NCBI GenBank assembly: GCA_016840685.1
Contig: JAEORX010000002.1
Coordinates: 28,852-92,851, forward strand
Source of the DNA: Candidatus Thorarchaeota archaeon
GTDB lineage: Archaea; Asgardarchaeota; Thorarchaeia; Thorarchaeales; Thorarchaeaceae
Length of the DNA: 64,000 bases
Direction of reading: 5' to 3'
The notes beneath the pieces are model-generated. The model was not told where the DNA came from, did no database searches, and saw only the letters and a list, made by a program, of their open reading frames with translations. Shown piece after piece: positions 1 to 64,000 of this stretch (its first letter is position 1; every line of letters begins with the position of its first letter). The translations under genes were made by a program, and so were the position numbers.

Positions 1-726
1 TTTTCCACCCCTTCTTGAGAAGTCAGGGGAGGTCTGAAGTGTTCCAGTGACCTTAACGAGTTCTCCAGGTCTTGAAATGTCAACAATGTCTCCCTCAAAG
101 ATTACATCAACAGAACGAGGCATCTGACCTGGAGGAAGTTCTTCGGGTGACTCTTGAATCCGTACCTTTTGCCAATCTTTAAACTGGGATTTTTGAGGAA
201 TTAATAGCATTGGTGTTTTTTTTGTACAGACCGGGCATAGTGCGGGTTCCGTATATCGCCCCTCTTCTTGAGGCTGGGGGATTTCTGCTTGACAAATCCT
301 ACAGAGAAACATGGCTTGTACTAAAAGAGGTTTGACTTCACTGGCACGCATCATTATTCCACTGATGTGTATCAGCTTGCCAATGTGTCGTGATCGAAGT
401 GCTCGCAATGCCACATGTTCAGGATAATTTACAAATCGGGTCTTTATCATACTGATATCAATGCTATTGACATAGTCCGGATCTTCAACACGTAATACCG
501 AAACTAGAGCGTTATCAGACATCTCTAGGAACTTCTGGGGATCTTCTGCGGCTAATGCCATGAAAACGTTATCGAAGCTCGTCAGGTCTTGAAAATCGAC
601 AGTGAGTGACAGTTCGTCATTTATTGACATTTGTTGGATTCGTGACCAATAGGTCAAGGTGCCCAATTCATCTTTGTATGTTCTTAGGAACTCTTCGAAT
701 CTTTCCTGTTCCTCATAAGCAGACAT
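1..726 (-). CDS. mcm: MCM replicative helicase, N-terminal part (gene runs off the 5' edge of the window)
   Basis: Not in the ORF track because it is open at the window edge. My minus-strand translation from the ATG at 726 reads MSAYEEQERFEEFLRTYKDELGTLTYW...ALRSRHIGKLIHISGIMMRASEVKPLL..FLCRICQ..CPVC..DWQKVRIQESPEELPPGQMPRSVDV. This is the MCM N-terminal OB / zinc-finger pattern. Confidence 0.8.
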   Translation of the reverse strand, partial: MSAYEEQERFEEFLRTYKDELGTLTYWSRIQQMSINDELSLTVDFQDLTSFDNVFMALAAEDPQKFLEMSDNALVSVLRVEDPDYVNSIDISMIKTRFVNYPEHVALRALRSRHIGKLIHISGIMMRASEVKPLLVQAMFLCRICQAEIPQPQEEGRYTEPALCPVCTKKTPMLLIPQKSQFKDWQKVRIQESPEELPPGQMPRSVDVIFEGDIVDISRPGELVKVTGTLQTSPDFSRRGGK

Positions 727-841
727 CTTTACTAGCCTCGATCATTTTTGTTTCTTGAGGATTTGTATTGCGTGTGTCAGTACTCCTATCTTAACTCTTA
801 GCTCTTCTCGATTTGTATTTAAGGGCACTAATACGAATTTC

Positions 842-1411
842 TCATTCCATAATATTTTGGCGCCATCCAGAGAGTAAATCAATCAGCTGTTCACAGAGCC
901 ATCTTTCTTCGTAAGCCATCTGATTTCGCTTCTCCTGATATGCACCTGATTTGGCAACTCGGAGTATCTTTGACAATCGAGTTTCAGCCAAGAAAGGCAC
1001 CATACTTTGTAGTTTTTCGATTTCATCATATTTTCGGGGGTCTATTGATGTTCTATCGCTCTGCAGTCGGATAACTTTCCTACTAAGTGCAGTATAGAGA
1101 AATGGTTGAAATGTCTGAAGTTTGTGTGGTTGTTTTTCTTCTGCACGATAAAGATTTTGAAGTCTTCTTAGCGAGTCATACGCATCTTCAGGTACAATAT
1201 CTACTAGGTCATGTTTCATTAATCGTTCTATCACCCAATTAGGAAAACTTACTCGGTCACCTTTGTTGAATGGGCCTGTTACAACACCACCAATGATCAT
1301 CGAAGGAATGGGTTTCTGAAAAATGCACTCTCGCATTTCATTAAGAAACATCATTTCAAAGCGGTTCATCTCGTCTTTTACTTCGCTGCATAGCTTCATG
1401 AAATCCCACAC
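842..1411 (-). CDS. GINS subunit candidate (beta-rich domain first, helical domain second, Gins23-like order); the ATG at 1399 is an alternative start
   Basis: 189-aa ORF directly upstream of and co-oriented with mcm. The helical C-terminal half (LRRLQNLYRAEEK..FQPFLYTAL..ETRLSKILRVA) resembles a GINS A-domain. The call is from memory only. Confidence 0.5.
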   Translation of the reverse strand: MWDFMKLCSEVKDEMNRFEMMFLNEMRECIFQKPIPSMIIGGVVTGPFNKGDRVSFPNWVIERLMKHDLVDIVPEDAYDSLRRLQNLYRAEEKQPHKLQTFQPFLYTALSRKVIRLQSDRTSIDPRKYDEIEKLQSMVPFLAETRLSKILRVAKSGAYQEKRNQMAYEERWLCEQLIDLLSGWRQNIME

Positions 1412-1592
1412 TTCAATCTGGAGTATCTAAGATAAAGCCCTTGCTCTCTGGTGGCGAGTTAGAATGATTAGTTCTGTTCTTGAATGGGCATGAAGATGTT
1501 GCCAGTGAATCTTTTAAGGAGTCATGGAAAAGTCGTGATAAATTCTGGCAAAAAAAGACCTTCAAGTCTTCAGTATTGGATGGGAACTTCAA

Positions 1593-2549
1593 ATGGATTT
1601 GGATTTGTGGACAGAAAAATATCGACCACCGACTCTGAGTGAAATCATTGGTCAAGAAGCACTAATTGAGAGTTTCAAGAAGTTTGTAGAAACCAGAACC
1701 GTGCCTCATTGTCTCTTTGCAGGCCCGCCGGGAACAAGTAAAACAACTGCGGCCATGGCTATGGCTAAAGATCTGTTTGGAGACTCTTTTGAACGAAATT
1801 TCTTAGAACTCAACGCTAGTGATGAAAGAGGAATTGATGTCGTAAGAAATCAAATCAAGAATTTTGCAAGGACCATGCCATCAGGTGGTGCTCCATTCAA
1901 AATACTTGTTCTTGATGAGGCTGATCACCTTACTGCTGATGCTCAACATGCCTTGAGAAGAACAATGGAGTCATATGCTGCTTCATGTAGGATGATATTG
2001 ATTTGTAATTATTCCAGTAGGATTATTCCGCCTATTCAATCGAGATGTGCAATATTCCGTTTTTCAAGACTTGATGACAATGATATTGGTAGTAGACTCA
2101 AGTATATTGCCAAAAAAGAAGGCGTTAGTTTACTTGAAGCTGGATCTAATGCGATTCTATATCTTGTTGAAGGTGATATGCGAGCGGCTATCAATCTGCT
2201 TCAAGCAGCATCATCAACAGGTCAGAAAATCAATGATGAGATAGTTTACTCAATATCGGGAAGAGCAAACCCAGAAGTTGTAAGAAAAATGCTTAATGAA
2301 GCCCAAGAAGGAAAATATACCGAATCACTTGATAGTTTACGGAATTTGATTTGTCAACAAGGAGTTTCGCCAATAGATTTGGTAAAACAAATACATCGAG
2401 AGATTGAGGGTCTTAATCTTGATAATCGAAAACGAATGGACATTCTAAATCAAACTGCAGAGATTGAGTTTCGTGTTGGTGAAGGCGCAAATGGTGAAAT
2501 TCAGATTTCATCGCTCTTAGCGCGCATAGGGCTTGGTAGTGATTCTTAA
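1593..2549 (+). CDS. rfcS: Replication factor C small subunit
   Basis: WTEKYRPPTLSEIIGQE, Walker A GPPGTSKTT, LDEADHLT and the SRC motif. 318 aa. Confidence 0.95.
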   Translation: MDLDLWTEKYRPPTLSEIIGQEALIESFKKFVETRTVPHCLFAGPPGTSKTTAAMAMAKDLFGDSFERNFLELNASDERGIDVVRNQIKNFARTMPSGGAPFKILVLDEADHLTADAQHALRRTMESYAASCRMILICNYSSRIIPPIQSRCAIFRFSRLDDNDIGSRLKYIAKKEGVSLLEAGSNAILYLVEGDMRAAINLLQAASSTGQKINDEIVYSISGRANPEVVRKMLNEAQEGKYTESLDSLRNLICQQGVSPIDLVKQIHREIEGLNLDNRKRMDILNQTAEIEFRVGEGANGEIQISSLLARIGLGSDS

Positions 2550-3769
2550 TGAATAAAGAAAATCTGCCTTGGTCTGAGAAACATCGTCCAAGGAAACTTG
2601 ATGCATTGGTTGGAAACCGGAAAACCATCGAGAAACTGAGGGAATGGGTGGAATCTTGGAAATCAGAGATACCAGTTAAGAGGGCATCTCTTCTTGTTGG
2701 GCCACCAGGAACCGGAAAAACTGCATCTGTGGGGGCGCTAGCAAACGATTTAGACATGGAACTTGTAGAATTCAATTCAAGTGATAAAAGAAACAAAGAT
2801 AGTATAGAAACACTGGTTTGGAGAGCTGCATCACAACAAACTCTCGATGGAAGATTTCGACTTATCTTGTTAGATGAGGTGGACGGTCTTTCGGGGACAA
2901 GCGACAGAGGAGGTGTGGGTGCAATTTTGAAGGTCGTCAAGGATACAGTTCACCCAATTGTGATGACTGCTAATGACCCTGATAGTCCACGTCTTAAAGA
3001 TTTGATGAAGGTTTGCCAGATTTTCAATTATGACTTAATCGAGAATGATGATATTAAAAGAATTTTGAAAAAAATTGTATCTGAGAATAAAGTAGAGGTT
3101 TCTAGTGAAGCGCTTGACGAGATTATTGAGAGCTCTAGAGGTGACGTTCGTGCGGCGATCTCTGATTTGGAGTCGTATGTAAGAAGTGGCTCGGCAAGTC
3201 TAATCTCTGAACCAATCATTAGAGATTCAAAGCGAGAAACCGAGGAAACTCTACGTCACTTATTTGCTTCAGTCAATCCAAAGATGGCTAGAAAAGCTCT
3301 AAATGAGTCTGAGCTGAATCATGATTCCTTGGTCCTGTGGTTAGAGGAAAATCTTCACTTACATCTTTTAGATTCGATTGAGCTTCATGAGGGTCTTGAG
3401 CAACTGTCTCTTGCAGACGTCACACTTGGAAGAATTATGATTAATCAGAATTGGAAGCTTTTGTCATATTTCTTCGATTTCTTGTCTTTAGGGGTGGCAA
3501 TGAGTCGGTCGAAAACACCTTTTCGGCGTGTTAAATATTCACAGCCTTCATGGCCTCTTTTGATTTGGCAAGGTAATAGGAAACGCGACAAACAGATTGA
3601 TGTTCTGGAATCTTTGTCTGTAGTGACTGGGGTTTCAAAAAGAAGAGTACGACAGACTCATCTTGATACAATCAATGAGATTGTCAAGATTAAGCCTAAA
3701 AGTCTGAGTGTCTTTGCGAGTTGGTTGAATGTTGAGAGATCGAACTTGGTACAGAAAAGTAGTCGATAA
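2549..3769 (+). CDS. rfcL: Replication factor C large subunit
   Basis: PWSEKHRPRKLDALVGN, GPPGTGKTA, LLDEVDGL. The start overlaps the rfcS stop, consistent with an operon. Confidence 0.9.
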   Translation: MNKENLPWSEKHRPRKLDALVGNRKTIEKLREWVESWKSEIPVKRASLLVGPPGTGKTASVGALANDLDMELVEFNSSDKRNKDSIETLVWRAASQQTLDGRFRLILLDEVDGLSGTSDRGGVGAILKVVKDTVHPIVMTANDPDSPRLKDLMKVCQIFNYDLIENDDIKRILKKIVSENKVEVSSEALDEIIESSRGDVRAAISDLESYVRSGSASLISEPIIRDSKRETEETLRHLFASVNPKMARKALNESELNHDSLVLWLEENLHLHLLDSIELHEGLEQLSLADVTLGRIMINQNWKLLSYFFDFLSLGVAMSRSKTPFRRVKYSQPSWPLLIWQGNRKRDKQIDVLESLSVVTGVSKRRVRQTHLDTINEIVKIKPKSLSVFASWLNVERSNLVQKSSR

Positions 3770-4559
3770 TATTGTTCAGTGTGATGACTGAGCGTCTGTA
3801 CTGGTTAAGTTGGTCGTTGAGTTTTTTCTGAATCAGTTTTATAGCATATTTACTCAGCTTCATCTTGAATGGAACTATTGTTTCTATTAGAACCAGATTT
3901 TCGGGAGGCGCTGGTTTGATACCACTTGCTAGAACTCTCTGTTCTGACAAGATACTGTCAATCATATCAAGCCTAATTTTTCCAGTACCAATTTCTATGA
4001 GTAGAGAAACTAGCTTGCGTACAAGCTTCCAGAGAAATCGTGTGCCATAGATGTCTAGATAGTATATATCGTCATGATCAAAGACTGATATGTTGAGGAT
4101 TGTTGTAACGGTATTTCGACCTGAATCGGGCTTAGCTAGCTCATTGAAATCATTAGAACCGATTAAGAGGGAAGCTGCTTTCTTAACAGCTCCAAGGTTC
4201 AATGTAGCCCAAGATTTGTCAAGATAATATCGATAGTGCCGCATCAACACATCGTAACGTGGTGCAAAGTTCAATGGGGCTTCTATTGATGCCCACAATA
4301 TAATGTCATCAGGAAGATATCGGTTGATTTTATCAATATTGAGTTGTTCGTTTGTTTCAATCATAACTAATTGTCCAACACTGTGAACTCCTCGATCGGT
4401 CCTGCCAGAAAATTGAGTTGTTTGAGTAGAGTGATGTTCCCCACTCCAATCTGTGACTGCTTGAATCAGTTCTCCTTGTACTGTCTTAAGTTCTGGTTGA
4501 TGCTGTGAACCGTGATATCGGTCACCAAGATAAAACAAGCGAGTGAGATATTTTGTCAT
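3696..4559 (-). CDS. truA: tRNA pseudouridine synthase A
   Basis: FYLGDRYHGSQHQP..TVQGEL..SGRTDRGVHSVGQLV catalytic Asp motif. The 3' end overlaps rfcL by 74 nt. Confidence 0.9.
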   Translation of the reverse strand: MTKYLTRLFYLGDRYHGSQHQPELKTVQGELIQAVTDWSGEHHSTQTTQFSGRTDRGVHSVGQLVMIETNEQLNIDKINRYLPDDIILWASIEAPLNFAPRYDVLMRHYRYYLDKSWATLNLGAVKKAASLLIGSNDFNELAKPDSGRNTVTTILNISVFDHDDIYYLDIYGTRFLWKLVRKLVSLLIEIGTGKIRLDMIDSILSEQRVLASGIKPAPPENLVLIETIVPFKMKLSKYAIKLIQKKLNDQLNQYRRSVITLNNIIDYFSVPSSISQHSTNSQRHSDF

Positions 4560-4574
4560 GTCATGACGACCTCA

Positions 4575-4859
4575 TCATGACTCCCAGAGATTAAATAGAC
4601 TTCTTAATGAACGAGCCCTGAGATCCTCAATTTTATACCTATATATTTTGATTCTACCAAATTTCTTTTCTTCTATGAGACCTGAGTTTAATAATACCTC
4701 TAGATGAGATTTTGTTGAACTATGATTCAGGTCAACTCTTCTACAGAGTTCCGAGATGTTCAACTCGGTGGCCATAGCGAGTTCTTTTAGTATTTTGATT
4801 CTCCCTCTTGAGGAGAATATGTCTTCAATGGCAACTTTGGGTGCGATTTCAGCGTTCAT
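4575..4859 (-). CDS. ArsR-type winged-helix transcriptional regulator
   Basis: RIKILKELAMATELNISELCRRVDLNHSSTKSHLEVLLNSGLIEEKKFGRIKIYRY. Immediately downstream of orc1/cdc6 with no gap. Confidence 0.7.
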   Translation of the reverse strand: MNAEIAPKVAIEDIFSSRGRIKILKELAMATELNISELCRRVDLNHSSTKSHLEVLLNSGLIEEKKFGRIKIYRYKIEDLRARSLRSLFNLWES

Positions 4860-6077
4860 TTATTTTCTCATAGCCCCCTTAGATGAGTCAAGTATTCCAG
4901 ACAAAAATTGCTCTAACATTTCAGCTGGAACATCAGAAAATCCAATGAGTGTAGTCTGACCTCTTTGACCAGTACCTGACTTCTTTGTGTCTATTATTCC
5001 ATGAGAATGAAGATCCTGAACCCATTCCCAGATTTGGGTATGTGCCCGTGGTTCTTCGTAGTACTCTTCGCATATCGAGCGATACATCTCTTCAACTTCT
5101 CCTATCGTGACGTAAGCACTACGAATCTCTCTAAGTTGTCGTGCTGCAGCAAGCAACAGAAGTTTATGTTGTGTTGGAAGTGTCGCGAAGACTTCTTTTC
5201 TGAGTTCAGGATGAGTGTCAGCTTTCGCGCGACGAGCGAAATCTGGAATCACTGTGTCGGTTCGTTCTCGGTCAGCGCGTTTACCAGCACGCCATAGAAG
5301 CTCAATTGCGTAACGGGCATCACCATGTTCTGAAGCGATATCACATATGACTTGGATTGTTTCATCCATAACTGCCTTTTTCTCAAAGGCCATTTCTACA
5401 CGATCTTGAAGTATGTCATAGAGAGCATTTCGGTTATATTTAGAAAATCTGAGCACATTGCGTTGTAGGGTACTACGCGTGCTTGAGTCTAATATGTCAT
5501 CATCAAGAGGAATTCTGCGGCCTATCCCGATAATTGAGAGACGTTGTGTGGCATTTAGTCTATCATCCATGAGTCGTGTTAGATCGTAGAGGATGTCTGC
5601 ACCTCTTTGTCTGATAAAATAATCAAGTTCATCGAGAATTAATAGGAGGTAGCGGTCCTCCTCATCAAGAACCTCAACTAACATTTGTAAGAGCTCATCA
5701 GGGGAGTGCCCACGCCTGGGAAATCTTGGTTTGAATTCTCTTAGTGCCCGAAGAAAAACAAGGTATGCAGTTTTATTGACACGACAATTGATATGGATAC
5801 TATGAAGTCGGATGTTTCGTCTTTTTGCGGCTTGAATCATTTGCTCAGAGAAGCGTTTTGCTACAGCTGTTTTTCCAGTCCCAACAGGTCCTTCAATGAT
5901 GAATTTATGGCTTGTTCTGCCTGGAGAGCTAATTAAGGTCTTGAAACTTTGAACTAACGTCCTAATCTCTGATTGCCGATGAGGAAGACTTTCTGGCACA
6001 TAGTCGATGGAAAGGAATTGTTCTGACTTGAACACACTGCGCTTACTTAGTTCATCCTCAATATAGTCATGCGACAT
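4860..6077 (-). CDS. cdc6: Orc1/Cdc6 replication initiator
   Basis: GPVGTGKTAVAKRF Walker A, LLILDELD Walker B and a C-terminal winged helix. 405 aa. Confidence 0.95.
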   Translation of the reverse strand: MSHDYIEDELSKRSVFKSEQFLSIDYVPESLPHRQSEIRTLVQSFKTLISSPGRTSHKFIIEGPVGTGKTAVAKRFSEQMIQAAKRRNIRLHSIHINCRVNKTAYLVFLRALREFKPRFPRRGHSPDELLQMLVEVLDEEDRYLLLILDELDYFIRQRGADILYDLTRLMDDRLNATQRLSIIGIGRRIPLDDDILDSSTRSTLQRNVLRFSKYNRNALYDILQDRVEMAFEKKAVMDETIQVICDIASEHGDARYAIELLWRAGKRADRERTDTVIPDFARRAKADTHPELRKEVFATLPTQHKLLLLAAARQLREIRSAYVTIGEVEEMYRSICEEYYEEPRAHTQIWEWVQDLHSHGIIDTKKSGTGQRGQTTLIGFSDVPAEMLEQFLSGILDSSKGAMRK

Positions 6078-6288
6078 GACAGACCAATTGGAATTTTACT
6101 AATGCACCTTAAAAGGATTTGCGGAGCATACGATTAAATGTATACAAAAAGGGGGGGTTGCCGAAAGTAATGGCGAGCTCCTAACTCAAGATCCATATCA
6201 TTGTCATTTCTGACTCATAGGGGTCATAGCAATCATCGCTCGCCATAGACCTAGTTGTTTGATTTCCCTTAAATCTAACGAAAAGCAA

Positions 6289-6365
6289 TGGTGCGACCGC
6301 CGGGATTTGAACCCGGCTTGGAAGCTTGGGAGGCTTCCGTCCTAACCAGACTAGACCACGGTCGC
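6289..6365 (-). tRNA. tRNA-Gly (CCC), no intron, CCA encoded
   Basis: Minus strand reads GCGACCGTGGTCTAGTCTGGTTAGGACGGAAGCCTCCCAAGCTTCCAAGCCGGGTTCAAATCCCGGCGGTCGCACCA. The anticodon loop is CTCCCAA. Confidence 0.9.
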
Positions 6366-6475
6366 CTTGTGACCCACCGATTGAAATTTGATAAAAGACT
6401 ATCGGCATTCAACTGTTGTTGTAAGAGTAACCTTATCTTGGCAATGCTAACCAATGCCAGTCTGGAGTCATAGCT

Positions 6476-7606
6476 ATGTCCACCAATAGATATACAACAG
6501 AATTTTGGCAAGGAAACCAAGCTTGTGCTGAGGCCGCAATTGCTGCAGGTTGTAGATTCTTTGCAGGTTATCCCATCACCCCTGCATCTGAGATTGCTGA
6601 AATTATGTCAGACAAGCTTCCTAGGGTTGGAGGGGTATATCTTCAGATGGAAGATGAGATTGCAGCTATCTCCGCTGTGATTGGTAGCTCGTGGGGTGGT
6701 GTTTTATCAATGACTGCAACTTCAGGTCCTGGGTTTAGTCTGATGCAAGAGAATATAGGATATGCAATTATGACTGAAACTCCTTGTGTTGTCGTGGATG
6801 TTCAGAGAGCTGGTCCAAGCACCGGGCAGGCTACAAAGGCGGCTCAAGGAGACTTTATGCAAGCACGATGGGGGACTCATGGAGATTATGAGAGCGTTGT
6901 ATTAGCTCCTAACTCAGCACAGGAAACGTATGAATTGACATTGAAATCATTCGCGCTTTCTGAAAGGCTGCGGCACCCTGTTATTCTTTTATCAGACGAG
7001 ATTGTCGCACATTCTCGAGAGAAAATCATAATTGATAGAAGTAGAAATGCATTGGTGAAACGAAGATTCAGTAAAAAGGGGGACATGCCCTATGGAGCTG
7101 TTGATGCAGATGGGCATCAATTCATGCCTAAATTTGGTGATGGACTAAATCTACTTGTAACGGGATCTACACATAATGAGTTTGGATTTAGAAAAACCGC
7201 GGATCCAGAAGTTCATGATAGGTTAGTTCGTAGATTGTCAAAAAAGATTCAGAACGCTCGTGATATCTTGGAAGATTATCAAATCACCGGACCTGATAAA
7301 GCCCAATGGGGTGTTGTGTCATACGGATCCACATCAAGATCGGTTGATGAAATGATGCTTATTGTTTCTGAGAATAAATTTAGAGCCTTGAGATTGAGAA
7401 CATTGTGGCCATTTCCTGATGATGCGATCAGAGAGTTTGCAGAGTCTGTTGATATGCTATTGGTTCCAGAACTTAGTCTTGGTCAACTTTCAAGAGAGGT
7501 GAGTCGTGCTGTAAAGGGATCTGCAGAGGTTATTCCTGTGAACAAGATTGGGGGAGGAGTCATGATTGAACCGCATGAGATGATTCGTGTAATGGATAAA
7601 TCTTGA
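6476..7606 (+). CDS. korA: 2-oxoacid:ferredoxin oxidoreductase alpha subunit (no beta subunit adjacent)
   Basis: GNQACAEAAIAAGCRFFAGYPITPASEIAE..TATSGPGFSLM..GPSTGQATK. 376 aa. Confidence 0.85.
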   Translation: MSTNRYTTEFWQGNQACAEAAIAAGCRFFAGYPITPASEIAEIMSDKLPRVGGVYLQMEDEIAAISAVIGSSWGGVLSMTATSGPGFSLMQENIGYAIMTETPCVVVDVQRAGPSTGQATKAAQGDFMQARWGTHGDYESVVLAPNSAQETYELTLKSFALSERLRHPVILLSDEIVAHSREKIIIDRSRNALVKRRFSKKGDMPYGAVDADGHQFMPKFGDGLNLLVTGSTHNEFGFRKTADPEVHDRLVRRLSKKIQNARDILEDYQITGPDKAQWGVVSYGSTSRSVDEMMLIVSENKFRALRLRTLWPFPDDAIREFAESVDMLLVPELSLGQLSREVSRAVKGSAEVIPVNKIGGGVMIEPHEMIRVMDKS

Positions 7607-9270
7607 AGATGATTGTTCGACACCGTGTCACTTGCTGTTATCACGATGGTGATGTTTGTACGCATCCAGACTCTTAGTGGGAGTGAGTTATTAGAAAGAT
7701 GGAAGTAATGACTTCTGACTACGAAGGTGATGTTATGCATTCCTGGGACAATCCACATTGGAAGAGAAACAATGTGGCTGATACTTGAATTGACGAATCC
7801 AGTTATCGCAAGAGGGGATAGAGCATTGTCACAGAAAATAGATACGTTGACCAAATGAACAGGTTGATTGTTGTCATCTAAAACATTCAGATTGAATTCT
7901 AAAAATTCTCCATAATATGTGATTCCAGCTGATACATTGATCTCGATGATTCCAAAGATAATGAGGTTGAATTGCGGAGGTGTAATGAATTGATAATATC
8001 CACTTATCGGATATACATTGACTGAGTGTTGTCCTACAGAGAGGTTATGCCAAATTGGTATATTTACCAAACAGGATTGATTTGGTAGAACATCAGCTAT
8101 TATTGAAAACTGCATATGTTCATCTGTTAGCTGAAGTTGTATTGACTGATTCCAATCAGGAGTTGATTCAATGAAAAACTCTATAGTCGCAGTTTCTCCT
8201 CTTGTTACATTCCAGTAATAGTGGTCTATTGAGAATAATAAGGAGTTTGCTAAGACATTCACATCGGCTGCTGTTTGGGCTGTTTGATATTGAGGATTGG
8301 TTGCAGTGATGTTGATGTGATAAAGTCCTGGACTTGTATTGAAAGGGATCATTGTTGAATACTTCCCGTTCCCAAGGCTCGACAAGATGCCAGAGCCAAA
8401 ACCTGTGGTCCATAGAACCATACTATCTTCTATTGGACACGATTCCAAATCTGAGTGTTCTATAACTAGCTCAGCCTGATTAATATGGGTCCCATCAGGT
8501 GACTGGCAAAAGACTGCTTCTGGTGATGATACTATAGTTAGATTTGAGGCGGCAGGAAGCACTGTGACTTCGAATGAGTCAGTAAACGGGAGAAAGTCCT
8601 CGTTCCCATCACTTGAAATCGTCAGATTGTAAAAACCCGGTGGACCTAATAACTTAGTCCAGTTCAGATATATCATTCCTTCAGAGCTTGTAGTTGTATT
8701 CAGGTCCAACACATTCTGTGAACTCATATCTTCTACATGCAATCTAACTGATTCGCCTGAAAAAACAACATTCTCATTATGTACACTTGCAATCATAATT
8801 GGGAGAGATGCGTTCAGGCCATATTGAATGGAGAGGGTAGTCAAAGGGACTGCGGCGAGATGTCCTCTGTTGATTGTTATTTCGATATTATCTCCTGCAC
8901 TTTGATACACTGTATCGAAAATTTCTACAGTAAAAAGTGCAAAGGCTTGCACACCTGTTTCGGTCGGATTCGTATGTGCTGGTAAGATTGTATATGATGA
9001 ATTTAGATAACGAACTGTAGGAGAGGGTGGAATGAAATATTCATCTGCAAAAAACGGTCCTAAATCAGTTACTACAGCGAATGAAACATAACACCATCCT
9101 TCGTCGCTGAAATCTGCAACAAGTTTTGCAACCATGTTAATTGTTTCTCCAACCTCGTATACGAATTTGTCTGTTTCAAAATACTGAAAGTCAAAATAGA
9201 ATGCTGAAACTGGAATAGTGAGATATGCAATAATAAGGACAAAGATGAGCATGGTTGCTTTCTTTTTCAA
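7483..9270 (-). CDS. Secreted, sequon-rich Ig-like repeat surface protein (adhesin or S-layer-like)
   Basis: N-terminal signal peptide MKKKATMLIFVLIIAYLTIPVSA. About 18 N-x-S/T sequons. Repeated beta-rich modules carry the G-x-(Y/H)-x-I-x-I pattern (PGFYNLTISS, PGLYHINITA, PGMHNITFVV). Confidence 0.7.
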   Translation of the reverse strand: MKKKATMLIFVLIIAYLTIPVSAFYFDFQYFETDKFVYEVGETINMVAKLVADFSDEGWCYVSFAVVTDLGPFFADEYFIPPSPTVRYLNSSYTILPAHTNPTETGVQAFALFTVEIFDTVYQSAGDNIEITINRGHLAAVPLTTLSIQYGLNASLPIMIASVHNENVVFSGESVRLHVEDMSSQNVLDLNTTTSSEGMIYLNWTKLLGPPGFYNLTISSDGNEDFLPFTDSFEVTVLPAASNLTIVSSPEAVFCQSPDGTHINQAELVIEHSDLESCPIEDSMVLWTTGFGSGILSSLGNGKYSTMIPFNTSPGLYHINITATNPQYQTAQTAADVNVLANSLLFSIDHYYWNVTRGETATIEFFIESTPDWNQSIQLQLTDEHMQFSIIADVLPNQSCLVNIPIWHNLSVGQHSVNVYPISGYYQFITPPQFNLIIFGIIEINVSAGITYYGEFLEFNLNVLDDNNQPVHLVNVSIFCDNALSPLAITGFVNSSISHIVSLPMWIVPGMHNITFVVRSHYFHLSNNSLPLRVWMRTNITIVITASDTVSNNHLQDLSITRIISCGSIMTPPPILFTGITSADPFTARLTSLES

Positions 9271-9389
9271 CTACTACACCAGAAAACTGTCTTTGTTTCT
9301 CCTAAAAAACTGCACACGGATTCAACGGTAGGTTTAATTCGCATGATATTTCGTCAACTATAGACTCTAACGAGAAGAGGTATAGCATC

Positions 9390-9755
9390 ATGGTGATTCA
9401 GCTCAAGAGTGCTGTTATTGACTCTATTGATGAAACTGAAACGAGAAGACTGAAGCTATTAAAAGTGTCATCGAAAAGTGATGGTGCTACACTTACCTTG
9501 GAGCTTCCTGATGCTTTGTGTGATGCATTGAAAGCCAATGATTCGATAACAGTTGTTATTGATTCCAAACCAATTACAAAAGGGGAAAAAGCAAAGCTGT
9601 ATGTAGAGAGCAGTGTCTTTAAGAAACAAGAGAAAAACGGTCTTGAGGTTATTGGATCTGTAGGTGGGCTTCGACTAGTCTTTACTCTTGGTAAAGCCAC
9701 TCCAAGCCAAAGCAATGTCTTCAGTTCTAAGAAGTTCTTTCTAGCAATTATGTAA
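9390..9755 (+). CDS. Possible RNA polymerase subunit Rpo8 (RpoG/Rpb8-like), tentative
   Basis: 121 aa. ITVVIDSKP..EKAKLYV and EVIGSVGGLRLVF resemble the Rpb8 SFGGLLM segment. It lies just upstream of tfb. From memory only. Confidence 0.4.
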   Translation: MVIQLKSAVIDSIDETETRRLKLLKVSSKSDGATLTLELPDALCDALKANDSITVVIDSKPITKGEKAKLYVESSVFKKQEKNGLEVIGSVGGLRLVFTLGKATPSQSNVFSSKKFFLAIM

Positions 9756-9928
9756 AATCTTGACAATCAGGTGCAAATCTGATTACTTTCGGTCATCTCT
9801 CTTTCTGACCAGACCGTTAAAGACCGCTCACTGCGGGCTGGAGTTCACTTGGACAGACTGTTCCTCTCCGTGAGTGTATATTTGATATCTGAAACTTAGT
9901 TAGGATTGATTGTACACACTCATAATGG

Positions 9929-10969
9929 GTGTGGTTATTGACTGATGGAATATGTGAATCTCGTTTAACGAATTCAAAATCCTGTCCTGACTGTGGTGGC
10001 TTTCTGGTCACTAGTCATGGACATATAGTGTGTGCTGAGTGCGGTTTGGTACTCTCAAGAGAGTATGTTTTGCCCACATACCAAATGGGAGAACGACCTG
10101 GCGATGATTCCCCAGACGCGAGTATGTATGTGTCTCTGGGAAATCGGATGCACATTGTAGATGGTCTTGGTAGTTACATAGGCTTTCATAAAGACAGGTA
10201 CTTTCAGGATGCCCAAGGACAAGCACTTTCTGGAAGAATGCAGAAAAAGTTCAAACGTCTAAAAACAATTTATAGCACTAGAATCAGAATTGGAAAGAAT
10301 GAGGCAAAATATAGGGCTCTGCGAACGCTTAATCATGTATCAAAACTGCTTATGATAAACGAACAAGTTCGTGATCGAACTGCATATTTGTATAAGAAGG
10401 TAGTAAATGAAACAGTAGGAGGGATTAGCAACAACATTCTGTTGATCGCTGTTTGTCTTCTGATGGCTGTAAGGGAATTCAAAGAGGAAGCCCCAATTAC
10501 TCTTGATGAAATAGCTGATGTATTTGAAAAGTGTGGCCATCGTGTTAATGTAAGAGCGATTGTACGCGAAGCACTCAGACTCAAATCTCTTACAGGGCAT
10601 TCTCCCGAGATAAGAAAACCAGAAGACTATGTCCCAAGAGTTCTTTCTATGCTGATGAATAGTCCGAGGGTGGTCAGCAAGGTTCAATCACGAGGCTGGA
10701 AGATAAAAGACTATGAGAATGCACTTAGAAACAAAATCCTAGAAGTTCTCCAAACGATACCAGCTTCAAAACGAGGAGGACGAAATCCTTTCATATTCAC
10801 CGTATCAGCAGCTTATGCTAGTGACCGACTAATAGCTATGCAGTATGGAAAAAGGGCGGTAATGACCCAGAAGCTTGCGTCGACTGCCACAAAGGTGGCT
10901 GAGTACAGTATTAGAGATCATTTCGGGATGATGAAGAAAATCATCGAGGTTTCTCATGCGAGTATATAG
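9929..10969 (+). CDS. tfb: Transcription initiation factor IIB (TFB), divergent paralog
   Basis: N-terminal zinc ribbon CPDCGG..CAECG followed by two cyclin-like repeats. GTG/TTG start. Confidence 0.8.
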   Translation: MWLLTDGICESRLTNSKSCPDCGGFLVTSHGHIVCAECGLVLSREYVLPTYQMGERPGDDSPDASMYVSLGNRMHIVDGLGSYIGFHKDRYFQDAQGQALSGRMQKKFKRLKTIYSTRIRIGKNEAKYRALRTLNHVSKLLMINEQVRDRTAYLYKKVVNETVGGISNNILLIAVCLLMAVREFKEEAPITLDEIADVFEKCGHRVNVRAIVREALRLKSLTGHSPEIRKPEDYVPRVLSMLMNSPRVVSKVQSRGWKIKDYENALRNKILEVLQTIPASKRGGRNPFIFTVSAAYASDRLIAMQYGKRAVMTQKLASTATKVAEYSIRDHFGMMKKIIEVSHASI

Positions 10970-11044
10970 TGATCTGCTATTCATCTAGGAGATTATCTTG
11001 CAATTTCTCGAATAAGAAGTAGATACTATGAGGTGATTAATTAG

Positions 11045-12739
11045 ATGGGCTCAGAATGTTATATAATCCGTTGTTCAGTTGGACGTTGTGAAAAATGCTC
11101 TCATGATAGTAATCAAGGCTGCATGAAACTTGGTGATATCAGAGAATCTGGAGATAACAAATCACAGATAATACTAGTTGAGTCTGAGAAAGGGTTGTTT
11201 CACTATTGTCAGTCATGCAGTTTGAAACAAAATGAACCTCCATGGAGAACTGATGGGTGGGAAACCGTCTTTGTTGGTATAAATAACAGTCTTTTCGATA
11301 ATATGGAATATACTTTTGGGGTATACAAAGTTGGGACATATCTTTCAATTTTCAAACTTGGAGAACACAATCATTCTAAACATATTGTTGTTCCACTTGT
11401 TAGAACTGAATTAGAATCCTCTCTTATTGAAGAACTGAGCCATAGTAAAGTGCAGTTTGAGAGTAGACGATATTCTTTGAAGGAAAACATATCTCAAAGG
11501 CTGAACCAATCGAGAAACGATATTTCGATGCATATAATGAAGCTGATACCTGAGATTAATGAAACTACTAGGATTAGACTCTCTGAAATTATATCTCATC
11601 GTCGAAATGTTCTCGGGTCGCTGATGCCAATCATTCTTGATGATTTGGTGGAAGAGATATATCTTGACCACCCAGGAGCCCTGGTATATTTTGATCATCA
11701 GAATTATGGAAGGTGTGTTACCAATATTACTTTCGAAGAAAATGAAGTACCAAGAATTGTGACTTTAATTCGATCTGAGAGTAATCTTCACTTAGACAGA
11801 AGTAATCCTTCTCTTAAAATGGATTTACAGATTCAGGGTGCTTCTTTACGGTTCTCTGCCAGCATGCCGCCACTTAGTCCGGATGGGTTACACCTTGAAA
11901 TTCGTCGAGCTAGAAACAATCCATTCTCAGTTAGTGATTTGATTGAAAATTTTACAATGACCCCAGAAGTGGCGGCTGTCTTGCTTTTTGCGATTACTTG
12001 TCGTTTCAATATCACAATAACAGGAGGCCCTGGAACAGGGAAGACAACTTTACTGAATGCTTTGGATATGGCAACCCCAAAATGGTGGAGAAAAATCTAC
12101 ATCGAGGACGCTATTGAGAGTAGAACACAAAGAGATCATCATCAGGTTCGGTTCAGGGTGAATCCGGTAGACGAACAGATATCAAAATTCAATAAGAGTG
12201 ATGAGATAATCAAATGCCTTCATAGATCACCAGATTATCTTATTCTTGGAGAAATACAAACAGCAGAACATAGTAAGGCATTGTTTCAAGCTGTTTCAGC
12301 AGGTCTTCGCACAATTCAAACATGTCATAGTGAGTCAGCTGCAAGTCTAATTTCTAGATGGAAATTGGGGCATGGGATTAACAATGATAGTCTTGCCCTC
12401 ATGGATGTTGTTGTAACACTTGAAAAACCTAGACCAGGAGAGTCAGAACGTAGAGTTAGTGAGATTTCAGAGATAAGGAGAGAAATGGTAAATGGTATCT
12501 TGGAATTCTGTGGTCTGAATACAGTGTATGACAACGCTATAGGAGTAATAGGTAATTGGAAAAAAGACGGTGCTTTTATGACTCGTGCGAGAGAGTCTGG
12601 AGTTGAGAGCCATATTCCTGCTCTGAAAAATCTGATAGATGTTGTTCACAATAATATGTGCAACCTTGATTTTGAAATGCTTGGTGAGAGAATGTGGTTT
12701 CACGGAAATCCTATGGCGTTTAATGAACACAGATTATAG
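11045..12739 (+). CDS. Type II/IV secretion-family ATPase (FlaI/TadA/VirB11-like) with a Cys-rich N-terminal domain
   Basis: Walker A ITGGPGTGKTTLLNAL, Asp box IYIEDAIE, Walker B DYLILGEIQ, His box TCHS. The first 60 residues contain 7 Cys. Confidence 0.85.
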   Translation: MGSECYIIRCSVGRCEKCSHDSNQGCMKLGDIRESGDNKSQIILVESEKGLFHYCQSCSLKQNEPPWRTDGWETVFVGINNSLFDNMEYTFGVYKVGTYLSIFKLGEHNHSKHIVVPLVRTELESSLIEELSHSKVQFESRRYSLKENISQRLNQSRNDISMHIMKLIPEINETTRIRLSEIISHRRNVLGSLMPIILDDLVEEIYLDHPGALVYFDHQNYGRCVTNITFEENEVPRIVTLIRSESNLHLDRSNPSLKMDLQIQGASLRFSASMPPLSPDGLHLEIRRARNNPFSVSDLIENFTMTPEVAAVLLFAITCRFNITITGGPGTGKTTLLNALDMATPKWWRKIYIEDAIESRTQRDHHQVRFRVNPVDEQISKFNKSDEIIKCLHRSPDYLILGEIQTAEHSKALFQAVSAGLRTIQTCHSESAASLISRWKLGHGINNDSLALMDVVVTLEKPRPGESERRVSEISEIRREMVNGILEFCGLNTVYDNAIGVIGNWKKDGAFMTRARESGVESHIPALKNLIDVVHNNMCNLDFEMLGERMWFHGNPMAFNEHRL

Positions 12740-12808
12740 GAGGAATAGGAGATTGTTTCTGGGGGCCTTAAAAGGAGATGAATGAACAAGTAGTAGAGGT
12801 AAAAGATT

Positions 12809-13018
12809 TTGACAAAGGATGATAGTCTGATTCGTAATGAACAGGGAGGCCCACTTGTTGAGGAGAGTCTACTCCTGGGCCTTGCGGTTGTTACGGTTTC
12901 TATTGTAATTGCTGTTATCCTTCAGGCTACGGGATGGGCACAAGATGTTGTAGAGGGATTATTGCAGCTTTTGCAGGACAGTTGGAGTAGTCTAACTCAG
13001 TTATTCGGTACACCATAA
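12809..13018 (+). CDS. Flp/Epd-like type IV pilin precursor (class III signal peptide)
   Basis: 69 aa. NEQGG|PLVEESLLLGLAVVTVSIVIAVIL has Gly at the cleavage site, Glu at +5 and a hydrophobic helix. GAGGT lies 8 nt upstream of the TTG start. Directly downstream of the ATPase. Confidence 0.5.
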   Translation: MTKDDSLIRNEQGGPLVEESLLLGLAVVTVSIVIAVILQATGWAQDVVEGLLQLLQDSWSSLTQLFGTP

Positions 13019-13102
13019 GATTTGCAGTCTTGTTATGAGAAAGGCTTATTTGTAGAAGTCAAGACGGGCCCTCTCACGCTCCGGACTGGCATTTCGTATA
13101 CG

Positions 13103-13212
13103 GCTCCGGTAGAACATTGTACTTTGTGATACAATGATACCGATTGTAGTCCGGCCCAGCATGGGGGACTCTCGATCCCCCGACCCGGGTTCAAATCCCG
13201 GCCGGAGCACCA
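13103..13212 (+). tRNA. tRNA-Glu (CUC) with a ~32-nt intron in the D-arm (non-canonical position), CCA encoded
   Basis: GCTCCGGTAG[AACATTGTACTTTGTGATACAATGATACCGAT]TGTAGTCCGGCCCAGCATGGGGGACTCTCGATCCCCCGACCCGGGTTCAAATCCCGGCCGGAGCACCA. The anticodon loop is CTCTCGA. The exact intron boundaries are ambiguous. Confidence 0.85.
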
Positions 13213-13215
13213 TTC

Positions 13216-15087
13216 TTATGAATCTATGAGGTATTTTCGTCGGATTATTGGAATAGCCGTAATACAAACTGATGCAATCAAAGCAATCGCTATACCACTG
13301 ATTCCAACTCCTTGGAGTGACATCACATCGGATGTTGTTATTTCAATTAGAAATGAACCACTGGATGAAACAATTGAGTTTGATGATTCTGATTCATAAT
13401 ATAGAATATAGGTACCAATTGTAGCGGGAACTGGAAGATGAAGCGTGATAACGCCTTCATCGGTGGTTTGAGTGGTCATACTTATTTGCAACCAGTTGAA
13501 ATTTACCAATACTCCTTTCGGTGTGGATCCATTAAGACACCTCAGTGTCAGATGCACATATAGCTCATGAAGAGGTGCATTGACTTCATAGAAATCAAGT
13601 CCAAGTCTTATAGGCATCAGTTTAGTGACTTGAAGAATGTATTCAAATGAGGCTATTGATTCGAATAGTGTTTCATTTCCAATATAATGGATGGAGATAT
13701 TGTACTGAAACTCAATTTGAGGAACAGCAAAGGAGAAAGTTAGTTGGCCAGTTGTATTGGTGACTGCTGTTGACTGGAGTACATTGTTTATCATGAATTG
13801 AAGTGGTCTGAGAGAACAATTGCCAGCCCAGTTAGTCATCAGAAGTTCAAAGAAGACCATTTGACCGGGTGAAGCGTAATGATCTACATTACAGTGTATT
13901 AGTGATATCTCTGGTACGGACCAGACTGAGAAAGTACTACTAACACTTGTGTTCATTAGGAATGGGTTTTCTGTCAGTTCAATGTGGAGAACATGAATAC
14001 CTGGAGGTCCTAGAAGGTCCCATCGAAGATTGAGAGTAGTTGTGGATGAACTTGATGGCGTTGTGAAGCTCTGGTTAGAGATGGAGTCTGTTATTGATAT
14101 TATGGAATTAGGGATTGGACGACCTAGTGAGTCAGAAACAGTGATTTCAATTTCAATAATAGAACCAATTGTGCATAACTCAGGAACTCTAGTAATAATC
14201 TGAACAGGACTCGAAACTGAAAAAAAGAAATCGGTATAGGATTCGGAGTATCGTTCGGTTCCATTATACTGGATTCTCAATGTATGAATGCCAAGTGTGA
14301 ATCTTTCATCAACCTCTAAATGAAGATGAGCTACTCCTGAGCTATTAGAAGTAATAGGAAATAGAAGAGAACCATCCAAGAACACTTGAAGTGGTTCGTT
14401 TTGGAGTGTGTGGTTCGTTTCGGAGAGTTTGACATAAATATCTACAGATTCATCGAGTACTACATCACTTGAAGGTAAGTTCAGAATGACAACAGAGGTG
14501 GGAATTTGTACAATCTCTATTGTGAATATGAATTCAGATGCGTCGAGATAGTTTGTCAAATCCTGTTTGAAAACAACACGGATATCATTGTATCCTAGTG
14601 TACTCCAAGAACTGTTACACTCGATTTTGAAATCGATATCTCCTGAGGAATTGGTTATACTCACACCAAGTGGAGTATCATCTTTGAGAACCGTTATCAT
14701 CGCATCTGATACTGGATTATTCGAGTCATCAGATAGATGAACCGAGAAAGACAGTAAGTCTCCTGAGGATAGTAAATATGATACCGGATTGATCTCAATG
14801 TTTGTAGATGATAGTATTGTCAGTACAATCTGTTGATACGTCGGTGACAACGAAAGAGACTCATTACCATAGAATGTCACATTGAGAGTTGTTGGACCAA
14901 GCGCGTGGATTAAAGGGATGTCCCAGACTATTGATGCAATGCCATTGGCATCCGTTTTTCTGGAACCAATGAAAGTATCAAAAGTCTGGTCAAAGAAAGA
15001 TATCCACTGATTTGGTACAGGGTTTCCATAGCTGCCATTCTGAAGAAGTGTGGCTGTGATTGTAATTGCGTTTCCTCGAGTCACCAC
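13216..15087 (-). CDS. Membrane-anchored Ig-like repeat surface protein, paralog of 7483..9270; the true N-terminus probably extends to ~15183-15189
   Basis: Repeated G-x-(H/Y)-x-L-x-I modules (LGIHTLRIQY, PGIHVLHIEL, IGTYILYYES), many sequons and a C-terminal TM anchor GISGIAIALIASVCITAIPIIRRKY. An in-frame signal peptide lies upstream of the first canonical start. Confidence 0.75.
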   Translation of the reverse strand: MVTRGNAITITATLLQNGSYGNPVPNQWISFFDQTFDTFIGSRKTDANGIASIVWDIPLIHALGPTTLNVTFYGNESLSLSPTYQQIVLTILSSTNIEINPVSYLLSSGDLLSFSVHLSDDSNNPVSDAMITVLKDDTPLGVSITNSSGDIDFKIECNSSWSTLGYNDIRVVFKQDLTNYLDASEFIFTIEIVQIPTSVVILNLPSSDVVLDESVDIYVKLSETNHTLQNEPLQVFLDGSLLFPITSNSSGVAHLHLEVDERFTLGIHTLRIQYNGTERYSESYTDFFFSVSSPVQIITRVPELCTIGSIIEIEITVSDSLGRPIPNSIISITDSISNQSFTTPSSSSTTTLNLRWDLLGPPGIHVLHIELTENPFLMNTSVSSTFSVWSVPEISLIHCNVDHYASPGQMVFFELLMTNWAGNCSLRPLQFMINNVLQSTAVTNTTGQLTFSFAVPQIEFQYNISIHYIGNETLFESIASFEYILQVTKLMPIRLGLDFYEVNAPLHELYVHLTLRCLNGSTPKGVLVNFNWLQISMTTQTTDEGVITLHLPVPATIGTYILYYESESSNSIVSSSGSFLIEITTSDVMSLQGVGISGIAIALIASVCITAIPIIRRKYLIDS

Positions 15088-15458
15088 TGTTTCACCCTCA
15101 GCTACAACTTGTTCAGTAGCGAATATGGATAACGTGAATAGGAGGAAAAGGAGGATTATTGAGAACCAGTATGATTTTCTAATGATTATGACCTCCTTGG
15201 AATATGTTAGTGATTCGACGTTGAATACAAGTTGAGATTCTGAAAATCAGTACATTTGTACTGACTTCGTGTATGAGATTCGTTCTTCAGTAGTTTCGTC
15301 ACCAGTTCATCATTCGGCTTTGGGGTTTTTATTCTCCTATAGATTATGTATTGTTTTGCAATCTGTTTGGGGGTGTTCATATGCTAAACAACAGTACGAT
15401 GGTTCGGTTCTGTAAACAACCGTTCTTGGATAAAATGAACGTGATGAGGAATTATTAG

Positions 15459-18400
15459 ATGCCATTTTACTTATCCCGACGTGAAGGCACAGGTTTCATT
15501 TCTCATGATGTGTACAGAGGACCAAAATCACGAGTAAGTTTGATTTGGGCAATTGAAATCATCCTTGTTGGGCTGTATCTTTTAGTAGTGTATCTATTAC
15601 CATTGACAGGACTATCTGACCAACCAGTGGTACCTCTAAAGACACTTGTTGAATTAGTACTCTGTTTTGTGCCCATTATTACAGGCTTATTATTGACTAT
15701 AAACCAAATTCGTTTCCAAAGCTTGGTATCTTCTATTGAGGGGAGTACATTATTTGTTCAGCTTGATGACTATATTGTCGGTACATGTTGTCTTGATATT
15801 GTATCAGTATCCGGATCGGTGTATCTAGATGAGAATGGAAAACCTAGGTATAACGAGAGTATGTTGTTAGCCATGCGTGCAGGAATGCACAAATCCGCAA
15901 CCATGGCATTTGAAGCAGGTGTGACAGATGGAGAACCATTTCTACGTATTTTCATTACTGCAGTTGGGCATGATTCAGAACTTATTAAAGAGATTCTGAG
16001 GAGGGAAGCTACAAGGACCGAGGCGATTCTTTTCTCTTCCCTTAGCAATATAGAACTGAAACTTCTAGAGGATCATTTCCTAAAAAATGCCATATTGACT
16101 CATTTGGAGTGTGTTCAGATTAATACCAAAGATATAGTCATTGATGATAAGACTCAATCTGTGTGTTTGATTACCTTGCAGGGGTTGCCTCGGACTTTTC
16201 CAACCCAAGACACTTCACAGGTTGGAACCTTCATCGCTACAGCTCTTGGACAAGGATACACTACAAGCATGACATGCATTTTTTCTTCATCCAAGCCAGG
16301 CAAAGAAAAACGTACACTTGAGAATCAGTGGAAGAGTATTCAGGCAAAGGAAAAAAGGAAGGAGGAATCACTTAAAGATCATTCAGCGAAAAAAAGGCTG
16401 TTGACTCGTTATGAAGAAATCCAAGACAAAGCTAGTTGGTTTGATGTAACAGTATATTTCAAGGTGAATCTTCCAACAAACAGCAATACTAAATCTGTTT
16501 TAGATGGAGTGATTGGACTAGTTCATTCGATTTGGGGTGGTAGTGATTCAATCAAACTCAGCCATCAGAAGCTTTCGAAGCGGATAGTTTCAAGAGTACT
16601 ATCTCGCCGTCATTTGAAACGGCAGCGTGTGCATATTGCTCGGCTGTCATCCTTTGTCAACACTCCAATTCAGCAGCTTCCAATCATCGCGCCAAAACGT
16701 GTCCCAATCTTTCCTGTTCCTGCAAAAGAATTAGTAGATAATGAACTTGTTATTGGAGAAACAGTATTTGGAAACCGTCGTCTATCAAAAGTCGGATTGG
16801 AAATTGATTGGCTGAAAGAACATGTTGCTATCTTAGGAGCAACAGGAACTGGAAAAACAACTATTGTGAAACACCTTATGGCACAGCTTAGTATGAAAAC
16901 GGATGTGCCTTGGTGGATATTTGATATCAAGGGGTCGGAGTACCTTAGTTTGATTGGTAATGGTGATTCAGATATCCTTGTTTTGAAACCAGGTCTTGAT
17001 ACTTCGTTTGTAATCAATCTTATTGATTCAGAAATGGTAAATGATGATAACTATGCTCATTCTACATTTAAGATTTTGAGAGAGCTGTTGAATGAGAGGG
17101 GTGACTCTTCTGAACTCTCTCCAGCAATGGAAAGATTACTTCGTGATTCTGTAATGAGTCTGGTAGAAACAACAGATCATGATAACTCTGTTCAATCTCT
17201 AGTGAGAGCTGTTTCGATGCTAGCTAGTAATGATCGCATTGGAAATATGACTAGGGATGCATTACTCAACCGTCTTGAAGTATTGACTCGTGAGCCATTG
17301 GGCTCAATTCTTGGTGGTGGCTCTGATACGGTTCGATTTTCAGATCTATTGGATAAACGTGTCATTCTTGACCTTTCGTACGTTGCACGTATCGGAGGAA
17401 TGGATTCTGCGAGACTCCTTTACAATCTTGTCGCCAAACGTATCTTTGATAGTGCTATGAAGCGAGGAGTTTCGGAGGGGTTGCATCATGTTGTTGTATT
17501 AGAGGAGGCAAGTAATCTTGTACCTGAGAGTTATACAAGACAATCTGCGGCTGATGTTACAACTGGAGAATCTATGGTAATGCTACAGCGAGCTACAGGA
17601 CAAGGTGTCATTGTTATATCTACTAGACCTAATATTTCCTCGAACATATTAGCGAATACATCAACAAAGATAGTATTTCGGTTACCATATGACAGTCAAG
17701 TTGGTGGAAGATTTCTTTCATTAACTAGTGACCAAGAACAGTATCTCCGTACATTGAAACGTGGGAGGGCCTTGATGAGTATTCCTCACACTGAAACTTT
17801 TGAGATTGTAACACAACGATTTCCAGAAACAGCAGCTGTGATAGGTGATACTGTATCTCGTGATGTGGGTGACCCTGCTCCAACTCCCGTGAATGATTTG
17901 CTAGATAAAGATGAATTAACTAGTGATGTGGATATATCCAAGTCAGATGACGACAATGAAGCTCAAACGCTTGTCTTTAACAGACTTGATAGACTTGGGG
18001 GACATGTGGTGGCATTTCTGGCTTCAGAAGAGTGGGCTACTGAAGGAGAAATCAGAAATCTCATTGCAGTCCTAGACTCTAATGCTGTTGATGATGACAT
18101 TTCAGAAGTTATTCGTAATCTTGTTTCATTAGGTAGTGTGGAAAGGGAGTCTCTGGCACTTGTTGATGGGGGGTATTTATTCGCACTACCAGGAAAAGCA
18201 TTAGATGCAGTCAGAAGAGTGATTGTAGAGTATATTTCTGGAAGATTAGGGGTGGAGTGCAACCCGTCTGCCAATTCTAGCACTCTTGATTGGCCTGACA
18301 TTGTCCTTGAAGATAAGGCTGTAATAGTCATTCCAGAACATCTTAGAGCATCATCGATGCTAGTTGCCTTGGATAAAATTCGCAAACAAATGAATAAGCT

Positions 18401-19250
18401 TCAAAACAGTGTCAGTGAATTAATCGTTGTTGTCAGAGGAAGTGTTGCAGCTGCAAAATTAAGGGAGTTAATGGACTCGTCAGAGGAGTTCAATGATGTT
18501 AGCGTGGTATCAGCATTTCCAAGGTCTCTAGATTCTATAACTGAAGGTCTAACAAATGATTCAAATTTGTCACAAGACTCATCGATTCAAACACAATTGA
18601 ATGAGAACACTGAACCGAGTGAACAGATTGGATTAATTGGTGCAATGCATGATGTGGGATCTGCAACAAGCCGAGCTATCCAGATTCGTTTATGGTTTGG
18701 GCTAATTCAAGACTTAGTTGACATATCTAATGGTCAGGTCAAATGGGAGGAGCTCTTAGAGTTTATAGAAACCACATCTTTACAGTCATTGAAAAGGAGA
18801 TCTGCTCCTCTAAGCATAGAAGAAGGGAAACGAGCTCTAACAGAATTATTGGCTGATGAAGTTCTAATTGCGTTACGGGTCAGCGAGGATTCAAAATACT
18901 TAGATCTTTCTGAGGGGTTGTGGTTGGTAAATTCATCGGTTCTTAGGAATCTAAAAGAGAAAGCTGTAAACATTATAGAAGATGAATTGAAGAAACATCA
19001 TTCCAAAGTTTCGAAAAGTCATGGTTACTATGACCTTTGTGTTGAAGGCACCTCTTATGTCATATTTCCAAACCAACAGCAGTTGAACACACTCCTCCAT
19101 TTGCATAGTGATATAGCTTGTAGGACTTGTAAATCTACAAGGGTCGTTTGTGTTCTAACTGCATCAGAGTACCTTGAAGAGACTGAAACGACACCGATCA
19201 ATCTGATAGTTAGAACAATGGACGATAATATTTCAGCTCTGGTGACGTAG
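15459..19250 (+). CDS. Giant membrane-anchored HerA/FtsK/VirB4-superfamily ATPase with a long C-terminal extension
   Basis: 1263 aa. Two N-terminal TM helices. Walker A AILGATGTGKTT (~16836), Walker B HHVVVLEEASNL (~17485) and TRPNISSNILANTSTKIVFRL. About 450 C-terminal residues carry two winged-helix-like segments. GAGGA lies 9 nt upstream of the ATG. Confidence 0.8.
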   Translation: MPFYLSRREGTGFISHDVYRGPKSRVSLIWAIEIILVGLYLLVVYLLPLTGLSDQPVVPLKTLVELVLCFVPIITGLLLTINQIRFQSLVSSIEGSTLFVQLDDYIVGTCCLDIVSVSGSVYLDENGKPRYNESMLLAMRAGMHKSATMAFEAGVTDGEPFLRIFITAVGHDSELIKEILRREATRTEAILFSSLSNIELKLLEDHFLKNAILTHLECVQINTKDIVIDDKTQSVCLITLQGLPRTFPTQDTSQVGTFIATALGQGYTTSMTCIFSSSKPGKEKRTLENQWKSIQAKEKRKEESLKDHSAKKRLLTRYEEIQDKASWFDVTVYFKVNLPTNSNTKSVLDGVIGLVHSIWGGSDSIKLSHQKLSKRIVSRVLSRRHLKRQRVHIARLSSFVNTPIQQLPIIAPKRVPIFPVPAKELVDNELVIGETVFGNRRLSKVGLEIDWLKEHVAILGATGTGKTTIVKHLMAQLSMKTDVPWWIFDIKGSEYLSLIGNGDSDILVLKPGLDTSFVINLIDSEMVNDDNYAHSTFKILRELLNERGDSSELSPAMERLLRDSVMSLVETTDHDNSVQSLVRAVSMLASNDRIGNMTRDALLNRLEVLTREPLGSILGGGSDTVRFSDLLDKRVILDLSYVARIGGMDSARLLYNLVAKRIFDSAMKRGVSEGLHHVVVLEEASNLVPESYTRQSAADVTTGESMVMLQRATGQGVIVISTRPNISSNILANTSTKIVFRLPYDSQVGGRFLSLTSDQEQYLRTLKRGRALMSIPHTETFEIVTQRFPETAAVIGDTVSRDVGDPAPTPVNDLLDKDELTSDVDISKSDDDNEAQTLVFNRLDRLGGHVVAFLASEEWATEGEIRNLIAVLDSNAVDDDISEVIRNLVSLGSVERESLALVDGGYLFALPGKALDAVRRVIVEYISGRLGVECNPSANSSTLDWPDIVLEDKAVIVIPEHLRASSMLVALDKIRKQMNKLQNSVSELIVVVRGSVAAAKLRELMDSSEEFNDVSVVSAFPRSLDSITEGLTNDSNLSQDSSIQTQLNENTEPSEQIGLIGAMHDVGSATSRAIQIRLWFGLIQDLVDISNGQVKWEELLEFIETTSLQSLKRRSAPLSIEEGKRALTELLADEVLIALRVSEDSKYLDLSEGLWLVNSSVLRNLKEKAVNIIEDELKKHHSKVSKSHGYYDLCVEGTSYVIFPNQQQLNTLLHLHSDIACRTCKSTRVVCVLTASEYLEETETTPINLIVRTMDDNISALVT

Positions 19251-19251
19251 A

Positions 19252-20046
19252 CTAAGGTTGGATTCTTGTGCAGATGGTTGGTTCGTTTCGTAGTAAAGAT
19301 TTGAGACGAGCAGGAACTGTGAGATTGAAAATAGCTATGATTCTGTTTTTTCTAGCAATATCCAGGAGCTCACTAACTTTTTTGGCCATTCCGCCTGTAA
19401 CATCGGTGTTTGCCGAAGGTCCTGTTTTTGACAGAATCATTTCTTTGTTTTTCTGATTTATCAAAGGGATGTGTTTTGCTGATGGGTTTAATCTTGGGTT
19501 GTCGTCTAAAACTCCATCAACATCAGTTCCAATAAGTATGGTTTTCGCATTCATTTTTTCTGTAAGATACACTGCGATTGTGTCTCCGCTAAGAATAGCA
19601 GCTGTTTTTTCTTCGTCGAAGCAAACATCTCCATGAGTCACTACAACAAGTCCATTATCTAATGACTTTCTAATAATGTGAATTGGAAAGTTATGAATCA
19701 CACCCTTTTTCAATGTCACAGAACAAAAGGGAGGGATAGTTACTGTGAGAATACCTTCTTTATTCAAACTGGTTTCTACAGATAATGCTAACTCAGACAT
19801 ATTATGACGAATTGGTGGAATACCCTTCAAGAGTATGTCTTTGGGACTTTCAGGATTTGCATATCCATGTGAGTGAGCCGCTTGATGACCATGAGCGCCT
19901 CCGCCAAGTACGATGATTAGATCACCTTTATACTCCTTTAGCTCCTTGGCAATTCGGGTCAAGTTTTTGAAATTGATTCTTGGAGGGGAAGAGTCCTTGT
20001 AAGTTATTACAGACCCGCCCAATTTGACAATTGTAAGGGGTTTCAA
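19252..20046 (-). CDS. ipk: Isopentenyl phosphate kinase (amino-acid kinase fold)
   Basis: IVKLGGSVITYKD, LGGGAHGHQAAH, VTHGDV. 264 aa. Confidence 0.8.
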   Translation of the reverse strand: MKPLTIVKLGGSVITYKDSSPPRINFKNLTRIAKELKEYKGDLIIVLGGGAHGHQAAHSHGYANPESPKDILLKGIPPIRHNMSELALSVETSLNKEGILTVTIPPFCSVTLKKGVIHNFPIHIIRKSLDNGLVVVTHGDVCFDEEKTAAILSGDTIAVYLTEKMNAKTILIGTDVDGVLDDNPRLNPSAKHIPLINQKNKEMILSKTGPSANTDVTGGMAKKVSELLDIARKNRIIAIFNLTVPARLKSLLRNEPTICTRIQP

Positions 20047-20190
20047 TTATGCCACATATATTCATGGAGTGCATTATGCTTATGGACGTTGCTTTCTGCA
20101 TGTGCGGATTCTGTCAAACACAAGACAAGCTTTTTATCCAGTTCGGATTTGGAAACTTTGGACACCTCACTCGACACGAGGGATTCTTAG

Positions 20191-20502
20191 ATGACTCAAA
20201 GAGCAAGAATCAGATTATCTAGCACAAGTACAGAACACTTGGATGGTGTGTGTAATCAAATTAAGAGAATTACTCGTAAGACCGGTGTTCGAATGGCTGG
20301 TCCAATTCCTTTGCCTACTCGTAGAATGGTGATACCTACGAGAAAGACTCCCTGTGGTCAGGGATCCGAGTCATGGGACAAATGGGAGATGAGAGTTCAC
20401 AAGCGATTGATTGACATTGATGCTGATGAAAGAGCCATCCGCCAAATAATGCGCGTACGAATTCCTGATTCTGTATATATAGAAATTGAATTGACCGGGT
20501 GA
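20191..20502 (+). CDS. rps10: 30S ribosomal protein S10 (uS10)
   Basis: [38 protein letters not shown]. Confidence 0.95.
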
Positions 20503-20611
20503 CTGTCACATAATCAATCATTTCGTCGTTAGTTGTACAATTGTGACCTGATACAAACCCTTTTTGCACAATTCTACGAGGGAGTTCTACTACTCATGAG
20601 GTTTCTCAGAG

Positions 20612-22435
20612 ATGTGTGGAATAATTGCTGTAGTTCAAGAACGCGGTGATGTCGCACCTTTCCTACACCAAGCGTTGAAACGTCTTGAATATCGTGGTTA
20701 TGATTCGGTAGGAGTAACTACTATTGCGAATAATAAGATGTATACCAAGAAGGATAAGGGAAAGATAGAGGAAGTTCACAGACGTCTAAATCTTGATGAG
20801 ATGCCAGGACTGATAGGAATCGGTCACACTAGATGGGCAACTCATGGTGCACCATCTATGTCAAATGCACACCCTCACTTTGATTGTGAAAATAAGATTG
20901 CTGTTGTACACAATGGGGTAATTGATAATTTTATGGAACTCAGAAAAAATCTTTCCGAGAAAGGACATAAGTTCAATTCAGAAACAGATACTGAAGTCAT
21001 TCCACATATGATTGAAGACTTGATGAAAGAGGGATTAAATCTAGTAGAATCTATCAAGGAAGTTACAAAGAGAATCGAAGGTACATATGCTATTGTAGCT
21101 ATGTCGACTAAAGAAAATGACAAGATTGTTTGCACGCGTGATGGAAACCCTCTTGTTATTGGTACAAAGTCTGGGGCTTCATACGTGTCTTCTGATATTC
21201 CTGCATTTCTACCGATCACTAATGATATGATTCTCTTACTTGATGGAGAGATAGCAAGTCTAACGAACCAGGGTATCCATATTGAGAGATTGTCTGATGG
21301 AGAAATAGTTAGCAGAGATTCCATAAAGATAAGCTGGACTGCAGACCAAGCACAGAAAAGCGGATATCCCCATTTCATGTTGAAAGAGATACATGAACAG
21401 CCTGATGCTATTAGAAAAACACTCAGACTTCGGTCAGAAACTATTGAAACCGCGGCTCGACTGATAAGGGAAGCCGAGAATGTCTATATTTTAGCAATGG
21501 GCACATCTGGACATGCTGCAAAAGCTGGAAGACATATGTTTGCGTCTCTTTCAGGTATTCTTCCATCCTTCGAACTAGCGAGTGATTTTCAAGATACGGT
21601 TTATGGATCGTTGTCAGAACGAGATTGTATTATTGCTATTACACAATCAGGTGAAACTACAGACACTATCACTGCCGTCAAATATGCAAAGCATTATGGT
21701 GCAAAGATAATAGCGATTACGAATGTTGTTGGGAGCTCGATAACACGTCTTGCAGATCACACAGTTTTAACTCAAGCCGGACCAGAGATAGGTGTTGCTG
21801 CGACTAAGACCTTCATGGTTCAACTAACTTCTCTGGCTTTGATTGCCTTGGCATTGGGAGAAATGACGGGATTCAAAGAAAGCGAAGAAATTGTAAAGAA
21901 ACGTAGCTCCTTGGAGAAATTACCTGAACTCGTATCTGAGGTGATTTCAAGAAATGAAGAACGGGCAAGGAAACTCGCCTCAATTCTTTATGAGAAGCCA
22001 AGTCTCCTTTTTTTGGGGCGAGGTGTTTCTATGGCTACCGCTGAAGAAGGTGCATTAAAACTCAAAGAGATTGCATACAATCATGCAGAAGCATATTCGG
22101 CTGGTGAGTCAAAACATGGACCTATAGCACTTGTCCAAGATGGTTATCCGGTTATCTTTGTTGTTCCCTCAGATGAAACAAGAAATCGTATTATTGGTAA
22201 TATAATGGAGATGAAGGCTAGGGGTGCTACTATTATTTCTGTGACTCAAAAAGAAGATGTTGAGATAACGGAACTGTCGGACTATGTGTTTACAGTTCCA
22301 GAGATAACAGAAGCAGAGTTCTCGGTAATGCCCTACGTTGTTCCACTACAGCTATTTAGTTACTATATGGCTCTGAGAAATGGATACGACCCTGACAAGC
22401 CGAGAAATCTTGCAAAATCAGTCACGGTTCTTTAG
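20612..22435 (+). CDS. glmS: Glutamine--fructose-6-phosphate aminotransferase
   Basis: N-terminal MCGI nucleophile, two SIS domains and C-terminal KSVTV. 607 aa. Confidence 0.95.
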   Translation: MCGIIAVVQERGDVAPFLHQALKRLEYRGYDSVGVTTIANNKMYTKKDKGKIEEVHRRLNLDEMPGLIGIGHTRWATHGAPSMSNAHPHFDCENKIAVVHNGVIDNFMELRKNLSEKGHKFNSETDTEVIPHMIEDLMKEGLNLVESIKEVTKRIEGTYAIVAMSTKENDKIVCTRDGNPLVIGTKSGASYVSSDIPAFLPITNDMILLLDGEIASLTNQGIHIERLSDGEIVSRDSIKISWTADQAQKSGYPHFMLKEIHEQPDAIRKTLRLRSETIETAARLIREAENVYILAMGTSGHAAKAGRHMFASLSGILPSFELASDFQDTVYGSLSERDCIIAITQSGETTDTITAVKYAKHYGAKIIAITNVVGSSITRLADHTVLTQAGPEIGVAATKTFMVQLTSLALIALALGEMTGFKESEEIVKKRSSLEKLPELVSEVISRNEERARKLASILYEKPSLLFLGRGVSMATAEEGALKLKEIAYNHAEAYSAGESKHGPIALVQDGYPVIFVVPSDETRNRIIGNIMEMKARGATIISVTQKEDVEITELSDYVFTVPEITEAEFSVMPYVVPLQLFSYYMALRNGYDPDKPRNLAKSVTVL

Positions 22436-22468
22436 GTCTTTAAATCGGACTGAGCATTAGAGAATTAT

Positions 22469-22723
22469 GTGAGATCAATGGGATTATCAATTCTTAGTCC
22501 ACTGAATGATTTTGCAAACCTGATAGCAGGGTATTTTATGGAAATCTGGGATTTCCTGATTTTTATAGGCAATATTTCAGCATTCGTAGTTGTACTAGTG
22601 GGGGCAATTTTGTGGTTTACAGGTGTTAATGACAAGAAAGGTAAGGGGTTGGTTCTGAGTGGGATTCTTCTAGCAATTATTATCCAGTATTTTGTCTTCT
22701 ATCCTCCCTCATTTACACTATAG
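22469..22723 (+). CDS. Small membrane protein, 2 TM helices
   Basis: 84 aa with two clear hydrophobic helices. No family recognised. Confidence 0.4.
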   Translation: MRSMGLSILSPLNDFANLIAGYFMEIWDFLIFIGNISAFVVVLVGAILWFTGVNDKKGKGLVLSGILLAIIIQYFVFYPPSFTL

Positions 22724-23932
22724 AAAATCCTTCGTTATGACTTGAAGTGTATCTGCAAGTCGATCTATGTCTTCTAGTGTGTTGTAAGCATGAATCGAGG
22801 CTTGGATTATTCCATCGTCTGATAGTGATTGAACAAGAGTGTGTGCACAGAGAACTCCACTTCTAACAGCTATGTTTGATTCGTCAAGAAATAGAGACAC
22901 GTCGTGGCAGTTGATTCCGCTTTCCGGATTAAGATTAAAGCCAAAAATAGTGTTTTTGTCATCTGGTTCACCATAGAGTAAGATAGTATCTATCTCTGAT
23001 AGTTTCTGAACTAAGTATTTTGAGAGAGTTTTGATGTGCTTGAAAAGTCCTTGAGCGTATAATTCTGTTAGATACTTAAGAGATGTGTCTAGGCCAGCAA
23101 TTGCTGGAATATTCAGGTAGCCTGATTCAAACTTATCCGGCTGTAGTGCAATCTCGAAGTGATTATTCTCGATGTTGGTGACTGAGGACCCTCCTAGAAT
23201 TCCAGGTTTATGGATTTCACCAACTGATTTATCAATCCATTGGATAGCCAGCCCTGGGGGGCCCATCAAGCCTATGTTGGCTGACAGAATCAATAAATCA
23301 GACCCAAGTGATGTCAATGGTTCATCAGTAAGTCCTGCCGAACGGGTTGCATCAGTCAAAAGAAGTGAATTATATTGATGTGCGATTTCAGAAATAGTAT
23401 GTATGGGATTATGTGTTCCAAGTCCTGGTGACACATGACTGATCGCTACTAAGCCTGTATTATCGTCCATTCTTTTTTCTAGTTCGTCAATTATCAGGTT
23501 TCCTTTGTTATCAATTGGAGAAATCTCTACATCTAGTCCCAATACATTTGCTGCTCGGAGTATTGAAACGAGAATCGAGTTTTCTTCTCCCTGTCCAACC
23601 ACGATCTTGCTCTTCCTATTGGCTTTCCAGTCGAATCCATACACGAAAGATGCAACTGCAGTAGGAATCGACTTTTGGAAGGATATCTGAGATTTTTCGG
23701 TTTGGAGAAATGTGGCCAGAGACTTTCTGGTGTCTTCAACAATTATACCACCTTTCACAGCAAGACTATGAGCTCCACGACGTGTTGAAACCACAACAGA
23801 ATTGAGAAAATGTGTTATTGTATCTATAGCTGGACGTGGGACTAGTGTGGTACTTGCAGAATCGAAATACGCTAAGTCAGGGATGTTATCATATACACCA
23901 AAGTTGTGTTTTATATCAAGTTCAGTGGGCAT
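22718..23932 (-). CDS. Class V aminotransferase / cysteine desulfurase-like protein lacking the PLP-binding lysine
   Basis: YFDSASTTLVP, AISHVSPGLGT, LLTDATRSAG and RSGVLCAH match the SufS/CsdA layout. The S-G-H-K segment reads LSANIGLMGPPG. Confidence 0.85.
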   Translation of the reverse strand: MPTELDIKHNFGVYDNIPDLAYFDSASTTLVPRPAIDTITHFLNSVVVSTRRGAHSLAVKGGIIVEDTRKSLATFLQTEKSQISFQKSIPTAVASFVYGFDWKANRKSKIVVGQGEENSILVSILRAANVLGLDVEISPIDNKGNLIIDELEKRMDDNTGLVAISHVSPGLGTHNPIHTISEIAHQYNSLLLTDATRSAGLTDEPLTSLGSDLLILSANIGLMGPPGLAIQWIDKSVGEIHKPGILGGSSVTNIENNHFEIALQPDKFESGYLNIPAIAGLDTSLKYLTELYAQGLFKHIKTLSKYLVQKLSEIDTILLYGEPDDKNTIFGFNLNPESGINCHDVSLFLDESNIAVRSGVLCAHTLVQSLSDDGIIQASIHAYNTLEDIDRLADTLQVITKDFL

Positions 23933-23952
23933 GGATAGTATTCATGAGATAA

Positions 23953-24993
23953 GTGACTTTAATACCATGTCATACACTAGGGGCAATGATTTTGGTGACC
24001 AAGAAGCTTGTAGAGGGTTATTTTGTTATTACTACAGATGAACTCATCTTTGAAGTTAAGGGTATAATTCATCCAAGAAATCGAATAATTGCTTACCTTC
24101 GATATGCACCAGCTACAAATGAAAGACATCATTCAAATATTGATTACAGAAAAATCTATGCGCTGGATGAAAGAGAAGATTTTCTACGGAATAGATATCC
24201 ATCGTATCTCTGGTTCAGTGAAACTCACGGTAGAATTATGCAATCAGTTCCCAAAGACAAAATTAAATCGGTATATAATCCAGTGGAATATCTAGCTAGC
24301 CTTCGGACACAGACTGAAACAGCTACCAAGCTGGGGCGTGCATCAGTGAAACTATCTGAAAAACTGGTGGAAGTGACTGATATTGACTGGTCGGATATTG
24401 GTATTACAGGGTCTCAGCTTGTAGGAACTGAAAGGGAAGACTCAGACATAGACTTGGTAGTTTACGGATTTGAAGCCTGTAGACGATTTTATTCAGAATT
24501 AGCAAAGAATATAAAATCTATCAAAGGAGTAGAACGTTATTCCGGGTTTCTGTTGGATGAGCATGTAAACTTCAGATGGGGTAAACATAATGATTTGAGG
24601 AATACTCTCAAAGAGATTGAGAGAAAGAAGGTGTTACAGGGTTTGTTTGAGGGCTATCACTTCTTTGTGAGATTGGTCCGGAATCCAAATGATCTTGATT
24701 TTGCCTATGGTGATGTTTCATTTCAAGAAAAAGGACAAAGATTAGTGTCAGGCAAGATTGTTAATGATAGTGAGTCTATATTCACACCTTGTGAATATGT
24801 GGTAGAGTGTGTTAATCCAATCAATCTTAGAAAGCTTGTCAGTTATCGAGGACGATTCACAGAACAGGTTTCAAATGGTATGGATTTCGAGGCAAAAGGA
24901 AGGCTTGAAACGGTTATAGATCATAAAAAGAATCTGCAGTATTTCCAATTGGTTTTGGGAGAAAGTCCTACTGATTATCTGATTCCAAAGTAG
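23953..24993 (+). CDS. Predicted nucleotidyltransferase (Pol-beta superfamily)
   Basis: GITGSQLVGTEREDSDIDLVVYG is the NTase G-S..D-x-D motif. 346 aa. Divergent from the desulfurase-like gene. Confidence 0.55.
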   Translation: MTLIPCHTLGAMILVTKKLVEGYFVITTDELIFEVKGIIHPRNRIIAYLRYAPATNERHHSNIDYRKIYALDEREDFLRNRYPSYLWFSETHGRIMQSVPKDKIKSVYNPVEYLASLRTQTETATKLGRASVKLSEKLVEVTDIDWSDIGITGSQLVGTEREDSDIDLVVYGFEACRRFYSELAKNIKSIKGVERYSGFLLDEHVNFRWGKHNDLRNTLKEIERKKVLQGLFEGYHFFVRLVRNPNDLDFAYGDVSFQEKGQRLVSGKIVNDSESIFTPCEYVVECVNPINLRKLVSYRGRFTEQVSNGMDFEAKGRLETVIDHKKNLQYFQLVLGESPTDYLIPK

Positions 24994-25027
24994 TAACTGA
25001 GCTTTGCAAGTCATTCATATTTACATC

Positions 25028-25444
25028 AATTCACACTATGTTTGTGTGAATGGCGCCTTAATTGTGAATGCTCTACAGGAAAAAGACTTCTTATTGCTTT
25101 AATACTAGAACAGAGATAGTATATGTTTCAAGATACCTGTGAATAGACACACCCCTTCGTTTCCTATGGAAACAAGTAAAAAGACATATGAAATGCTCTC
25201 GCATTCATTCACAAGATGGATAAATTAGTGAATGATAAAATGACTGGAGAATATCTTTTTTTCAAAGAAAAAAGACTTCATATTGCTTCTTTGTTGGTAA
25301 AAAGACTTGACAGGACGTCAGCACAATAAAAACGGAGCGGACGAGCTCTATACGTGTATCTATACACTATGTAGCTCTTATCTCGGTATAGATAATTCAC
25401 ATACTCACACTTATTTGGAGTTTCATTCTACATGAATGTGAATA
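25028..25444. repeat. Iteron-like cluster: 8 copies of TGTGAAT(G/A/T) in both orientations, plus AAAAGAC(T/A)T direct repeats
   Basis: TGTGAAT-type copies at 25028(-), 25045, 25063, 25138, 25206(-), 25227 (AGTGAATG), 25394(-) and 25437. AAAAGACTTC(T/A)TATTGCTT at 25081 and 25270, with shorter AAAAGAC copies at 25178 and 25300. Confidence 0.7.
25150..25173 (-). promoter_or_regulatory. ORB-like element with G-string (candidate Orc1/Cdc6 binding site)
   Basis: Minus strand reads GTTTCCATAGGAAACGAAGGGGTG. This is close to the Aeropyrum/Sulfolobus ORB pattern TCCA(C/G)(A/T)GGAAAC-N3-GGGG. Confidence 0.55.
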
Positions 25445-25469
25445 GTTAAAGAAATAGGAGTAGCCTTGT

Positions 25470-26099
25470 GTGACCAGTGAAGATAGGACTAACTATGTGT
25501 ATGAGTTCACATACAGTTCAGCACCAGGTCTTCGTGAGATATTCCAATGTAAATATGTCAAACCAGATGAAGCACTTAATAGGTTTAGGAAAATCTTAGC
25601 ACTGACTGAATCTCCTTTTGACTTCAAGATAATTGTATCTGATGAAACAATGGGAGAAGAGTCTAGTTTTCAGGTAAAGGGTGGAAGCATAGAAGAGATG
25701 TTTGTCAAATTTAAAGTCTTTCTAGAAACCAGTACAGGTTTCATCTTTAAACCAGTCAGTGAAGAGATTGAAGAGGTAGGAATTGAGGACACACGGTTTG
25801 AGTCTATGAGTAATTATGACAAGATGCAGTTGATAATCTATGCGTCTTTCAAACATGGAAAGTTTTCCTCACTTGATGTTACCGAGATCTATCAAGACTC
25901 ATTTAATGAAGATTTACCAAAGAGTACTGCATCCACTTACTTAGCCAGAATGTGGAACAATGGCAAAGGTCATCTAGAAAGATATGGAAATCGTTCTGGT
26001 TACACATATCGACTAAGGACTGAAATTGCAGAAGTTCAGAAAGAAACTGAACGAGCTGAAGAGCTATTGGCCGCAATACAGATGAGAGTCAGGGATTGA
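25470..26099 (+). CDS. Hypothetical protein with a C-terminal winged-helix DNA-binding domain
   Basis: 209 aa, GTG start. DKMQLIIYASF..LDVTEIYQ..KSTASTYLARMWNNGKGHLERYGNRSGYTYRL fits a helix-turn-helix plus wing. Confidence 0.55.
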   Translation: MTSEDRTNYVYEFTYSSAPGLREIFQCKYVKPDEALNRFRKILALTESPFDFKIIVSDETMGEESSFQVKGGSIEEMFVKFKVFLETSTGFIFKPVSEEIEEVGIEDTRFESMSNYDKMQLIIYASFKHGKFSSLDVTEIYQDSFNEDLPKSTASTYLARMWNNGKGHLERYGNRSGYTYRLRTEIAEVQKETERAEELLAAIQMRVRD

Positions 26100-26118
26100 A
26101 CTCAACTTCCTTTAGGTG

Positions 26119-27435
26119 TTATAGATCGATTATTTTCTCTTCCATCTTAATATTGAGTGTTTCAAGTTCCTTGAGGATTGGTTCATAGATTTCTGAGATT
26201 ATGGGTCTGTGAACACCAGTTGGAGTGATTTTGCCATCTAGAATCATTTTACTAGCAATGGCAACTGGAAGAGCAACTGTTCTAGACATTGAACTGTCGC
26301 CATTCGGAATGCCATAGTCAATAAGAGTTGATGTGATTTTTTGTTTCTTATCAGGATACTCGACTAGGAACTCGTGATGCATTACTATCATGTCACGCTC
26401 TCCTGGTGCATACTGGAGTTTCTCTTCAAATAGATTGCAGAGTGCGTCTAAGATTGTGTTTGTACCTGAGGAGATTTTCTTCTCTTCAAAAAGACCAAGC
26501 CATTCCAAGCGGTTGATTATTTGATTTTCAGGCTCAATATTGCAGGTCTTGGCCACAGCTATCTTGATGTTTGTGTCTTTATTTGATGTCAATTCACGCA
26601 CTAAGTCGGCATATGTCATTCCTTCAAGAAACCGTTCTTCTATATTCAGAAGACCCAAGTCTGCAATCTTGTCTAGAGTTTCGCACCAGCCTACATTCCT
26701 GAGGGTTCCTCGAAGCATTGTTTTTGTTTCTTGAATATTATAGATTTCAATATATGAGAGACTATCACGGTTTGGATATCCTTCATAAACACCCATTCCA
26801 GGAATCTCCATGAGTTCACAGTTTTCAAAGAGTGAGGGGCCAGGAATCTTGATTTCTTTTCCATCTTGAAGAAACTGTGCGTCATTGCGTCCAGCTAAGA
26901 GAACCCCTCTTGGACTCCAGGATAGCTTGTAACCATACGGGTTGTCATTTGCATCAGGAGCTGGAAGACCACCAGTAAAAGAGGTGAAACTCATAATCTT
27001 CCCATTATCTTTATGAACTTCATCAATGATCTTCATGGCGCTCATGTGGTCTATGCCTGGATCAACTCCACATTCATTCAAGAGAAGGATTCCTGCTTTC
27101 TTCGCATCATTATCAAGAGACTTCATTTCGTTAGAGATGTATGATGTGGTGCAGAAGTGTTTCTTGTGTCTAATGGCAACCTTTGCAGCCTTGACATGAT
27201 AGGTGTAAGGTAGTAGAGAACAGACAAGGTCCACCTTGTTGGTGAGCTCCTCTAGGAGCTTGTCATCTTTTGCAATATTGAAGGCCACAGCCTCAGTGTT
27301 TTCACAGTTTTCAATTAGATGTTCAGCTTTACTTATTGTACGACTTGCGACAATCACATAGAAGCCATTATCTGATAGATATTGTATGAATGGGCGGGCT
27401 ACTAATCCTGCACCTAAACATAGTACTTTTTTCAT
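26119..27435 (-). CDS. Saccharopine dehydrogenase (L-glutamate-forming; LYS9 / AASS C-terminal-half-like)
   Basis: KKVLCLGAGLVARP Rossmann motif, SYISNEM, GVDPGIDHM. 438 aa. Confidence 0.85.
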   Translation of the reverse strand: MKKVLCLGAGLVARPFIQYLSDNGFYVIVASRTISKAEHLIENCENTEAVAFNIAKDDKLLEELTNKVDLVCSLLPYTYHVKAAKVAIRHKKHFCTTSYISNEMKSLDNDAKKAGILLLNECGVDPGIDHMSAMKIIDEVHKDNGKIMSFTSFTGGLPAPDANDNPYGYKLSWSPRGVLLAGRNDAQFLQDGKEIKIPGPSLFENCELMEIPGMGVYEGYPNRDSLSYIEIYNIQETKTMLRGTLRNVGWCETLDKIADLGLLNIEERFLEGMTYADLVRELTSNKDTNIKIAVAKTCNIEPENQIINRLEWLGLFEEKKISSGTNTILDALCNLFEEKLQYAPGERDMIVMHHEFLVEYPDKKQKITSTLIDYGIPNGDSSMSRTVALPVAIASKMILDGKITPTGVHRPIISEIYEPILKELETLNIKMEEKIIDL

Positions 27436-27437
27436 TC

Positions 27438-28751
27438 CTAGTTTTCCTCCTTTGGAAGATATTGCTCGAGGTACTGGTATTTTTCTGTCAATTCTCCTCG
27501 ATACACAATCACGGCATCTTTGAGTTCACGTGGTAAATCAAGATCTGAAAACGGTACAGTAAAATCTGCTTTTGCCAGAGCAGGAATGAAGTTAAGAATC
27601 GTTTCACTAAATGATGTAGACGACTCACGTGGTAACTCACAAGGGAGATTGTCAACAGCCACGACGACTGGTCCTTCGCCTTTCACACCTACTTCTGCTC
27701 GATTCTCGTTGATGATATAGGTGAATGCAGGTTTGTCCGGGCTTGTGCATCGCACTGTAAATTCTATTGCACCCTTGATATCACAAGAAATGTCGCCTAT
27801 TACTTGAAGCCTTCGATCATCCTTGTTCCAGTGACTACGAATGAAATCAACAGTTAGTAGGCGAGGATATTTGTTTGACCAATAGATGCAGTTCATTAAG
27901 ACTGTGACATAAGGAATGTGTTTATGAAACACACCAACATATTTTGAGTTTCCATACTTGTAATAGTCTTGGAGATCAAAACTATTGGAGGAATCTTTGG
28001 GTTCAACCATGTGTTCCTCTTTGAAGACACATTTGTAAAGTGAGTGTGATTCCGGAGATAATTCAGAGAGCTCTTCTGGAGTAATCGATTTGTGTGGGAG
28101 AATATCAAAAATCTCCTGAGCACCTTTGGAAACATTGCCATAACCTGCAAACCCTATGACAAATGGTATCAGCTCATGTGGGAGTCCTTGTTCCTTGATT
28201 CGGTTTCCAAGAAGTCTAAACTCCTCTCTTAGCTCTTCAAGCTCTCGTAATTCGAGCGTAGGTTTCATTCCAGCAAAGGGGTTAGGACTAATTCCGAGTA
28301 GTTCTAGACGTTTTCCGAGTATACGAAAAGTGTCAGAGATCCCAGCCATTCCAGCCCAGTTACCAAAAAATATCAGTCTTCGTCCATTATCGTCGACTAC
28401 TCTCTCATAGTCAATCAGTGTGGCACCAATATCAAGTATTTTTTTGAGCATGGGCATATTACTTGTCTGTCCCTTGATGGTATGGCTGAAAAAGATGTAT
28501 ACGGTATCTGCCTCAAAGATATCGATGGGTATCTCTTTTATCCCCAATACAACAGGTACACCACTGCCTTTTAGTGGAATCACGTTTGCCCTATCAAGAT
28601 TATATTCATCCTCTGAGAATGCTCGTTGATCACTTGGTTCTAACATGAAATCAATACTGTGTGTGTTGTGTAACAAGCTAACATGATCAGGTACTAGCGG
28701 AACACGAGTTTCGAATGGTTTCTCTTCCTTCCTAAGTCCAATCTTGTTCAT
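27438..28751 (-). CDS. Lysine-ketoglutarate reductase-like (AASS N-terminal-half-like); start taken at the internal ATG with a GGAGG upstream (ORF track extends to 28841)
   Basis: YIFFSHTIKGQTSNMPML, FAGYGNVSKGAQEIF, NCIYWSNKYPRLLT, GDISCDIKGAIEF, AVDNLPCELP and KDAVIVYRGELTEKYQYL closely parallel the human AASS LKR domain as I recall it. Confidence 0.85.
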   Translation of the reverse strand: MNKIGLRKEEKPFETRVPLVPDHVSLLHNTHSIDFMLEPSDQRAFSEDEYNLDRANVIPLKGSGVPVVLGIKEIPIDIFEADTVYIFFSHTIKGQTSNMPMLKKILDIGATLIDYERVVDDNGRRLIFFGNWAGMAGISDTFRILGKRLELLGISPNPFAGMKPTLELRELEELREEFRLLGNRIKEQGLPHELIPFVIGFAGYGNVSKGAQEIFDILPHKSITPEELSELSPESHSLYKCVFKEEHMVEPKDSSNSFDLQDYYKYGNSKYVGVFHKHIPYVTVLMNCIYWSNKYPRLLTVDFIRSHWNKDDRRLQVIGDISCDIKGAIEFTVRCTSPDKPAFTYIINENRAEVGVKGEGPVVVAVDNLPCELPRESSTSFSETILNFIPALAKADFTVPFSDLDLPRELKDAVIVYRGELTEKYQYLEQYLPKEEN

Positions 28752-28868
28752 CGACCATCCTCCATCTTTCTGTTCATAATAGACGTGGTGCCTAGGCCGT
28801 GGGCCAAGACACCCCCGCTTTAACTTTTCTCTGCCGGCCAAGTCAAATATTACTAAGACTCAAAATCC

Positions 28869-28880
28869 GAACACGTGTTC
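28869..28880. repeat. 12-bp perfect palindrome GAACACGTGTTC, copy 1 (abuts the ORB-like TTCAAGTGGTGAAT)
   Basis: Read directly. Confidence 0.9.
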
Positions 28881-28898
28881 TTCAAGTGGTGAATTCCA

Positions 28899-29186
28899 TT
28901 GACATTGTATTTGTATCTATATGATTGCCAACATGCAAGACGAACTAATGCCAGACGTGTTGCATTCACAAAAGAACTCTATGGATACATATACACATGG
29001 AAAACAAAGTCAGGTATCAAACAAAAACGGAAACCAGGTCTCTTGGATGAATGTCCTGGTACCGAGGCTGTTGCAGACTCGGCTATCTTGGTTCCCATGG
29101 AACACAAAGTCGTCTTTGATGCACTTTTTGAAACGTATGAAGATATCCTCAAATTGAAGATCTTTGAAGTTGTTACAGAAATATAG
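28899..29186 (+). CDS. Hypothetical small basic protein (95 aa, TTG start) bracketed by the palindromes; weak Cas2/VapD-like ferredoxin-fold impression
   Basis: LYLYLYDCQ..RRVAFTKELYGY..DSAILVP gives a beta-alpha-beta pattern. Competing ORFs exist in other frames, so coding status is uncertain. Confidence 0.3.
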   Translation: MTLYLYLYDCQHARRTNARRVAFTKELYGYIYTWKTKSGIKQKRKPGLLDECPGTEAVADSAILVPMEHKVVFDALFETYEDILKLKIFEVVTEI

Positions 29187-29192
29187 TATTTC

Positions 29193-29204
29193 GAACACGT
29201 GTTC
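29193..29204. repeat. Palindrome GAACACGTGTTC, copy 2
   Basis: Read directly. It lies 7 nt after the stop of the 95-aa ORF. Confidence 0.9.
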
Positions 29205-29244
29205 CAATCATTATTACTTGTATTACATTCTTATTTGATGATCT

Positions 29245-29258
29245 ATTTCCACTGGAAC
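29245..29258 (-). promoter_or_regulatory. mini-ORB (GTTCCAGTGGAAAT), overlapping palindrome copy 3
   Basis: The minus strand reads GTTCCAGTGGAAAT, which matches the conserved ORB core without a G-string. Confidence 0.7.
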
Positions 29259-29266
29259 ATGTGTTC
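29255..29266. repeat. Palindrome variant GAACATGTGTTC, copy 3
   Basis: Read directly. One substitution relative to the other copies. Confidence 0.85.
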
Positions 29267-29280
29267 CAAATTGAATCGGA

Positions 29281-29300
29281 CCCCCTTGTTTCCACTAGAG
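29281..29300 (-). promoter_or_regulatory. ORB element with G-string
   Basis: Minus strand reads CTCTAGTGGAAACAAGGGGG. Confidence 0.75.
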
Positions 29301-29425
29301 ATTATTAACATATATCTAATCGATAAAAAATCCAAAAATATATATAATAGTTTAATCAGCTGACCTTTATCTCCATTTTTTAAATGTATAATAATACTCG
29401 CTGAGAAAATTCTTCATTTGATCTT
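29301..29425. other. Candidate duplex unwinding element of oriC
   Basis: 125 bp with 27 G/C by hand count (~21% GC). Flanked by inverted ORBs. Confidence 0.65.
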
Positions 29426-29444
29426 TCGAGTGGAAATCAAGGGG
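29426..29444 (+). promoter_or_regulatory. ORB element with G-string (inverted relative to 29281..29300)
   Basis: Plus strand reads TCGAGTGGAAATCAAGGGG. Confidence 0.75.
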
Positions 29445-29501
29445 TCTTATGCAGATATAGTATAGTGAAGTATATAGAACACATGAGTGTAATATACACT
29501 A

Positions 29502-29513
29502 GAACACGTGTTC
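29502..29513. repeat. Palindrome GAACACGTGTTC, copy 4 (a half-site GAACACATGAG lies at 29477)
   Basis: Read directly. Confidence 0.9.
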
Positions 29514-29602
29514 TAAATGATATTCATGAATTGTTCAATACCACAAAACTGATACAGCACACACAATTCAAACCGAATCATCCATACGCGGAGGATTTGT
29601 GA

Positions 29603-31495
29603 TTGGCCAAGCCTAAGGAACTACTTGAGGACAAACCAGGGAAGGAAATACTTCTTCTTGCCAATGAGGCAATTGCTCGAGGTGTACTAGAGGCAGGGGT
29701 TCGATTAGTTGCACTCTATCCTGGTACACCAAGTAGTGAAATTGGAAACAATCTAACATTCATGGCACCGCATATTCCAAATTTCTACTTTGAATTCAGT
29801 ACAAATGAGAAAGTTGCTCTCGAGGTGGCTGGGGCAGCTGCGGTTGCAGGCGTCAGATCTATGATGGTCTGCAAAGGTCCTGGTCTCAATGTCGCTGCTG
29901 ATCCATTCTTTTCACTTGCATATGTAGGTGTCCGTGGAGGAATGGTAATTGTTGTTGCAGATGACCCAAGTATGTGGAGCTCACAAAACGAGAATGATAG
30001 CAGATACTATGCATTGATGGGAAACATGCCAATGATGGAACCTGCAGATCCCATTGAGTCAAAATCTATGTTACTTGAGGCATACAAATTCTCAGAAGAG
30101 CTGGAGCTTCCAGTCCTTTTCCGTACAACAACTAGAGTGAATCATACAAGAGCTCCTGTGAAATTTGGAGAAATCCTTCCACGTCCGGATAAAATTGAAT
30201 TTGAAAAAGAACCATTTCGTTTTGTTCCTGTTCCTGCCGTTGCTCGTACACGACACCCGTGGCTTCTTGGACAGATAGAAAAAGCACGTAAGCTATCCGA
30301 AAAGAGCCCACTAAACTTCACAGAGGGCAAGGGCGATCTTGGTATAATCACCTCTGGTGTTTCATATGACTATGTAATCGAAGCAACATCAAGTATGGAA
30401 ATTGAGGCTGAAGTCCTAAAACTAGGAATCACCCATCCAGTCCCTGAGAAGATGATTACAGATTTTCTAAGCCGCCACAAACAGGTATTGATTGTTGAGG
30501 AGCTCGAGCCATACCTTGAAACACATGCAAGACGACTGGCACACCTCAACAAAGTTTCAGTTGAGATTCTTGGAAAAGAACAAGGAATATTCTCCCGGAC
30601 CTATGAATACAGTCCAAGGATTGTCATGGACGCATTGAAAGCAGTTACTACACGTAATACACCTATTAACTGGGAGGAAATTGACAAGAAGACCAAAGAG
30701 CTTCCAGAGTTACCTCCAAGACCTCCACTCCTATGTGCTGGATGTCCACACAGAGCAACTTACTATGCAATCCGAGCAGCAACCAGGGGAAAAGCAATCT
30801 ATCCCTCTGACATCGGTTGTTACACTCTAAGTATAGCTCCTCCATTGGAAACTGCTGACATATTATTCGATATGGGATCCTCCATAACCACTGCATGTGG
30901 TCTCGCTGAGGTCACTGACCAAGATATTGTTGCTACAATTGGTGATAGCACATTTTTCGCTTCTGGACTTCCAGGTATTGCAAATGCAGTCTACAACCAA
31001 CATCGCATCTGTGTTATAGTACTCGACAATCGAACAACGGCAATGACCGGTCATCAACCACATCCTGGCACAGGAGTCACAGGAATGCAGAAACATGTCC
31101 CACCACTGGATATTGCAGAAGTATGCAAGGGTCTCGGTATTAGGTATGTAAAGACCGTCAAACCGTTTGAGTCCATGGCTGGTCTGGTCGCTGAAGTTCG
31201 AGAGATGGTCAAATGGACCAGAGAGAATCACAGTCCTTCAGTCCTAGTTTCAATTGAACCATGTGCTCTTCTCACCGCCGCAGAGCGGCAACGTACAGGT
31301 GAATCACCACCCAAATACTATGTCGACTCAGAGATCTGTAATGCATGCAAACGGTGCCTCAATAGACTCTCTTGTCCAGCAATGTATATGAACCCTGAAA
31401 CAGAGCAAGCAGTGATTGATGAAACTCTGTGTAATCTCTGTGGAACATGTGTTTCAGTGTGTCCTCAGGGTGCAATAAAACAGGAGGATACATGA
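29603..31495 (+). CDS. iorA: Indolepyruvate:ferredoxin oxidoreductase alpha subunit
   Basis: LLANEAIARGVLEAGV..YPGTPSSEI, a TPP-binding region and two C-terminal 4Fe-4S motifs (CNACKRC..CP, CNLCGTCVSVCP). TTG start after GGAGG. Confidence 0.9.
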   Translation: MAKPKELLEDKPGKEILLLANEAIARGVLEAGVRLVALYPGTPSSEIGNNLTFMAPHIPNFYFEFSTNEKVALEVAGAAAVAGVRSMMVCKGPGLNVAADPFFSLAYVGVRGGMVIVVADDPSMWSSQNENDSRYYALMGNMPMMEPADPIESKSMLLEAYKFSEELELPVLFRTTTRVNHTRAPVKFGEILPRPDKIEFEKEPFRFVPVPAVARTRHPWLLGQIEKARKLSEKSPLNFTEGKGDLGIITSGVSYDYVIEATSSMEIEAEVLKLGITHPVPEKMITDFLSRHKQVLIVEELEPYLETHARRLAHLNKVSVEILGKEQGIFSRTYEYSPRIVMDALKAVTTRNTPINWEEIDKKTKELPELPPRPPLLCAGCPHRATYYAIRAATRGKAIYPSDIGCYTLSIAPPLETADILFDMGSSITTACGLAEVTDQDIVATIGDSTFFASGLPGIANAVYNQHRICVIVLDNRTTAMTGHQPHPGTGVTGMQKHVPPLDIAEVCKGLGIRYVKTVKPFESMAGLVAEVREMVKWTRENHSPSVLVSIEPCALLTAAERQRTGESPPKYYVDSEICNACKRCLNRLSCPAMYMNPETEQAVIDETLCNLCGTCVSVCPQGAIKQEDT

Positions 31496-31496
31496 G

Positions 31497-32114
31497 ATGA
31501 GTCGTATTAATAGTAATACAGTGAATATTGCAATTACGGGAGTTGGAGGCCAAGGAGTTCTATCTCTCGCAGAGATTCTTGCAAAGGCAGCTCTAGAATC
31601 TGGTTTCAATGTCCGTGTCGGAGAGATTCATGGTATGGCCCAACGAGGAGGTCACGTTGTCTGTACTGTTCGTATTGGCGAGAATGCAAGAGGCCCAATT
31701 GTGGATCCTGGCTCAGCCCATCTTCTTGTGGGCTTTGAACCCATTGAGACTCTCAGGGAAATCCAGCTCGTGAAACAAGACGGCTGTGTCCTGATGAGCT
31801 CACACGTACAGCACCCTGTTGCAGTTTCGATGGGAAAAGCTGAATACCCCAATCACAAAGAGATAATCAAAAACATAAGAAACTACACAGACAGGATAAT
31901 CGAGTTTGACGCTCTCGAGCTGGCAAAGAAGGCAGGTAGTAGTCGTGCACTTAACATGGTCATGCTTGGAGCTATTATAGGTACTGGTCTCGTACCAGTC
32001 ACTAAGGAAACTGCAATCGATGTTGTCCGCACATCTTTCCCAAAGAGGTTCGAGCAAATTAATGTCGCTGCTACCAAATTTGGACTTGAAAAGGCACAAG
32101 CTTGCAAGAAATAG
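31497..32114 (+). CDS. iorB: Indolepyruvate:ferredoxin oxidoreductase beta subunit
   Basis: ITGVGGQGVLSLAEILAKAA..GEIHGMAQRGG. 205 aa. Confidence 0.9.
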   Translation: MSRINSNTVNIAITGVGGQGVLSLAEILAKAALESGFNVRVGEIHGMAQRGGHVVCTVRIGENARGPIVDPGSAHLLVGFEPIETLREIQLVKQDGCVLMSSHVQHPVAVSMGKAEYPNHKEIIKNIRNYTDRIIEFDALELAKKAGSSRALNMVMLGAIIGTGLVPVTKETAIDVVRTSFPKRFEQINVAATKFGLEKAQACKK

Positions 32115-32139
32115 TATTCTAATACTAGTATTACAATCA

Positions 32140-34542
32140 TTAATCAGCTATTTTTTCACCTATAATAGCCACTTGTCCAATTGAAACTCCACCATCACCT
32201 GGTGGGACATTAGTGTGTATAAGAGGTTTGAGTTTCTCTCCGCGAACACGATTAATCACTGCTCTTGTGATGATACGATTTAGAGCAACTCCTCCAGAAA
32301 AACCAACAAACTCTACATCGTTTTTCTTCGCTGCCTTGTTAGCAATATCAGCTAACGAATCTCCAAGAAACCATTGTGCTGCAAATGCAATCTCTCTTCT
32401 ACTATTGCCTTCCTCTGTTAACTTTAGTACTTGTACCAAGGCATCAGCTATATCCACATTGAGCTCCCTTCCAGATTCCTTAAATTTAGGTCTAATTCGT
32501 AAATCCGTTTCTTTCGCCGCAGCTTCAAGCTTCATTGGACACTCTCCATCATAGGAGTTCTCAGAACAAATACCTAACACCATAGCCGTTGCATCAAGAA
32601 ATCTTCCAGCGCTTGTGCTATGAATTGTGTTAATTTGTCTATCAAGCGAATCAATCAGAATATCTAATGTTTCTGAGGATGCAAAAGTGTTAGATCCTAT
32701 AGGTGCTGAATTGACTATCCGAAGAAGCTCTTTTCTTTCCATTGAACCGTTCAGGATTCCAATAACAGCTCTTGCAGCATAAATCGCCGAGAGATCACCA
32801 CCAGAATAATCTACACCAGTAAGGCCACCTACTCTCGAAAACTCTTTGAGATTTCCATACAGTACTTCACCTCCCCACCCATGATTATCTAGCCCAAATC
32901 CATACCCATCAGCTGTAATACAAACAATACTTGTATCAGGACTGAGAGAGTGATCCACAACGATAGACGCGAGATGAGCGTGATGGTGCTGAACCCGAAC
33001 GAGTGGAATACTCTGCTTTCCACTGATTTGTTCCGCAAGTTCTGTGGTCAAAAACTCAGGGTGTAAATCACATGCCACGCCATCAAGTCTTTCAATATCT
33101 AGCAGACGAAAGAGATGGTGTATTGCATCTGACAGAAAGTCTAAACTTTCAACCCGATTGATATCGCCAATATGTTGCGTTGGATATATTCTACCAGATT
33201 TCAATACAGCAGCAGTGACCTTTTCCTCTGGACCTACGCCAAGAGCATTGATAGACTTCCAGGAGTCTGTGAATCGAAGTGGATCAGGAACATATCCTCT
33301 TGCTCGTCGGATAAAGACTGGCTTATCTTCATCAACAAATTTGACAACTGAATCATCAGCTCTTTGATAGATTCTACGATTGTGAAGCAAGGAATAGTCG
33401 ACGATGCCTTTGAGTTCTGAAACAACAACTTCCGGTTCGATATACATTGGCACACCTGTAGGATTGGCGCTCGTCATCACTAAGGCTGGTTCATCTATAT
33501 ACTGAAAGAGAAGATGATGAACGGGAGCATAAGGCAACATGACTCCTACAGTATCAAGACCTGGTGCGATAATGTCTTGTACTTTAGTGGATATTAATTC
33601 AGATTCTGTTTTCTTATGCAAAAGTACAATTGGTCTTCGCCATGATGAAAGCAGTTTCTCTTCTATTGGTCTGAGATGCAAAATCTTTTCCAAGATAGAG
33701 AGGTTTCGCACCATGATTGCAAAGGGCCGCTGAAATCTCATCTTCCTTTGCCGAAGAATCTTGATTGCCTTAGAATCAGAAGTCCTTGTTGCTATGTGAG
33801 TTCCTGCTATACCTTGAATTGCGACAATCTTATCATTCTCAAGTAAATGAGCGACGTATCGAACGGGATCAACATCCTCAACACGCATACCATCTGAATC
33901 AACCAGTCTATAGACGGGTCCACATTTCTCACATGCTGTCGTCTGAGCATGGTATCGTCTATCAAGAGGGTCTGTATAACCTGTATTACAAGTATCACAT
34001 AGAGGAAAATCTAGCATGGTAGTATTTGGACGATCATATGGAAGATTGGTTATGGTTGAGAACCTTGGCCCGCATGCAGCACATGAAGTGAAAGGATACC
34101 CATACCATCTGGATTGTGAATCTGTTAGGTCTTCTATACATTCATCACACATCGCAATGTCAGGCGGCAAGACAGGAATCGATCCTGCTGTCCGCATCTT
34201 TAGTGATTTTCGTATCTCAAATGATTTGAAAGAACCTGTAGCATCTTTCCATTCAACGTTCAGTGAATCAATACGCGAAATGGATGGAGGATTTCTCTTA
34301 ATACTATCAATCAAAGAGTTGATATGCGACTCTTCTCCCTCTAGAACAATTTTAACTCCTGCATCACCTAGATTGAGAATGAATCCTTTCAGAGAAAGAG
34401 ATTCAGCAACATTGTACACAAAGGGTCTGAATCCAACTCCTTGGACTATACCTGTCACATGAATCTCAGCTCTTTTCTTCACTAGGTAAGACACCTTGAT
34501 GTTCTTGTAGCTGGTTTTGATATTAATCCAATGAAGTGGCAA
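32140..34542 (-). CDS. hypF: [NiFe]-hydrogenase maturation carbamoyltransferase HypF (start may be the GTG at 34494 or 34482)
   Basis: Acylphosphatase VTGIVQGVGFRPF, paired CxxC zinc fingers, a YrdC-like domain and a Kae1-like C-terminus. Confidence 0.95.
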   Translation of the reverse strand: MPLHWINIKTSYKNIKVSYLVKKRAEIHVTGIVQGVGFRPFVYNVAESLSLKGFILNLGDAGVKIVLEGEESHINSLIDSIKRNPPSISRIDSLNVEWKDATGSFKSFEIRKSLKMRTAGSIPVLPPDIAMCDECIEDLTDSQSRWYGYPFTSCAACGPRFSTITNLPYDRPNTTMLDFPLCDTCNTGYTDPLDRRYHAQTTACEKCGPVYRLVDSDGMRVEDVDPVRYVAHLLENDKIVAIQGIAGTHIATRTSDSKAIKILRQRKMRFQRPFAIMVRNLSILEKILHLRPIEEKLLSSWRRPIVLLHKKTESELISTKVQDIIAPGLDTVGVMLPYAPVHHLLFQYIDEPALVMTSANPTGVPMYIEPEVVVSELKGIVDYSLLHNRRIYQRADDSVVKFVDEDKPVFIRRARGYVPDPLRFTDSWKSINALGVGPEEKVTAAVLKSGRIYPTQHIGDINRVESLDFLSDAIHHLFRLLDIERLDGVACDLHPEFLTTELAEQISGKQSIPLVRVQHHHAHLASIVVDHSLSPDTSIVCITADGYGFGLDNHGWGGEVLYGNLKEFSRVGGLTGVDYSGGDLSAIYAARAVIGILNGSMERKELLRIVNSAPIGSNTFASSETLDILIDSLDRQINTIHSTSAGRFLDATAMVLGICSENSYDGECPMKLEAAAKETDLRIRPKFKESGRELNVDIADALVQVLKLTEEGNSRREIAFAAQWFLGDSLADIANKAAKKNDVEFVGFSGGVALNRIITRAVINRVRGEKLKPLIHTNVPPGDGGVSIGQVAIIGEKIAD

Positions 34543-34632
34543 AAACGCAACTGTATTACATGGAATACCAGTATCATCATCACTCTTTATAGGTCCTCTT
34601 AAGGCTGCTGTAGGAGAAATGATTGAGCAGCA

Positions 34633-35040
34633 TTGACGACACGTATCCGATCACTGGTCAGAGAACCCGAGGTAACAGCTTCCATACTTGCTTCAATCCC
34701 AGAGTGTCTCAGAGATGCTCTCAAAGAAGCAATCAACACAAGAGGGAGAGGAAGAAAATCCGTCTTAGTATCTAGTAATAGTATCACTAATAGATTCATC
34801 TTTTCTAGATGGGGTATCCGACCGTCTCAAAGAAGAAGATACAAAAACCTCTTCGCTTCGGTGAGAAAACAAAGCCGAGTCGTGTTTCAACATTTTCTTT
34901 TACGTGGTCGAATAGAATGGACTGATGATTCAGAAAGGCATGTTTTCGGAGTCTATAAATTTGATGAGATCAGAGGAAATTTAATTCTCGGATTTGTAGC
35001 AATGACGCCAGAATCAGAATGGACACTCTCCAAGAGGTAA
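34633..35040 (+). CDS. Hypothetical protein (weak ORF)
   Basis: 135-aa TTG-start ORF in a 720-bp gap. No recognisable motif and a poor RBS. Confidence 0.25.
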   Translation: MTTRIRSLVREPEVTASILASIPECLRDALKEAINTRGRGRKSVLVSSNSITNRFIFSRWGIRPSQRRRYKNLFASVRKQSRVVFQHFLLRGRIEWTDDSERHVFGVYKFDEIRGNLILGFVAMTPESEWTLSKR

Positions 35041-35266
35041 GAAAATCAGCTCACTACTCAAACCAATTTACTCTAACCAATGAAAGGCAAATAAGTATAA
35101 ATTATGGGCCTTTGTATACAAAACTGTATCCACACAAAATACCTTCTAAACAGCCTGTGAAAAAGTCTTCATATCACTCATTTCGAGTCTTTAAACGTTC
35201 ATAAGGCTGATTATAGATTCAATCTTGAACCAGATTAAACATGAAAATCGAACATGGTGAATTGCA

Positions 35267-35815
35267 TTGGGATCAAAGAAGATTGGAGGAAGCCCGGAAA
35301 AAAAGCTCATGAAACGGTTGACATCTGGTGCGCAACAGGCAATGAAGGAACCCATTCTAAAAAAGCTTCAGGAGGGATCCGTACTGAGTGAAGCTCAGAT
35401 GGAAACATTGCTTATTGATTTAGTAATTGAAGACAGATATGGAGCCCATATTACCTACGAAGACAAAGCAGCATACCGATCAAAACCCGGAACTAAATCC
35501 CGAGGTGTGTCTAGAGGATCATTTAACAGAACACTAAAACAGGCTCGTCGTAACTTATCCCGTTGTCTATACACCATGCTCCTTCTCGCATATCTTGGTC
35601 TCTTCGAACTGACAATATTCAGACCGTTTGAAGAGGTAGCCACTCGGATAGGAGATTATCGAAGAATTCGTGACATTCTTGCTGGTAAGGCTGAGTTAAC
35701 CATTGAGGAACTAGAAAGTGTCAGGACGATAGAACGAACGATCATGTCTGCTCTTGATGAAATCTCATCATCACTTGCTCTAAAATCTGAGATATCCAAG
35801 AAGAAATCTGACTGA
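35267..35815 (+). CDS. Hypothetical DNA-binding protein (HTH_10 / sigma-70 region-4-like helix-turn-helix)
   Basis: KSRGVSRGSFNRTLKQARRNLSR resembles the Bat / sigma r4 HTH. 182 aa, TTG start. Confidence 0.45.
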   Translation: MGSKKIGGSPEKKLMKRLTSGAQQAMKEPILKKLQEGSVLSEAQMETLLIDLVIEDRYGAHITYEDKAAYRSKPGTKSRGVSRGSFNRTLKQARRNLSRCLYTMLLLAYLGLFELTIFRPFEEVATRIGDYRRIRDILAGKAELTIEELESVRTIERTIMSALDEISSSLALKSEISKKKSD

Positions 35816-36222
35816 ACAATAAAAGAAAAGAAAATGGCTCGAGCGTGCCGCACCGAGAAGCATCCCGACGCATTTGAGCACAGTCCTACTCCATCACTCA
35901 AGCAACCATAAAGGTCATCCTGGAGGTTTGTTTGAGGAGATAGAGATGACAATGACTAGCGCCTGAAACGTCGGAGAGGTGTGTTTCGTCGACGTCGGCC
36001 TACTTGCCATTGTACGACACACTCATACTACATAGTGCAACAAAGCTACATAGTTCTAATCTTAGAACGAGAACTCTGTTCTTGTTTCAAACCAAATTTG
36101 GCGCTTTAAGTAATAATTTAATACATGTATTACAATAAATACAACTTTTAATATCCCAAGAAACCTTAATCATTATCTGAAAGATACTAGACACAGTCCA
36201 CAACTTGTGATAGTGATGTCAT

Positions 36223-37476
36223 TTGGGTGATGAAGATAGTCGAGATCGGCTTTTCAAAGCAGTCAGAGAACGCATCAAAGAAACCGATGAACACGAACGA
36301 ATCCAGATGATAGCTAACGCAATTGGAGACCGTCGGCATAGGGACCTTGTTGACATCATTTCCAAGATTGAAGAAGACAGTAATTGGTCTACTGCACTTG
36401 AGTTTTTGACCAAGGCACAACACATGAAGTACTCTTCACCAATGACAATTGGTCAGGATAAAACAGAGCTGGAAGAGCTGAAATTCAGGGAGATGGTGTT
36501 TGAATTATTATCTTGTCGTGGATTAGAACCAGCATCAATAGATATGCTCGACCTGCTAAAGAGCTTGAAAGATGAATCGTCACTCGTCGACGCTTCTCGT
36601 GCCACCATGAACAAACTGGAGCAATTGGTCATAGAGCAAATCAAAGCTGGTGACACACTATTCTTTGATTTTTCAGAGAATATCTCCGTTTCTGAAGAAA
36701 CAGTGAACCTGCTTGATCAGACCAGATACAACAATCTTGATAATATTTCAATAAATCAGAGTGAGAATCTTTTCAACATCGAACCGCTCTGGTACAACGA
36801 ATATGGTCGAGTCACGATGTTGAACTTGGGCATCAAGGGGAATATAGTAGACGCAGAAACTTTTGCAAGTGTATTATCAGTATTACAAGTCCCTTCTGCA
36901 GTCAAGACGAAACTTGTGGAGGTCTCATCACCCAAAGATACCAAGGAGTACTCGTTGACCTTTCCAACAAATCAGACCTATAATAAGCTACATACTCATC
37001 TTATTGATCAAGATGTTGATAATCTCAAAATATTAGCAAGTAGACATTCAGTACTTTTACTTAACACGCTTCTAAATGAAGCATTATCCATCTATGACAA
37101 CGCATCGTCCACAAACAGTTACAGAAAAATCCTCAACTACATCAATGTACATATTGTAGTACGTGATATTGAATCTATCCCAATATTGGAAAGACTCTCC
37201 CAAATCAATGATACACGTATTGCAACTACTGCAATTTTGGCTATTGGAACCTTCTACAATGAATCATCAGCATCAGCATTAGTGAATCTGTTTTGTAATG
37301 AGAAAAATGATGCAATGATAAAGGCATTAACAATAGCTATCGAGAATGTATACAGAAAATGTCCAGAGGCTGACTATGTGATTACCAGTTCAATAGATAA
37401 TGATTGCAGAAACCGTGGCAGTTTGAAGAAGCTATACAGGCGTCTCAGGAAGGAAAGACCACTGTATTACAAGTAG
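36223..37476 (+). CDS. Hypothetical protein with HEAT-like repeats
   Basis: ILERLSQINDTRIATTAILAIGTFYNESSASALVNLF..NDAMIKALTIAIENV has HEAT / PBS-lyase-like periodicity. 417 aa. Confidence 0.5.
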   Translation: MGDEDSRDRLFKAVRERIKETDEHERIQMIANAIGDRRHRDLVDIISKIEEDSNWSTALEFLTKAQHMKYSSPMTIGQDKTELEELKFREMVFELLSCRGLEPASIDMLDLLKSLKDESSLVDASRATMNKLEQLVIEQIKAGDTLFFDFSENISVSEETVNLLDQTRYNNLDNISINQSENLFNIEPLWYNEYGRVTMLNLGIKGNIVDAETFASVLSVLQVPSAVKTKLVEVSSPKDTKEYSLTFPTNQTYNKLHTHLIDQDVDNLKILASRHSVLLLNTLLNEALSIYDNASSTNSYRKILNYINVHIVVRDIESIPILERLSQINDTRIATTAILAIGTFYNESSASALVNLFCNEKNDAMIKALTIAIENVYRKCPEADYVITSSIDNDCRNRGSLKKLYRRLRKERPLYYK

Positions 37477-37535
37477 TATATAAGATTCCTATTTTGACGA
37501 CAGACATAAATCACACGCACTTCTGGCGTGGACTC

Positions 37536-38921
37536 ATGAAGGACTCTGAATCCGAGCTAATCAAGAGCATGGATCCATTCTTTAATCCAAAAAGTGTTGC
37601 CCTTATTGGTGCATCAACAGATTACAGGAAACTTGGCAACTCAATACTGATGAACCTATTAGCATCAGAGATTGACGTGTTTCCAGTGACTCGTGGTAGA
37701 AGCCGTGTGTTAGGAGTCCAAGCCTACGAAAGTCTCGCTGACCTACCAGAACCTGTTGATTTAGTAATCGTAGCAGTCGCAGCAAAGTATTGCCCTACAC
37801 TTATGCCTGAGATTCGAAAAGCTGGTGCACGGAATGCAGTGATAATTTCTGGTGGATTTAGTGAGGCAGGACCTGAAGGCGAACGACTAGAAACGAACCT
37901 TGTTAATGCAGCTCAAAATGCAGGAGTTCGTGTTCTTGGTCCGAACTGTGTTGGAGTGTCAAATAGTCGTTTGTTTAATGGCACATTTACAATGATGCCT
38001 GAACGCGGCAATATTGCATTTGTTTCACAAAGTGGTGCTCTTGGAGGAATGATTATCTATACAACCAGAGCCAAGAGGATTGGGATGAGTAAGTTTGCTA
38101 GCATTGGTAATTCAGCAGATGTAGGTTTCGTTGAAATTATCAACTATTTCAGAGAGGACCCCAAATCCTCAGTCATTGCAGCCTATATCGAAGGTGTTGA
38201 TGAAGGAAGGGCATTGTTCGAGTCTTTGCATAATGCAGCAAAAGTAAAGCCTGTGGTAATATTGAAAGGTGGACGAAGCGAGGCTGGTGCCCATGCCACT
38301 CAATCACATACTGGATCGTTAGCCGGATCAAGTAAAGTGTTTGATGGAATGGTGCGTCAAGCAGGTTGTGTCACTGCACCAACCTTAGACACCTTATTTG
38401 AAATCTGCAAGCTATTTGATTATCAACCTATAGCAAAGGGAAACCGAATTGGTATTATCAGTAATACAGGGGGTGCAGGAGTTCTCGCTACCGATGCAAC
38501 ATCTGAGCTTAACCTTGAGATATCTAAGCTCTCAAAGAACACAAAAGAAGAACTTCGCCAAGTTTTACCTCCAATGGCTTCAACAAGTAATCCAATTGAC
38601 GTTGTGGCAAGTGGTGGTAGAAGAGAATACAAAATAGCAACTGAGCTCCTGTTAAAAGATTCCAATGTTGATATTCTTCTTGTCATATGCGCAGTTCCAA
38701 CATTCGCGGGGATGACACAAACCGAGCATGCGGCAGGAACATTGGAGGGAGTCCGTTCAATTTCAGCAGAAAAACCAGTTGTTGGAGTATGGTTAGCTGG
38801 AGATGTTGGAAAACCAGGAAAAGATCTCTTAGAGATGAACCGGATACCATGTTATGATGATCCTGCACAAGCAATTCTTTGCATTGCACGCGTAGTGGAA
38901 TATGCAAGGACTCATCACTAA
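37536..38921 (+). CDS. acdA: Acetyl-CoA synthetase (ADP-forming) alpha subunit / CoA-binding succinyl-CoA-synthetase-like; start moved to the ATG at 37536
   Basis: FFNPKSVALIGAS CoA-binding site, GPNCVG and QSHTGSLAGS phosphohistidine loop. Confidence 0.85.
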   Translation: MKDSESELIKSMDPFFNPKSVALIGASTDYRKLGNSILMNLLASEIDVFPVTRGRSRVLGVQAYESLADLPEPVDLVIVAVAAKYCPTLMPEIRKAGARNAVIISGGFSEAGPEGERLETNLVNAAQNAGVRVLGPNCVGVSNSRLFNGTFTMMPERGNIAFVSQSGALGGMIIYTTRAKRIGMSKFASIGNSADVGFVEIINYFREDPKSSVIAAYIEGVDEGRALFESLHNAAKVKPVVILKGGRSEAGAHATQSHTGSLAGSSKVFDGMVRQAGCVTAPTLDTLFEICKLFDYQPIAKGNRIGIISNTGGAGVLATDATSELNLEISKLSKNTKEELRQVLPPMASTSNPIDVVASGGRREYKIATELLLKDSNVDILLVICAVPTFAGMTQTEHAAGTLEGVRSISAEKPVVGVWLAGDVGKPGKDLLEMNRIPCYDDPAQAILCIARVVEYARTHH

Positions 38922-38956
38922 AGAAACAAGGTACTCTGATATTGGTATTACAATTT

Positions 38957-39259
38957 TTATGTTTCAAGATATTCCTCCGCTATCTGCGGGAATTCTTGTG
39001 CAACAGCTTCTCGGAGCTGTTTTTCTACCCACATACTAAGATTGATTGCCTTTGATTTTCTAATAGCCTTTAGACAAGCCCTGAGATCCGTTGGAATAGA
39101 AAAAGAAACGATTGGACTTTTACGTTCCCTATTTGGGACCGAAGATATGAGCTCGCTCCGCTTTCCTACTAGTTCAGCTTCTACAGATGTGACCCTTGAG
39201 GGTTTTTCTTCTTCCTCTTCTTTTTCCGTTTCTTTTCTATACTTACCAAGTAGACTCAT
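38957..39259 (-). CDS. Ribbon-helix-helix (CopG-like) protein; start at the ATG one nt after the ATPase stop
   Basis: PIVSFSIPTDLRACLKAIRKSKAINLSMWVEKQLREAV fits a beta-strand plus two helices. AAGGAGGT lies 10 nt upstream. Confidence 0.6.
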   Translation of the reverse strand: MSLLGKYRKETEKEEEEEKPSRVTSVEAELVGKRSELISSVPNRERKSPIVSFSIPTDLRACLKAIRKSKAINLSMWVEKQLREAVAQEFPQIAEEYLET

Positions 39260-39260
39260 T

Positions 39261-40235
39261 TTATTGTACCTCCTTGAGAATGGTTGCATACGCTTCAGAA
39301 ACAAGTACTGCAATGTTTCTATTCACCTCTGGGTTGCCAGAATTTCTAAAGTTCTCAGCAGCCACTTGTTGACACCCACGTGCTAACATTCGAATGTCAC
39401 GTGGATTACCCTTTGCGGAAGTATTGATGACTTTCACTGCCTCCTCGCTATAGGGGTAAATATCGAAATTCTCAGGATTGAAGATATCAATCCGACCTTG
39501 GGCATACGCTATACGACGACCTATGAACTCTCTTGCTTTTGCATCATTAAGGGGAGGAACATCAAGAGGTTCAGTTCGATCTGCAATCTGTGGTAAGAAC
39601 GAAAGCATCGCATTCCAGTATATCATTGTTCCAGACATAACTAGAGTGAATATCGGCTCATCAAGAGCTCCTGCGTATGCATCTATCATTTCCTCAGTAG
39701 GCAAATCTGCAAGGAACCTCAATTTGTGAAATGCCGCCTCTTGATTATCAGCAACATCTTCAATGAATAATGCAGTACGACTCTTTTCTTCGAGATACCT
39801 TCGAAGACTTTCTTTTGCGACGGCATCGATGATTTGACTAGACTCCCATGATCTTCGATATTTTATCCGTAGAGAATCAGCAATTGCTGAAGCCATTTGT
39901 TTCTCATAGAGACCAGTCATACCAACATAACCAGTAATGAATTTGTTACCCTTACGATCCGCCAATGTGGGTAGGTCTCTTAATGCCAAAAGCATCAATG
40001 TGCTTTTACCTGACCCAACTGGTCCCCGAATGAAGACATGACGTTCATTTGTAATGATTAAATCAACAATAGAATCCAGAAAATCGCTGTCCTCAATATA
40101 CAGCCGACTATCTGGCATCTTGAAGCCCCGAAATGGTGAGAATCTAGCACCGATTTTTTCTTCCCAAGCCCGGAGAACTTCTTTACGAGTATTAAAGTGT
40201 CGAATCAATGCACTCTCATGAATTGCAATTGTCAT
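39261..40235 (-). CDS. P-loop AAA ATPase (ExeA / AAA_22 / Orc-like), unknown function; start at the internal ATG (MTIAIHES)
   Basis: Walker A RGPVGSGKSTLML, Walker B ALFIEDVADN and a C-terminal SAKGNPRDIRMLA motif typical of ExeA/TniB-like ATPases. Confidence 0.75.
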   Translation of the reverse strand: MTIAIHESALIRHFNTRKEVLRAWEEKIGARFSPFRGFKMPDSRLYIEDSDFLDSIVDLIITNERHVFIRGPVGSGKSTLMLLALRDLPTLADRKGNKFITGYVGMTGLYEKQMASAIADSLRIKYRRSWESSQIIDAVAKESLRRYLEEKSRTALFIEDVADNQEAAFHKLRFLADLPTEEMIDAYAGALDEPIFTLVMSGTMIYWNAMLSFLPQIADRTEPLDVPPLNDAKAREFIGRRIAYAQGRIDIFNPENFDIYPYSEEAVKVINTSAKGNPRDIRMLARGCQQVAAENFRNSGNPEVNRNIAVLVSEAYATILKEVQ

Positions 40236-40347
40236 CGTGCGGACCTCAATAGAGATGGTATCACAAGTACTTCTTGTAATACAATTTTGAAACATTACTT
40301 CCTGATATAAAATCTATGGTAAATTAAGCTACTTAGACACAACCTTT

Positions 40348-40388
40348 TTGAACGGATTGAACTGGCTGAAAGTTCAAATCAAGTTCAA
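40348..40388. promoter_or_regulatory. Nested inverted repeat TTGAAC-GGA-TTGAAC...GTTCAA-ATCAA-GTTCAA in a divergent promoter gap
   Basis: TTGAAC at 40348 and 40357; GTTCAA at 40372 and 40383. Read directly. Confidence 0.4.
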
Positions 40389-40412
40389 GACACAGTATAG
40401 GAGTCACCGTGA

Positions 40413-40691
40413 ATGGATGTAGATAGAATCAAACATATCATGAACTCACTGATGATCTTCTCGTTTCTCATCTTTGGCGCTCTTTCAGGAATCCTATTGA
40501 TATCAGATACCCCATTAACCAACACTTCTGTTTCTCTACCTTTTGCATTTCTATACATCTCACTTGCCACTTTTATTATGACAGCTCAAATCAGCGAGCG
40601 TCCAAAATTAGTACAGAAGTATCTTCGTGACTGGTTGATTATATGTCTCGTTGGAATTATCATCAGTGCTTTAACTTTCACACTCTCTTGA
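40413..40691 (+). CDS. Small membrane protein (about 3 TM helices)
   Basis: 92 aa with hydrophobic helices. No family recognised. Confidence 0.4.
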   Translation: MDVDRIKHIMNSLMIFSFLIFGALSGILLISDTPLTNTSVSLPFAFLYISLATFIMTAQISERPKLVQKYLRDWLIICLVGIIISALTFTLS

Positions 40692-40761
40692 TTTGGAACA
40701 CAAGAGTTTAGAACTACTATGATTCTATCCATGCTACTCTACTCTTCAAGAGGTGACAATT

Positions 40762-41397
40762 ATGAGTAAGATTCTGCCTGGCACAAAGACTACTCGCATG
40801 GAACTTCTCGCATTAAAGAACAGAATGAGATTGGCTGAACGAGGACATGACCTTTTACGAGAGAAGCGAGACTCTCTCATAATGGAGTTTTTCAATGCCA
40901 TAGCAGAAATCAAAGAAACCAGAGAGAAGGTGGATGTTGCCCTCTCTGAAGCATTTTCAGCTCTTACTGAGGCAAAAATGGTAATGGGTCCCGCAAGAGT
41001 TGTAGAGTTTGCCTATGCTAGTAGATTTGAAGCAAATCTTAGTATATCGACTAGATCAATGATGGGAGTCAGAGTCCCTGTTCTATCAGTAGAGCAACGC
41101 ACTCCTGATCTTCCTTATTCTCTTTCAGACTCAAGCGCAAAATTCGATGTGATGAGTGATAAATTCAAAGAAGCGCTCAATGCAATAGTCCGTTTGGCAG
41201 AGATTGAATCAACAGTTAAGCGACTTGCTCTTGAAATTGAACGTACAAAACGACGAGTGTCAGCACTCGAAACTGTGGTAATTCCGCGTCTAGATGCAAC
41301 CGCACGTTTTGTGAAGCTTGCCCTTGAGGAACGAGAACGGGAAGATTTCGTTAGGCTTAAGATGGTTCGAGACTGGATCACGCAAGAAGAAGACTGA
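40762..41397 (+). CDS. atpD: A/V-type ATP synthase subunit D (isolated from other ATPase genes)
   Basis: TRMELLALKNRMRLAERGHDLLREKRDSLIMEF and a C-terminal coiled coil. Confidence 0.9.
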   Translation: MSKILPGTKTTRMELLALKNRMRLAERGHDLLREKRDSLIMEFFNAIAEIKETREKVDVALSEAFSALTEAKMVMGPARVVEFAYASRFEANLSISTRSMMGVRVPVLSVEQRTPDLPYSLSDSSAKFDVMSDKFKEALNAIVRLAEIESTVKRLALEIERTKRRVSALETVVIPRLDATARFVKLALEEREREDFVRLKMVRDWITQEED

Positions 41398-41424
41398 TAC
41401 AAAGTATTATTTGTATTACAATGA

Positions 41425-41832
41425 TTAGCGTCTCAATTTTAGAATGGCCGCTGCCAGGTCTCCTTCAGTTTCCTCTAAGGCTTGCTTTGCTATCTGAATA
41501 TCAACTCCCGTCTGGCTCGCAACCAATGCTGCGTCTTCCATCGGTATCTCAATCCTCTTAACAATCTCTGGAGATTCGCCAACTTTGGTATCACCAACTC
41601 CAGTAATTCCTCTCTCACTCTTTGCACCGGATACCTGAAATGACTCACTACCAGCCTGCTTAATCATAGTCACCTGAGCATTGGGAATAACCCACTCTTT
41701 GTCAGCAAAACGGATTATCACCTCTTTGACCCCTTCTACCTCTTTCTGTTCAATACCCATCTTTTTCATCATTCGCGCCATTTGTTTTGGTGATAAGCCT
41801 CGGAATCCCATTCGATCAATCTCCATTGACAC
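41425..41832 (-). CDS. nac: Nascent polypeptide-associated complex protein (NAC + UBA)
   Basis: MARMMKKMGIEQKEVEGVKEVIIRF and a C-terminal UBA segment IAKQALEETEGDLAAAILKL. Confidence 0.85.
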   Translation of the reverse strand: MSMEIDRMGFRGLSPKQMARMMKKMGIEQKEVEGVKEVIIRFADKEWVIPNAQVTMIKQAGSESFQVSGAKSERGITGVGDTKVGESPEIVKRIEIPMEDAALVASQTGVDIQIAKQALEETEGDLAAAILKLRR

Positions 41833-41905
41833 TCAAAAAGTGCAAGTGTTTTCTTTCACTTATTTTCTACACATGCTGGTTTTACGGATGATAAAACGAT
41901 TACGC

Positions 41906-42730
41906 TTAGGCCATCGTAATGATATCAAACACATAGTGTCCGACTCCAGGTGAATAGTTCTTGACATGAATTGTGTTGACAGTTGAATCATAGCCAGAGT
42001 TTCTACATGTTTCTTTAATATCAACTATCTTATTCTCTAATTCGAACTCAGGGACATTCATGTGCATATGAACAATGCCTCCATCTTCAACCAATGTTTC
42101 AAGAGCAGATGGCAAGTATCCGATGGTATCATGAAGATATCCCATGACAACTCGATTGGCGGTTTTCCTGGGGTGAACTAATCGGCAGTCTCCTAGTAAT
42201 GCAGATACTTTACTCTCCAATCCATTCAATCTGATGTTTTCAAGTAGATAATGAAATGCTTCCTCGTTAATTTCTATTGCAGTAACTTTGACATCAGCGG
42301 ATTTTGCAATATGAAGCGCGAATTGGCCCACACACGAAAACATGTCCACAACATGTTCTCCTTCCTTGACCAGTCTTGACAAACGCATACGTTCCCGTCT
42401 ATTACCCCCCGAGAATGTCAAACGAAGTGGATCCAATAAGAAATGTACTCCATTTTCGTAGTGTATGGTCGTTGTATTACTCAATCCTGCAACCAATTCA
42501 TACGATGGTAATCTCATGACTCCTTCTGTTGGACCGGTTCTTGCAGCTACTGATAATATACGCCGGTTAAACTGCAGGGTCTTTTCTCCAATGGATGAGG
42601 CATAATCCATTGTTTCAGAATTGAGATGTAGTAGGGCAACATGTCCTACGAGGTGAAAACCTGATGGTAAGACAGCATTATCAGGAATTACACCTTTCAA
42701 CTCATCTCTGAGAAAATCCCGGTACTTCAT
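41906..42730 (-). CDS. trm5: tRNA (guanine37-N1)-methyltransferase Trm5 (Met-10+ family)
   Basis: FHLVGHVALLHLN, VVDMFSCVGQFALHIA SAM motif. Confidence 0.85.
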   Translation of the reverse strand: MKYRDFLRDELKGVIPDNAVLPSGFHLVGHVALLHLNSETMDYASSIGEKTLQFNRRILSVAARTGPTEGVMRLPSYELVAGLSNTTTIHYENGVHFLLDPLRLTFSGGNRRERMRLSRLVKEGEHVVDMFSCVGQFALHIAKSADVKVTAIEINEEAFHYLLENIRLNGLESKVSALLGDCRLVHPRKTANRVVMGYLHDTIGYLPSALETLVEDGGIVHMHMNVPEFELENKIVDIKETCRNSGYDSTVNTIHVKNYSPGVGHYVFDIITMA

Positions 42731-42756
42731 TGTCGTTCACAAATCGCTAGACATGT

Positions 42757-44025
42757 CTAGCAGTATATGCTACTAGGCGCATGATCACCCAATCCTCGCT
42801 CTTGAACCTTTGAGATAGCTTTTCTGAAATCCTCTTGAGTGACGCATGTTCTATTATCTCGAATTGCAAACATACCCGCTTCAGTACACATCGTTTTGAT
42901 GTCCGCACCAGTTCTTCCTTGTGTAGCTGAAAGGAGTTGATTGAAGTCAACCGCTGAATCTATGTTCATACCACGAATATGAATCTTGAAAATTTCTCTT
43001 CTACTTGCATCATCTGGTAATGGGAACTCAATAATCCGATCGAAACGACCCGGTCGTAGGAGCGCTGGGTCCAAGATGTCTGGACGATTAGTTGCACCAA
43101 GAACCGCCACTTGACCCCGACTCTCAAAACCGTCCAGCTCGCTTAGAAGCTGCATCAATGTACGCTGTACTTCCCTATCACCAGAAGTAGCAATATCAAG
43201 TCTATGAGAGCCAACTGCATCAAGTTCATCAACAAATATGATTGCTGGTGCTTTCTCCTTTGCAAGCATGAATATCTCTCGGACAAGCCGAGCACCTTCG
43301 CCTATGAATTTCTGAACGAGCTCTGAACCAATAACACGAATGAAGGTCGCATTGGTTTCATGAGCGACTGCCCTGGCACACAGAGTCTTACCAGTGCCTG
43401 GCTTACCTGTTAGTAGAACTCCCTTTGGTGGTTCTATACCCACTTGTTCAAACAACTCAGGTTTCAGGAGTGGAAGCTCAACAGTTTCCCTAATCTCTCT
43501 AAGTTGATCCAACAACCCTCCAATATCTTGGTAAGACACATTAGGGGCTTCCTCAATTTCCATGGCACGTATTATAGGATCACGGGAGGGTGGGAGTTCC
43601 TGCGTGATTGCAAAAGATCTCTGATTGAGTGCGACAAGAGCCCCAGGTTGTAGCTTGTCCTTAGGAATTGATGAAGCAACGTGAACAACAAAGTTTGGAC
43701 CTGTTGAGCTCTTGACTATCGCTCTACCATCTTCTAACATCTCAGTAATTGTGGCGGTAATAAGAGGGGATTGTCTGAGTTTCTCAAGCTCAGTCCTTAG
43801 AGTTTGAGTTTCCTTTTCAAGCCGACTGCGTTCAGCTTGGAGTATCTGTTTCTCTGTTTCCAATGCTCTAAGCCTGCGTTCTAGGTGTCTAGTATAGCTC
43901 TGCGAGTAAGCCGAATCATCAACACTGCTCTCGTCCTTTGCATCTGCAGTCCCTGGCATTGGATGGCACCTCACGACCTCATCAACTGTAGTTGTTTTAA
44001 GGATTGCTTTGAGGGAGCCAAGCAT
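42757..44025 (-). CDS. pan: Proteasome-activating nucleotidase
   Basis: N-terminal coiled coil, OB domain, [20 protein letters not shown], and a C-terminal hydrophobic-Tyr-X ending (IYC). Confidence 0.95.
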
Positions 44026-44100
44026 GCCAATGAGAGAATCTCCCAGTCGATAATCTTTATCAACCCACCTTACCTCATATGAAGGTAGAAGGAATCTGCT

Positions 44101-44685
44101 GTGCCCAGTTGTGAACTATGTGGCAGAAACATGAAGGGTCGTGGAAGAAACGTAACAATTGAAGGAGCCTCTATGATAGTCTGTCCTCAGTGTGCTGAAA
44201 AGTTCGGTGGTCAACCCCAATTCTCTGAGTCTCGAGCATCAGCACCTTCACGGACACATCTCTCCTGGGTTGAAAGTCCCGAAAGAGCAACAGCTCCCTC
44301 TTCCAAGCGAGTTTTCAAACCTAGCACGAAACCAAAACCTAGAACTGGTGTATTGATTGATGATATGGAATTAATTGAAGATTATGCGAAAAAAATCCGT
44401 GTTGCTAGACAACAAAAGAATCTATCTCAAGAAGAGCTTGCTCAAAGGATTGGTGAACGTATCTCAACACTTCAGTCGATTGAAACAGGCCGACTAAAAC
44501 CAACAGGGAAGACCATTCGAGGCCTTGAACGGGAGCTCGAAATTTCTCTTTTGGAAACAGTAGGTACTGTGCCCATTAAGCCAACCAAAGGTACATCTGG
44601 TGCTGGTCCAACCCTCGGCGATCGGGTCATTGTGAAAAGGAAAATGTCTCAAAAAGCGCGTCAAGAGGATACCGAAGCGAAGTGA
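44101..44685 (+). CDS. mbf1: Archaeal multiprotein bridging factor 1 (zinc ribbon + XRE HTH)
   Basis: [15 protein letters not shown] and [36 protein letters not shown]. Confidence 0.85.
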
Positions 44686-44786
44686 ATATATAGTATCTGG
44701 ACGTATAATATTATAGGTGTAAATTTCCACTGCGGATGTTTTCGCTATTATCTGGGTCAGTCGACTAGCCATATTACACACTCTGG

Positions 44787-45320
44787 GTGATTACATCAAT
44801 GGTTCACACGAATTTCAATCACGACCTCTTCCGACTTGTTGTTGAAGAAATTGCTGGAAAAGAAGGGGTAGATGTATCGACTGTCTTGGTCAATGCAGAA
44901 GAAACCACTGATGAAGAAATTGCGACAAAAACCGATCTAAAGCTAAACATTGTAAGAAAAATACTCTACAAGCTTCACGATAACCATCTTGCATCATACC
45001 GACGAATCCGAGATGCTAATACTGGCTGGTTCTTATACTATTGGCGAATCGATCCTAAAAAAGCACAAGCTCTGGTCAATAGGAAGAAGCGGATGGTACT
45101 CAACCTGCTTGAACAGAGACTGGAACACGAAAGCAATAACGACCTTTATGTGTGTATCAATCGTGACTCATCTCCAGTACCCTTCGAAGAGGCAATGAAC
45201 CTCTCGTTCCGCTGCCCAACATGTAATGGCCAGCTCGAGTTTGTCGATAATGCACGAGCCATCTCATTTTTGAGAAAACGCGTTGAAGAGCTCAAAGCTG
45301 ATCTAGAAGCATCCTCATGA
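44787..45320 (+). CDS. tfe: Transcription factor E alpha
   Basis: N-terminal winged helix (IATKTDLKLNIVRKILYKLHDNHL) and a zinc ribbon (FRCPTCNGQLEF). Confidence 0.85.
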   Translation: MITSMVHTNFNHDLFRLVVEEIAGKEGVDVSTVLVNAEETTDEEIATKTDLKLNIVRKILYKLHDNHLASYRRIRDANTGWFLYYWRIDPKKAQALVNRKKRMVLNLLEQRLEHESNNDLYVCINRDSSPVPFEEAMNLSFRCPTCNGQLEFVDNARAISFLRKRVEELKADLEASS

Positions 45321-45393
45321 TTGTCAACCTCCAATAATCTCTTTTACAAAAGGTAATTAATGAAACCCAACGAAAAAGGTTTGAGACTCTACT

Positions 45394-46164
45394 TTGAAAA
45401 CCATTATTCTTCTTCCAAAGGTATATGGTGCTTACAGAGGTAGGCTTTTGGAAACAATTAGGTCTGAAATCTCAGAGATGGTAGCAGAACTTGATGCAGA
45501 GATAACAAATCTAGGTACCAACAACAAGAATCACATCAAGTTAGTCATTCAAGGTGAAGATGAGGAATTTGTGTTCAATACGCTTGCTAAAGAATATGGA
45601 AAATGCCCTCAATCAGATACTCTATCTCTGGACAAGACATACCCTGGTCAGCTTGTGGATGTTGGAAAAGTAGGTTATGGACTATATTCAGATATTGGAA
45701 TCATCAACTCCAGAAGAATGGATGCTCTAATCCCACTTCATCAACTTCGCAATCAATTTGAATTACATAGCTCCATGAGGAGAATCGCAGAAACATTTGT
45801 ACTTGTTGAAAATCTTCCTGTTGAGGTAGACCTCACGAACATCGATTTGTACAACAACAAAGTGGAAGCCAAGTTTAATCAATCAACATTGTCACGAATT
45901 ACAGAGTGGATGCACGATGATCATGAGCGTCTTCTTATATTTGGCGCCAATCGTAGTGATGTAGAGAACTCATTGAAGAACACGAACCATAGAGAAGACA
46001 TCTATGAGATAGAACAGCTAGGTAAGTTTGAACTGTCGCTCAGGTGTAAAAGAAGCACAAGAGCTTCTGGAATTCTTGCAGCAATTGGTCCGAAACTCAG
46101 AGGCGTTCCGATGCATCTCTTCATTCCAAAAGAGCTCGAGGCGAAAAAACTTGCCAAGACTTGA
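45394..46164 (+). CDS. Conserved hypothetical protein with an S1/OB-like segment
   Basis: GQLVDVGKVGYGLYSDIGI..DALIPLHQLR. 256 aa, TTG start. Confidence 0.5.
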   Translation: MKTIILLPKVYGAYRGRLLETIRSEISEMVAELDAEITNLGTNNKNHIKLVIQGEDEEFVFNTLAKEYGKCPQSDTLSLDKTYPGQLVDVGKVGYGLYSDIGIINSRRMDALIPLHQLRNQFELHSSMRRIAETFVLVENLPVEVDLTNIDLYNNKVEAKFNQSTLSRITEWMHDDHERLLIFGANRSDVENSLKNTNHREDIYEIEQLGKFELSLRCKRSTRASGILAAIGPKLRGVPMHLFIPKELEAKKLAKT

Positions 46165-46828
46165 TGTGTGGCTTGTTGAAAGGGGGAGATTCCTATCCCG
46201 TCAAGCTGCAAAGAGAGCCATCAATAATGGTCTAGTTACTGTCAATGGACAAATATGCAAACCATCCACCAAAGTTTCAGAGAAAGACAAAATCGAGCTT
46301 CTAAGCAGTGAGATAGATGTCCCACAAGGATTCCTGAAACTAAAGGAACTGGATCAAAGGCTTCAAGACACCCTAGTTTCCAAGAATTCCATGGCTCTTG
46401 ATATTGGTAGCTCTGCAGGTGGTTTTTTGGTTTACTTGGCTGAAAAAGGAGCAAGTGTTGTCGGAATTGAGGTTTCTGAGAGATTTACCAAAGAGCTCAA
46501 TGCTATAATGTACAGATACCCCCTTGTTTCAGTCATTTTCGCTGATGCATTCCACATTGATCTCAATACTATAGTCGGTAATAGAAAGCTTGACCTTCTC
46601 TTGATTGATGTCACAACAGATCCCGAAGGCACATTGAAACTTATTGAGAGATTTACTCCTCTTCTAAAAGTAACTGGTCGCATGCTTTCAGCCTTTAAGT
46701 TGCACTCCAAATCTGAAAAGCTAGCACATCTTAAAACACTAATCTCCCAACTAGGCTATGCTCAAGTTCAAGAGATAATCCTTGACGAAACACGTCAAGA
46801 AGTACACATAACTGCAATTCACTTGTAA
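46151..46828 (+). CDS. TlyA-like rRNA 2'-O-methyltransferase (S4 domain + FtsJ fold); start moved to the TTG at 46151
   Basis: RLDVWLVERGRFLSRQAAKRAINNGLVTVNG is the S4 domain. ALDIGSSAGGF is the SAM motif. Confidence 0.75.
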   Translation: MPRLDVWLVERGRFLSRQAAKRAINNGLVTVNGQICKPSTKVSEKDKIELLSSEIDVPQGFLKLKELDQRLQDTLVSKNSMALDIGSSAGGFLVYLAEKGASVVGIEVSERFTKELNAIMYRYPLVSVIFADAFHIDLNTIVGNRKLDLLLIDVTTDPEGTLKLIERFTPLLKVTGRMLSAFKLHSKSEKLAHLKTLISQLGYAQVQEIILDETRQEVHITAIHL

Positions 46829-46865
46829 GCAACTTTTTATTGTAATATCCGACCTAACTCTTTCA

Positions 46866-46975
46866 GGGGCGGTAGTCTAGCCCGGCTATGATGTCTCGTT
46901 TACACCGAGAAACAATCGAAGCTTTGTGCTCTTTGAACTCGAGGGTCGCTGGTTCGAATCCGGCCCGCCCCACCA
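46866..46975 (+). tRNA. tRNA-Val (UAC) with a ~32-nt intron 3' of the anticodon stem (variable-region, non-canonical position), CCA encoded
   Basis: GGGGCGGTAGTCTAGCCCGGCTATGATGTCTCGTTTACACCGAGA[AACAATCGAAGCTTTGTGCTCTTTGAACTCGA]GGGTCGCTGGTTCGAATCCGGCCCGCCCCACCA. Boundaries are ambiguous because CGAG is repeated. Confidence 0.8.
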
Positions 46976-47070
46976 CTTCCAAAAACTTACCAATTCCGAA
47001 CCAAAGAGTTGAAGAGTGAGTATGCCGCAAAGAGGCAAATAATGAGCTGTTGAATGCTTAGCTGAGCATA

Positions 47071-47189
47071 GCGGGAGTAGCCAAGCCCGGTCAAAGGCGG
47101 CGGACTTAAGATCGATGAAAAATATGGGGTCACGATAAGATATCCGCTCTCGTAGGAGTCCGTGGGTTCGAAGCCCACCTCCCGCACCA
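47071..47189 (+). tRNA. tRNA-Leu (UAA) with a ~31-nt canonical 37/38 intron, CCA encoded
   Basis: GCGGGAGTAGCCAAGCCCGGTCAAAGGCGGCGGACTTAAG[ATCGATGAAAAATATGGGGTCACGATAAGAT]ATCCGCTCTCGTAGGAGTCCGTGGGTTCGAAGCCCACCTCCCGCACCA. Has a long variable arm. Confidence 0.85.
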
Positions 47190-47249
47190 ACCATGTGTTT
47201 GAATCCATATGGCAATTTCTAAAAGGATATCGAGCACGTCGCTCTTAGT

Positions 47250-47813
47250 ATGCCTATTCAAGCCTTACTCACATCAGCAGGACTCGTATTAATGATGGAG
47301 CTAGGCGATAAAACAATGCTCACTACAATATGTCTCAGTGCACAATATAGAAAACCTGGACTAGTACTTCTTGCAACAATGACTGCATTGGCGATATCAT
47401 CAATCATCGCAGTAATTGTAGGATATGTCCTCTCCGCAACTCTTCCACTTGAAATCATTACATATGTATCTGGAATATTGTTTGTTGGTCTTGGGACTTA
47501 CACCCTCGTTAGAGCTAACTCTGAGGTACCAGACACTTGTGATAATCCGGGTACATTATTCGGCATGTTTTCTTTAGTACTGCTATCAGAACTTGGTGAT
47601 AAGAGTCAAATCACAATTCTTGCGCTATCTGCTGGCTCTCCCTTTTTCATTATGATATTCATAGGTTCTATCATCGGATTTCTGATTGTGAACTCTCTTG
47701 GGGCAATAGCTGGAGACCGTATAGCAAAACGTATTCCAATGATGATTGTGAAAAGAATTGTTGGACTAGTCTTTGTAGCATTTGGTCTACTCATAGTACT
47801 CGGAATTCTCTAA
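47250..47813 (+). CDS. UPF0016 (GDT1/TMEM165) family cation transporter
   Basis: Duplicated E-x-G-D-K-(T/S) motifs (MELGDKTMLTT, SELGDKSQITIL). About 6 TM helices. Confidence 0.85.
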   Translation: MPIQALLTSAGLVLMMELGDKTMLTTICLSAQYRKPGLVLLATMTALAISSIIAVIVGYVLSATLPLEIITYVSGILFVGLGTYTLVRANSEVPDTCDNPGTLFGMFSLVLLSELGDKSQITILALSAGSPFFIMIFIGSIIGFLIVNSLGAIAGDRIAKRIPMMIVKRIVGLVFVAFGLLIVLGIL

Positions 47814-47891
47814 ATGCTTGTATTTTTGATGACGAAGCCTTTTATGACTCATTTGACCTCAATGAACTGAAACTCGAAGGTGAGGATATCA

Positions 47892-49241
47892 ATGAGTCTT
47901 GATGATTCGGGTTATAGTGGATTAGTCCTAGAGAAGATCTCCAGTTCTAATGCCAAAGTTGGAGATATAATCAGTGTCAAGAGGAACGAGGAGGAGTATG
48001 TGGGAGTACTCATGCCGCGAAGCCAAGTTGGGAGTGACTCATTTCATATCATAATTAAGATTGAAACAGGCTATAATGTCGGTATAAAGATGCATCAAGA
48101 CTCTGAGATACAGAAAATCAAGACGGGCAAAAAGAAACGAACTATTATGTCAAAAGAGGAAGCAGACCAAAGGGACTTACCCACGGCTTCAATCCTTAGT
48201 ACTGGTGGTACCATTGCTAGCAAAGTCGATTATCAGACAGGGGCTGTTAATCCTGCCTTATCAGCACAGGACCTCTATGACACAGTTCCAGAACTCAAAA
48301 ACTATGCTAACGTCCACGCAAAAGTAATCATGAGTGTACTCTCAGAAAATATTCAGCCCAAGGATTGGACTAAGATTGCCAAGAGTGTGGCTTCTGAGAT
48401 TAAATCCGGAACAGATGGTGTTGTAATTGCACACGGAACAGATACACTAGGATCAACTTCAGCAGCACTATCATTTGCTCTTCAAGACCTTCCGATACCA
48501 GTCGTCCTAGTTGGATCACAGAGGTCCTCAGACCGCCCATCATCAGATGCTGCCATGAATCTGATAGGCGCCATTAACCTAGCAACAAGAGCAAATGCTG
48601 CAGAGGTCCTTGTCTTGATGCACGCAGAAACAGGCGACAACTATCTTCATGCACATCGTGGAACACGTGTTCGAAAGCTACATACAAGTCGTCGTGATGC
48701 TTTTCAATCAGTCAATGACTATCCATTATTCCGTGTCACAGAGCAAGATATTGAGGAAATTCATCCTCCAAAACACCGGAGAGATAAGGACAGAAAGCTC
48801 ATCTTAAAGCCGAAATTCGAAGAGAAAGTAGCACTAGTAAAGACACATCCTAGTATTGATGGTTCAATAATCAATCATCTCGTAGAATCAAGTTATAGGG
48901 GAATCGTGATTGAAGGTACTGGTTTGGGACATACGCCGAATCGTCTTCATTCTTCAATTAAGAAGGCTATTGATGCAGGTCTCGTTGTTGTAATGTCTAG
49001 TCAGTGTGTATTTGGACGTGTAAACATGAATGTCTACCGTTCAGGTGTCGAACTCCTTGATATCGGAGTAGTACCTTGCGAAGACATGCTGCCTGAAACA
49101 ACTCTTGTGAAGCTCATGTGGGTGTTAGCAAACACTAAGAACCAAGAAGCCGCAAGAGAACTTCTATTGAAACCTCTCGCAGGCGAGATTGACATGCGAA
49201 GTGAGGAATCTGAGTACGTTTCAAGCCTTGGGGGGAGCTAA
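47892..49241 (+). CDS. gatD: Glutamyl-tRNA(Gln) amidotransferase subunit D
   Basis: Asparaginase-like LSTGGTIASKVDYQTG, HGTDTL, RGTRVRKLHTSRRDAF. The ORF track begins at the GTG at 47880. Confidence 0.95.
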   Translation: MSLDDSGYSGLVLEKISSSNAKVGDIISVKRNEEEYVGVLMPRSQVGSDSFHIIIKIETGYNVGIKMHQDSEIQKIKTGKKKRTIMSKEEADQRDLPTASILSTGGTIASKVDYQTGAVNPALSAQDLYDTVPELKNYANVHAKVIMSVLSENIQPKDWTKIAKSVASEIKSGTDGVVIAHGTDTLGSTSAALSFALQDLPIPVVLVGSQRSSDRPSSDAAMNLIGAINLATRANAAEVLVLMHAETGDNYLHAHRGTRVRKLHTSRRDAFQSVNDYPLFRVTEQDIEEIHPPKHRRDKDRKLILKPKFEEKVALVKTHPSIDGSIINHLVESSYRGIVIEGTGLGHTPNRLHSSIKKAIDAGLVVVMSSQCVFGRVNMNVYRSGVELLDIGVVPCEDMLPETTLVKLMWVLANTKNQEAARELLLKPLAGEIDMRSEESEYVSSLGGS

Positions 49242-51159
49242 CCTGTTCCAAGACGATAGATACCTAGAATTAGGTCTAATGGTCGGTCTTGAACTTCATC
49301 AACAGCTAGACACACAACGAAAACTGTTCTGTCACTGTCCAACAATCATTCAGGAGCGGGAGCCAGATGGCGAATTTGTGAGGAGACTACGACCGACTCA
49401 AAGTGAGATGGGAGAGGTTGACCCTGCAGCTCTCTTTGAGTTTCAAAAACAAAAACGGTTTCGTTATGAGTATTACAATGATTCAACATGTTTAGTAGAA
49501 GCAGATGAGGAACCTCCGCACGATCTCTGTGAGGAGGCTGTGGACATTTGTTTGACGATAGCTGAGTTTCTCAAATCAAGACCGGTTGATGAGATACACC
49601 CAATGCGTAAAATCGTGATTGACGGGTCAAACACAACTGGTTTTCAACGCACGACCATCATTGCAAATGGTGGAGAGGTAATCATAGGGAAGAAGAGAGT
49701 TGGAATTCAGACTATTTGTCTTGAAGAAGACGCCGCAAGAAAGATTGCTGATGACGAAAAGAACAACATGAGAGTGTACAGGCTCGATCGTCTTGGGATT
49801 CCCCTGGTTGAAGTTGCTACCAATCCAGACATACGAACACCTACAGAGGCACAGGAGGTGGCGCTTGCACTGGGTCTTCTCCTGAGATCAACAGGCTCGG
49901 TTAAACGAGGGCTTGGCACAATTCGTCAAGATGTCAATGTATCAATCAAAGGAGGAGCAATCACAGAAATCAAAGGATTTCAACAGCTTGATATGCTATC
50001 AACACTTGTTTCACTAGAGGTCCAACGACAAGAGAAATTACTAGAGATTCGGGATATATTGAAGAAGCGAGGCATTTCTCCGAAAGATATCAAACCGAAT
50101 CTCTTTGACATCACAGTTGTTTTTGACAAAAGTGAATCAAAAGTCATCAAAAAGTCCATAGAATCCAACGAATCAGTTTATGCTGTAATACTGCCCGGTT
50201 TTGCAAATCTTCTTGGATATGAAGTGCAACCAAATCGTCGTCTTGGAACCGAGCTCTCGGATTATGCCAAGTTCTGGGGCGGTGTTGGAGGAATATTCCA
50301 CACAGATGAGCTCCCAAGACATGGAATCAAAGAATCAGAGGTTTCTAGCCTACGTAAACTGTCCCATGCCAAGGAACAGGATGCAGTTGTGTTTGTCGCT
50401 GGCTCGAAAGAAAAATGCAGAGATGCTCTTGAGGCAATAGTAGAGCGAGCCAGAGAAGCTGTGAAAGGTGTTCCTGCAGAAACCCGGATGCCACTTCCAG
50501 ATGGTACATCGAAGTATGCACGACCCCGACCTGGATCATCTCGTATGTACCCTGAAACTGATGTGAGACCGGTCAAGATTACGGACTCGCGACTGAAGAA
50601 AATCAGAAAGAACATGCCTGAAACTATTGAGAATCGAGAGAAGCGATTCATCAGAGATTATGGACTAAGTCCAGATCTTGCATATCAAGTAACTCGTTCT
50701 CAGAATATTGACCTATTTGAACAAATAATCAAGGAAACCGGGGTCTCTCCTACAATGGTTGCGGCTACTCTCGAAAACACAGTAGTCAGTCTTCATAGAG
50801 ACCAAGTCCCTACCGAGAATCTCAATGACAATCACTACCTTGAGCTATTCAATTCAATAGCAAACAAAACAATCTCATCAGAAGCAATACCGACAATTCT
50901 AACATTTCTTGCAAAGCAACCGAAATCAAGTATTGAAACTGCAATAGAATCAACCGGATTGGAGATGGTAACCAGCAGGGAGGTAGAAGACGTCATCAAG
51001 AAACTAGTGTCCGAACGTATGGACTTCATACGTGAACAAGGAGAACGATCAGTAGGAGGTCTCATGGGTGTGGCTATGAAGGAGCTCGGAGGAAAGGCTG
51101 ATGGTAAGACAGTCAGGGAGCTCCTCACAAAAGAGATTCAAGAAATTCTCAACTCATAG
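49228..51159 (+). CDS. gatE: Glutamyl-tRNA(Gln) amidotransferase subunit E (start uncertain: TTG 49228 or ATG 49279)
   Basis: LGLMVGLELHQQLDT..KLFCHCP, GatB/E core and C-terminal YqeY-like tail. Confidence 0.95.
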   Translation: MGGANLFQDDRYLELGLMVGLELHQQLDTQRKLFCHCPTIIQEREPDGEFVRRLRPTQSEMGEVDPAALFEFQKQKRFRYEYYNDSTCLVEADEEPPHDLCEEAVDICLTIAEFLKSRPVDEIHPMRKIVIDGSNTTGFQRTTIIANGGEVIIGKKRVGIQTICLEEDAARKIADDEKNNMRVYRLDRLGIPLVEVATNPDIRTPTEAQEVALALGLLLRSTGSVKRGLGTIRQDVNVSIKGGAITEIKGFQQLDMLSTLVSLEVQRQEKLLEIRDILKKRGISPKDIKPNLFDITVVFDKSESKVIKKSIESNESVYAVILPGFANLLGYEVQPNRRLGTELSDYAKFWGGVGGIFHTDELPRHGIKESEVSSLRKLSHAKEQDAVVFVAGSKEKCRDALEAIVERAREAVKGVPAETRMPLPDGTSKYARPRPGSSRMYPETDVRPVKITDSRLKKIRKNMPETIENREKRFIRDYGLSPDLAYQVTRSQNIDLFEQIIKETGVSPTMVAATLENTVVSLHRDQVPTENLNDNHYLELFNSIANKTISSEAIPTILTFLAKQPKSSIETAIESTGLEMVTSREVEDVIKKLVSERMDFIREQGERSVGGLMGVAMKELGGKADGKTVRELLTKEIQEILNS

Positions 51160-51261
51160 ACATTTACAGAAATTGATACAGACGATACAATCCAATGATA
51201 AGGTTAATTAGACGTACCCAGTGTGCTCGTCTACCAGACTTCGATAATGGGTAATAAGCGT

Positions 51262-51432
51262 GCCGCAGTGGCCTAGCTTGGTTAGGGCGCGAGACTCATA
51301 ATCTGGCTGGAATTCCCAGGCAAAATTACGGGGTCATAATCTCGGCCCGACCTCTAATGAGGCATCTCGAAGTCGTGGGCTCGAAACTATGCCACATTCT
51401 GTGACATAGACGGATTCCCACCTGCGGCACCA
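51262..51432 (+). tRNA. tRNA-Met or Ile2 (CAU) carrying ~93 nt of intervening sequence: 63 nt after position 37 (or 38+25 nt) plus ~30 nt in the T-loop; CCA encoded
   Basis: GCCGCAGTGGCCTAGCTTGGTTAGGGCGCGAGACTCATA[..63 nt..]ATCTCGAAGTCGTGGGCTCGAA[ACTATGCCACATTCTGTGACATAGACGGAT]TCCCACCTGCGGCACCA. The acceptor, D, anticodon and T stems all pair once the inserts are removed. Confidence 0.75.
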
Positions 51433-51488
51433 ACCCACAATTTGTATTTCAATGACGGAGTTATTAGGAATAATCTGCACTTAAAGCT

Positions 51489-51701
51489 ATGAAGAAAGAA
51501 AAGTGGAAACTGGTAGGTGGTCGCGTCTATCGATTGGTGAAAATATTCGATAACTTGCTTGATGCGACATTAAAAGCACGCGAATTGAAAGAGAACAATC
51601 ATGTCTTCCTATCAAAGACAGAAAAGAATGAATGGGCCGTCTACTATAGACCAAAGAGCCCTCATTTAGAATGCACTCCTAAACACTTCAGTATAGTATA
51701 G
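51489..51701 (+). CDS. Small conserved protein, paralog of 55443..55646
   Basis: 70 aa. Shares W-x-LV-x-G-x-(V/I)YRLV...WAVY-x-RPK with the other copy. Confidence 0.5.
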   Translation: MKKEKWKLVGGRVYRLVKIFDNLLDATLKARELKENNHVFLSKTEKNEWAVYYRPKSPHLECTPKHFSIV

Positions 51702-51734
51702 ACCAATTCCTATTATGTTGGTGCTTAATAAATA

Positions 51735-52064
51735 ATGAAAACACATAGAATCATGCCAATGAATTCTGTTCTCCAAGATGACGATACAGAAAACAGAAGG
51801 GTTCGGATAGAGTCTTTGGGCAGAATCGTCAAAACCCCACAACGCCCACATTTTGAAAAACTCATACATGAGTCTATTGTATCTGGTGTTATCGACATAA
51901 CCGATTGGACAATTGATGCAATACGGTCCCTACTAAAAGTCTGTGCTAAGAAGAATCTTCGAGTCACCCTGAAAGATGACACAAGATACTTCATGCCAGT
52001 CAGGTATCCCAAGGGTCAAATGCTGGAATCACTCGCGAGCGCAATCGTTTCTGGCGAATGGTGA
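51735..52064 (+). CDS. Hypothetical protein (weak)
   Basis: 109-aa ORF co-oriented with its neighbours. An antisense ORF of similar size exists. Confidence 0.3.
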   Translation: MKTHRIMPMNSVLQDDDTENRRVRIESLGRIVKTPQRPHFEKLIHESIVSGVIDITDWTIDAIRSLLKVCAKKNLRVTLKDDTRYFMPVRYPKGQMLESLASAIVSGEW

Positions 52065-52127
52065 GTTACTGACCCTTTCGGTAACCTCTTTATCGGGGTC
52101 TGCATTACTCATGACTGGAGATGGAGT

Positions 52128-53333
52128 ATGAATCTCACGTTCAAGACACTTGATGATGTGGATGTTGTAGGAAAACGGGTGTTGCTCCGTGTTGACATGA
52201 ACTGCTCTATAGATCCTCAGACAAAGCAAATCACTGATGCCACCAGAATTGAGTCAACCCGTGAAACGCTGGAGGAACTATCTAGAAGCAAAGTCGTGTT
52301 GATGGCACACCAAGGTCGTCCTGATAGTGATGACTTCACTTCCCTTGAACAACATACTGAGATTCTCAGGGAACTGGGATTTAATGCAAGTTTTGTTGAC
52401 GATATCTTTGGAGAAAAAGCGAAGAGAGCTATATCCCAGGTAAGTGATGGTGAGATACTAGTCCTCCAAAATGTTCGCTATTTTGAAGGTGAACTCAAGA
52501 ACGCCCCAGCGCAGGAAGTCGCCCAAGAACAGATTGTACAGGAATTATACCCATTATTCGACATTTTTGTGAACGACGCCTTTGGAGCTGCACATAGGTC
52601 CCAAGCATCTCTCGTAGGTTTTACAACGGTACTTCCATCTGTGGCTGGAAGACTTGTGGAGAAAGAGATTCGCACACTCACGTCCGCCACAGCCACTGAC
52701 CAACATCCTTGGACTCTAGTGCTTGGAGGGAGCAAAGTAGAGGACAAAGTCAAGATTCTTGAGAAGCTTCTATTGACTGGAAGGGTTGATTACGCGCTAC
52801 TGGGAGGACTCATTGGAACACTGTTTCTGATATCAGACGGGAAGGTTCCAGAGAATTATTCGAAACCGATTAAGGGTTATGAATCATCAGTTACTATAGC
52901 ACGTGATCTGTTGAGGAAGCATTCAGATGTTATTCTACTCCCTGAAGATGCTGCAGTAGAGCGTAATGGTGAAAGATTTGACTGTGATTTTGATGAGATG
53001 CAAAACAACCCATTTTTGGACATTGGGCCAAAGACCATCAAGAACTATGTCAAAATCATCAAAAACTCTGCAGTGGTATTTGCTAATGGTCCAATGGGGT
53101 ACTTCGAGAAAGAGCCATTTGCAAAGGGTACATCGGATGTTCTAGAAGCGATTGCAGAATGCAAAGGAATCACAGTTGTGGGGGGTGGTCATATGGGTGC
53201 AATGGCACAGAAAATGAATCTGGAAGACCGTATCACGCATATCAGCACAGGTGGTGGAGCAACAATCAATTTCTTGACAGGAAAAAAGCTTGATCTTATT
53301 GTGGCGTTGGAAGATGCTGCAAAGAGAATGTAG
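52128..53333 (+). CDS. pgk: Phosphoglycerate kinase
   Basis: VLLRVDMN, AHQGRP, NDAFGAAHR, GGGHMG. Confidence 0.95.
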   Translation: MNLTFKTLDDVDVVGKRVLLRVDMNCSIDPQTKQITDATRIESTRETLEELSRSKVVLMAHQGRPDSDDFTSLEQHTEILRELGFNASFVDDIFGEKAKRAISQVSDGEILVLQNVRYFEGELKNAPAQEVAQEQIVQELYPLFDIFVNDAFGAAHRSQASLVGFTTVLPSVAGRLVEKEIRTLTSATATDQHPWTLVLGGSKVEDKVKILEKLLLTGRVDYALLGGLIGTLFLISDGKVPENYSKPIKGYESSVTIARDLLRKHSDVILLPEDAAVERNGERFDCDFDEMQNNPFLDIGPKTIKNYVKIIKNSAVVFANGPMGYFEKEPFAKGTSDVLEAIAECKGITVVGGGHMGAMAQKMNLEDRITHISTGGGATINFLTGKKLDLIVALEDAAKRM

Positions 53334-53380
53334 ACTTATTGTATTACAAATAGTTCATTATTCTGAAACAAAGATACAGA

Positions 53381-53487
53381 TGGAGCCCCAGGCGAGATTT
53401 GAACTCGCGACCTGCTGATTACAAGTCAGCCGCTTTGACTGCACATCTGGTCATCCAGAGATGCTATAGCCTCTAAGCCACTGGGGC
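53381..53487 (-). tRNA. tRNA-Thr (UGU) with a ~30-nt intron in the D-arm region (non-canonical), CCA encoded
   Basis: Minus strand reads GCCCCAGTGGCTTAGAGGCTATAGC[ATCTCTGGATGACCAGATGTGCAGTCAAAGC]GGCTGACTTGTAATCAGCAGGTCGCGAGTTCAAATCTCGCCTGGGGCTCCA. Boundaries are ambiguous because AGC is repeated. Confidence 0.85.
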
Positions 53488-53538
53488 ACGACCTGCTGGT
53501 CACTCTGATTATATTATAGAGTTTTCGCAGTAGCAATC

Positions 53539-54081
53539 TTACTTATCATGATACACATTGTCTATGATGATAGCATAAGCAAGCAACATCATTCTGGGTG
53601 CCATTGGATCAACTATGTGGATCACATATCTGTCCTTGAAATTGAAGGCAGGTGCGAAGATGTCTCTCCATTTATCGCCCTTTCTTATTTCAGCATAGAC
53701 ACGATTTTTATCCTGAGGATCCGTAATTACGAAATTCCACTTCATGACGCCACCTTGAGCCTTGTATATCATCCTTTCTTCAGAGTCGTACATATCTATT
53801 GAACCCCTGAAAGCAATCATGGGTCTCTTTCCTCTACCAATCAGTTCACCTGTTGGTGACTTGACGTCATATATTGGACGAGCACTCATCAGCTTCTTGT
53901 TGATGATACATACAACAGAATCATCAGGATTCCTTAGCTCAATTTCAGCACGCATCGAGATGAGTTTCCGCTTCATTGATCCAATCTTCTCACCTTGCGG
54001 ATTGAAAATGTCGCCACCACCAAATTTCCATGCTTTTTCATGCAACACATAATATTCAATTGATGGGTCGAAAAGTTCCAA
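53539..54081 (-). CDS. LURP-one-related / YxjI (Tubby C-terminal-like beta-barrel, DUF567) family protein
   Basis: 180 aa. Alternating beta-strand pattern IFNPQGEKIGSMKRKLISMRAEIELRNPDDSVVCIINKKLMSARPIYDV. The call is from memory. Confidence 0.55.
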   Translation of the reverse strand: MELFDPSIEYYVLHEKAWKFGGGDIFNPQGEKIGSMKRKLISMRAEIELRNPDDSVVCIINKKLMSARPIYDVKSPTGELIGRGKRPMIAFRGSIDMYDSEERMIYKAQGGVMKWNFVITDPQDKNRVYAEIRKGDKWRDIFAPAFNFKDRYVIHIVDPMAPRMMLLAYAIIIDNVYHDK

Positions 54082-54380
54082 TGTACATCACCATTCCTTC
54101 TTCCTAGTTGAATCAAAACCAATTAAGAAAAACTGGGTCGAACTCCCATCTACAATATAGTGAAACTCCGCTTTTCTGAAGTCAGAAATGATTTGAATTT
54201 TCATTAGTCAAAGACATGTTTATGAGCCCCCGTGCCTTGATAACTTACAAGGACCGGAACTTGTAGAGATGAATCCTTATCACACGGGTGTCATACAAAC
54301 TCTAATCCTTACGAGAAAAGTAAAATAGCACACAGAATTGCCTAGGAAAGTATAGGATGAAGTACCAGTAGGTGAAATAA

Positions 54381-55340
54381 TTGCAAACCCCCTATTCACA
54401 ATTCGCAGAATCAATAGTTGAGCTGTTTAGACCAATATCAGACTTTTTCCAGTCTCTTGGTATCCCATTTGGTCCAATAGCATGGATGTTCATCATAGCT
54501 GTGATACCATTATTTCTAATCATAGTTCTACTGGTAGTTCGTGGAAGACGCAGTTCTGGAAGTCCCAGTGTTGATGAGGGAATCAAGAAAATCATTGCAT
54601 CAACCGGTGATGTTTCAGTTGGTCTTGCTGGCGCAAAGAAGCTGAAGTTCTTGAAGACACCAGCACAGGCACTAATATTTTTGAAAGTCGAAGAAAACGC
54701 TATTCAACAGGCACTGTCTGCGGTTGACTATTACAACCAACAAGGAGACATTGATGAAGCTATCAAGGACAAACTTGTCACAGTGTATCAGGATCGTCTG
54801 TCATCTGTGAGAGATGCGCTCGCAAAGGATGAGGCACTCAAAGAAATTGTCGATACCTCTTCAGCTGTTGACAGAGCCCGATCCGATTACTTGGCTAAGC
54901 TCGCTGCAATGTCTGGGACTGCAGTTGAAGATGACACAGGAGAAGCTGGTCCCTCACGTGTTGGAATGCCTGAAGCAGTGAGCGCCACTCCTCCCAGTGC
55001 TGGCCCTCCCAGCGGTGGACCTCCCGGAGGTGGTCCTCCAAGTGGTGGCCCCCCGAGTGGTGGACCTCCCGGAGGCGGTCCTCCCAGCGGTGGACCTCCT
55101 AGTGATGCTGCTCCTCCGACTACAGCTCCAAGTACTGCTCCACCATCAGGTGGTCCTCCAGGTGGCGCTCCTCCAAGTAGCATGACCCCGAGCGGCCCTC
55201 CAAGCGGTGCTCCAAGTACTGCTCCGCCGAGCGCTGCAGTGGTCACAGACACACCCAAACCCACCAGTGGAAAAAGCTCTCTACAGTCAGAAATGTTGGC
55301 TGAGATGGAGCGTCTGAAGGCTCTGATGGGCGGCGATTAA
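54381..55340 (+). CDS. Membrane-anchored protein with a coiled middle region and a Pro/Gly/Ser-rich repeat tail
   Basis: TM helix WMFIIAVIPLFLIIVLLVV. The C-terminal region reads PPSGGPPGGGPPSGGPPSGGPPGGGPPSGGPPS. TTG start. Confidence 0.6.
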   Translation: MQTPYSQFAESIVELFRPISDFFQSLGIPFGPIAWMFIIAVIPLFLIIVLLVVRGRRSSGSPSVDEGIKKIIASTGDVSVGLAGAKKLKFLKTPAQALIFLKVEENAIQQALSAVDYYNQQGDIDEAIKDKLVTVYQDRLSSVRDALAKDEALKEIVDTSSAVDRARSDYLAKLAAMSGTAVEDDTGEAGPSRVGMPEAVSATPPSAGPPSGGPPGGGPPSGGPPSGGPPGGGPPSGGPPSDAAPPTTAPSTAPPSGGPPGGAPPSSMTPSGPPSGAPSTAPPSAAVVTDTPKPTSGKSSLQSEMLAEMERLKALMGGD

Positions 55341-55442
55341 GCAAAGAATAAGCAGTATATGACAATATTTTACACCGGGGGGCAGTAAAACCAACCATAT
55401 TCCACATACCATCGTTATTAGGCAATACAAAGACTTCACTAC

Positions 55443-55646
55443 ATGATGAAGCCCTCAAGATGGCAATTGGTAGAAGGTCAAATCTATCGTCTTGTAGATG
55501 TGCTTCATAGTAAAAGAAATGCAGAGATACTTGCCAAATCTCTCGAAGATAATTGTGCTGTCGTCATCATATCCACAGAAGACAGTAGATGGGCAGTATA
55601 TTGGAGACCAAAGACAGGAACATTATGCCCATATGGTGTTGTCTGA
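55443..55646 (+). CDS. Small conserved protein, paralog of 51489..51701
   Basis: 67 aa: MMKPSRWQLVEGQIYRLVDV...RWAVYWRPK. Confidence 0.5.
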   Translation: MMKPSRWQLVEGQIYRLVDVLHSKRNAEILAKSLEDNCAVVIISTEDSRWAVYWRPKTGTLCPYGVV

Positions 55647-55715
55647 TTTTTTCTCTCGGAAGGCTTTTGGGAAGCTTAGTGTATTGGTCAACTACTCACC
55701 AATGGAGACCTTACC

Positions 55716-56399
55716 ATGTCACAAATGAAGCTGAATGCAGCAAAGAGTGCGCTTGAAAAAATCCCTAAGAGAGGCGCAATGGGTCTTGGAAGTGGATCCA
55801 CAGTGGCAATTTTCGCAAAAGAGCTTGGTCAGCGTATTTCCAATGGTGAGAATGATATCACTGTTGTTCCCAGTTCATATCAGGCCTACCAGCTAGCCAT
55901 AGAACATAATATTCCTCTAACGAACCTCGACATTAATCCTGAACTTCTACTAACTGTTGATGGTGCTGATGAGGTTGACCGAGATCTCAACCTGACCAAG
56001 GGTGGTGGTGGTGCTCTTTTCCAAGAAAAAATTGTGGCTGCTGCCTCCAAGAAGTTGATAATAATCGTGGATGAGTCGAAGCTTGTGGAGAAACTAGCAT
56101 CCAGATTTTTGATTCCGATAGAAGTATTGCCATTCTCTATTGGTTTTGTGAAGAGAAAAATCAAGGGTATGAATATTGAGCCCATTATACGTCAAGCTGA
56201 GAAAAAGATGGGGCCTGTTGTGACTGACAATGGGAATTTCATAATAGACCTCAAGTTTCCTAGACCAATAGAAAATCCCGCAAAGATTGCAATCGACCTA
56301 AAGATGATTCCAGGAGTTGTTGAAACTGGTCTGTTCATTGCAATGGCAGACGAGGTCCACGTTGGGAAAGAAGATGGAGTTTATGTCATTAGCAAATAG
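55716..56399 (+). CDS. rpiA: Ribose-5-phosphate isomerase A
   Basis: GLGSGSTV, DGADEVD, KGGGGALFQEK. Confidence 0.95.
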   Translation: MSQMKLNAAKSALEKIPKRGAMGLGSGSTVAIFAKELGQRISNGENDITVVPSSYQAYQLAIEHNIPLTNLDINPELLLTVDGADEVDRDLNLTKGGGGALFQEKIVAAASKKLIIIVDESKLVEKLASRFLIPIEVLPFSIGFVKRKIKGMNIEPIIRQAEKKMGPVVTDNGNFIIDLKFPRPIENPAKIAIDLKMIPGVVETGLFIAMADEVHVGKEDGVYVISK

Positions 56400-56405
56400 C
56401 TTTCA

Positions 56406-57509
56406 TTAATACATCGACCAAAACTTACGAAACCTTATGCTATAAGCTAAAACTTCAGTTGAGTCAACATACTGATCAACCCCACCAAGATGCTTCGGTA
56501 ATTGTTTCACCTCTTCATCTTTAATCTCTGCATGAATGGCGTCCGCAAAACTGCTTCCACGAATTATCATGAAAGGTCGATTATAGAACTGAGTAACTCT
56601 TGTGGTCAAGGACTCTGTGATTCCTAACTCATTGTGCATCTTAGCCATATACTCATATGCTCTTGTCAAGTACTCTTGCCGCTGTTGCCAAGTATCAGCG
56701 TCCATGATTTGCATGAACAATGATGTGAGATTTGCCGCATTTCTAAGCTTGGAAAAAGCCGTACCAAACCACTTGATGTAAGGTGCGTATTTTCTTTCCA
56801 TCAAGAAACAGAGCATCATGATATTGCGAATTAATCGCGTTGCTATAATACGTGAACCGAGCTCATCTCCTACTTGACCACATCGACCCATGAACGCCTC
56901 TTCTTGAGCTATCCGTTCCCACTGGTTTGATAGAAGATACAACCACAAATCGCGTGGATAATACTCCAGTTTAGCAACTATAGGTTCCAGTTTTCCCAAA
57001 CCATCATGAAAAACTCGTCCGTTTGCTATACTGAGGAGCATCTGTTGTGGTAGTACCAACCAATCTATGATACGCAATTCTTCTGTAGGATTGAAACCAA
57101 GGTATTCGATAAAGAAAGCACTGACTGTATTAATCATGACCCCGTGATTGACAGGCCCATCATCAATAAGACTCATACGTGTAGTCCCATCATCGTTAAG
57201 GGCAAAGTTAGTGGGAAACCCGCGTATCTCATATGGCAAGTCTTGATGAAGCACTTCATCGAGCTGCTCCTTAATAGAACCATAGTCAGCATCTTCCAAA
57301 AAAATCTGCAGCTTTGGACCCCAATCATGGTCCATCGACTGTGGTGTGTCATAACCCAAGACATCAGATCCATGTCCTATTCTAGCTGCTGAATAAATGA
57401 GTTCCGGGAAATGCTTGTCTATGATGGGTTTCACAGCCTCCCTAAAGAACACTTCACTCAATTCCAACCCAGGCAGGAATTTAGGGGGCGGGTGATCCTC
57501 CTCATTCAT
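56406..57509 (-). CDS. DUF4037-like protein (nucleotidyltransferase-fold associated); start at the internal ATG (ORF track extends to 57569)
   Basis: GHGSDVLGYDTPQSMDHDWGPKLQIF resembles the DUF4037-containing family signature as I recall it. Confidence 0.55.
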   Translation of the reverse strand: MNEEDHPPPKFLPGLELSEVFFREAVKPIIDKHFPELIYSAARIGHGSDVLGYDTPQSMDHDWGPKLQIFLEDADYGSIKEQLDEVLHQDLPYEIRGFPTNFALNDDGTTRMSLIDDGPVNHGVMINTVSAFFIEYLGFNPTEELRIIDWLVLPQQMLLSIANGRVFHDGLGKLEPIVAKLEYYPRDLWLYLLSNQWERIAQEEAFMGRCGQVGDELGSRIIATRLIRNIMMLCFLMERKYAPYIKWFGTAFSKLRNAANLTSLFMQIMDADTWQQRQEYLTRAYEYMAKMHNELGITESLTTRVTQFYNRPFMIIRGSSFADAIHAEIKDEEVKQLPKHLGGVDQYVDSTEVLAYSIRFRKFWSMY

Positions 57510-57576
57510 CCAATATTGTCTCCAAAATTGACAGTAGCATGGTAGGATTTGGATATTACGGATTGACAATAAGAGG

Positions 57577-57709
57577 TGGCGGGCCCGCCCGGATTTGAAC
57601 CGGGGATTACTAACTATCTCCAGACAGAATGACTTGTCGCTAGGAGGCTAGTGCCCTATAGACCTCCATCGAGATGAAATCTCAAAGGTCCAGGCTAGGC
57701 CACGGGCCC
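57577..57709 (-). tRNA. tRNA-Arg (CCU) with two introns (~27 nt in the D-loop, ~25 nt at canonical 37/38), CCA encoded
   Basis: Minus strand reads GGGCCCGTGGCCTAGCCTGGAC[CTTTGAGATTTCATCTCGATGGAGGT]CTATAGGGCACTAGCCTCCTA[GCGACAAGTCATTCTGTCTGGAGAT]AGTTAGTAATCCCCGGTTCAAATCCGGGCGGGCCCGCCA. Confidence 0.8.
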
Positions 57710-57813
57710 TTAGTTTTGAGCGTGTGAGCTGTCAGTTGTTAAAGCTTTTGCAATAAAGTGTCTTGGCAAAACAATCTCTTGTTACAGGTTGATGATTATG
57801 TGAGGTTGATATT

Positions 57814-58026
57814 ATGGTAAAATGTCCCAAATGTGAAGATATCGATATGGAGTCTGGAACACTACTTCATGGAGTTGGCAATTTTCGTTTATCAAGCACT
57901 GATTTACGAACAAAAATCAAACAGCCTGCAAAGAATGATCCCTATCATTATATAGCCTATCAAATTGATGGACATAGATGTCCTCAGTGTGGGTATGTTG
58001 AGATGGTTGCAAATCGTAGGATTTGA
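57814..58026 (+). CDS. Small zinc-ribbon protein
   Basis: CPKC...CPQC pairs. 70 aa. Confidence 0.45.
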   Translation: MVKCPKCEDIDMESGTLLHGVGNFRLSSTDLRTKIKQPAKNDPYHYIAYQIDGHRCPQCGYVEMVANRRI

Positions 58027-58052
58027 CTCGTCTTTAAAGAGCATCAGCGTAT

Positions 58053-59321
58053 TTATTCTGCAATTTTCGCAGTGATATTGGCTCCTTCTTCCATAGCATC
58101 AACAAGTATACTTCCTTGTCTTGTCTTTATCCGGATTGAGCTTTCACCATTTCGTCCGACCACCGTTGTGAATAGATACAAATCATCTGCAAATATCTCA
58201 ATCCTCTGCTTGGAATATTTTCTACCTGTATATATTGTGACTTTTTTCTTACTGTAGCTTACAGACACAGGTACAGTTTCACCAGGGATTCCCCTTCCCA
58301 CTGGACGTCTTTCTGCTTCACCACCAAGATGTGTAACTGCGCCTCGTACTGGAACAACAACCTTCTCCCCACCAAAGGTGAACATCTCATACTCCAATAT
58401 TCCTCGCTCAAAGTCACGAACCTCAACGACTGGTCGCGCCAAGTCTCTCTGTGTACCTCCCATCCCGGTTGGGAGTTTCACCTTCAATGATAGAGCAGAA
58501 ACCTTTGCAACACGACCGTCTTCTATGTGGACTATTGTGTCAACAGTACTTGGTACCTGCCCCAGTTCTACACGTCCACCAAGAAGCAGTCTTTGAAGTG
58601 CATCAATAGCTGAACCTGCATGCACAACACCAACCATTCCAACACCAGCTGAGCGAAGATCTGAATATGCCTGAAAATCTGAGTTCTTGCGGAGTTCATC
58701 ATAAATCACAAAATCCGGGCGAACTAGAAGTAGAATATCCGCAGCCTTCTCCATGCTCCCATCAAGAGGCGAATACTGAACTATCGACTCCTCTACTTGG
58801 AGGTCTCTCGGTTGTTCAAGGGTCTTTACAACATTCCCCTTTCGACCATAGAACTCAGCCAGCGCTGCTGCGAATGTACTCTTTCCCGAGCCAGGGGATC
58901 CAGACACAAGTATTCCTTCTGCCCTAGCCTCCAATCTATTCATTAATTTCGAGCTGAGTTCATAGTCATCAAGGTCCAGCTTCACAATCGGTCTTATTGC
59001 AGAAATCTCCATCTTGTCGGCAAAAGGACGTCTAGCGATTGCAATCCTGAGGTTTCTTAGCTGGACCACTGCTGCACCTTCCTCCTCTATCTCAATGAAT
59101 GAGTTTTTGTCGTTCTCGGCTGTTTCAAGAATTGCTTCGGCAAGAACATCCAACTCATCATAGGTAAGAAGGCGGTCGGAGAGCTTCACCAACTCCCAGT
59201 TTCCAGGTTCTCCTCTCTTGGCACGAGGTGGGTTATTTTCTACAAGATGGACACTCATGGTATGTTCATCGAAGAATGCTTTCAGAGTAAGAATTTCTTC
59301 ATTGTTCTCATAATCCGCCAT
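58053..59321 (-). CDS. PilT-family ATPase with a C-terminal KH-like region (COG1855-like); start among the ATGs at 59336/59327/59321
   Basis: Walker A VSGSPGSGKSTFAAAL, TLEQPRDLQ and Walker B DFVIYDELR. Overlaps the endA stop. Confidence 0.8.
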   Translation of the reverse strand: MADYENNEEILTLKAFFDEHTMSVHLVENNPPRAKRGEPGNWELVKLSDRLLTYDELDVLAEAILETAENDKNSFIEIEEEGAAVVQLRNLRIAIARRPFADKMEISAIRPIVKLDLDDYELSSKLMNRLEARAEGILVSGSPGSGKSTFAAALAEFYGRKGNVVKTLEQPRDLQVEESIVQYSPLDGSMEKAADILLLVRPDFVIYDELRKNSDFQAYSDLRSAGVGMVGVVHAGSAIDALQRLLLGGRVELGQVPSTVDTIVHIEDGRVAKVSALSLKVKLPTGMGGTQRDLARPVVEVRDFERGILEYEMFTFGGEKVVVPVRGAVTHLGGEAERRPVGRGIPGETVPVSVSYSKKKVTIYTGRKYSKQRIEIFADDLYLFTTVVGRNGESSIRIKTRQGSILVDAMEEGANITAKIAE

Positions 59322-60009
59322 TGTCATCACTTCCATGGTTTCTAAGAGTAGCTTGAGCGACCCGATAGAAGTTGACCTCGCCATTTTGATCCACAAGAGC
59401 AAAAACAAGTTTCTTCCGTGAACCAGCGGCTGTCCTTGTGACCATATCCAAGTCACTTAGAGATATGGGTACGCCCTCTTTCAGAACATACACCAACTGA
59501 GTGGCACTCGCTACACCTGGTCGATCTCCCCTAGCATATACTCGAAAACCAATCCCCCCACCGAATCCTTGACGTACTGCATAGCCTCTACTTCTCAGGT
59601 CTCTAAACACAAGATAGCTGGTCCACAAATCAGGGTTCTCATCAAGCAGTTCCTTTACAATAGTGTCTGGTCCAATAATCTCTCCATCAGATCTTTTTAC
59701 AATCAATCTTTTTCGTTCAATAAGATGCAAGAGTTCCACTGGTTCTAATTCAAGTCTATTACCATCAGTTCGATTACCATAGAATCCCTGCTGTGAGATT
59801 CGATCAGCATCCTCACTAGCAACGTATCCTTTTCCATTTTCATAGACCGCCTCTGCAGGTTCTTCTATAGCCTCCTCCTCAAGCTCGAATTCATCCTCTT
59901 CTTCTATTACATCTGGATCAGGGAAGCTATCATTATCACCTGTCAATTTTATCTCGCCTGCTGGGTCTAGCCTTGTTGATATTGAGAAAAACCCTTCGGC
60001 ATGCCACAA
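59308..60009 (-). CDS. endA: tRNA-splicing endonuclease homolog with an acidic N-terminal extension and His-to-Ser at the catalytic position
   Basis: YLVFRDLRSRGYAVRQGFGGGIGFRVYARGDRPGVASATQLVYV...SRKKLVFALVD aligns with M. jannaschii EndA FRLYERGANIDKEHSVYLV...VRKKLLIAIVD. Confidence 0.8.
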   Translation of the reverse strand: MWHAEGFFSISTRLDPAGEIKLTGDNDSFPDPDVIEEEDEFELEEEAIEEPAEAVYENGKGYVASEDADRISQQGFYGNRTDGNRLELEPVELLHLIERKRLIVKRSDGEIIGPDTIVKELLDENPDLWTSYLVFRDLRSRGYAVRQGFGGGIGFRVYARGDRPGVASATQLVYVLKEGVPISLSDLDMVTRTAAGSRKKLVFALVDQNGEVNFYRVAQATLRNHGSDDNGGL

Positions 60010-60041
60010 GAACTATAGCCCACTCAGTAAAAGCCTACGTT

Positions 60042-60539
60042 GTGATAAATGACAAATTCGAGGATGAGCTAAGAGAATTCATCACCGGTGCCAAGAAAAT
60101 TGCAATCCTTGGCATTGGTAATGACCTACGTTCAGATGACGGACTTGGACCCTACATCATAGAAAAACTCAGCATAGATGACCCAAGAATATTGATTGAG
60201 AATGTGGGTTCAGTTCCCGAGGGATTTGCACGGAATTTAGCAGAATTTGGCGCTGAAAGGGTGATAATGGTTGATGCAGCTGATATGATGAAACCACCCG
60301 GACACATCGAGTTTGTCACTAAAGATCGCATTGGTGGTATCACTATCAGCACACACAGCATGCCACTCTCCTTTCTGATGATGTACTTAGAACAGGAAAC
60401 CGGTGGTAAAACGGTGTTGATTGGGATTCAGCCGAAAAGTATACAGTTCGGTGAGGGACTGACACCAGAGATTCAAGAGGTTGTTGAGAAGATCATCAGA
60501 ATCCTGGAACACGTACTGAAAGAACACCTGAGAGGTTGA
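60042..60539 (+). CDS. Hydrogenase maturation endopeptidase (HycI/FrhD-like); start moved to the GTG at 60042
   Basis: KIAILGIGNDLRSDDGLGPYI, VIMVDAADM, STHSMPL. Confidence 0.8.
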   Translation: MINDKFEDELREFITGAKKIAILGIGNDLRSDDGLGPYIIEKLSIDDPRILIENVGSVPEGFARNLAEFGAERVIMVDAADMMKPPGHIEFVTKDRIGGITISTHSMPLSFLMMYLEQETGGKTVLIGIQPKSIQFGEGLTPEIQEVVEKIIRILEHVLKEHLRG

Positions 60540-61585
60540 TTGAGATGTTTCGTACAATTGAATGGTTAGATGACACATCAGCAGTGCGTCTTGTAGATCA
60601 GACCAAACTTCCATTGACTTTGGAGTTCATCACAACAAAAAGTCATGAACGTATTGCAGAATCAATTGAGATAATGGAGATTCGTGGAGCTCCTGCGATA
60701 GGAGCAGCTGCAGGGATGGGCATGGCACTAGCTGCAATTGAGAGCAAAGCTCGTACAATTGGAGAACTTATAGAGTATCTTGAGAAGGCTGCAGTCACAC
60801 TGAATACACGACCAACAGCAGTCAATCTGACTTGGGCAACAAATCGGATGCTAGAGATTGCCAAGAACACAGAGGGAAGTGTTGACGACATTACACAGAA
60901 ACTAATTGAAGAGGCGAAAGAGATTGCTGAAGAGGATGTTCGGATGAGTAGAAAAATGGGTGAAAATGCACTTGAACTCATCAAATCTGGATATACAATA
61001 CAGACTATTTGTAATGCAGGGTCTCTGGCGACTGTTCATCTTGGCACTGTAGGTGCCGTCGTCAGAGTTGCTCATGAAAAATATGATGGCAACATCAAGG
61101 TATATTCTGCTGAAACCAGACCGAGACAACAGGGTGCACGTATAACAGTGTTTGAATTCATGGAAGATGGCATTGACACAACTCTGATAACTGATGGAAT
61201 GATTGGCACAGTATTTCGCGAAGGAAAGGTTGATTGTTGTGTGGTTGGAGCTGATAGGATTCTACGAACAGGTCATGTGATTAACAAGATTGGAACTTAT
61301 ACTATGGCAATCACAGCAAAATACCACAGGATTCCCTTTTACTCTGTGGCTCCAACATCAACAATCGATATGATCACAAATCCAGAGGATGTAATCATCG
61401 AGGAACGAAACCCTGATGAGATTCGTATAATCAATGGTACATATGTCACAGTCCCTGATGCTAAGGTGTATAATCCAGCGTTTGACATGACTCCTCCGGA
61501 GTTACTGGATGCAATAATAACAGACAGAGGAATCGTTAGGAATCCCACAGAAGAGAAGATGCGAAAGCTCTTCGAAAATGATTAG
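60536..61585 (+). CDS. mtnA: Methylthioribose-1-phosphate isomerase / eIF-2B-like isomerase
   Basis: IEWLDDTSAVRLVDQTKLP, IRGAPAIGAAAG, CNAGSLAT, ETRPRQQGARIT, VGADRI. Confidence 0.9.
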   Translation: MIEMFRTIEWLDDTSAVRLVDQTKLPLTLEFITTKSHERIAESIEIMEIRGAPAIGAAAGMGMALAAIESKARTIGELIEYLEKAAVTLNTRPTAVNLTWATNRMLEIAKNTEGSVDDITQKLIEEAKEIAEEDVRMSRKMGENALELIKSGYTIQTICNAGSLATVHLGTVGAVVRVAHEKYDGNIKVYSAETRPRQQGARITVFEFMEDGIDTTLITDGMIGTVFREGKVDCCVVGADRILRTGHVINKIGTYTMAITAKYHRIPFYSVAPTSTIDMITNPEDVIIEERNPDEIRIINGTYVTVPDAKVYNPAFDMTPPELLDAIITDRGIVRNPTEEKMRKLFEND

Positions 61586-61608
61586 AATCACTCTGAGAGG
61601 GGATACAG

Positions 61609-62373
61609 ATGCTGACCGATGTCACGCTCACATGTCAGCTAACAGACGGGTCTTTCATCCATAAATCAGTCAGCAACGATTCTACAAGCATATCACTCAG
61701 GAAAATGGACATAACCTCAGTGAATCTCACTCCCCTAAGTTCCCTCTCACGTTTGGAACACTTTTCAGTTTCTTATAATCCTCTAAAAATACTCGACCTA
61801 CAACCTCTTTCAAACTGTAAGAACCTTAAGGTTCTTCGAATGACTGGGTGTGCATTAAAATCAATCAATCTAGATACTCTACACAAATTGAACCACCTTG
61901 AACAGCTATCAGTATCGTTCAACAACCTGACGAAATTGGACCTCTCTCCCCTTTCTTCCTGTGCCAAATTAGAGCTCCTCACCATAAATAGAAACAAACT
62001 TGAGAACATCGATTTGAGCCCTCTTGCCTCATGTTCCAACTTAAAGACGTTAAATATAGGTCAAAATCCGCTCAAGTCTGTGGATTTGACACCTCTTTCA
62101 TCTTGCGAAAATCTGTTCTCCCTTGTTCTCAACAAGACAATGATTCAATCTATTGATCTCTCACCACTTGAAACTCTCGGTAATATTCAAGGCTTGGATC
62201 TCAGCGAGAATCTACTCAAGATGATAAACTTACGCCCACTTCGAAATTGCAATGAAATGTATGAGATTAATCTTGATGATAATCCATCTAGGTCAATCGT
62301 TGTGAGGAAGGGTTTCAGCTGCCCTGGGCTAAAAATTTCTCCCGATGCCAAAATCATTGAAGTAGATGAATAG
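61609..62373 (+). CDS. Leucine-rich repeat protein (about 9 repeats of ~22-23 aa), no signal peptide
   Basis: Repeats of L-x-x-(I/V)DL(S/T)PLSSC-x-NL-x-x-L-x-(L/I)-x-x-N. Confidence 0.8.
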   Translation: MLTDVTLTCQLTDGSFIHKSVSNDSTSISLRKMDITSVNLTPLSSLSRLEHFSVSYNPLKILDLQPLSNCKNLKVLRMTGCALKSINLDTLHKLNHLEQLSVSFNNLTKLDLSPLSSCAKLELLTINRNKLENIDLSPLASCSNLKTLNIGQNPLKSVDLTPLSSCENLFSLVLNKTMIQSIDLSPLETLGNIQGLDLSENLLKMINLRPLRNCNEMYEINLDDNPSRSIVVRKGFSCPGLKISPDAKIIEVDE

Positions 62374-62436
62374 GAATTCCTATTATCTGAACCAGTATGG
62401 AAGTCCTTAAGAGCCAAACAAATCAGATGCTCTCTG

Positions 62437-62514
62437 GGGCGCGTAGTCTAGTTTGGATAAGGCACCAGCCTTCGGAGCTGGGTATCCCAGGTTCAAATCC
62501 TGGCGCGCCCGCCA
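62437..62514 (+). tRNA. tRNA-Arg (UCG), no intron, CCA encoded
   Basis: GGGCGCGTAGTCTAGTTTGGATAAGGCACCAGCCTTCGGAGCTGGGTATCCCAGGTTCAAATCCTGGCGCGCCCGCCA. Confidence 0.9.
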
Positions 62515-62515
62515 T

Positions 62516-62749
62516 CTATTGTTCATTTTTCAATATGTCACCAAACATTGCTAGAAACCCAATGAAGAACCCAATCCCTAGGGGAACCGAAATTATCATG
62601 AAACCAATTGAATCAATCACCCATATCGGTTCTCCAATTCCAAGCTCAGGATGAATATCAAGTACATACCAAAATCGGAATGCTGTGGCTAAATTCCAGA
62701 CAATAAAACAGCTGACCATTAGCAATAGTCCCTTGAGCCACTGTTTCAA
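62516..62749 (-). CDS. Small membrane protein
   Basis: 77 aa with 2-3 hydrophobic helices. Confidence 0.4.
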   Translation of the reverse strand: MKQWLKGLLLMVSCFIVWNLATAFRFWYVLDIHPELGIGEPIWVIDSIGFMIISVPLGIGFFIGFLAMFGDILKNEQ

Positions 62750-62807
62750 ATAGACCTACCCACTGATACCTTGACAAATACTGTACTAAATCTATCGTCC
62801 AAAAGCG

Positions 62808-63026
62808 CTACTTCCTACCAAGTTTCTTGCTCCAGACATCCAAAAAGTACTCTAGAGACCTATCAAAGGTCCTTTCAGCTTCTGGAGGGAACAGGCATCC
62901 TGGAAGTTCGCGATGTTTCCAGTGATAGTCAATGCAATCACAGCAATATCCCTTTCTCGAGCAACCAGGGTATGTGCACCCGCATTTGTCCTTGTTTCTC
63001 TCTGTGGGACATGTTCTACCAGTCAT
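62808..63026 (-). CDS. Small Cys-rich protein (DUF6485-like)
   Basis: CGCTYPGCSRKGYCCDCIDYHWKHRELPGCLF resembles a conserved cytoplasmic Cys-rich family as I recall it. Confidence 0.5.
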   Translation of the reverse strand: MTGRTCPTERNKDKCGCTYPGCSRKGYCCDCIDYHWKHRELPGCLFPPEAERTFDRSLEYFLDVWSKKLGRK

Positions 63027-63117
63027 CGAAGCTCAGTAATCACTTCTCACAGCACGTTAAAACCTGATTGGTCGTGGCGGTATGCTAATAGCGTCGAAGT
63101 GCTGTCTGGTAAGTAAC

Positions 63118-63900
63118 ATGGACATCTCAAAGTGGTTTGTGACATACCCTGTTGGTGTTGATGACACTTCACTGAACCCGGAAAGAATCACCGTGTTAGA
63201 GGAGATTCTGGTTAAGAATTATGGCCTTCAAGTTTCGCTAGTGTCAATGGAGCGACTAAAGAGTAGGAAGAACATAGTGGTTCATCTCAAGATGTCACAT
63301 AACAAAACCCCATCATTTGATCTTGTTGCGAAGATGTTCGTGGTAGATAGATTCGATATCGAGCTTCAAATGCTGAAGTCTAGCTGGGAGAATTCAATAA
63401 CTGTTCCTAGGGTGATTGATGCTAGAGCTGGTGTGATCCTCATGGATTTCATCCCAGGAGAGCCACTCGTTGACATCTTGAATCAAACATTTAATACTTC
63501 GCTCATTGAACTATTGGCTCAGTGGTATCATAAATTTCATAGTGTCCATGGAATGATCAAGGGGGATCCGCGACTTCGTAACTTCATTCATCAGAATGGT
63601 CGAATCTATGGGGTGGACTACGAAGAAACACGTCCAGGACCTTGGATTCTAGATATGGGTGGTATAGCAGCAAGTCTCCTAGACACAAACCCTATCTTCG
63701 ATATCAGAAAACGAAGGATGTGCTGGACTCTTCTTGAAACATATCTGACTCTCATTGGCGAGAAAAAGACCCCAGAAATAGAAACAGCGTTCAACAAAAC
63801 CGTGGCTGACACCCTCAAACAAACCGCAATCTGGCGTAAAGATGACAGAATCATGTCACTCTCAGAGAGTGTTCGTGAGAATGGGATTCCCCTTGAATGA
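63118..63900 (+). CDS. Protein-kinase-like phosphotransferase (RIO / APH / LPS-kinase-like fold); ORF track starts at 63082
   Basis: ILMDFIPGEPL hinge, HGMIKGDPRLRNFI catalytic loop (H-x-x-x-G-D-x-x-x-x-N) and GVDYEE. Confidence 0.6.
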   Translation: MDISKWFVTYPVGVDDTSLNPERITVLEEILVKNYGLQVSLVSMERLKSRKNIVVHLKMSHNKTPSFDLVAKMFVVDRFDIELQMLKSSWENSITVPRVIDARAGVILMDFIPGEPLVDILNQTFNTSLIELLAQWYHKFHSVHGMIKGDPRLRNFIHQNGRIYGVDYEETRPGPWILDMGGIAASLLDTNPIFDIRKRRMCWTLLETYLTLIGEKKTPEIETAFNKTVADTLKQTAIWRKDDRIMSLSESVRENGIPLE

Positions 63901-64000
63901 CACACATGATAATCTGGTTCCCTAAGGTTCTTAACGTGATTACGTAGAGTATCGAAGTATACAGTCAAGCATATCGGGTGTTGCGATGGAACAGAAATGG

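Follow-up and report, generated by a model that had tools for sequence, protein, structure and literature searches.

A membrane-anchored VirB4/CedD-like ATPase conserved in Thorarchaeota as a candidate motor of an envelope translocation machine

Which machine does a membrane-anchored ATPase of 1263 amino acids serve in an Asgard archaeon? The question is raised by a complete ORF at positions 15459..19250 (+ strand) of the window, i.e., the whole stretch of 64,000 nucleotides of Candidatus Thorarchaeota DNA that was analysed (GCA_016840685.1, JAEORX010000002.1:28852-92851). The ORF starts with ATG, with GAGG about 10 nt upstream. The initial annotation described two N-terminal transmembrane (TM) helices, a HerA/FtsK-type ATPase and two C-terminal winged helices; this topology was confirmed, and every peptide string quoted for it is present in the translation. 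The architecture had not been recognised as any described archaeal system, and the literature searched likewise contains no description of it at full length; the family is uncharacterised.

The ORF is a real gene, full-length and strongly conserved among Thorarchaeota (Asgard archaea). In each of two independent metagenome runs, a single contig (17.2 kb in one, 12.4 kb in the other) covers positions 15000-19600 without a difference or a gap, and in a near-identical strain one contig covers 16131-18934, differing by substitutions only. The public collection holds an identical protein and 241 homologues. About 75 Thorarchaeota genomes carry full-length orthologues with an uninterrupted ORF of about 1260 aa and 40–76% identity, and therefore the ORF is not a fusion artefact. 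That assembly or gene calling joined separate genes, an error for which we found no support and which only the two low-complexity acidic linkers could hide, is virtually eliminated by the spanning contigs from two studies, by the same unbroken ORF in so many genomes, and by conservation that continues through every domain junction. None of the RNA runs checked contained the gene sequence.

Comparison with other genomes shows that the protein is by no means rare. The gene is a core gene of Thorarchaeota, and distant relatives with the same plan of TM segments, N-domain and ATPase are found in metagenome-assembled genomes labelled Hel-, Loki-, Odin-, and Njordarchaeota and Ranarchaeia, which brings the labelled Asgard lineages with members of the family to at least six. 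There appears to be a single copy of the gene, and vertical inheritance in the Asgard lineages is suggested because the distant relatives sit among replication or ribosomal genes.

A Kyte–Doolittle scan of the whole protein detects exactly two TM-grade segments, TM1 at residues 26–48 and TM2 at residues 63–82 (peaks 2.56 and 2.49), joined by a 14-residue loop (15534..15704; all features within the ORF are on the + strand). In the structure model this hairpin, which resembles VirB3 fused to VirB4, consists of two helices, H25–50 and H61–85, and orthologues P0122–P0128 likewise show two TM peaks. An N-in/C-in hairpin with a cytoplasmic remainder would fit the sequence, given the net charge of +3 on the basic N-terminal tail. 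The hairpin is followed by a mixed beta/alpha N-domain (residues 86–400, 15714..16658; model pLDDT ~80–90) that has no match in Pfam, resembles the VirB4 N-terminal domain in Foldseek, and carries two residues, E152 and Q254, almost invariant among Asgard relatives. A proline-rich connector (residues 401–428, 16659..16742; NTP..LP..P.F.VP) leads to the ATPase; in an alignment of 29 labelled Asgard relatives, 19–59% identical to the query, P403, F418, and P421 are invariant and P408 is at least 90% conserved.

The HerA-clade P-loop ATPase core occupies residues 429–788 (16743..17822). Its Walker A motif GATGTGKTT (residues 460–468, 16836-16862), Walker B motif VVVLEE (residues 679–683, 17487-17516), and STRPN sensor/arginine strand (residues 721–725, 17619-17633) are invariant in 48 orthologues and align with the equivalent motifs of Sulfolobus HerA (PDB 4d2i). 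Together with a Pfam DUF87 (HerA central) score of 50.2 bits against a cut-off of 23.2, these data place the protein in the FtsK–HerA superfamily. Membership of a narrower family is another matter. The best NCBIfam match is CedD (NF053655, residues 426–780), with 54.3 bits against a cut-off of 600, followed by VirB4_CagE (TIGR00929, 33 against 643.1, residues 453–613 only), HerA of the HerA–NurA type (NF040937, 28.9 against 800), and CedB (NF041017, 25.2 against 700). The matches to the VirB4, CedB, and CedD models are confined to the ATPase core, which, with scores so far below the cut-offs, weighs against a Ced-like assignment; Pfam CagE_TrbE_VirB and AAA_10 do not match the protein. TrwB_AAD_bind exceeds its cut-off (25.3 against 20.5 bits), but over profile positions 4–91 of 387 only, in the P-loop region. 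The suspicion that no characterised family of this length and architecture would claim the protein, HerA and CedB being much shorter and lacking its C-terminal modules, is supported by the HerA, CedB, and CedD profiles, which span 487–590 positions without the tail.

The structural comparison recommended in the initial annotation gave a clearer picture. In Foldseek, the top match of the AlphaFold2 model of residues 1–800 is full-length TrwK/VirB4 (8rtd_O; E 2.9e-18, ~816 columns), followed by HerA (3e-10), a 457-aa TrwK chain (8rtd_h, 7e-9), the VirB4 C-terminal domain (4ag6, 7e-8), and TrwB/VirD4 (2e-7), the last much weaker than the VirB4 or HerA matches. The full-length chain thus surpasses the ATPase-only VirB4 chains by 10–11 orders of magnitude, as expected of the two-domain VirB4 fold, albeit with a TM-score of 0.31, which is low because the domain orientations differ, and in a model of pLDDT 74. 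Model confidence is moderate overall (pLDDT 74 and 70), and stretches of the ATPase core fall below 50. Two earlier suggestions are revised here. The approximately 330-aa domain, described as of unknown fold, belongs with the ATPase in the match to full-length VirB4/TrwK (E 3e-18). Because full-length VirB4/TrwK outdoes the ATPase-only chains, residues 1–800 most probably form a VirB3–VirB4-fusion-like or CedB/CedD-like unit rather than the VirD4-like or FtsK-like one suggested before.

The tail of residues 833–1263 was seen in this ATPase family only. It follows the acidic linker already noted in the initial annotation, which we place at residues 789–832 (17823..17954; net charge −10, 10% identity to orthologues, pLDDT <50). 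The two helix-turn-helix-plus-wing stretches reported there do lie inside H-beta-H-H-beta-beta units, at residues 833–930 and 1059–1157, but the tail models as four domains instead of two, each winged helix being followed by a small alpha/beta domain. Winged helix 1 (17955..18248; H-E-H-H-E-E, pLDDT 78–89, net charge −7) matches cullin WHB (TM 0.74), MukE, and MarR in local Foldseek. Alpha/beta domain 1 (residues 946–1032, 18294..18554) contains the invariant motif VVVRGSVAAAKLRE...SAFP. Winged helix 2 (18633..18929; net charge −6) is the best-conserved tail segment, with 79% mean identity. Alpha/beta domain 2 (residues 1159–1263, 18933..19247; pLDDT only 65–83, final 28 residues <50) contains H1188, C1194, C1221, C1224, and C1231, which are invariant in 48 orthologues and at least 90% conserved in a set of 28–81% identity; this His/4-Cys cluster may bind metal.

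The surroundings of the gene supply candidate partners. Upstream lie a divergent TFB/TFIIB paralogue (9929..10969, +; Pfam TFIIB and Zn_Ribbon_TF, NCBIfam TFIIB 65 bits against a cut-off of 384), a possible regulator; a secretion ATPase of the TadA/FlaI/VirB11 class whose N-terminus is Cys-rich (11045..12739, +; Pfam T2SSE 1e-21, NCBIfam TadA-family 104 bits) and a 69-aa Flp-like pilin (12809..13018, +; ..GG|PLVEESLLLGLAVV.., weak Pfam Flp1_like match, E 0.047), both possible partners; and, in divergent orientation, the gene of an Ig-like (Big) surface glycoprotein that ends in a TM anchor at its C-terminus (13216..15087, −). Downstream, an 84-aa protein with two TM helices and a KKGK loop (22469..22723, +), conserved in at least 60 Thorarchaeota loci, is a weak, putatively VirB2-like candidate; its family is found directly 5' of the ATPase gene in Ranarchaeia L007 and adjoining it in the divergent Thorarchaeota genome L074, and one of its 24 members, from Odinarchaeota, matches Pfam TrbC/VirB2 below threshold (E 0.0024).

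Linkage within Thorarchaeota alone is weak evidence because synteny there extends over the entire region and its housekeeping genes. In the rearranged Thorarchaeota genomes L040, L071, L074, and L076, the TFB-like and T2SSE genes stay within about 10 kb of the ATPase gene, the pilin gene is retained nearby in all of these except L074, and the pairing of the Big glycoprotein with the ATPase gene persists. Two separate Helarchaeota lineages (L006 and L090) have a Flp-like pilin and an orthologous T2SSE ATPase within 12 kb. In L006, a 41%-identical TFB orthologue stands directly 5' of the distant ATPase homologue, with a 41%-identical T2SSE orthologue 8 kb away, and in L090 the gene concerned is a T2SSE/UCP018868 one. 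The Helarchaeota pilins (62 and 68 aa), near distant homologues, share with ours the motif G-x-P-[VLI]-[VT]-EE-x-LL-[IL]-G. A surface protein 24% identical to the Big glycoprotein lies divergently upstream of the homologue in L009, and sequon-rich surface proteins adjoin those of L090 (C-terminal anchor) and L089 (signal peptide only); TFB paralogues and glycosylated surface proteins are close to the ATPase gene in most Thor- and Helarchaeota loci. It should be noted that T2SSE and pilin genes are absent within 10 kb of the homologue in the Loki-, Odinarchaeota, and Ranarchaeia loci, that no VirB6/CedA-like channel gene was recognised in the loci examined, and that the sole VirB2-like pilin candidate is weak, all of which count against a Ced-like system.

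We favour, with moderate confidence, the reading in which the protein is the motor ATPase of a chromosomally encoded, T4SS-derived, Ced-like envelope translocation machine. It is supported by TrwK/VirB4 as the top Foldseek match, CedD as the best NCBIfam match, the invariant catalytic motifs, the full-length homologues in Thorarchaeota, the distant Asgard relatives, and the gene linkage. CedD itself combines a TM segment, a VirB4-N-domain-like domain and a HerA/VirB4-like ATPase, and is required for DNA import (PMC11868833). In the Thorarchaeota protein, the hairpin, in the VirB3 position of VirB3–VirB4 fusions, tethers to the membrane a cytoplasmic unit made of the VirB4-N-domain-like module and the ATPase with all its catalytic motifs intact. 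By analogy with the family, the ATPase would form a hexameric ring under the membrane and use ATP to move a polymer there. DNA, the substrate of CedB/CedD, is the most probable polymer, and pilin subunits, which bacterial VirB4 handles, are the alternative. More tentatively, the Thorarchaeota-specific tail is probably an adaptor or regulatory arm for partner proteins or a nucleoprotein substrate rather than a sequence-reading DNA clamp, and in Thor- and Helarchaeota the motor probably acts with the TadA/VirB11-like ATPase, the Flp-like pilin and the surface glycoproteins. A dedicated TFB paralogue may govern this set, and the whole arrangement would mirror the Ups-pilus/Ced pairing of Sulfolobales, which TFB3 controls.

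The tail and the replication genes bear on a second reading, in which the protein works as a housekeeping DNA pump of FtsK/SpoIIIE type: anchored in the membrane as a hexamer, it would clear or segregate chromosomal DNA at division, guided by its C-terminal winged helices on DNA or on a DNA-bound partner. A membrane anchor followed by a disordered acidic linker and, at the end, winged helices does resemble the FtsK plan, and in several lineages the relatives of this apparently single-copy, vertically inherited gene neighbour replication and translation genes. Those encoded near the ATPase gene in the window are GINS, the small and large RFC subunits and Orc1/Cdc6; relatives have Cdc6 (Ranarchaeia), Cdc6-like and RFC genes (Lokiarchaeota), or RFC (Odinarchaeota) beside them, and this context of RFC, Orc1/Cdc6 and ribosomal protein genes fits a housekeeping chromosome role as well as it fits a Ced-like one. 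Synteny near an origin may, however, be ancestral gene order without functional link. Pfam FtsK_SpoIIIE scores 17.9 bits, under its cut-off of 24, over 28 P-loop residues only, and the ATPase is of the HerA clade and joined to a VirB4-like N-domain that FtsK lacks. The analogy drawn earlier between the winged helices and the DNA-reading FtsK gamma domain finds no support either: both are acidic in 48 of 48 orthologues (net −3 to −10, pI ~4.6), the tail has no sequence match to Ftsk_gamma or to DNA-binding regulators, and the best folds (cullin WHB, MukE) are protein-binding as much as DNA-binding. We regard an FtsK-like pump as rather unlikely, at perhaps one chance in several.

The small membrane proteins near the gene invite a third reading without DNA, which we rate as somewhat less likely still: a pilus or secretion assembly ATPase that moves the Flp-like 69-aa or the 84-aa two-TM subunits, or exports proteins, while the tail docks assembly factors. 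In bacterial type IV secretion systems, VirB4 drives pilus biogenesis. The genes directly 5' of the Ranarchaeia and Helarchaeota L090 homologues encode small hydrophobic proteins, of 79 aa with 2 TM and of 120 aa with 3 TM, respectively, surface glycoproteins adjoin the ATPase gene in Thor-, Hel-, and Odinarchaeota and L009, and the Odinarchaeota TrbC/VirB2 match points the same way, although it is the only one in its family. Flp-type pilins, however, are normally assembled by TadA-type rather than VirB4-type ATPases, and CedB and CedD, the closest archaeal relatives of tested function, act in DNA import (PMC11868833).

A HerA-type component of anti-virus defence, comparable to MADS Mad8, Sir2-HerA, DUF4297-HerA, or DndH, is improbable: mad8 heads the PADLOC matches, with 57 bits over almost its entire profile, several other defence HerA models match, and Foldseek returns DndH-C and defence HerA structures, but all these matches are confined to the shared ATPase core, the strongly conserved gene appears vertically inherited across Asgard archaea, and its surroundings are housekeeping, with no effector, methylase or further defence gene next to it. 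PADLOC matches a single neighbour, a class-V aminotransferase encoded 3.5 kb downstream (SspA/DndA, cysteine-desulfurase models), with no other Dnd or Ssp components.

Returning to the Ced-like motor, comparison with known systems shows what the protein shares with each. With FtsK/SpoIIIE it shares a membrane anchor, a linker, a pumping ATPase of the same superfamily and a terminal winged helix; it differs in ATPase clade, in its VirB4-like N-domain, and in a four-domain tail whose acidic winged helices show no sequence relationship with the KOPS-reading gamma domain. HerA of Sulfolobus solfataricus (PDB 4d2i) is the closest solved relative by sequence (E 0.0017), with FD-x-[KH]-G-x-EY, Walker B and [QR]-P-x sensor motifs common to both; however, HerA is a soluble protein with a HAS-barrel N-domain and cooperates with the NurA nuclease of its own operon, none of which applies here, and NurA, Mre11, and Rad50 genes are not found near the ATPase gene. 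TrwK/VirB4 of plasmid R388 (PDB 8rtd, 7o41-7o43) is the best structural match, with N-domain and ATPase aligned over ~800 columns and the TM hairpin in place of the VirB3 of VirB3–VirB4 fusions, whereas by sequence the protein is HerA-clade and no VirB4 member, carries an extra 430-aa tail, and is encoded in loci where no remaining components of a type IV secretion system can be seen. Ced, finally, belongs to Thermoproteota (Sulfolobales) rather than Asgard archaea, where DNA damage induces it along with pili, its CedB and CedD are ~530–590 aa long without a C-terminal tail, the Thorarchaeota protein scores far under the equivalog cut-offs of their models and on the ATPase only, and CedA, CedA1, and CedA2 homologues were not seen near the Thorarchaeota gene; even so, CedB/CedD and the Thorarchaeota protein have in common an N-terminal TM region, a VirB4-N-like domain and a HerA-clade ATPase, both systems are chromosomal rather than plasmid-borne, and CedD is the closest NCBIfam model.

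The VirB4-like gene (window 15459-19250, + strand, ATG start) encodes a 1263-aa membrane-tethered ATPase of the HerA clade with all catalytic motifs intact, consisting of a two-domain body that resembles VirB4 and, C-terminal to it, a tail of four domains peculiar to this family. Hydropathy analysis gives exactly two segments of TM grade, at residues 26-48 and 63-82. Because there are only these two segments and the N-terminal tail is basic, the predicted hairpin is most simply placed N-in/C-in, with the other ~1180 residues in the cytoplasm. Among the Pfam models, DUF87 (the HerA central domain) scores 50 bits, above its threshold, and TrwB_AAD_bind, FtsK_SpoIIIE and other models match the P-loop alone. 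The top NCBIfam match is CedD, one of the two ATPases of the Sulfolobales DNA import system Ced ('DNA-translocating ATPase'; residues 426-780 against 195-519 of the 527 profile positions), with a score of 54 bits that is far short of the required 600; next in rank come VirB4_CagE, the HerA models and CedB. Among solved structures, Sulfolobus HerA (PDB 4d2i) is nearest in sequence. In 48 orthologues, no substitution is seen in Walker A, Walker B (VVVLEE) or the STRPN strand, nor at many positions of the N-domain and the tail, and free variation is confined to two acidic linkers (789-832 and 1033-1058).

An AF2 model of residues 1-800, of moderate confidence (pLDDT 74), was compared with the PDB by Foldseek. 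Full-length chains of TrwK/VirB4 from the R388 type IV secretion system take the first eleven places, led by one with E 2.9e-18 over ~816 aligned columns; HerA gives E 3e-10, DndH-C 5e-9, the 457-aa TrwK chain (8rtd_h) 7e-9, the VirB4 C-terminal domain (4ag6) 7e-8 and TrwB/VirD4 2e-7. Since inclusion of the VirB4 N-terminal domain improves E by at least 10 orders of magnitude, we term residues 86-400 VirB4-N-domain-like, a model-based assignment that needs domain-level confirmation, the TM-scores being only 0.31 because the domains are oriented differently. A TM hairpin precedes VirB4 in VirB3-VirB4 fusions.

The sequence models for VirB4, CedB, CedD, HerA and FtsK do not claim the protein, while its architecture and fold are those of the VirB4/CedB/CedD kind, and we therefore regard the family as a variant of that kind. 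Both CedD and CedB have been described as TM segments followed by a VirB4-N-domain-like region and a HerA-clade ATPase (PMC11868833), which is the plan of the Thorarchaeota protein. We found no paper on this family in the literature, and its relatives carry public annotations such as 'ATP-binding protein', 'DUF87 domain-containing protein' or similar.

The tail was modelled with moderate confidence (residues 826-1263, pLDDT 70). The predicted model comprises winged helix 1 (residues 833-930), a beta-alpha domain (946-1032) with the invariant motif VVVRGSVAAAKLRE...SAFP, winged helix 2 (1059-1157) and a second small alpha/beta domain (1159-1238), whose conserved H1188, C1194, C1221, C1224 and C1231 suggest a predicted structural metal site. 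Foldseek comparison of the tail model with the PDB gave no global match; its single winged helices match locally the cullin WHB domain (TM 0.74), then MukE, MarR and RTP. A tail profile found nothing among PDB sequences and matched, in a 5.8-billion-protein collection, nothing but fragments of this family. These 430 residues, with no detectable relatives beyond their own family, lend themselves well to structure determination.

An acidic character (net charge -3 to -10, pI ~4.6) is shared by the two winged helices of every orthologue. Nuclease or other catalysis in the tail was rejected, as a conserved acidic or lysine triad is absent and the invariant residues are R-G-S-x-A-A...R and the His/Cys cluster. 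Because the tail is acidic, shows no sign of catalysis and has its best matches in protein-binding winged helices, we read the modelled region as a putative adaptor or regulatory arm. The secondary-structure pattern alone suggests that the modelled tail may be an internal duplication of a winged helix plus alpha/beta unit; this was not upheld by hhalign of the two halves, which was non-significant (E 0.12, 27 columns) though it paired equivalent positions.

When 1.84 billion cluster representatives were searched exhaustively with HMMER, ~10 full-length clusters with 42-59% identity were found, followed by a long further series of proteins with 22-36% identity. The latter have the N-domain and ATPase in common (query ~130-790), with 2-6 N-terminal TM helices and C-terminal extensions of their own, and their sources are labelled Helarchaeota, Lokiarchaeota, Odinarchaeota, Njordarchaeota and Ranarchaeia. 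Across these Asgard relatives P403, F418 and P421 are invariant, and E152, Q254 and P408 nearly so. The search for orthologue loci used a narrower alignment and returned only Thorarchaeota.

Genes for ribosomal proteins (including S10, L2/L23 and S25), EF-2, EF-1alpha, RFC and Orc1/Cdc6 neighbour the distant relatives, and in the window GINS (Sld5-like), the RFC small and large subunits and Orc1/Cdc6 are encoded upstream at 842-6077, 9-14 kb away. These housekeeping neighbourhoods indicate an old, vertically inherited Asgard gene and not a mobile-element gene. Origin from a mobile element or conjugative plasmid was rejected on the flat GC content (~0.40), the housekeeping neighbours and synteny across ~75 genomes; the sole mobile-element gene seen is TnpB/IS605, inserted at some of the orthologous loci.

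In two of these Thorarchaeota loci (L001 and L002, 8536-9808, -), the inserted IS605 OrfB/TnpB gene (Cas12f-like) lies between the surface-protein and VirB4-like genes. In Ranarchaeia, Lokiarchaeota and Odinarchaeota, Cdc6 and/or RFC genes lie no more than 10 kb from the homologues, and the Ranarchaeia locus (L007, 19123-21561, -) has a gene for part of the RNA polymerase large subunit (Rpb1 domain 5) split by an intein (Intein_splicing Pfam).

By analogy with its family, the ATPase would form a hexameric ring on the inner face of the membrane and move a polymer. DNA would be the favoured substrate because CedB and CedD, the only archaeal proteins of this architecture with a tested function, act in DNA import; handling of pilin, as in VirB4, would be the chief alternative in the same framework. 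The chief rival is an FtsK-like segregation pump, which fits the replication-gene context and the succession of TM segments, linker, motor and winged helices, but to which the clade, the N-domain and the charge of the winged helices give no support. Such a pump would close a gap in the picture of cell division in Asgard archaea. A defence function is unlikely as the main reading, given that the PADLOC matches, with mad8 the best, cover the ATPase core alone and the context is housekeeping.

An artefactual ORF is likewise unlikely, and the fusion by mis-assembly that the initial annotation had named as fatal to its proposal is ruled out by spanning contigs and full-length orthologues in ~75 genomes. 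One contig in each of two independent sequencing runs from different studies covers 15000-19600 with 0 differences, and in a near-identical strain a single contig crosses the ATPase/linker/tail junctions with substitutions only. GAGG stands ~10 nt 5' of the ATG, and every peptide quoted in the initial annotation is present in the translation. The 5.8-billion-protein collection contains the identical protein and 241 relatives; nearly all of the best 120 are 1250-1265 aa long, with 54-76% identity over the full length. A scan of species-representative genomes gave 99 relatives, of which the best 80 are full length (40-76% identity) and all come from MAGs that their depositors labelled Thorarchaeota (a few of them Promethearchaeota or Hermodarchaeota). 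The MAGs with two copies look like mixed populations, not paralogues; the second copy is on a short contig, and three of five such contigs have the same upstream neighbour, a fragment of a Big-type surface-protein gene. No RNA run was found to contain the sequence of the gene.

Five genes precede the VirB4-like gene in the window. They encode a secreted, sequon-rich 595-aa protein; a divergent TFB/TFIIB paralogue (9929-10969, +; NCBIfam score 65 bits, cut-off 384); a TadA/FlaI/VirB11-class (T2SSE) ATPase with a Cys-rich N-terminus, paired with a Flp-like pilin of 69 aa (GG followed by PLVEESLLLGLAVV; both genes together at 11045-13018, +); and an Ig-like surface protein that is anchored at its C-terminus and divergently transcribed. 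Synteny in Thorarchaeota alone says little about linkage because the entire region is syntenic, housekeeping genes included. Rearranged genomes and distant homologues are more informative. In four rearranged Thorarchaeota genomes (L040, L071, L074 and L076), the TFB-like and T2SSE genes stay within ~10 kb of the ATPase gene, joined by the pilin gene in three of the four, and in L071 the TFB-like and T2SSE genes are now directly downstream of it.

The partner set recurs in two distinct Helarchaeota lineages, around homologues of only 20-28% identity. In the first (L006), a TFB paralogue (8901-9926, +; 41% identity) is directly upstream of the VirB4-like gene, a 62-aa Flp-like pilin (16498-16686, -) and an anchored glycoprotein are encoded near it, and the orthologous T2SSE ATPase is at 22250-24181 (+; 41% identity, E 7e-72). 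In the second (L090), genes for an anchored glycoprotein and a 3-TM protein are upstream, that for a 68-aa Flp-like pilin is 1.9 kb downstream (13600-13806, +), and that for a T2SSE/UCP018868 ATPase is 9.4 kb downstream (from 21116). The pilins (62-69 aa) have the motif G-x-P-[VLI]-[VT]-EE-x-LL-[IL]-G, and the T2SSE ATPase and pilin pair is kept in Thor- and Helarchaeota. Neither a TadB/C or FlaJ platform gene nor a recognisable prepilin peptidase gene was found beside the pair in the window, L006 or L090, and no T2SSE ATPase gene was found within 10 kb in the Loki, Odin and Ranarchaeia loci.

The TFB paralogue recalls TFB3 of Sulfolobales. Just upstream of it, a 121-aa protein is encoded at 9390-9755 (+) and kept across Thorarchaeota (40-88% identity); its identification as an Rpo8-like RNA polymerase subunit from a C-terminal motif was rejected, with no match in Pfam, NCBIfam or the PDB. 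A three-gene set, for a Roadblock/LC7 protein of ~320 aa, a further protein of ~300 aa and an Arf/Ras-like small GTPase, lies at most 10 kb from the VirB4-like gene in Helarchaeota (L006, 17565-20083), a divergent Thorarchaeota genome (L074, 18167-20693) and Odinarchaeota (L089, 1-1854), and was not found in the window. The GTPase alone occurs in five lineages, also at L009 (18262-18750) and the Lokiarchaeota locus L088 (15697-16590). Homologous ~210-aa proteins with an N-terminal CxxCxxCC adjoin the VirB4-like gene in Lokiarchaeota (L088, 8706-9347, +) and one Helarchaeota lineage (L090, 13825-14445, -).

All-against-all comparison of ten loci revealed an 84-aa protein with two TM helices and a KKGK loop between them (window 22469-22723, +). 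It occurs in 60 or more Thorarchaeota loci (54-94% identity) and adjoins the ATPase gene in a divergent Thorarchaeota genome; homologues are encoded immediately 5' of the ATPase gene in Ranarchaeia (L007, 8058-8297) and in its vicinity in Odinarchaeota (L089, 16893-17225). Its shape resembles that of VirB2/CedA1-type pilins, an analogy that we treat as a lead, not a finding. The searches did not confirm it as VirB2: a profile search of the PDB was negative, and only one of 24 members, the Odinarchaeota protein, matched Pfam TrbC/VirB2, below threshold (E 0.0024). Among the 120 listed of 561 homologues, none has a Pfam annotation.

Taken together, MAGs of at least six labelled Asgard lineages encode a conserved membrane-anchored motor of the Ced class, and in two of these lineages its gene is linked to pilus genes and to one for a TFB paralogue of its own. 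This makes it a testable candidate for Asgard DNA exchange or surface filament building, relevant to gene flow and contact between cells in the archaea closest to eukaryotes. It is conceivable, though we think it rather improbable, that these genes specify a chromosomal, vertically inherited Asgard DNA-exchange apparatus derived from type IV secretion, in which the VirB4-like motor would act with the 84-aa protein as VirB2-like pilin, with the T2SSE ATPase, the Flp-like pilin and glycosylated adhesins mediating contact between cells, and with the TFB paralogue as regulator. The acidic double winged-helix tail would then be a new module recruiting substrate or partner.

To our knowledge, no chromosomal systems for conjugation-like DNA exchange other than Ced and Ted have been described in archaea, and neither is known outside Thermoproteota. 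In Sulfolobales, the TFB paralogue TFB3 turns on both the adhesive type IV pilus Ups and the Ced importer. Gene neighbourhood in just two Asgard classes is suggestive of a resemblance to this TFB3/Ups/Ced arrangement, and by that analogy the Asgard apparatus would be the counterpart of Ups and Ced, serving regulated transfer of chromosomal DNA between cells.

Follow-up and report, generated by a model that had tools for sequence, protein, structure and literature searches.

Positions 29187-29602 of a 64-kb Thorarchaeota sequence, the whole of which we call the window (mean GC 41.6%), are predicted to form a chromosomal replication origin of the Orc1/Cdc6 (oriC1) type, an assignment that we make from the sequence with a probability of roughly 0.85. 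An initial annotation had drawn the origin over 28842-29602. The predicted origin does fall within that span, but the span is not intergenic throughout: a conserved gene encoding 95 aa occupies 28899-29186, and the non-coding origin region is therefore 29187-29602. Related genomes were compared at 53 loci for motifs, at 40 for skew and at 46 for ORB-A, an additional origin recognition box (ORB) to the left of the predicted origin.

Two inverted ORBs enclose the most AT-rich stretch of the window

The core of the locus contains two full ORBs. ORB-L (29278..29302, minus strand) joins the dyad TCTAGTGGAAAC to the G-string GGGGG and scores 33.0 bits against a position weight matrix; its dyad is turned toward the AT-rich spacer and its G-string outward. 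ORB-R (29423..29447, plus strand; 35.0 bits) has the form TCGAGTGGAAAT-CAA-GGGG and is inverted with respect to ORB-L. The initial annotation had described inverted ORBs with G-strings at 29281-29300 on the minus strand and 29426-29444 on the plus strand, and exactly these sequences are found there, CTCTAGTGGAAACAAGGGGG at (-)29300..29281 and TCGAGTGGAAATCAAGGGG at (+)29426..29444. The dyads of ORB-L (-) and ORB-R (+) point inward, giving the arrangement ORB(-)/DUE/ORB(+), where DUE is the duplex unwinding element. This is the standard pattern of Cdc6-type origins, in which the dyad is read by the winged-helix (wH) domain and the G-rich element by the ISM (10.64898/2026.08.15.744077).

The weight matrix was built from 141 ORBs, all of them from other genomes and none from the window. 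Their consensus, ATTTCCAGTGGAAACGAAGGGGTGT, combines a dyad (mini-ORB core TCCA..GGAAA) with an asymmetric G-rich element and agrees with the published descriptions 'TCCA-GAAAC' and 'GGGGT'. Scanning the window with this matrix returned three sites at 33-35 bits, with the next best at 0.9 bits and a shuffle maximum of 11.7. The 16-mer AGTGGAAAYMAAGGGG, allowing up to two mismatches, matched only ORB-L and ORB-R in the window, where 0.11 matches were expected. The proposed match to the known archaeal ORB core was borne out: the 12-nt core, TTTCCACTGGAA, is identical to that of Cdc6-bound Pyrococcus oligonucleotides. That the elements might be a dispersed repeat had been raised in the initial annotation; with three sites in 64 kb, and with only two syntenic positions in 692 kb of related DNA, they are not. 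Chance or a dispersed repeat as the source of the ORBs is ruled out by the 16-mer count, the matrix scan and the 692 kb from relatives. We also considered a cruciform stem or structured RNA formed by the two ORB arms and rejected it, as there was no Rfam match and no covariation beyond chance; the lack of covariation indicates that the arms are protein-binding sites rather than a stem.

A further element, a mini-ORB reading GTTCCAGTGGAAAT at (-)29258..29245, had been reported as lacking a G-string. The sequence is present in that form and overlaps the palindrome PAL3 at 29255, but it is clade-specific, being confined to about five closely related loci rather than found throughout the phylum. 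Its core, too, is the TTTCCACTGGAA of the ORB/mini-ORB oligonucleotides used in Pyrococcus gel shifts (PMC1904270).

Between the two full ORBs lies a spacer of 125 bp (29301..29425), the presumed duplex unwinding element. Its earlier estimate of about 21% GC, against about 40% for the window, is matched by a count of 27 G/C (21.6%, against 41.6%), and the spacer is the lowest-GC 125-nt stretch of the entire 64 kb. The least stable 100-bp duplex of the window also falls here, at -104.2 kcal/mol compared with a window mean of -130.9 (sd 5.8), which makes it 4.6 sd less stable than the mean. Within the spacer is the motif TTATCTCCATTTT (29367..29379, plus strand), which shows no enrichment elsewhere in the window.

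The module is conserved across Thorarchaeota

The ORB(-)/AT-rich/ORB(+) module was found upstream of iorA in 50 of 53 related genomes. Both ORBs lie within four mismatches of the consensus at 50 of the 53 loci, and column conservation across ORB-L and ORB-R is 90-99% over all 53. Spacer length is held within 119-132 bp (mean 125.4; 50 loci) at a mean GC of 0.298. In the closed chromosome CP070658.1 the locus falls inside 1,799,371-1,813,257. The mid-spacer motif TTATCTCCATTTT has 80-99% column conservation and is present within two mismatches at 38 of the 50 loci, with a mean offset of about 67 nt. The origin region doubles as a promoter region, so part of this conservation may be regulatory.

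GC skew changes sign at the locus

Strand composition was evaluated in the window and in an 80.8-kb composite. Raw GC skew in the window steps from about +0.12 to about 0. An inflection of skew at the locus, as anticipated by the initial annotation, is seen in cumulative GC3 skew over the composite, which has its maximum at 28527 and its change-point at 28533; the sign change is thereby placed less than about 0.8 kb from the spacer. The locus thus coincides with an extreme of the strand-composition curve, a published criterion for archaeal origins. Gene by gene, 24 of 26 genes on the left are positive and 28 of 39 on the right are negative (Fisher p = 2e-7, 80.8-kb composite). Gene orientation was rejected as the cause, since genes of both strands have the same sign when referred to the plus strand, those of the left arm being positive whichever strand they are on. 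AT3 skew had no comparable strand-wide component.

The same switch is seen in relatives. GC3 skew is positive on the left in 39 of 40 loci, negative on the right in 32 and higher on the left than on the right in 38, although these 40 genomes are syntenic orthologues and not independent observations. In the pooled profile the step coincides with the 500-bp bin that holds the spacer centre; there is none at region A, the conserved block that surrounds ORB-A. The two sides differ in amplitude, with pooled values of +0.176 (left) and -0.071 (right). The skew is also uneven: over the 8.4 kb that adjoin the window on its left it reaches just +0.03.

Under the bacterial rule the leading strand is G-rich and the maximum of cumulative GC skew marks the terminus. 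The polarity seen here is the reverse, so skew alone cannot tell an origin from a terminus. A terminus or polar fork barrier, at which Orc1-bound ORB-like sites arrest forks, would suit a plus strand rich in G to the left and in C to the right if that rule applied, and a one-sided barrier could fit the asymmetric amplitude. The surroundings argue otherwise. The flanking genes are oriented away from the site rather than toward it, with the minus strand carrying 59% of codons on the left and the plus strand 66% on the right. The annotated neighbours include no Xer-type recombinase or integrase domain, and the palindromic 12-mer of the locus occurs in 3-4 copies per locus, unlike a single dif-like imperfect palindrome of 28 bp. 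Fixation to one intergenic spacer throughout the phylum would need a dedicated system, of which there is no sign, and we know of no archaeal terminus made of inverted ORBs around an AT-rich element. A mapped Haloferax origin also has the same reversed third-codon polarity: in H. volcanii, the cumulative GC skew of third-codon and non-coding positions peaks locally at Ori3 (PMC12999951). We regard a terminus as very improbable. Reading the locus as an origin under this polarity draws on its ORB/DUE architecture together with the Haloferax precedent.

The presumed initiator is encoded 23 kb from the ORBs

The gene presumed to encode the ORB-binding initiator, of Orc1-1 type, lies at 4860..6077 on the minus strand. 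The initial annotation had placed an Orc1/Cdc6 there, about 23 kb from the origin; its domains (Pfam Cdc6_C, Cdc6_lid and AAA; NCBIfam NF001623 at 360.6 bits, cut-off 311) confirm the gene, and the distance to the ORB pair is 23.3 kb. Among PDB entries its product best matches 1FNN, 2QBY_A (Sso Cdc6-1) and 2V1U (Ape ORC1). An initiator gene next to an oriC1-type origin is usual and not obligatory. Here orc1/cdc6 is not adjacent, and the matrix scan of the window found no ORBs beside it. MCM, RFC-S, RFC-L and Orc1 are clustered 23-30 kb from the predicted origin.

The separation of initiator gene and ORBs would be in keeping with a dormant or relic origin, or one captured long ago from an extrachromosomal element, that now fires rarely, most replication of the chromosome starting at other places. 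The weak skew of the right arm would likewise fit frequent passive replication from another origin, ORBs of the same type form inverted pairs on some IMG/VR contigs, and dormant origins and origin capture are described in haloarchaea and Sulfolobus (PMC4010727; PMC4595724). Against this, the locus is flanked by ordinary chromosomal genes whose synteny is conserved, with no integrase or element boundaries, and a skew switch kept at the exact place in 38 of 40 genomes points to long-term use. A dormant, relic or captured origin thus seems most unlikely to us. Our search of IMG/VR and viral contigs for the ORB, or for a composite in which a palindrome stands 14 bp from an ORB, returned few matches and none that joined palindrome and ORB.

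Palindromes and a lone ORB accompany the core

The 12-mer GAACACGTGTTC is a locus-specific palindrome and the sole conserved palindrome of the locus. PAL1 (28869..28880) is an exact copy located 18 bp 5' of the start codon of the 95-aa gene, in the divergent promoter region that this small gene shares with an AlaDH-like gene, and PAL2 (29193..29204), also exact, follows the small-gene stop codon by 6 bp. PAL3 (29255..29266), which reads GAACATGTGTTC against the consensus GAACACGTGTTC, stands 14 bp outside the G-string of ORB-L and is 80-99% conserved, while PAL4 (29502..29513) is an exact GAACACGTGTTC lying 57 bp outside the G-string of ORB-R and about 90 bp 5' of iorA (99% conserved). The 14-bp interval between palindrome and G-string recurs at 29 loci on the left and 11 on the right, and most loci have a palindrome 320-460 bp to the left of ORB-L.

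The third full ORB of the window, ORB-A (25149..25173, minus strand; GTTTCCATAGGAAACGAAGGGGTGT; 34.1 bits), carries a G-string and shares the orientation of ORB-L, which lies 4.1 kb to its right; it lacks an inverted partner. It is kept at 42 of 46 loci. The conserved non-coding block around it, region A (24994..25469), contains at least eight TGTGAAT/ATTCACA motifs and an AT-rich stretch at 25179-25303 (28% GC), and has no family match in Rfam. Region A was considered as a replichore boundary and rejected because GC3 skew is positive on either side of it. A 209-aa protein encoded beside region A (25470-26099) had no family or PDB match, and its AF2 model (pLDDT 55) was too poor for a fold search.

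These positions invite the reading that the region is purely regulatory, with Orc1/Cdc6 or a paralogue and a palindrome-binding factor serving as transcription factors and no replication starting here. The elements lie between the promoters of iorAB, the small gene and the AlaDH-like/saccharopine dehydrogenase genes; PAL1 is upstream of the small gene and PAL4 upstream of iorA, and the lone ORB-A is itself upstream of a gene. Orc1 paralogues can act as transcription regulators, as Orc1-2 does in Sulfolobales (PMC9738581; PMC12490963). Such a role would leave unexplained both the phylum-conserved GC3 switch centred on the spacer and the fixed 125-bp spacer, the most AT-rich of the window, between inverted ORBs. 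An AT-rich element between inverted ORBs is a hallmark of an initiation module, and we consider an exclusively regulatory region improbable. A scan for bacterial-type promoters and terminators found as many as expected, and such a scan carries no information for an archaeon. A regulatory role would in itself not preclude origin function.

An orphan gene adjoins the predicted origin

The 95-aa gene (28899..29186, plus strand) always lies between the AlaDH-like gene and the ORBs. By tblastn it is present at 53 loci with 50-87% identity, and all 182 homologues of its product are from Thorarchaeota. An exhaustive profile search against 1.84 billion representatives recovered about 13 clusters, all belonging to the protein's own narrow family, and there was no match in Pfam, NCBIfam, PADLOC, PHROG or PDB sequences. 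The AF2 model (pLDDT 89) predicts a ferredoxin-like fold. Foldseek returned nothing significant for this model (best E-value 0.03 in PDB, 0.01 in BFVD), and no UBP entry was among its best 50 matches, all non-significant, in PDB copies that should contain the 2025 UBP structures. A Cas2-like assignment was not supported (TM 0.43-0.48, not significant), and neither fold, sequence nor profile searches supported a UBP-like or E2/EBNA1-like one. We infer that the protein is a candidate origin-associated or palindrome-binding factor.

Comparison with known archaeal origins

The locus shares its main features with oriC1 of Sulfolobus/Saccharolobus, where inverted ORBs, each a dyad with a G-rich element, also surround an AT-rich region. 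The Sulfolobus ORB3-DUE-ORB2 core measures 130 bp (PMC12141716), compared with a spacer of 125 bp here, or 164 bp with the ORBs. Both have a short conserved motif in mid-spacer, but the sequences differ: the Sulfolobus ucm TTATACAAAC (10.64898/2026.08.15.744077), bound by UBP (PMC12141716) in an accessory module of Sulfolobales/Desulfurococcales, is absent from the spacer, and TTATCTCCATTTT occupies the mid-spacer position instead. The initiator is of Orc1-1 type in both, its gene being adjacent in Sulfolobus and 23 kb away here. The GAACACGTGTTC palindromes that flank the ORBs are not among the oriC1 elements described in PMC12141716.

In the oriC of Pyrococcus and other Thermococcales, the TTTCCACTGGAA core of the Cdc6 gel-shift oligonucleotides is that found here, and the long ORBs are similarly inverted (PMC1904270). 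Replication genes are nearby in both, and a second Cdc6-bound ORB cluster a few kb away in Pyrococcus (PMC1904270) parallels ORB-A at 4.1 kb. The two differ in the distance from G-string to core (about 9 nt in Pyrococcus, 2-3 nt here), in mini-ORBs, which are many in Pyrococcus and clade-specific here, and in the position of cdc6, which sits between the two Pyrococcus ORB clusters, unlike the distant gene here. Haloarchaeal oriC1 (Haloferax, Haloarcula; PMC1868953, PMC4010727) also has inverted ORBs with G-strings around a DUE, and the skew maximum at H. volcanii Ori3 (PMC12999951) has the polarity observed here. The main oriC of Hyperthermus butylicus resembles this locus in combining ORB(-)/DUE/ORB(+) with the lack of an adjacent initiator gene (10.64898/2026.08.15.744077), a likeness to a member of another phylum that is one of architecture and not of sequence comparison.

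A model for initiation at the locus

By analogy with oriC1 of Sulfolobus and Aeropyrum, monomers of the Orc1-1-type initiator encoded at 4860-6077 would bind both inverted ORBs. The winged-helix domain may contact the dyad (TCnAGTGGAAA) beside the spacer and the AAA+ ISM the distal G-string, and the two bound initiators could then recruit MCM to the 125-bp spacer between them, from which replication would proceed in both directions. We infer Orc1 binding, MCM loading and firing at this locus from such analogies.

We propose that TTATCTCCATTTT, the GAACACGTGTTC palindromes and ORB-A may be accessory or regulatory sites for some factors; in role, though not in sequence, they would resemble ucm/UBP of Sulfolobales and the second Cdc6-bound ORB cluster of Pyrococcus. 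More speculatively, a putative Thorarchaeota-specific layer composed of a palindrome-binding dimeric factor, TTATCTCCATTTT and ORB-A might control licensing or firing, a suggestion that we put forward as possible and on balance doubtful. The dimeric factor would occupy the GAACACGTGTTC palindromes, which lie on either side of the ORB-spacer-ORB core and often stand exactly 14 bp from a G-string; it could be the ferredoxin-fold protein of 95 aa, whose own promoter has a palindrome.

Implications for Asgard replication

Among known prokaryotes, Asgard archaea are the nearest relatives of eukaryotes. In the literature we found no Asgard replication origin defined at the level of initiator-binding sites. 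Our literature searches turned up only guesses from skew for Odin-, Atabey- and Freyarchaeia and, in a preprint of 2026 (10.64898/2026.08.15.744077), predictions made automatically in bulk. The presence of an origin-like module at a skew maximum means that the bacterial convention may mislabel origin and terminus; if third-codon skew in these Asgard genomes does run against the bacterial rule, calls made from skew alone would have the two swapped.

A phylum-conserved origin defined in sequence would supply substrates for biochemical work on recombinant Orc1 and MCM from Thorarchaeota. The locus could also anchor estimates of growth rate from metagenome read depth and help to calibrate skew polarity in Asgard genomes. 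The additional conserved motifs and the orphan neighbour genes are candidates for lineage-specific origin factors, and the accessory layer, if it exists, would have evolved independently as a counterpart of ucm/UBP in those archaea that stand closest to eukaryotes.

Architecture of the predicted origin

Inspection of the locus confirmed the two inverted origin recognition boxes (ORBs) described in the initial annotation. ORB-L (CTCTAGTGGAAACAAGGGGG, minus strand, 29300..29281) and ORB-R (TCGAGTGGAAATCAAGGGG, plus strand, 29426..29444) are exact in both sequence and position, as is a mini-ORB without the G-string at 29258..29245 on the minus strand. Only some five closely related genomes share the mini-ORB. 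Between the full ORBs, the 125 bp presumed to be the duplex unwinding element (DUE) are AT-rich as had been claimed, with 27 G/C (21.6% vs 41.6% for the window). No other 125-nt stretch of the 64 kb is as low in GC as this spacer, and the window's least stable 100-bp duplex is found here (-104.2 kcal/mol vs a mean of -130.9, sd 5.8).

A degenerate 16-mer comprising core and G-string matches the window only at the places of ORB-L and ORB-R, with 0.11 matches expected. We further scanned the window with a weight matrix (consensus ATTTCCAGTGGAAACGAAGGGGTGT) for which 141 ORBs of the other genomes, and none of the window, were used. This returned exactly three sites at 33-35 bits, with the next best at 0.9 and a shuffled-sequence maximum of 11.7 bits. 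The 12-nt core of the window ORBs, TTTCCACTGGAA, is identical to that of the oligonucleotides bound by Pyrococcus Cdc6 in gel shifts (PMC1904270). We also considered a stem formed by the two ORB arms. This was rejected, as the variable positions of the arms show no covariation above chance and an Rfam search of the origin region gave no family match; on these grounds the arms are better read as putative independent protein-binding sites.

The order ORB(-)/DUE/ORB(+) has been described as the standard Cdc6-type origin pattern, the winged-helix domain recognizing the dyad and the AAA+ ISM the G-rich element (preprint 10.64898/2026.08.15.744077). In Sulfolobus oriC1, both ORBs of the 130-bp ORB3-DUE-ORB2 core are essential, as is a mid-DUE motif, ucm, which is bound by the small lineage-restricted protein UBP (PMC12141716).

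Conserved elements and a lineage-specific palindrome

We aligned the non-coding region from 53 genomes. Blocks of 80-99% column conservation correspond to ORB-L, ORB-R, two palindromes GAACACGTGTTC, a mid-spacer motif TTATCTCCATTTT and a block just upstream of iorA. In 50/53 loci neither ORB departs from the consensus by more than 4 mismatches; in these 50 the spacer is 119-132 bp long (mean 125.4) and its GC averages 0.298, and the mid-spacer motif occurs with at most 2 mismatches in 38, at a mean offset of ~67 nt.

The palindrome GAACACGTGTTC had not been reported in the initial annotation. Exact copies are located at 28869, 29193 and 29502, and a one-mismatch copy at 29255. Related DNA totalling 692 kb holds 116 exact copies in the 900 bp preceding iorA against just two at other places, and the palindrome is found on both sides of the ORB core in 49/51 loci. 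Palindrome and G-string are exactly 14 bp apart on the left in 29 loci and on the right in 11; spacings of 43, 57 and 63 bp also recur. A further exact copy in the window, at 48661-48672, is far from the origin within the gatD coding sequence and could be due to chance or functional. Between the 29502 copy and the iorA start codon, a TGTCCAATACCACAAGACTGATACA-like block (29531-29556; 70-99% conserved) probably serves iorA as a promoter or leader element. In one related sequence (L014, 4104-5600), ~1.5 kb of extra DNA separates the ORBs from the small gene to their left (1896 bp vs ~400 bp elsewhere), and this could be an insertion adjoining the origin.

Strand composition switches at the locus

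The initial annotation had proposed a skew analysis as a check, and a switch in third-codon GC (GC3) skew was indeed found at the locus, both in an extended contig and in related genomes. Over the first 26 kb of the window, raw GC skew ranges from +0.09 to +0.17; thereafter it is ~zero. GC3 skew, referenced to the plus strand, is positive in 15/16 analysed genes up to 26.1 kb in either orientation (14 at +0.17 to +0.38), and in the next two, a saccharopine-dehydrogenase-like gene (+0.21) and an AlaDH-like gene (+0.10). The small gene, iorA, iorB, hypF and the following gene lie at -0.09 to -0.17. In an 80.8 kb composite, made by extending the window on both sides with L097 and L099, cumulative GC3 skew reaches its maximum at 28527, and 28533 is the best two-segment change-point. 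Here 24/26 genes on the left are positive and 28/39 on the right negative (Fisher p = 2e-7), including 7/7 in the right extension. Of 40 related genomes, 39 have a positive left flank and 32 a negative right flank; the left value is the higher one in 38. Pooled in 500-bp bins, the skew is positive in 12/12 bins left of the spacer centre (+0.05 to +0.22) and falls to ~zero in the first bin to its right.

A gene-orientation effect could be ruled out: genes of both strands carry the same plus-strand-referenced sign, and the skew is therefore a strand-wide asymmetry. Its amplitude is itself asymmetric, at +0.176 on the left vs -0.071 on the right when pooled (~2.5x); one possibility is that the right arm is frequently replicated passively from another origin. 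The skew is also uneven, at +0.03 over the 8.4 kb past the left edge of the window, and the MCM gene and its neighbour are slightly negative.

On the plus strand left of the site G exceeds C, which by the bacterial rule would mark a terminus. The genes diverge from the site, as expected at an origin. A 2026 study places a mapped origin of Haloferax volcanii at a local maximum of cumulative GC skew for third-codon and non-coding positions, 'very different from bacteria' (PMC12999951), the same signature as that seen here. Skew alone cannot separate origin from terminus, and the assignment as an origin rests on the ORB/AT-rich architecture.

Gene context and replication genes

On its left the predicted origin is flanked by a saccharopine-dehydrogenase-like and an AlaDH/PNT-like gene, both on the minus strand, and on its right by iorA and iorB, both on the plus strand. 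This gene order is unchanged in ~55 Thorarchaeota genomes, in which IorA is 69-93% identical. The interval 28842-29602, initially treated as intergenic, includes a real gene at 28899-29186 (plus strand), and the non-coding region is therefore 29187-29602. The 95-aa product is conserved in 53/53 loci examined (50-87% identity), with an invariant basic first helix (N17-A-R-R-V-x-F-T-K25) and a confidently predicted ferredoxin-like fold (pLDDT 89). Structural and sequence searches gave no significant relative, and the family is very narrow (~13 clusters among 1.84 billion representatives). The gene is bracketed by the palindromes, one copy lying 18 bp upstream of its start codon; any link between protein and palindrome is inferred.

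As initially proposed, the initiator gene is remote. Orc1/Cdc6 is encoded at 4860-6077, with a 94-aa ArsR-type HTH protein immediately downstream (4575-4859), alongside the RFC small (1593-2549) and large (2549-3769) subunits and MCM, which runs off the left end from ~726 on the minus strand. These form a loose cluster 23-30 kb from the ORBs, spanning 1-6077 plus ~1.3 kb past the left edge (L097, the left extension, 7068-14485), and no ORBs adjoin orc1. An origin lacking a neighbouring initiator gene has been cited for Hyperthermus butylicus (preprint 10.64898/2026.08.15.744077). The best PDB relatives of the window Orc1 are 1FNN (3.8e-57), Sso Cdc6-1 (2QBY_A; 1e-46) and Ape ORC1 (2V1U; 1e-38); it is much more distant from ORC2 and Cdc6-3, and scores above the NCBIfam ORC1 equivalog cut-off. 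Judged by sequence, it is closest to the ORB-binding Orc1-1 class.

Elsewhere in the window, Rfam identified three tRNA genes unreported by ARAGORN (46866-46972, 47071-47186 and 53392-53448). Two are 107 and 116 nt long and so probably contain introns, in keeping with the very high tRNA-intron frequency of other Asgard genomes (PMC11291895).

A distal ORB and further ORB pairs

A third full ORB, ORB-A (34.1 bits), absent from the initial annotation, occupies 25149-25173 on the minus strand; its conservation extends to 42/46 loci. The surrounding conserved non-coding block (region A, 24994-25469) holds at least eight TGTGAAT/ATTCACA motifs (including TGTGAATGGCGCC...ATTGTGAAT), an AT-rich stretch and three AAAAAGACTTCWTATTGCTT-like direct repeats at 25081, 25270 and 25300, with no match to a known RNA family. 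Since GC3 skew does not switch at region A, we read ORB-A as a distal accessory ORB rather than a second origin. In Pyrococcus, a second Cdc6-bound ORB cluster lies a few kb from oriC (PMC1904270).

The gene directly downstream of region A (25470-26099, plus strand) has an acidic orphan product of 209 aa. Identity among the best-scoring 120 homologues listed is at least 84%, tighter than for IorA among related genomes, and those of the 120 with a named source are all from Thorarchaeota or other Asgard MAGs. Searches of Pfam, NCBIfam and PDB gave no match. By eye the C-terminal half looks like a winged helix, for which the sole match is CopY-like and weak (E 0.05); the AF2 model is poor (pLDDT 55).

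ORB(-)/ORB(+) pairs scoring 18-33 bits with the Thorarchaeota matrix, with no palindrome nearby, also occur in IMG/VR contigs filed as viral (L088 173-382, L090 2011-2133, L092 1721-2093 and L093 3212-3584). These contigs may represent mobile elements of archaea, or pieces of chromosome filed wrongly, that share this origin type.

Discussion

Together, the ORB/AT-rich architecture, its conservation and the skew switch support the interpretation of this locus as a replication origin. The locus shows every sequence-level feature of Orc1/Cdc6-type origins except adjacency to an initiator gene, and we predict, with a probability of roughly 0.85, that it is an origin of this type and of standard architecture in Thorarchaeota. 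In our literature search we found no paper that treats an Asgard origin in this detail; Promethearchaeota do have automatic predictions made in bulk (preprint 10.64898/2026.08.15.744077). Follow-up would be most worthwhile for the lineage-specific motifs and for the reversed polarity of the skew.
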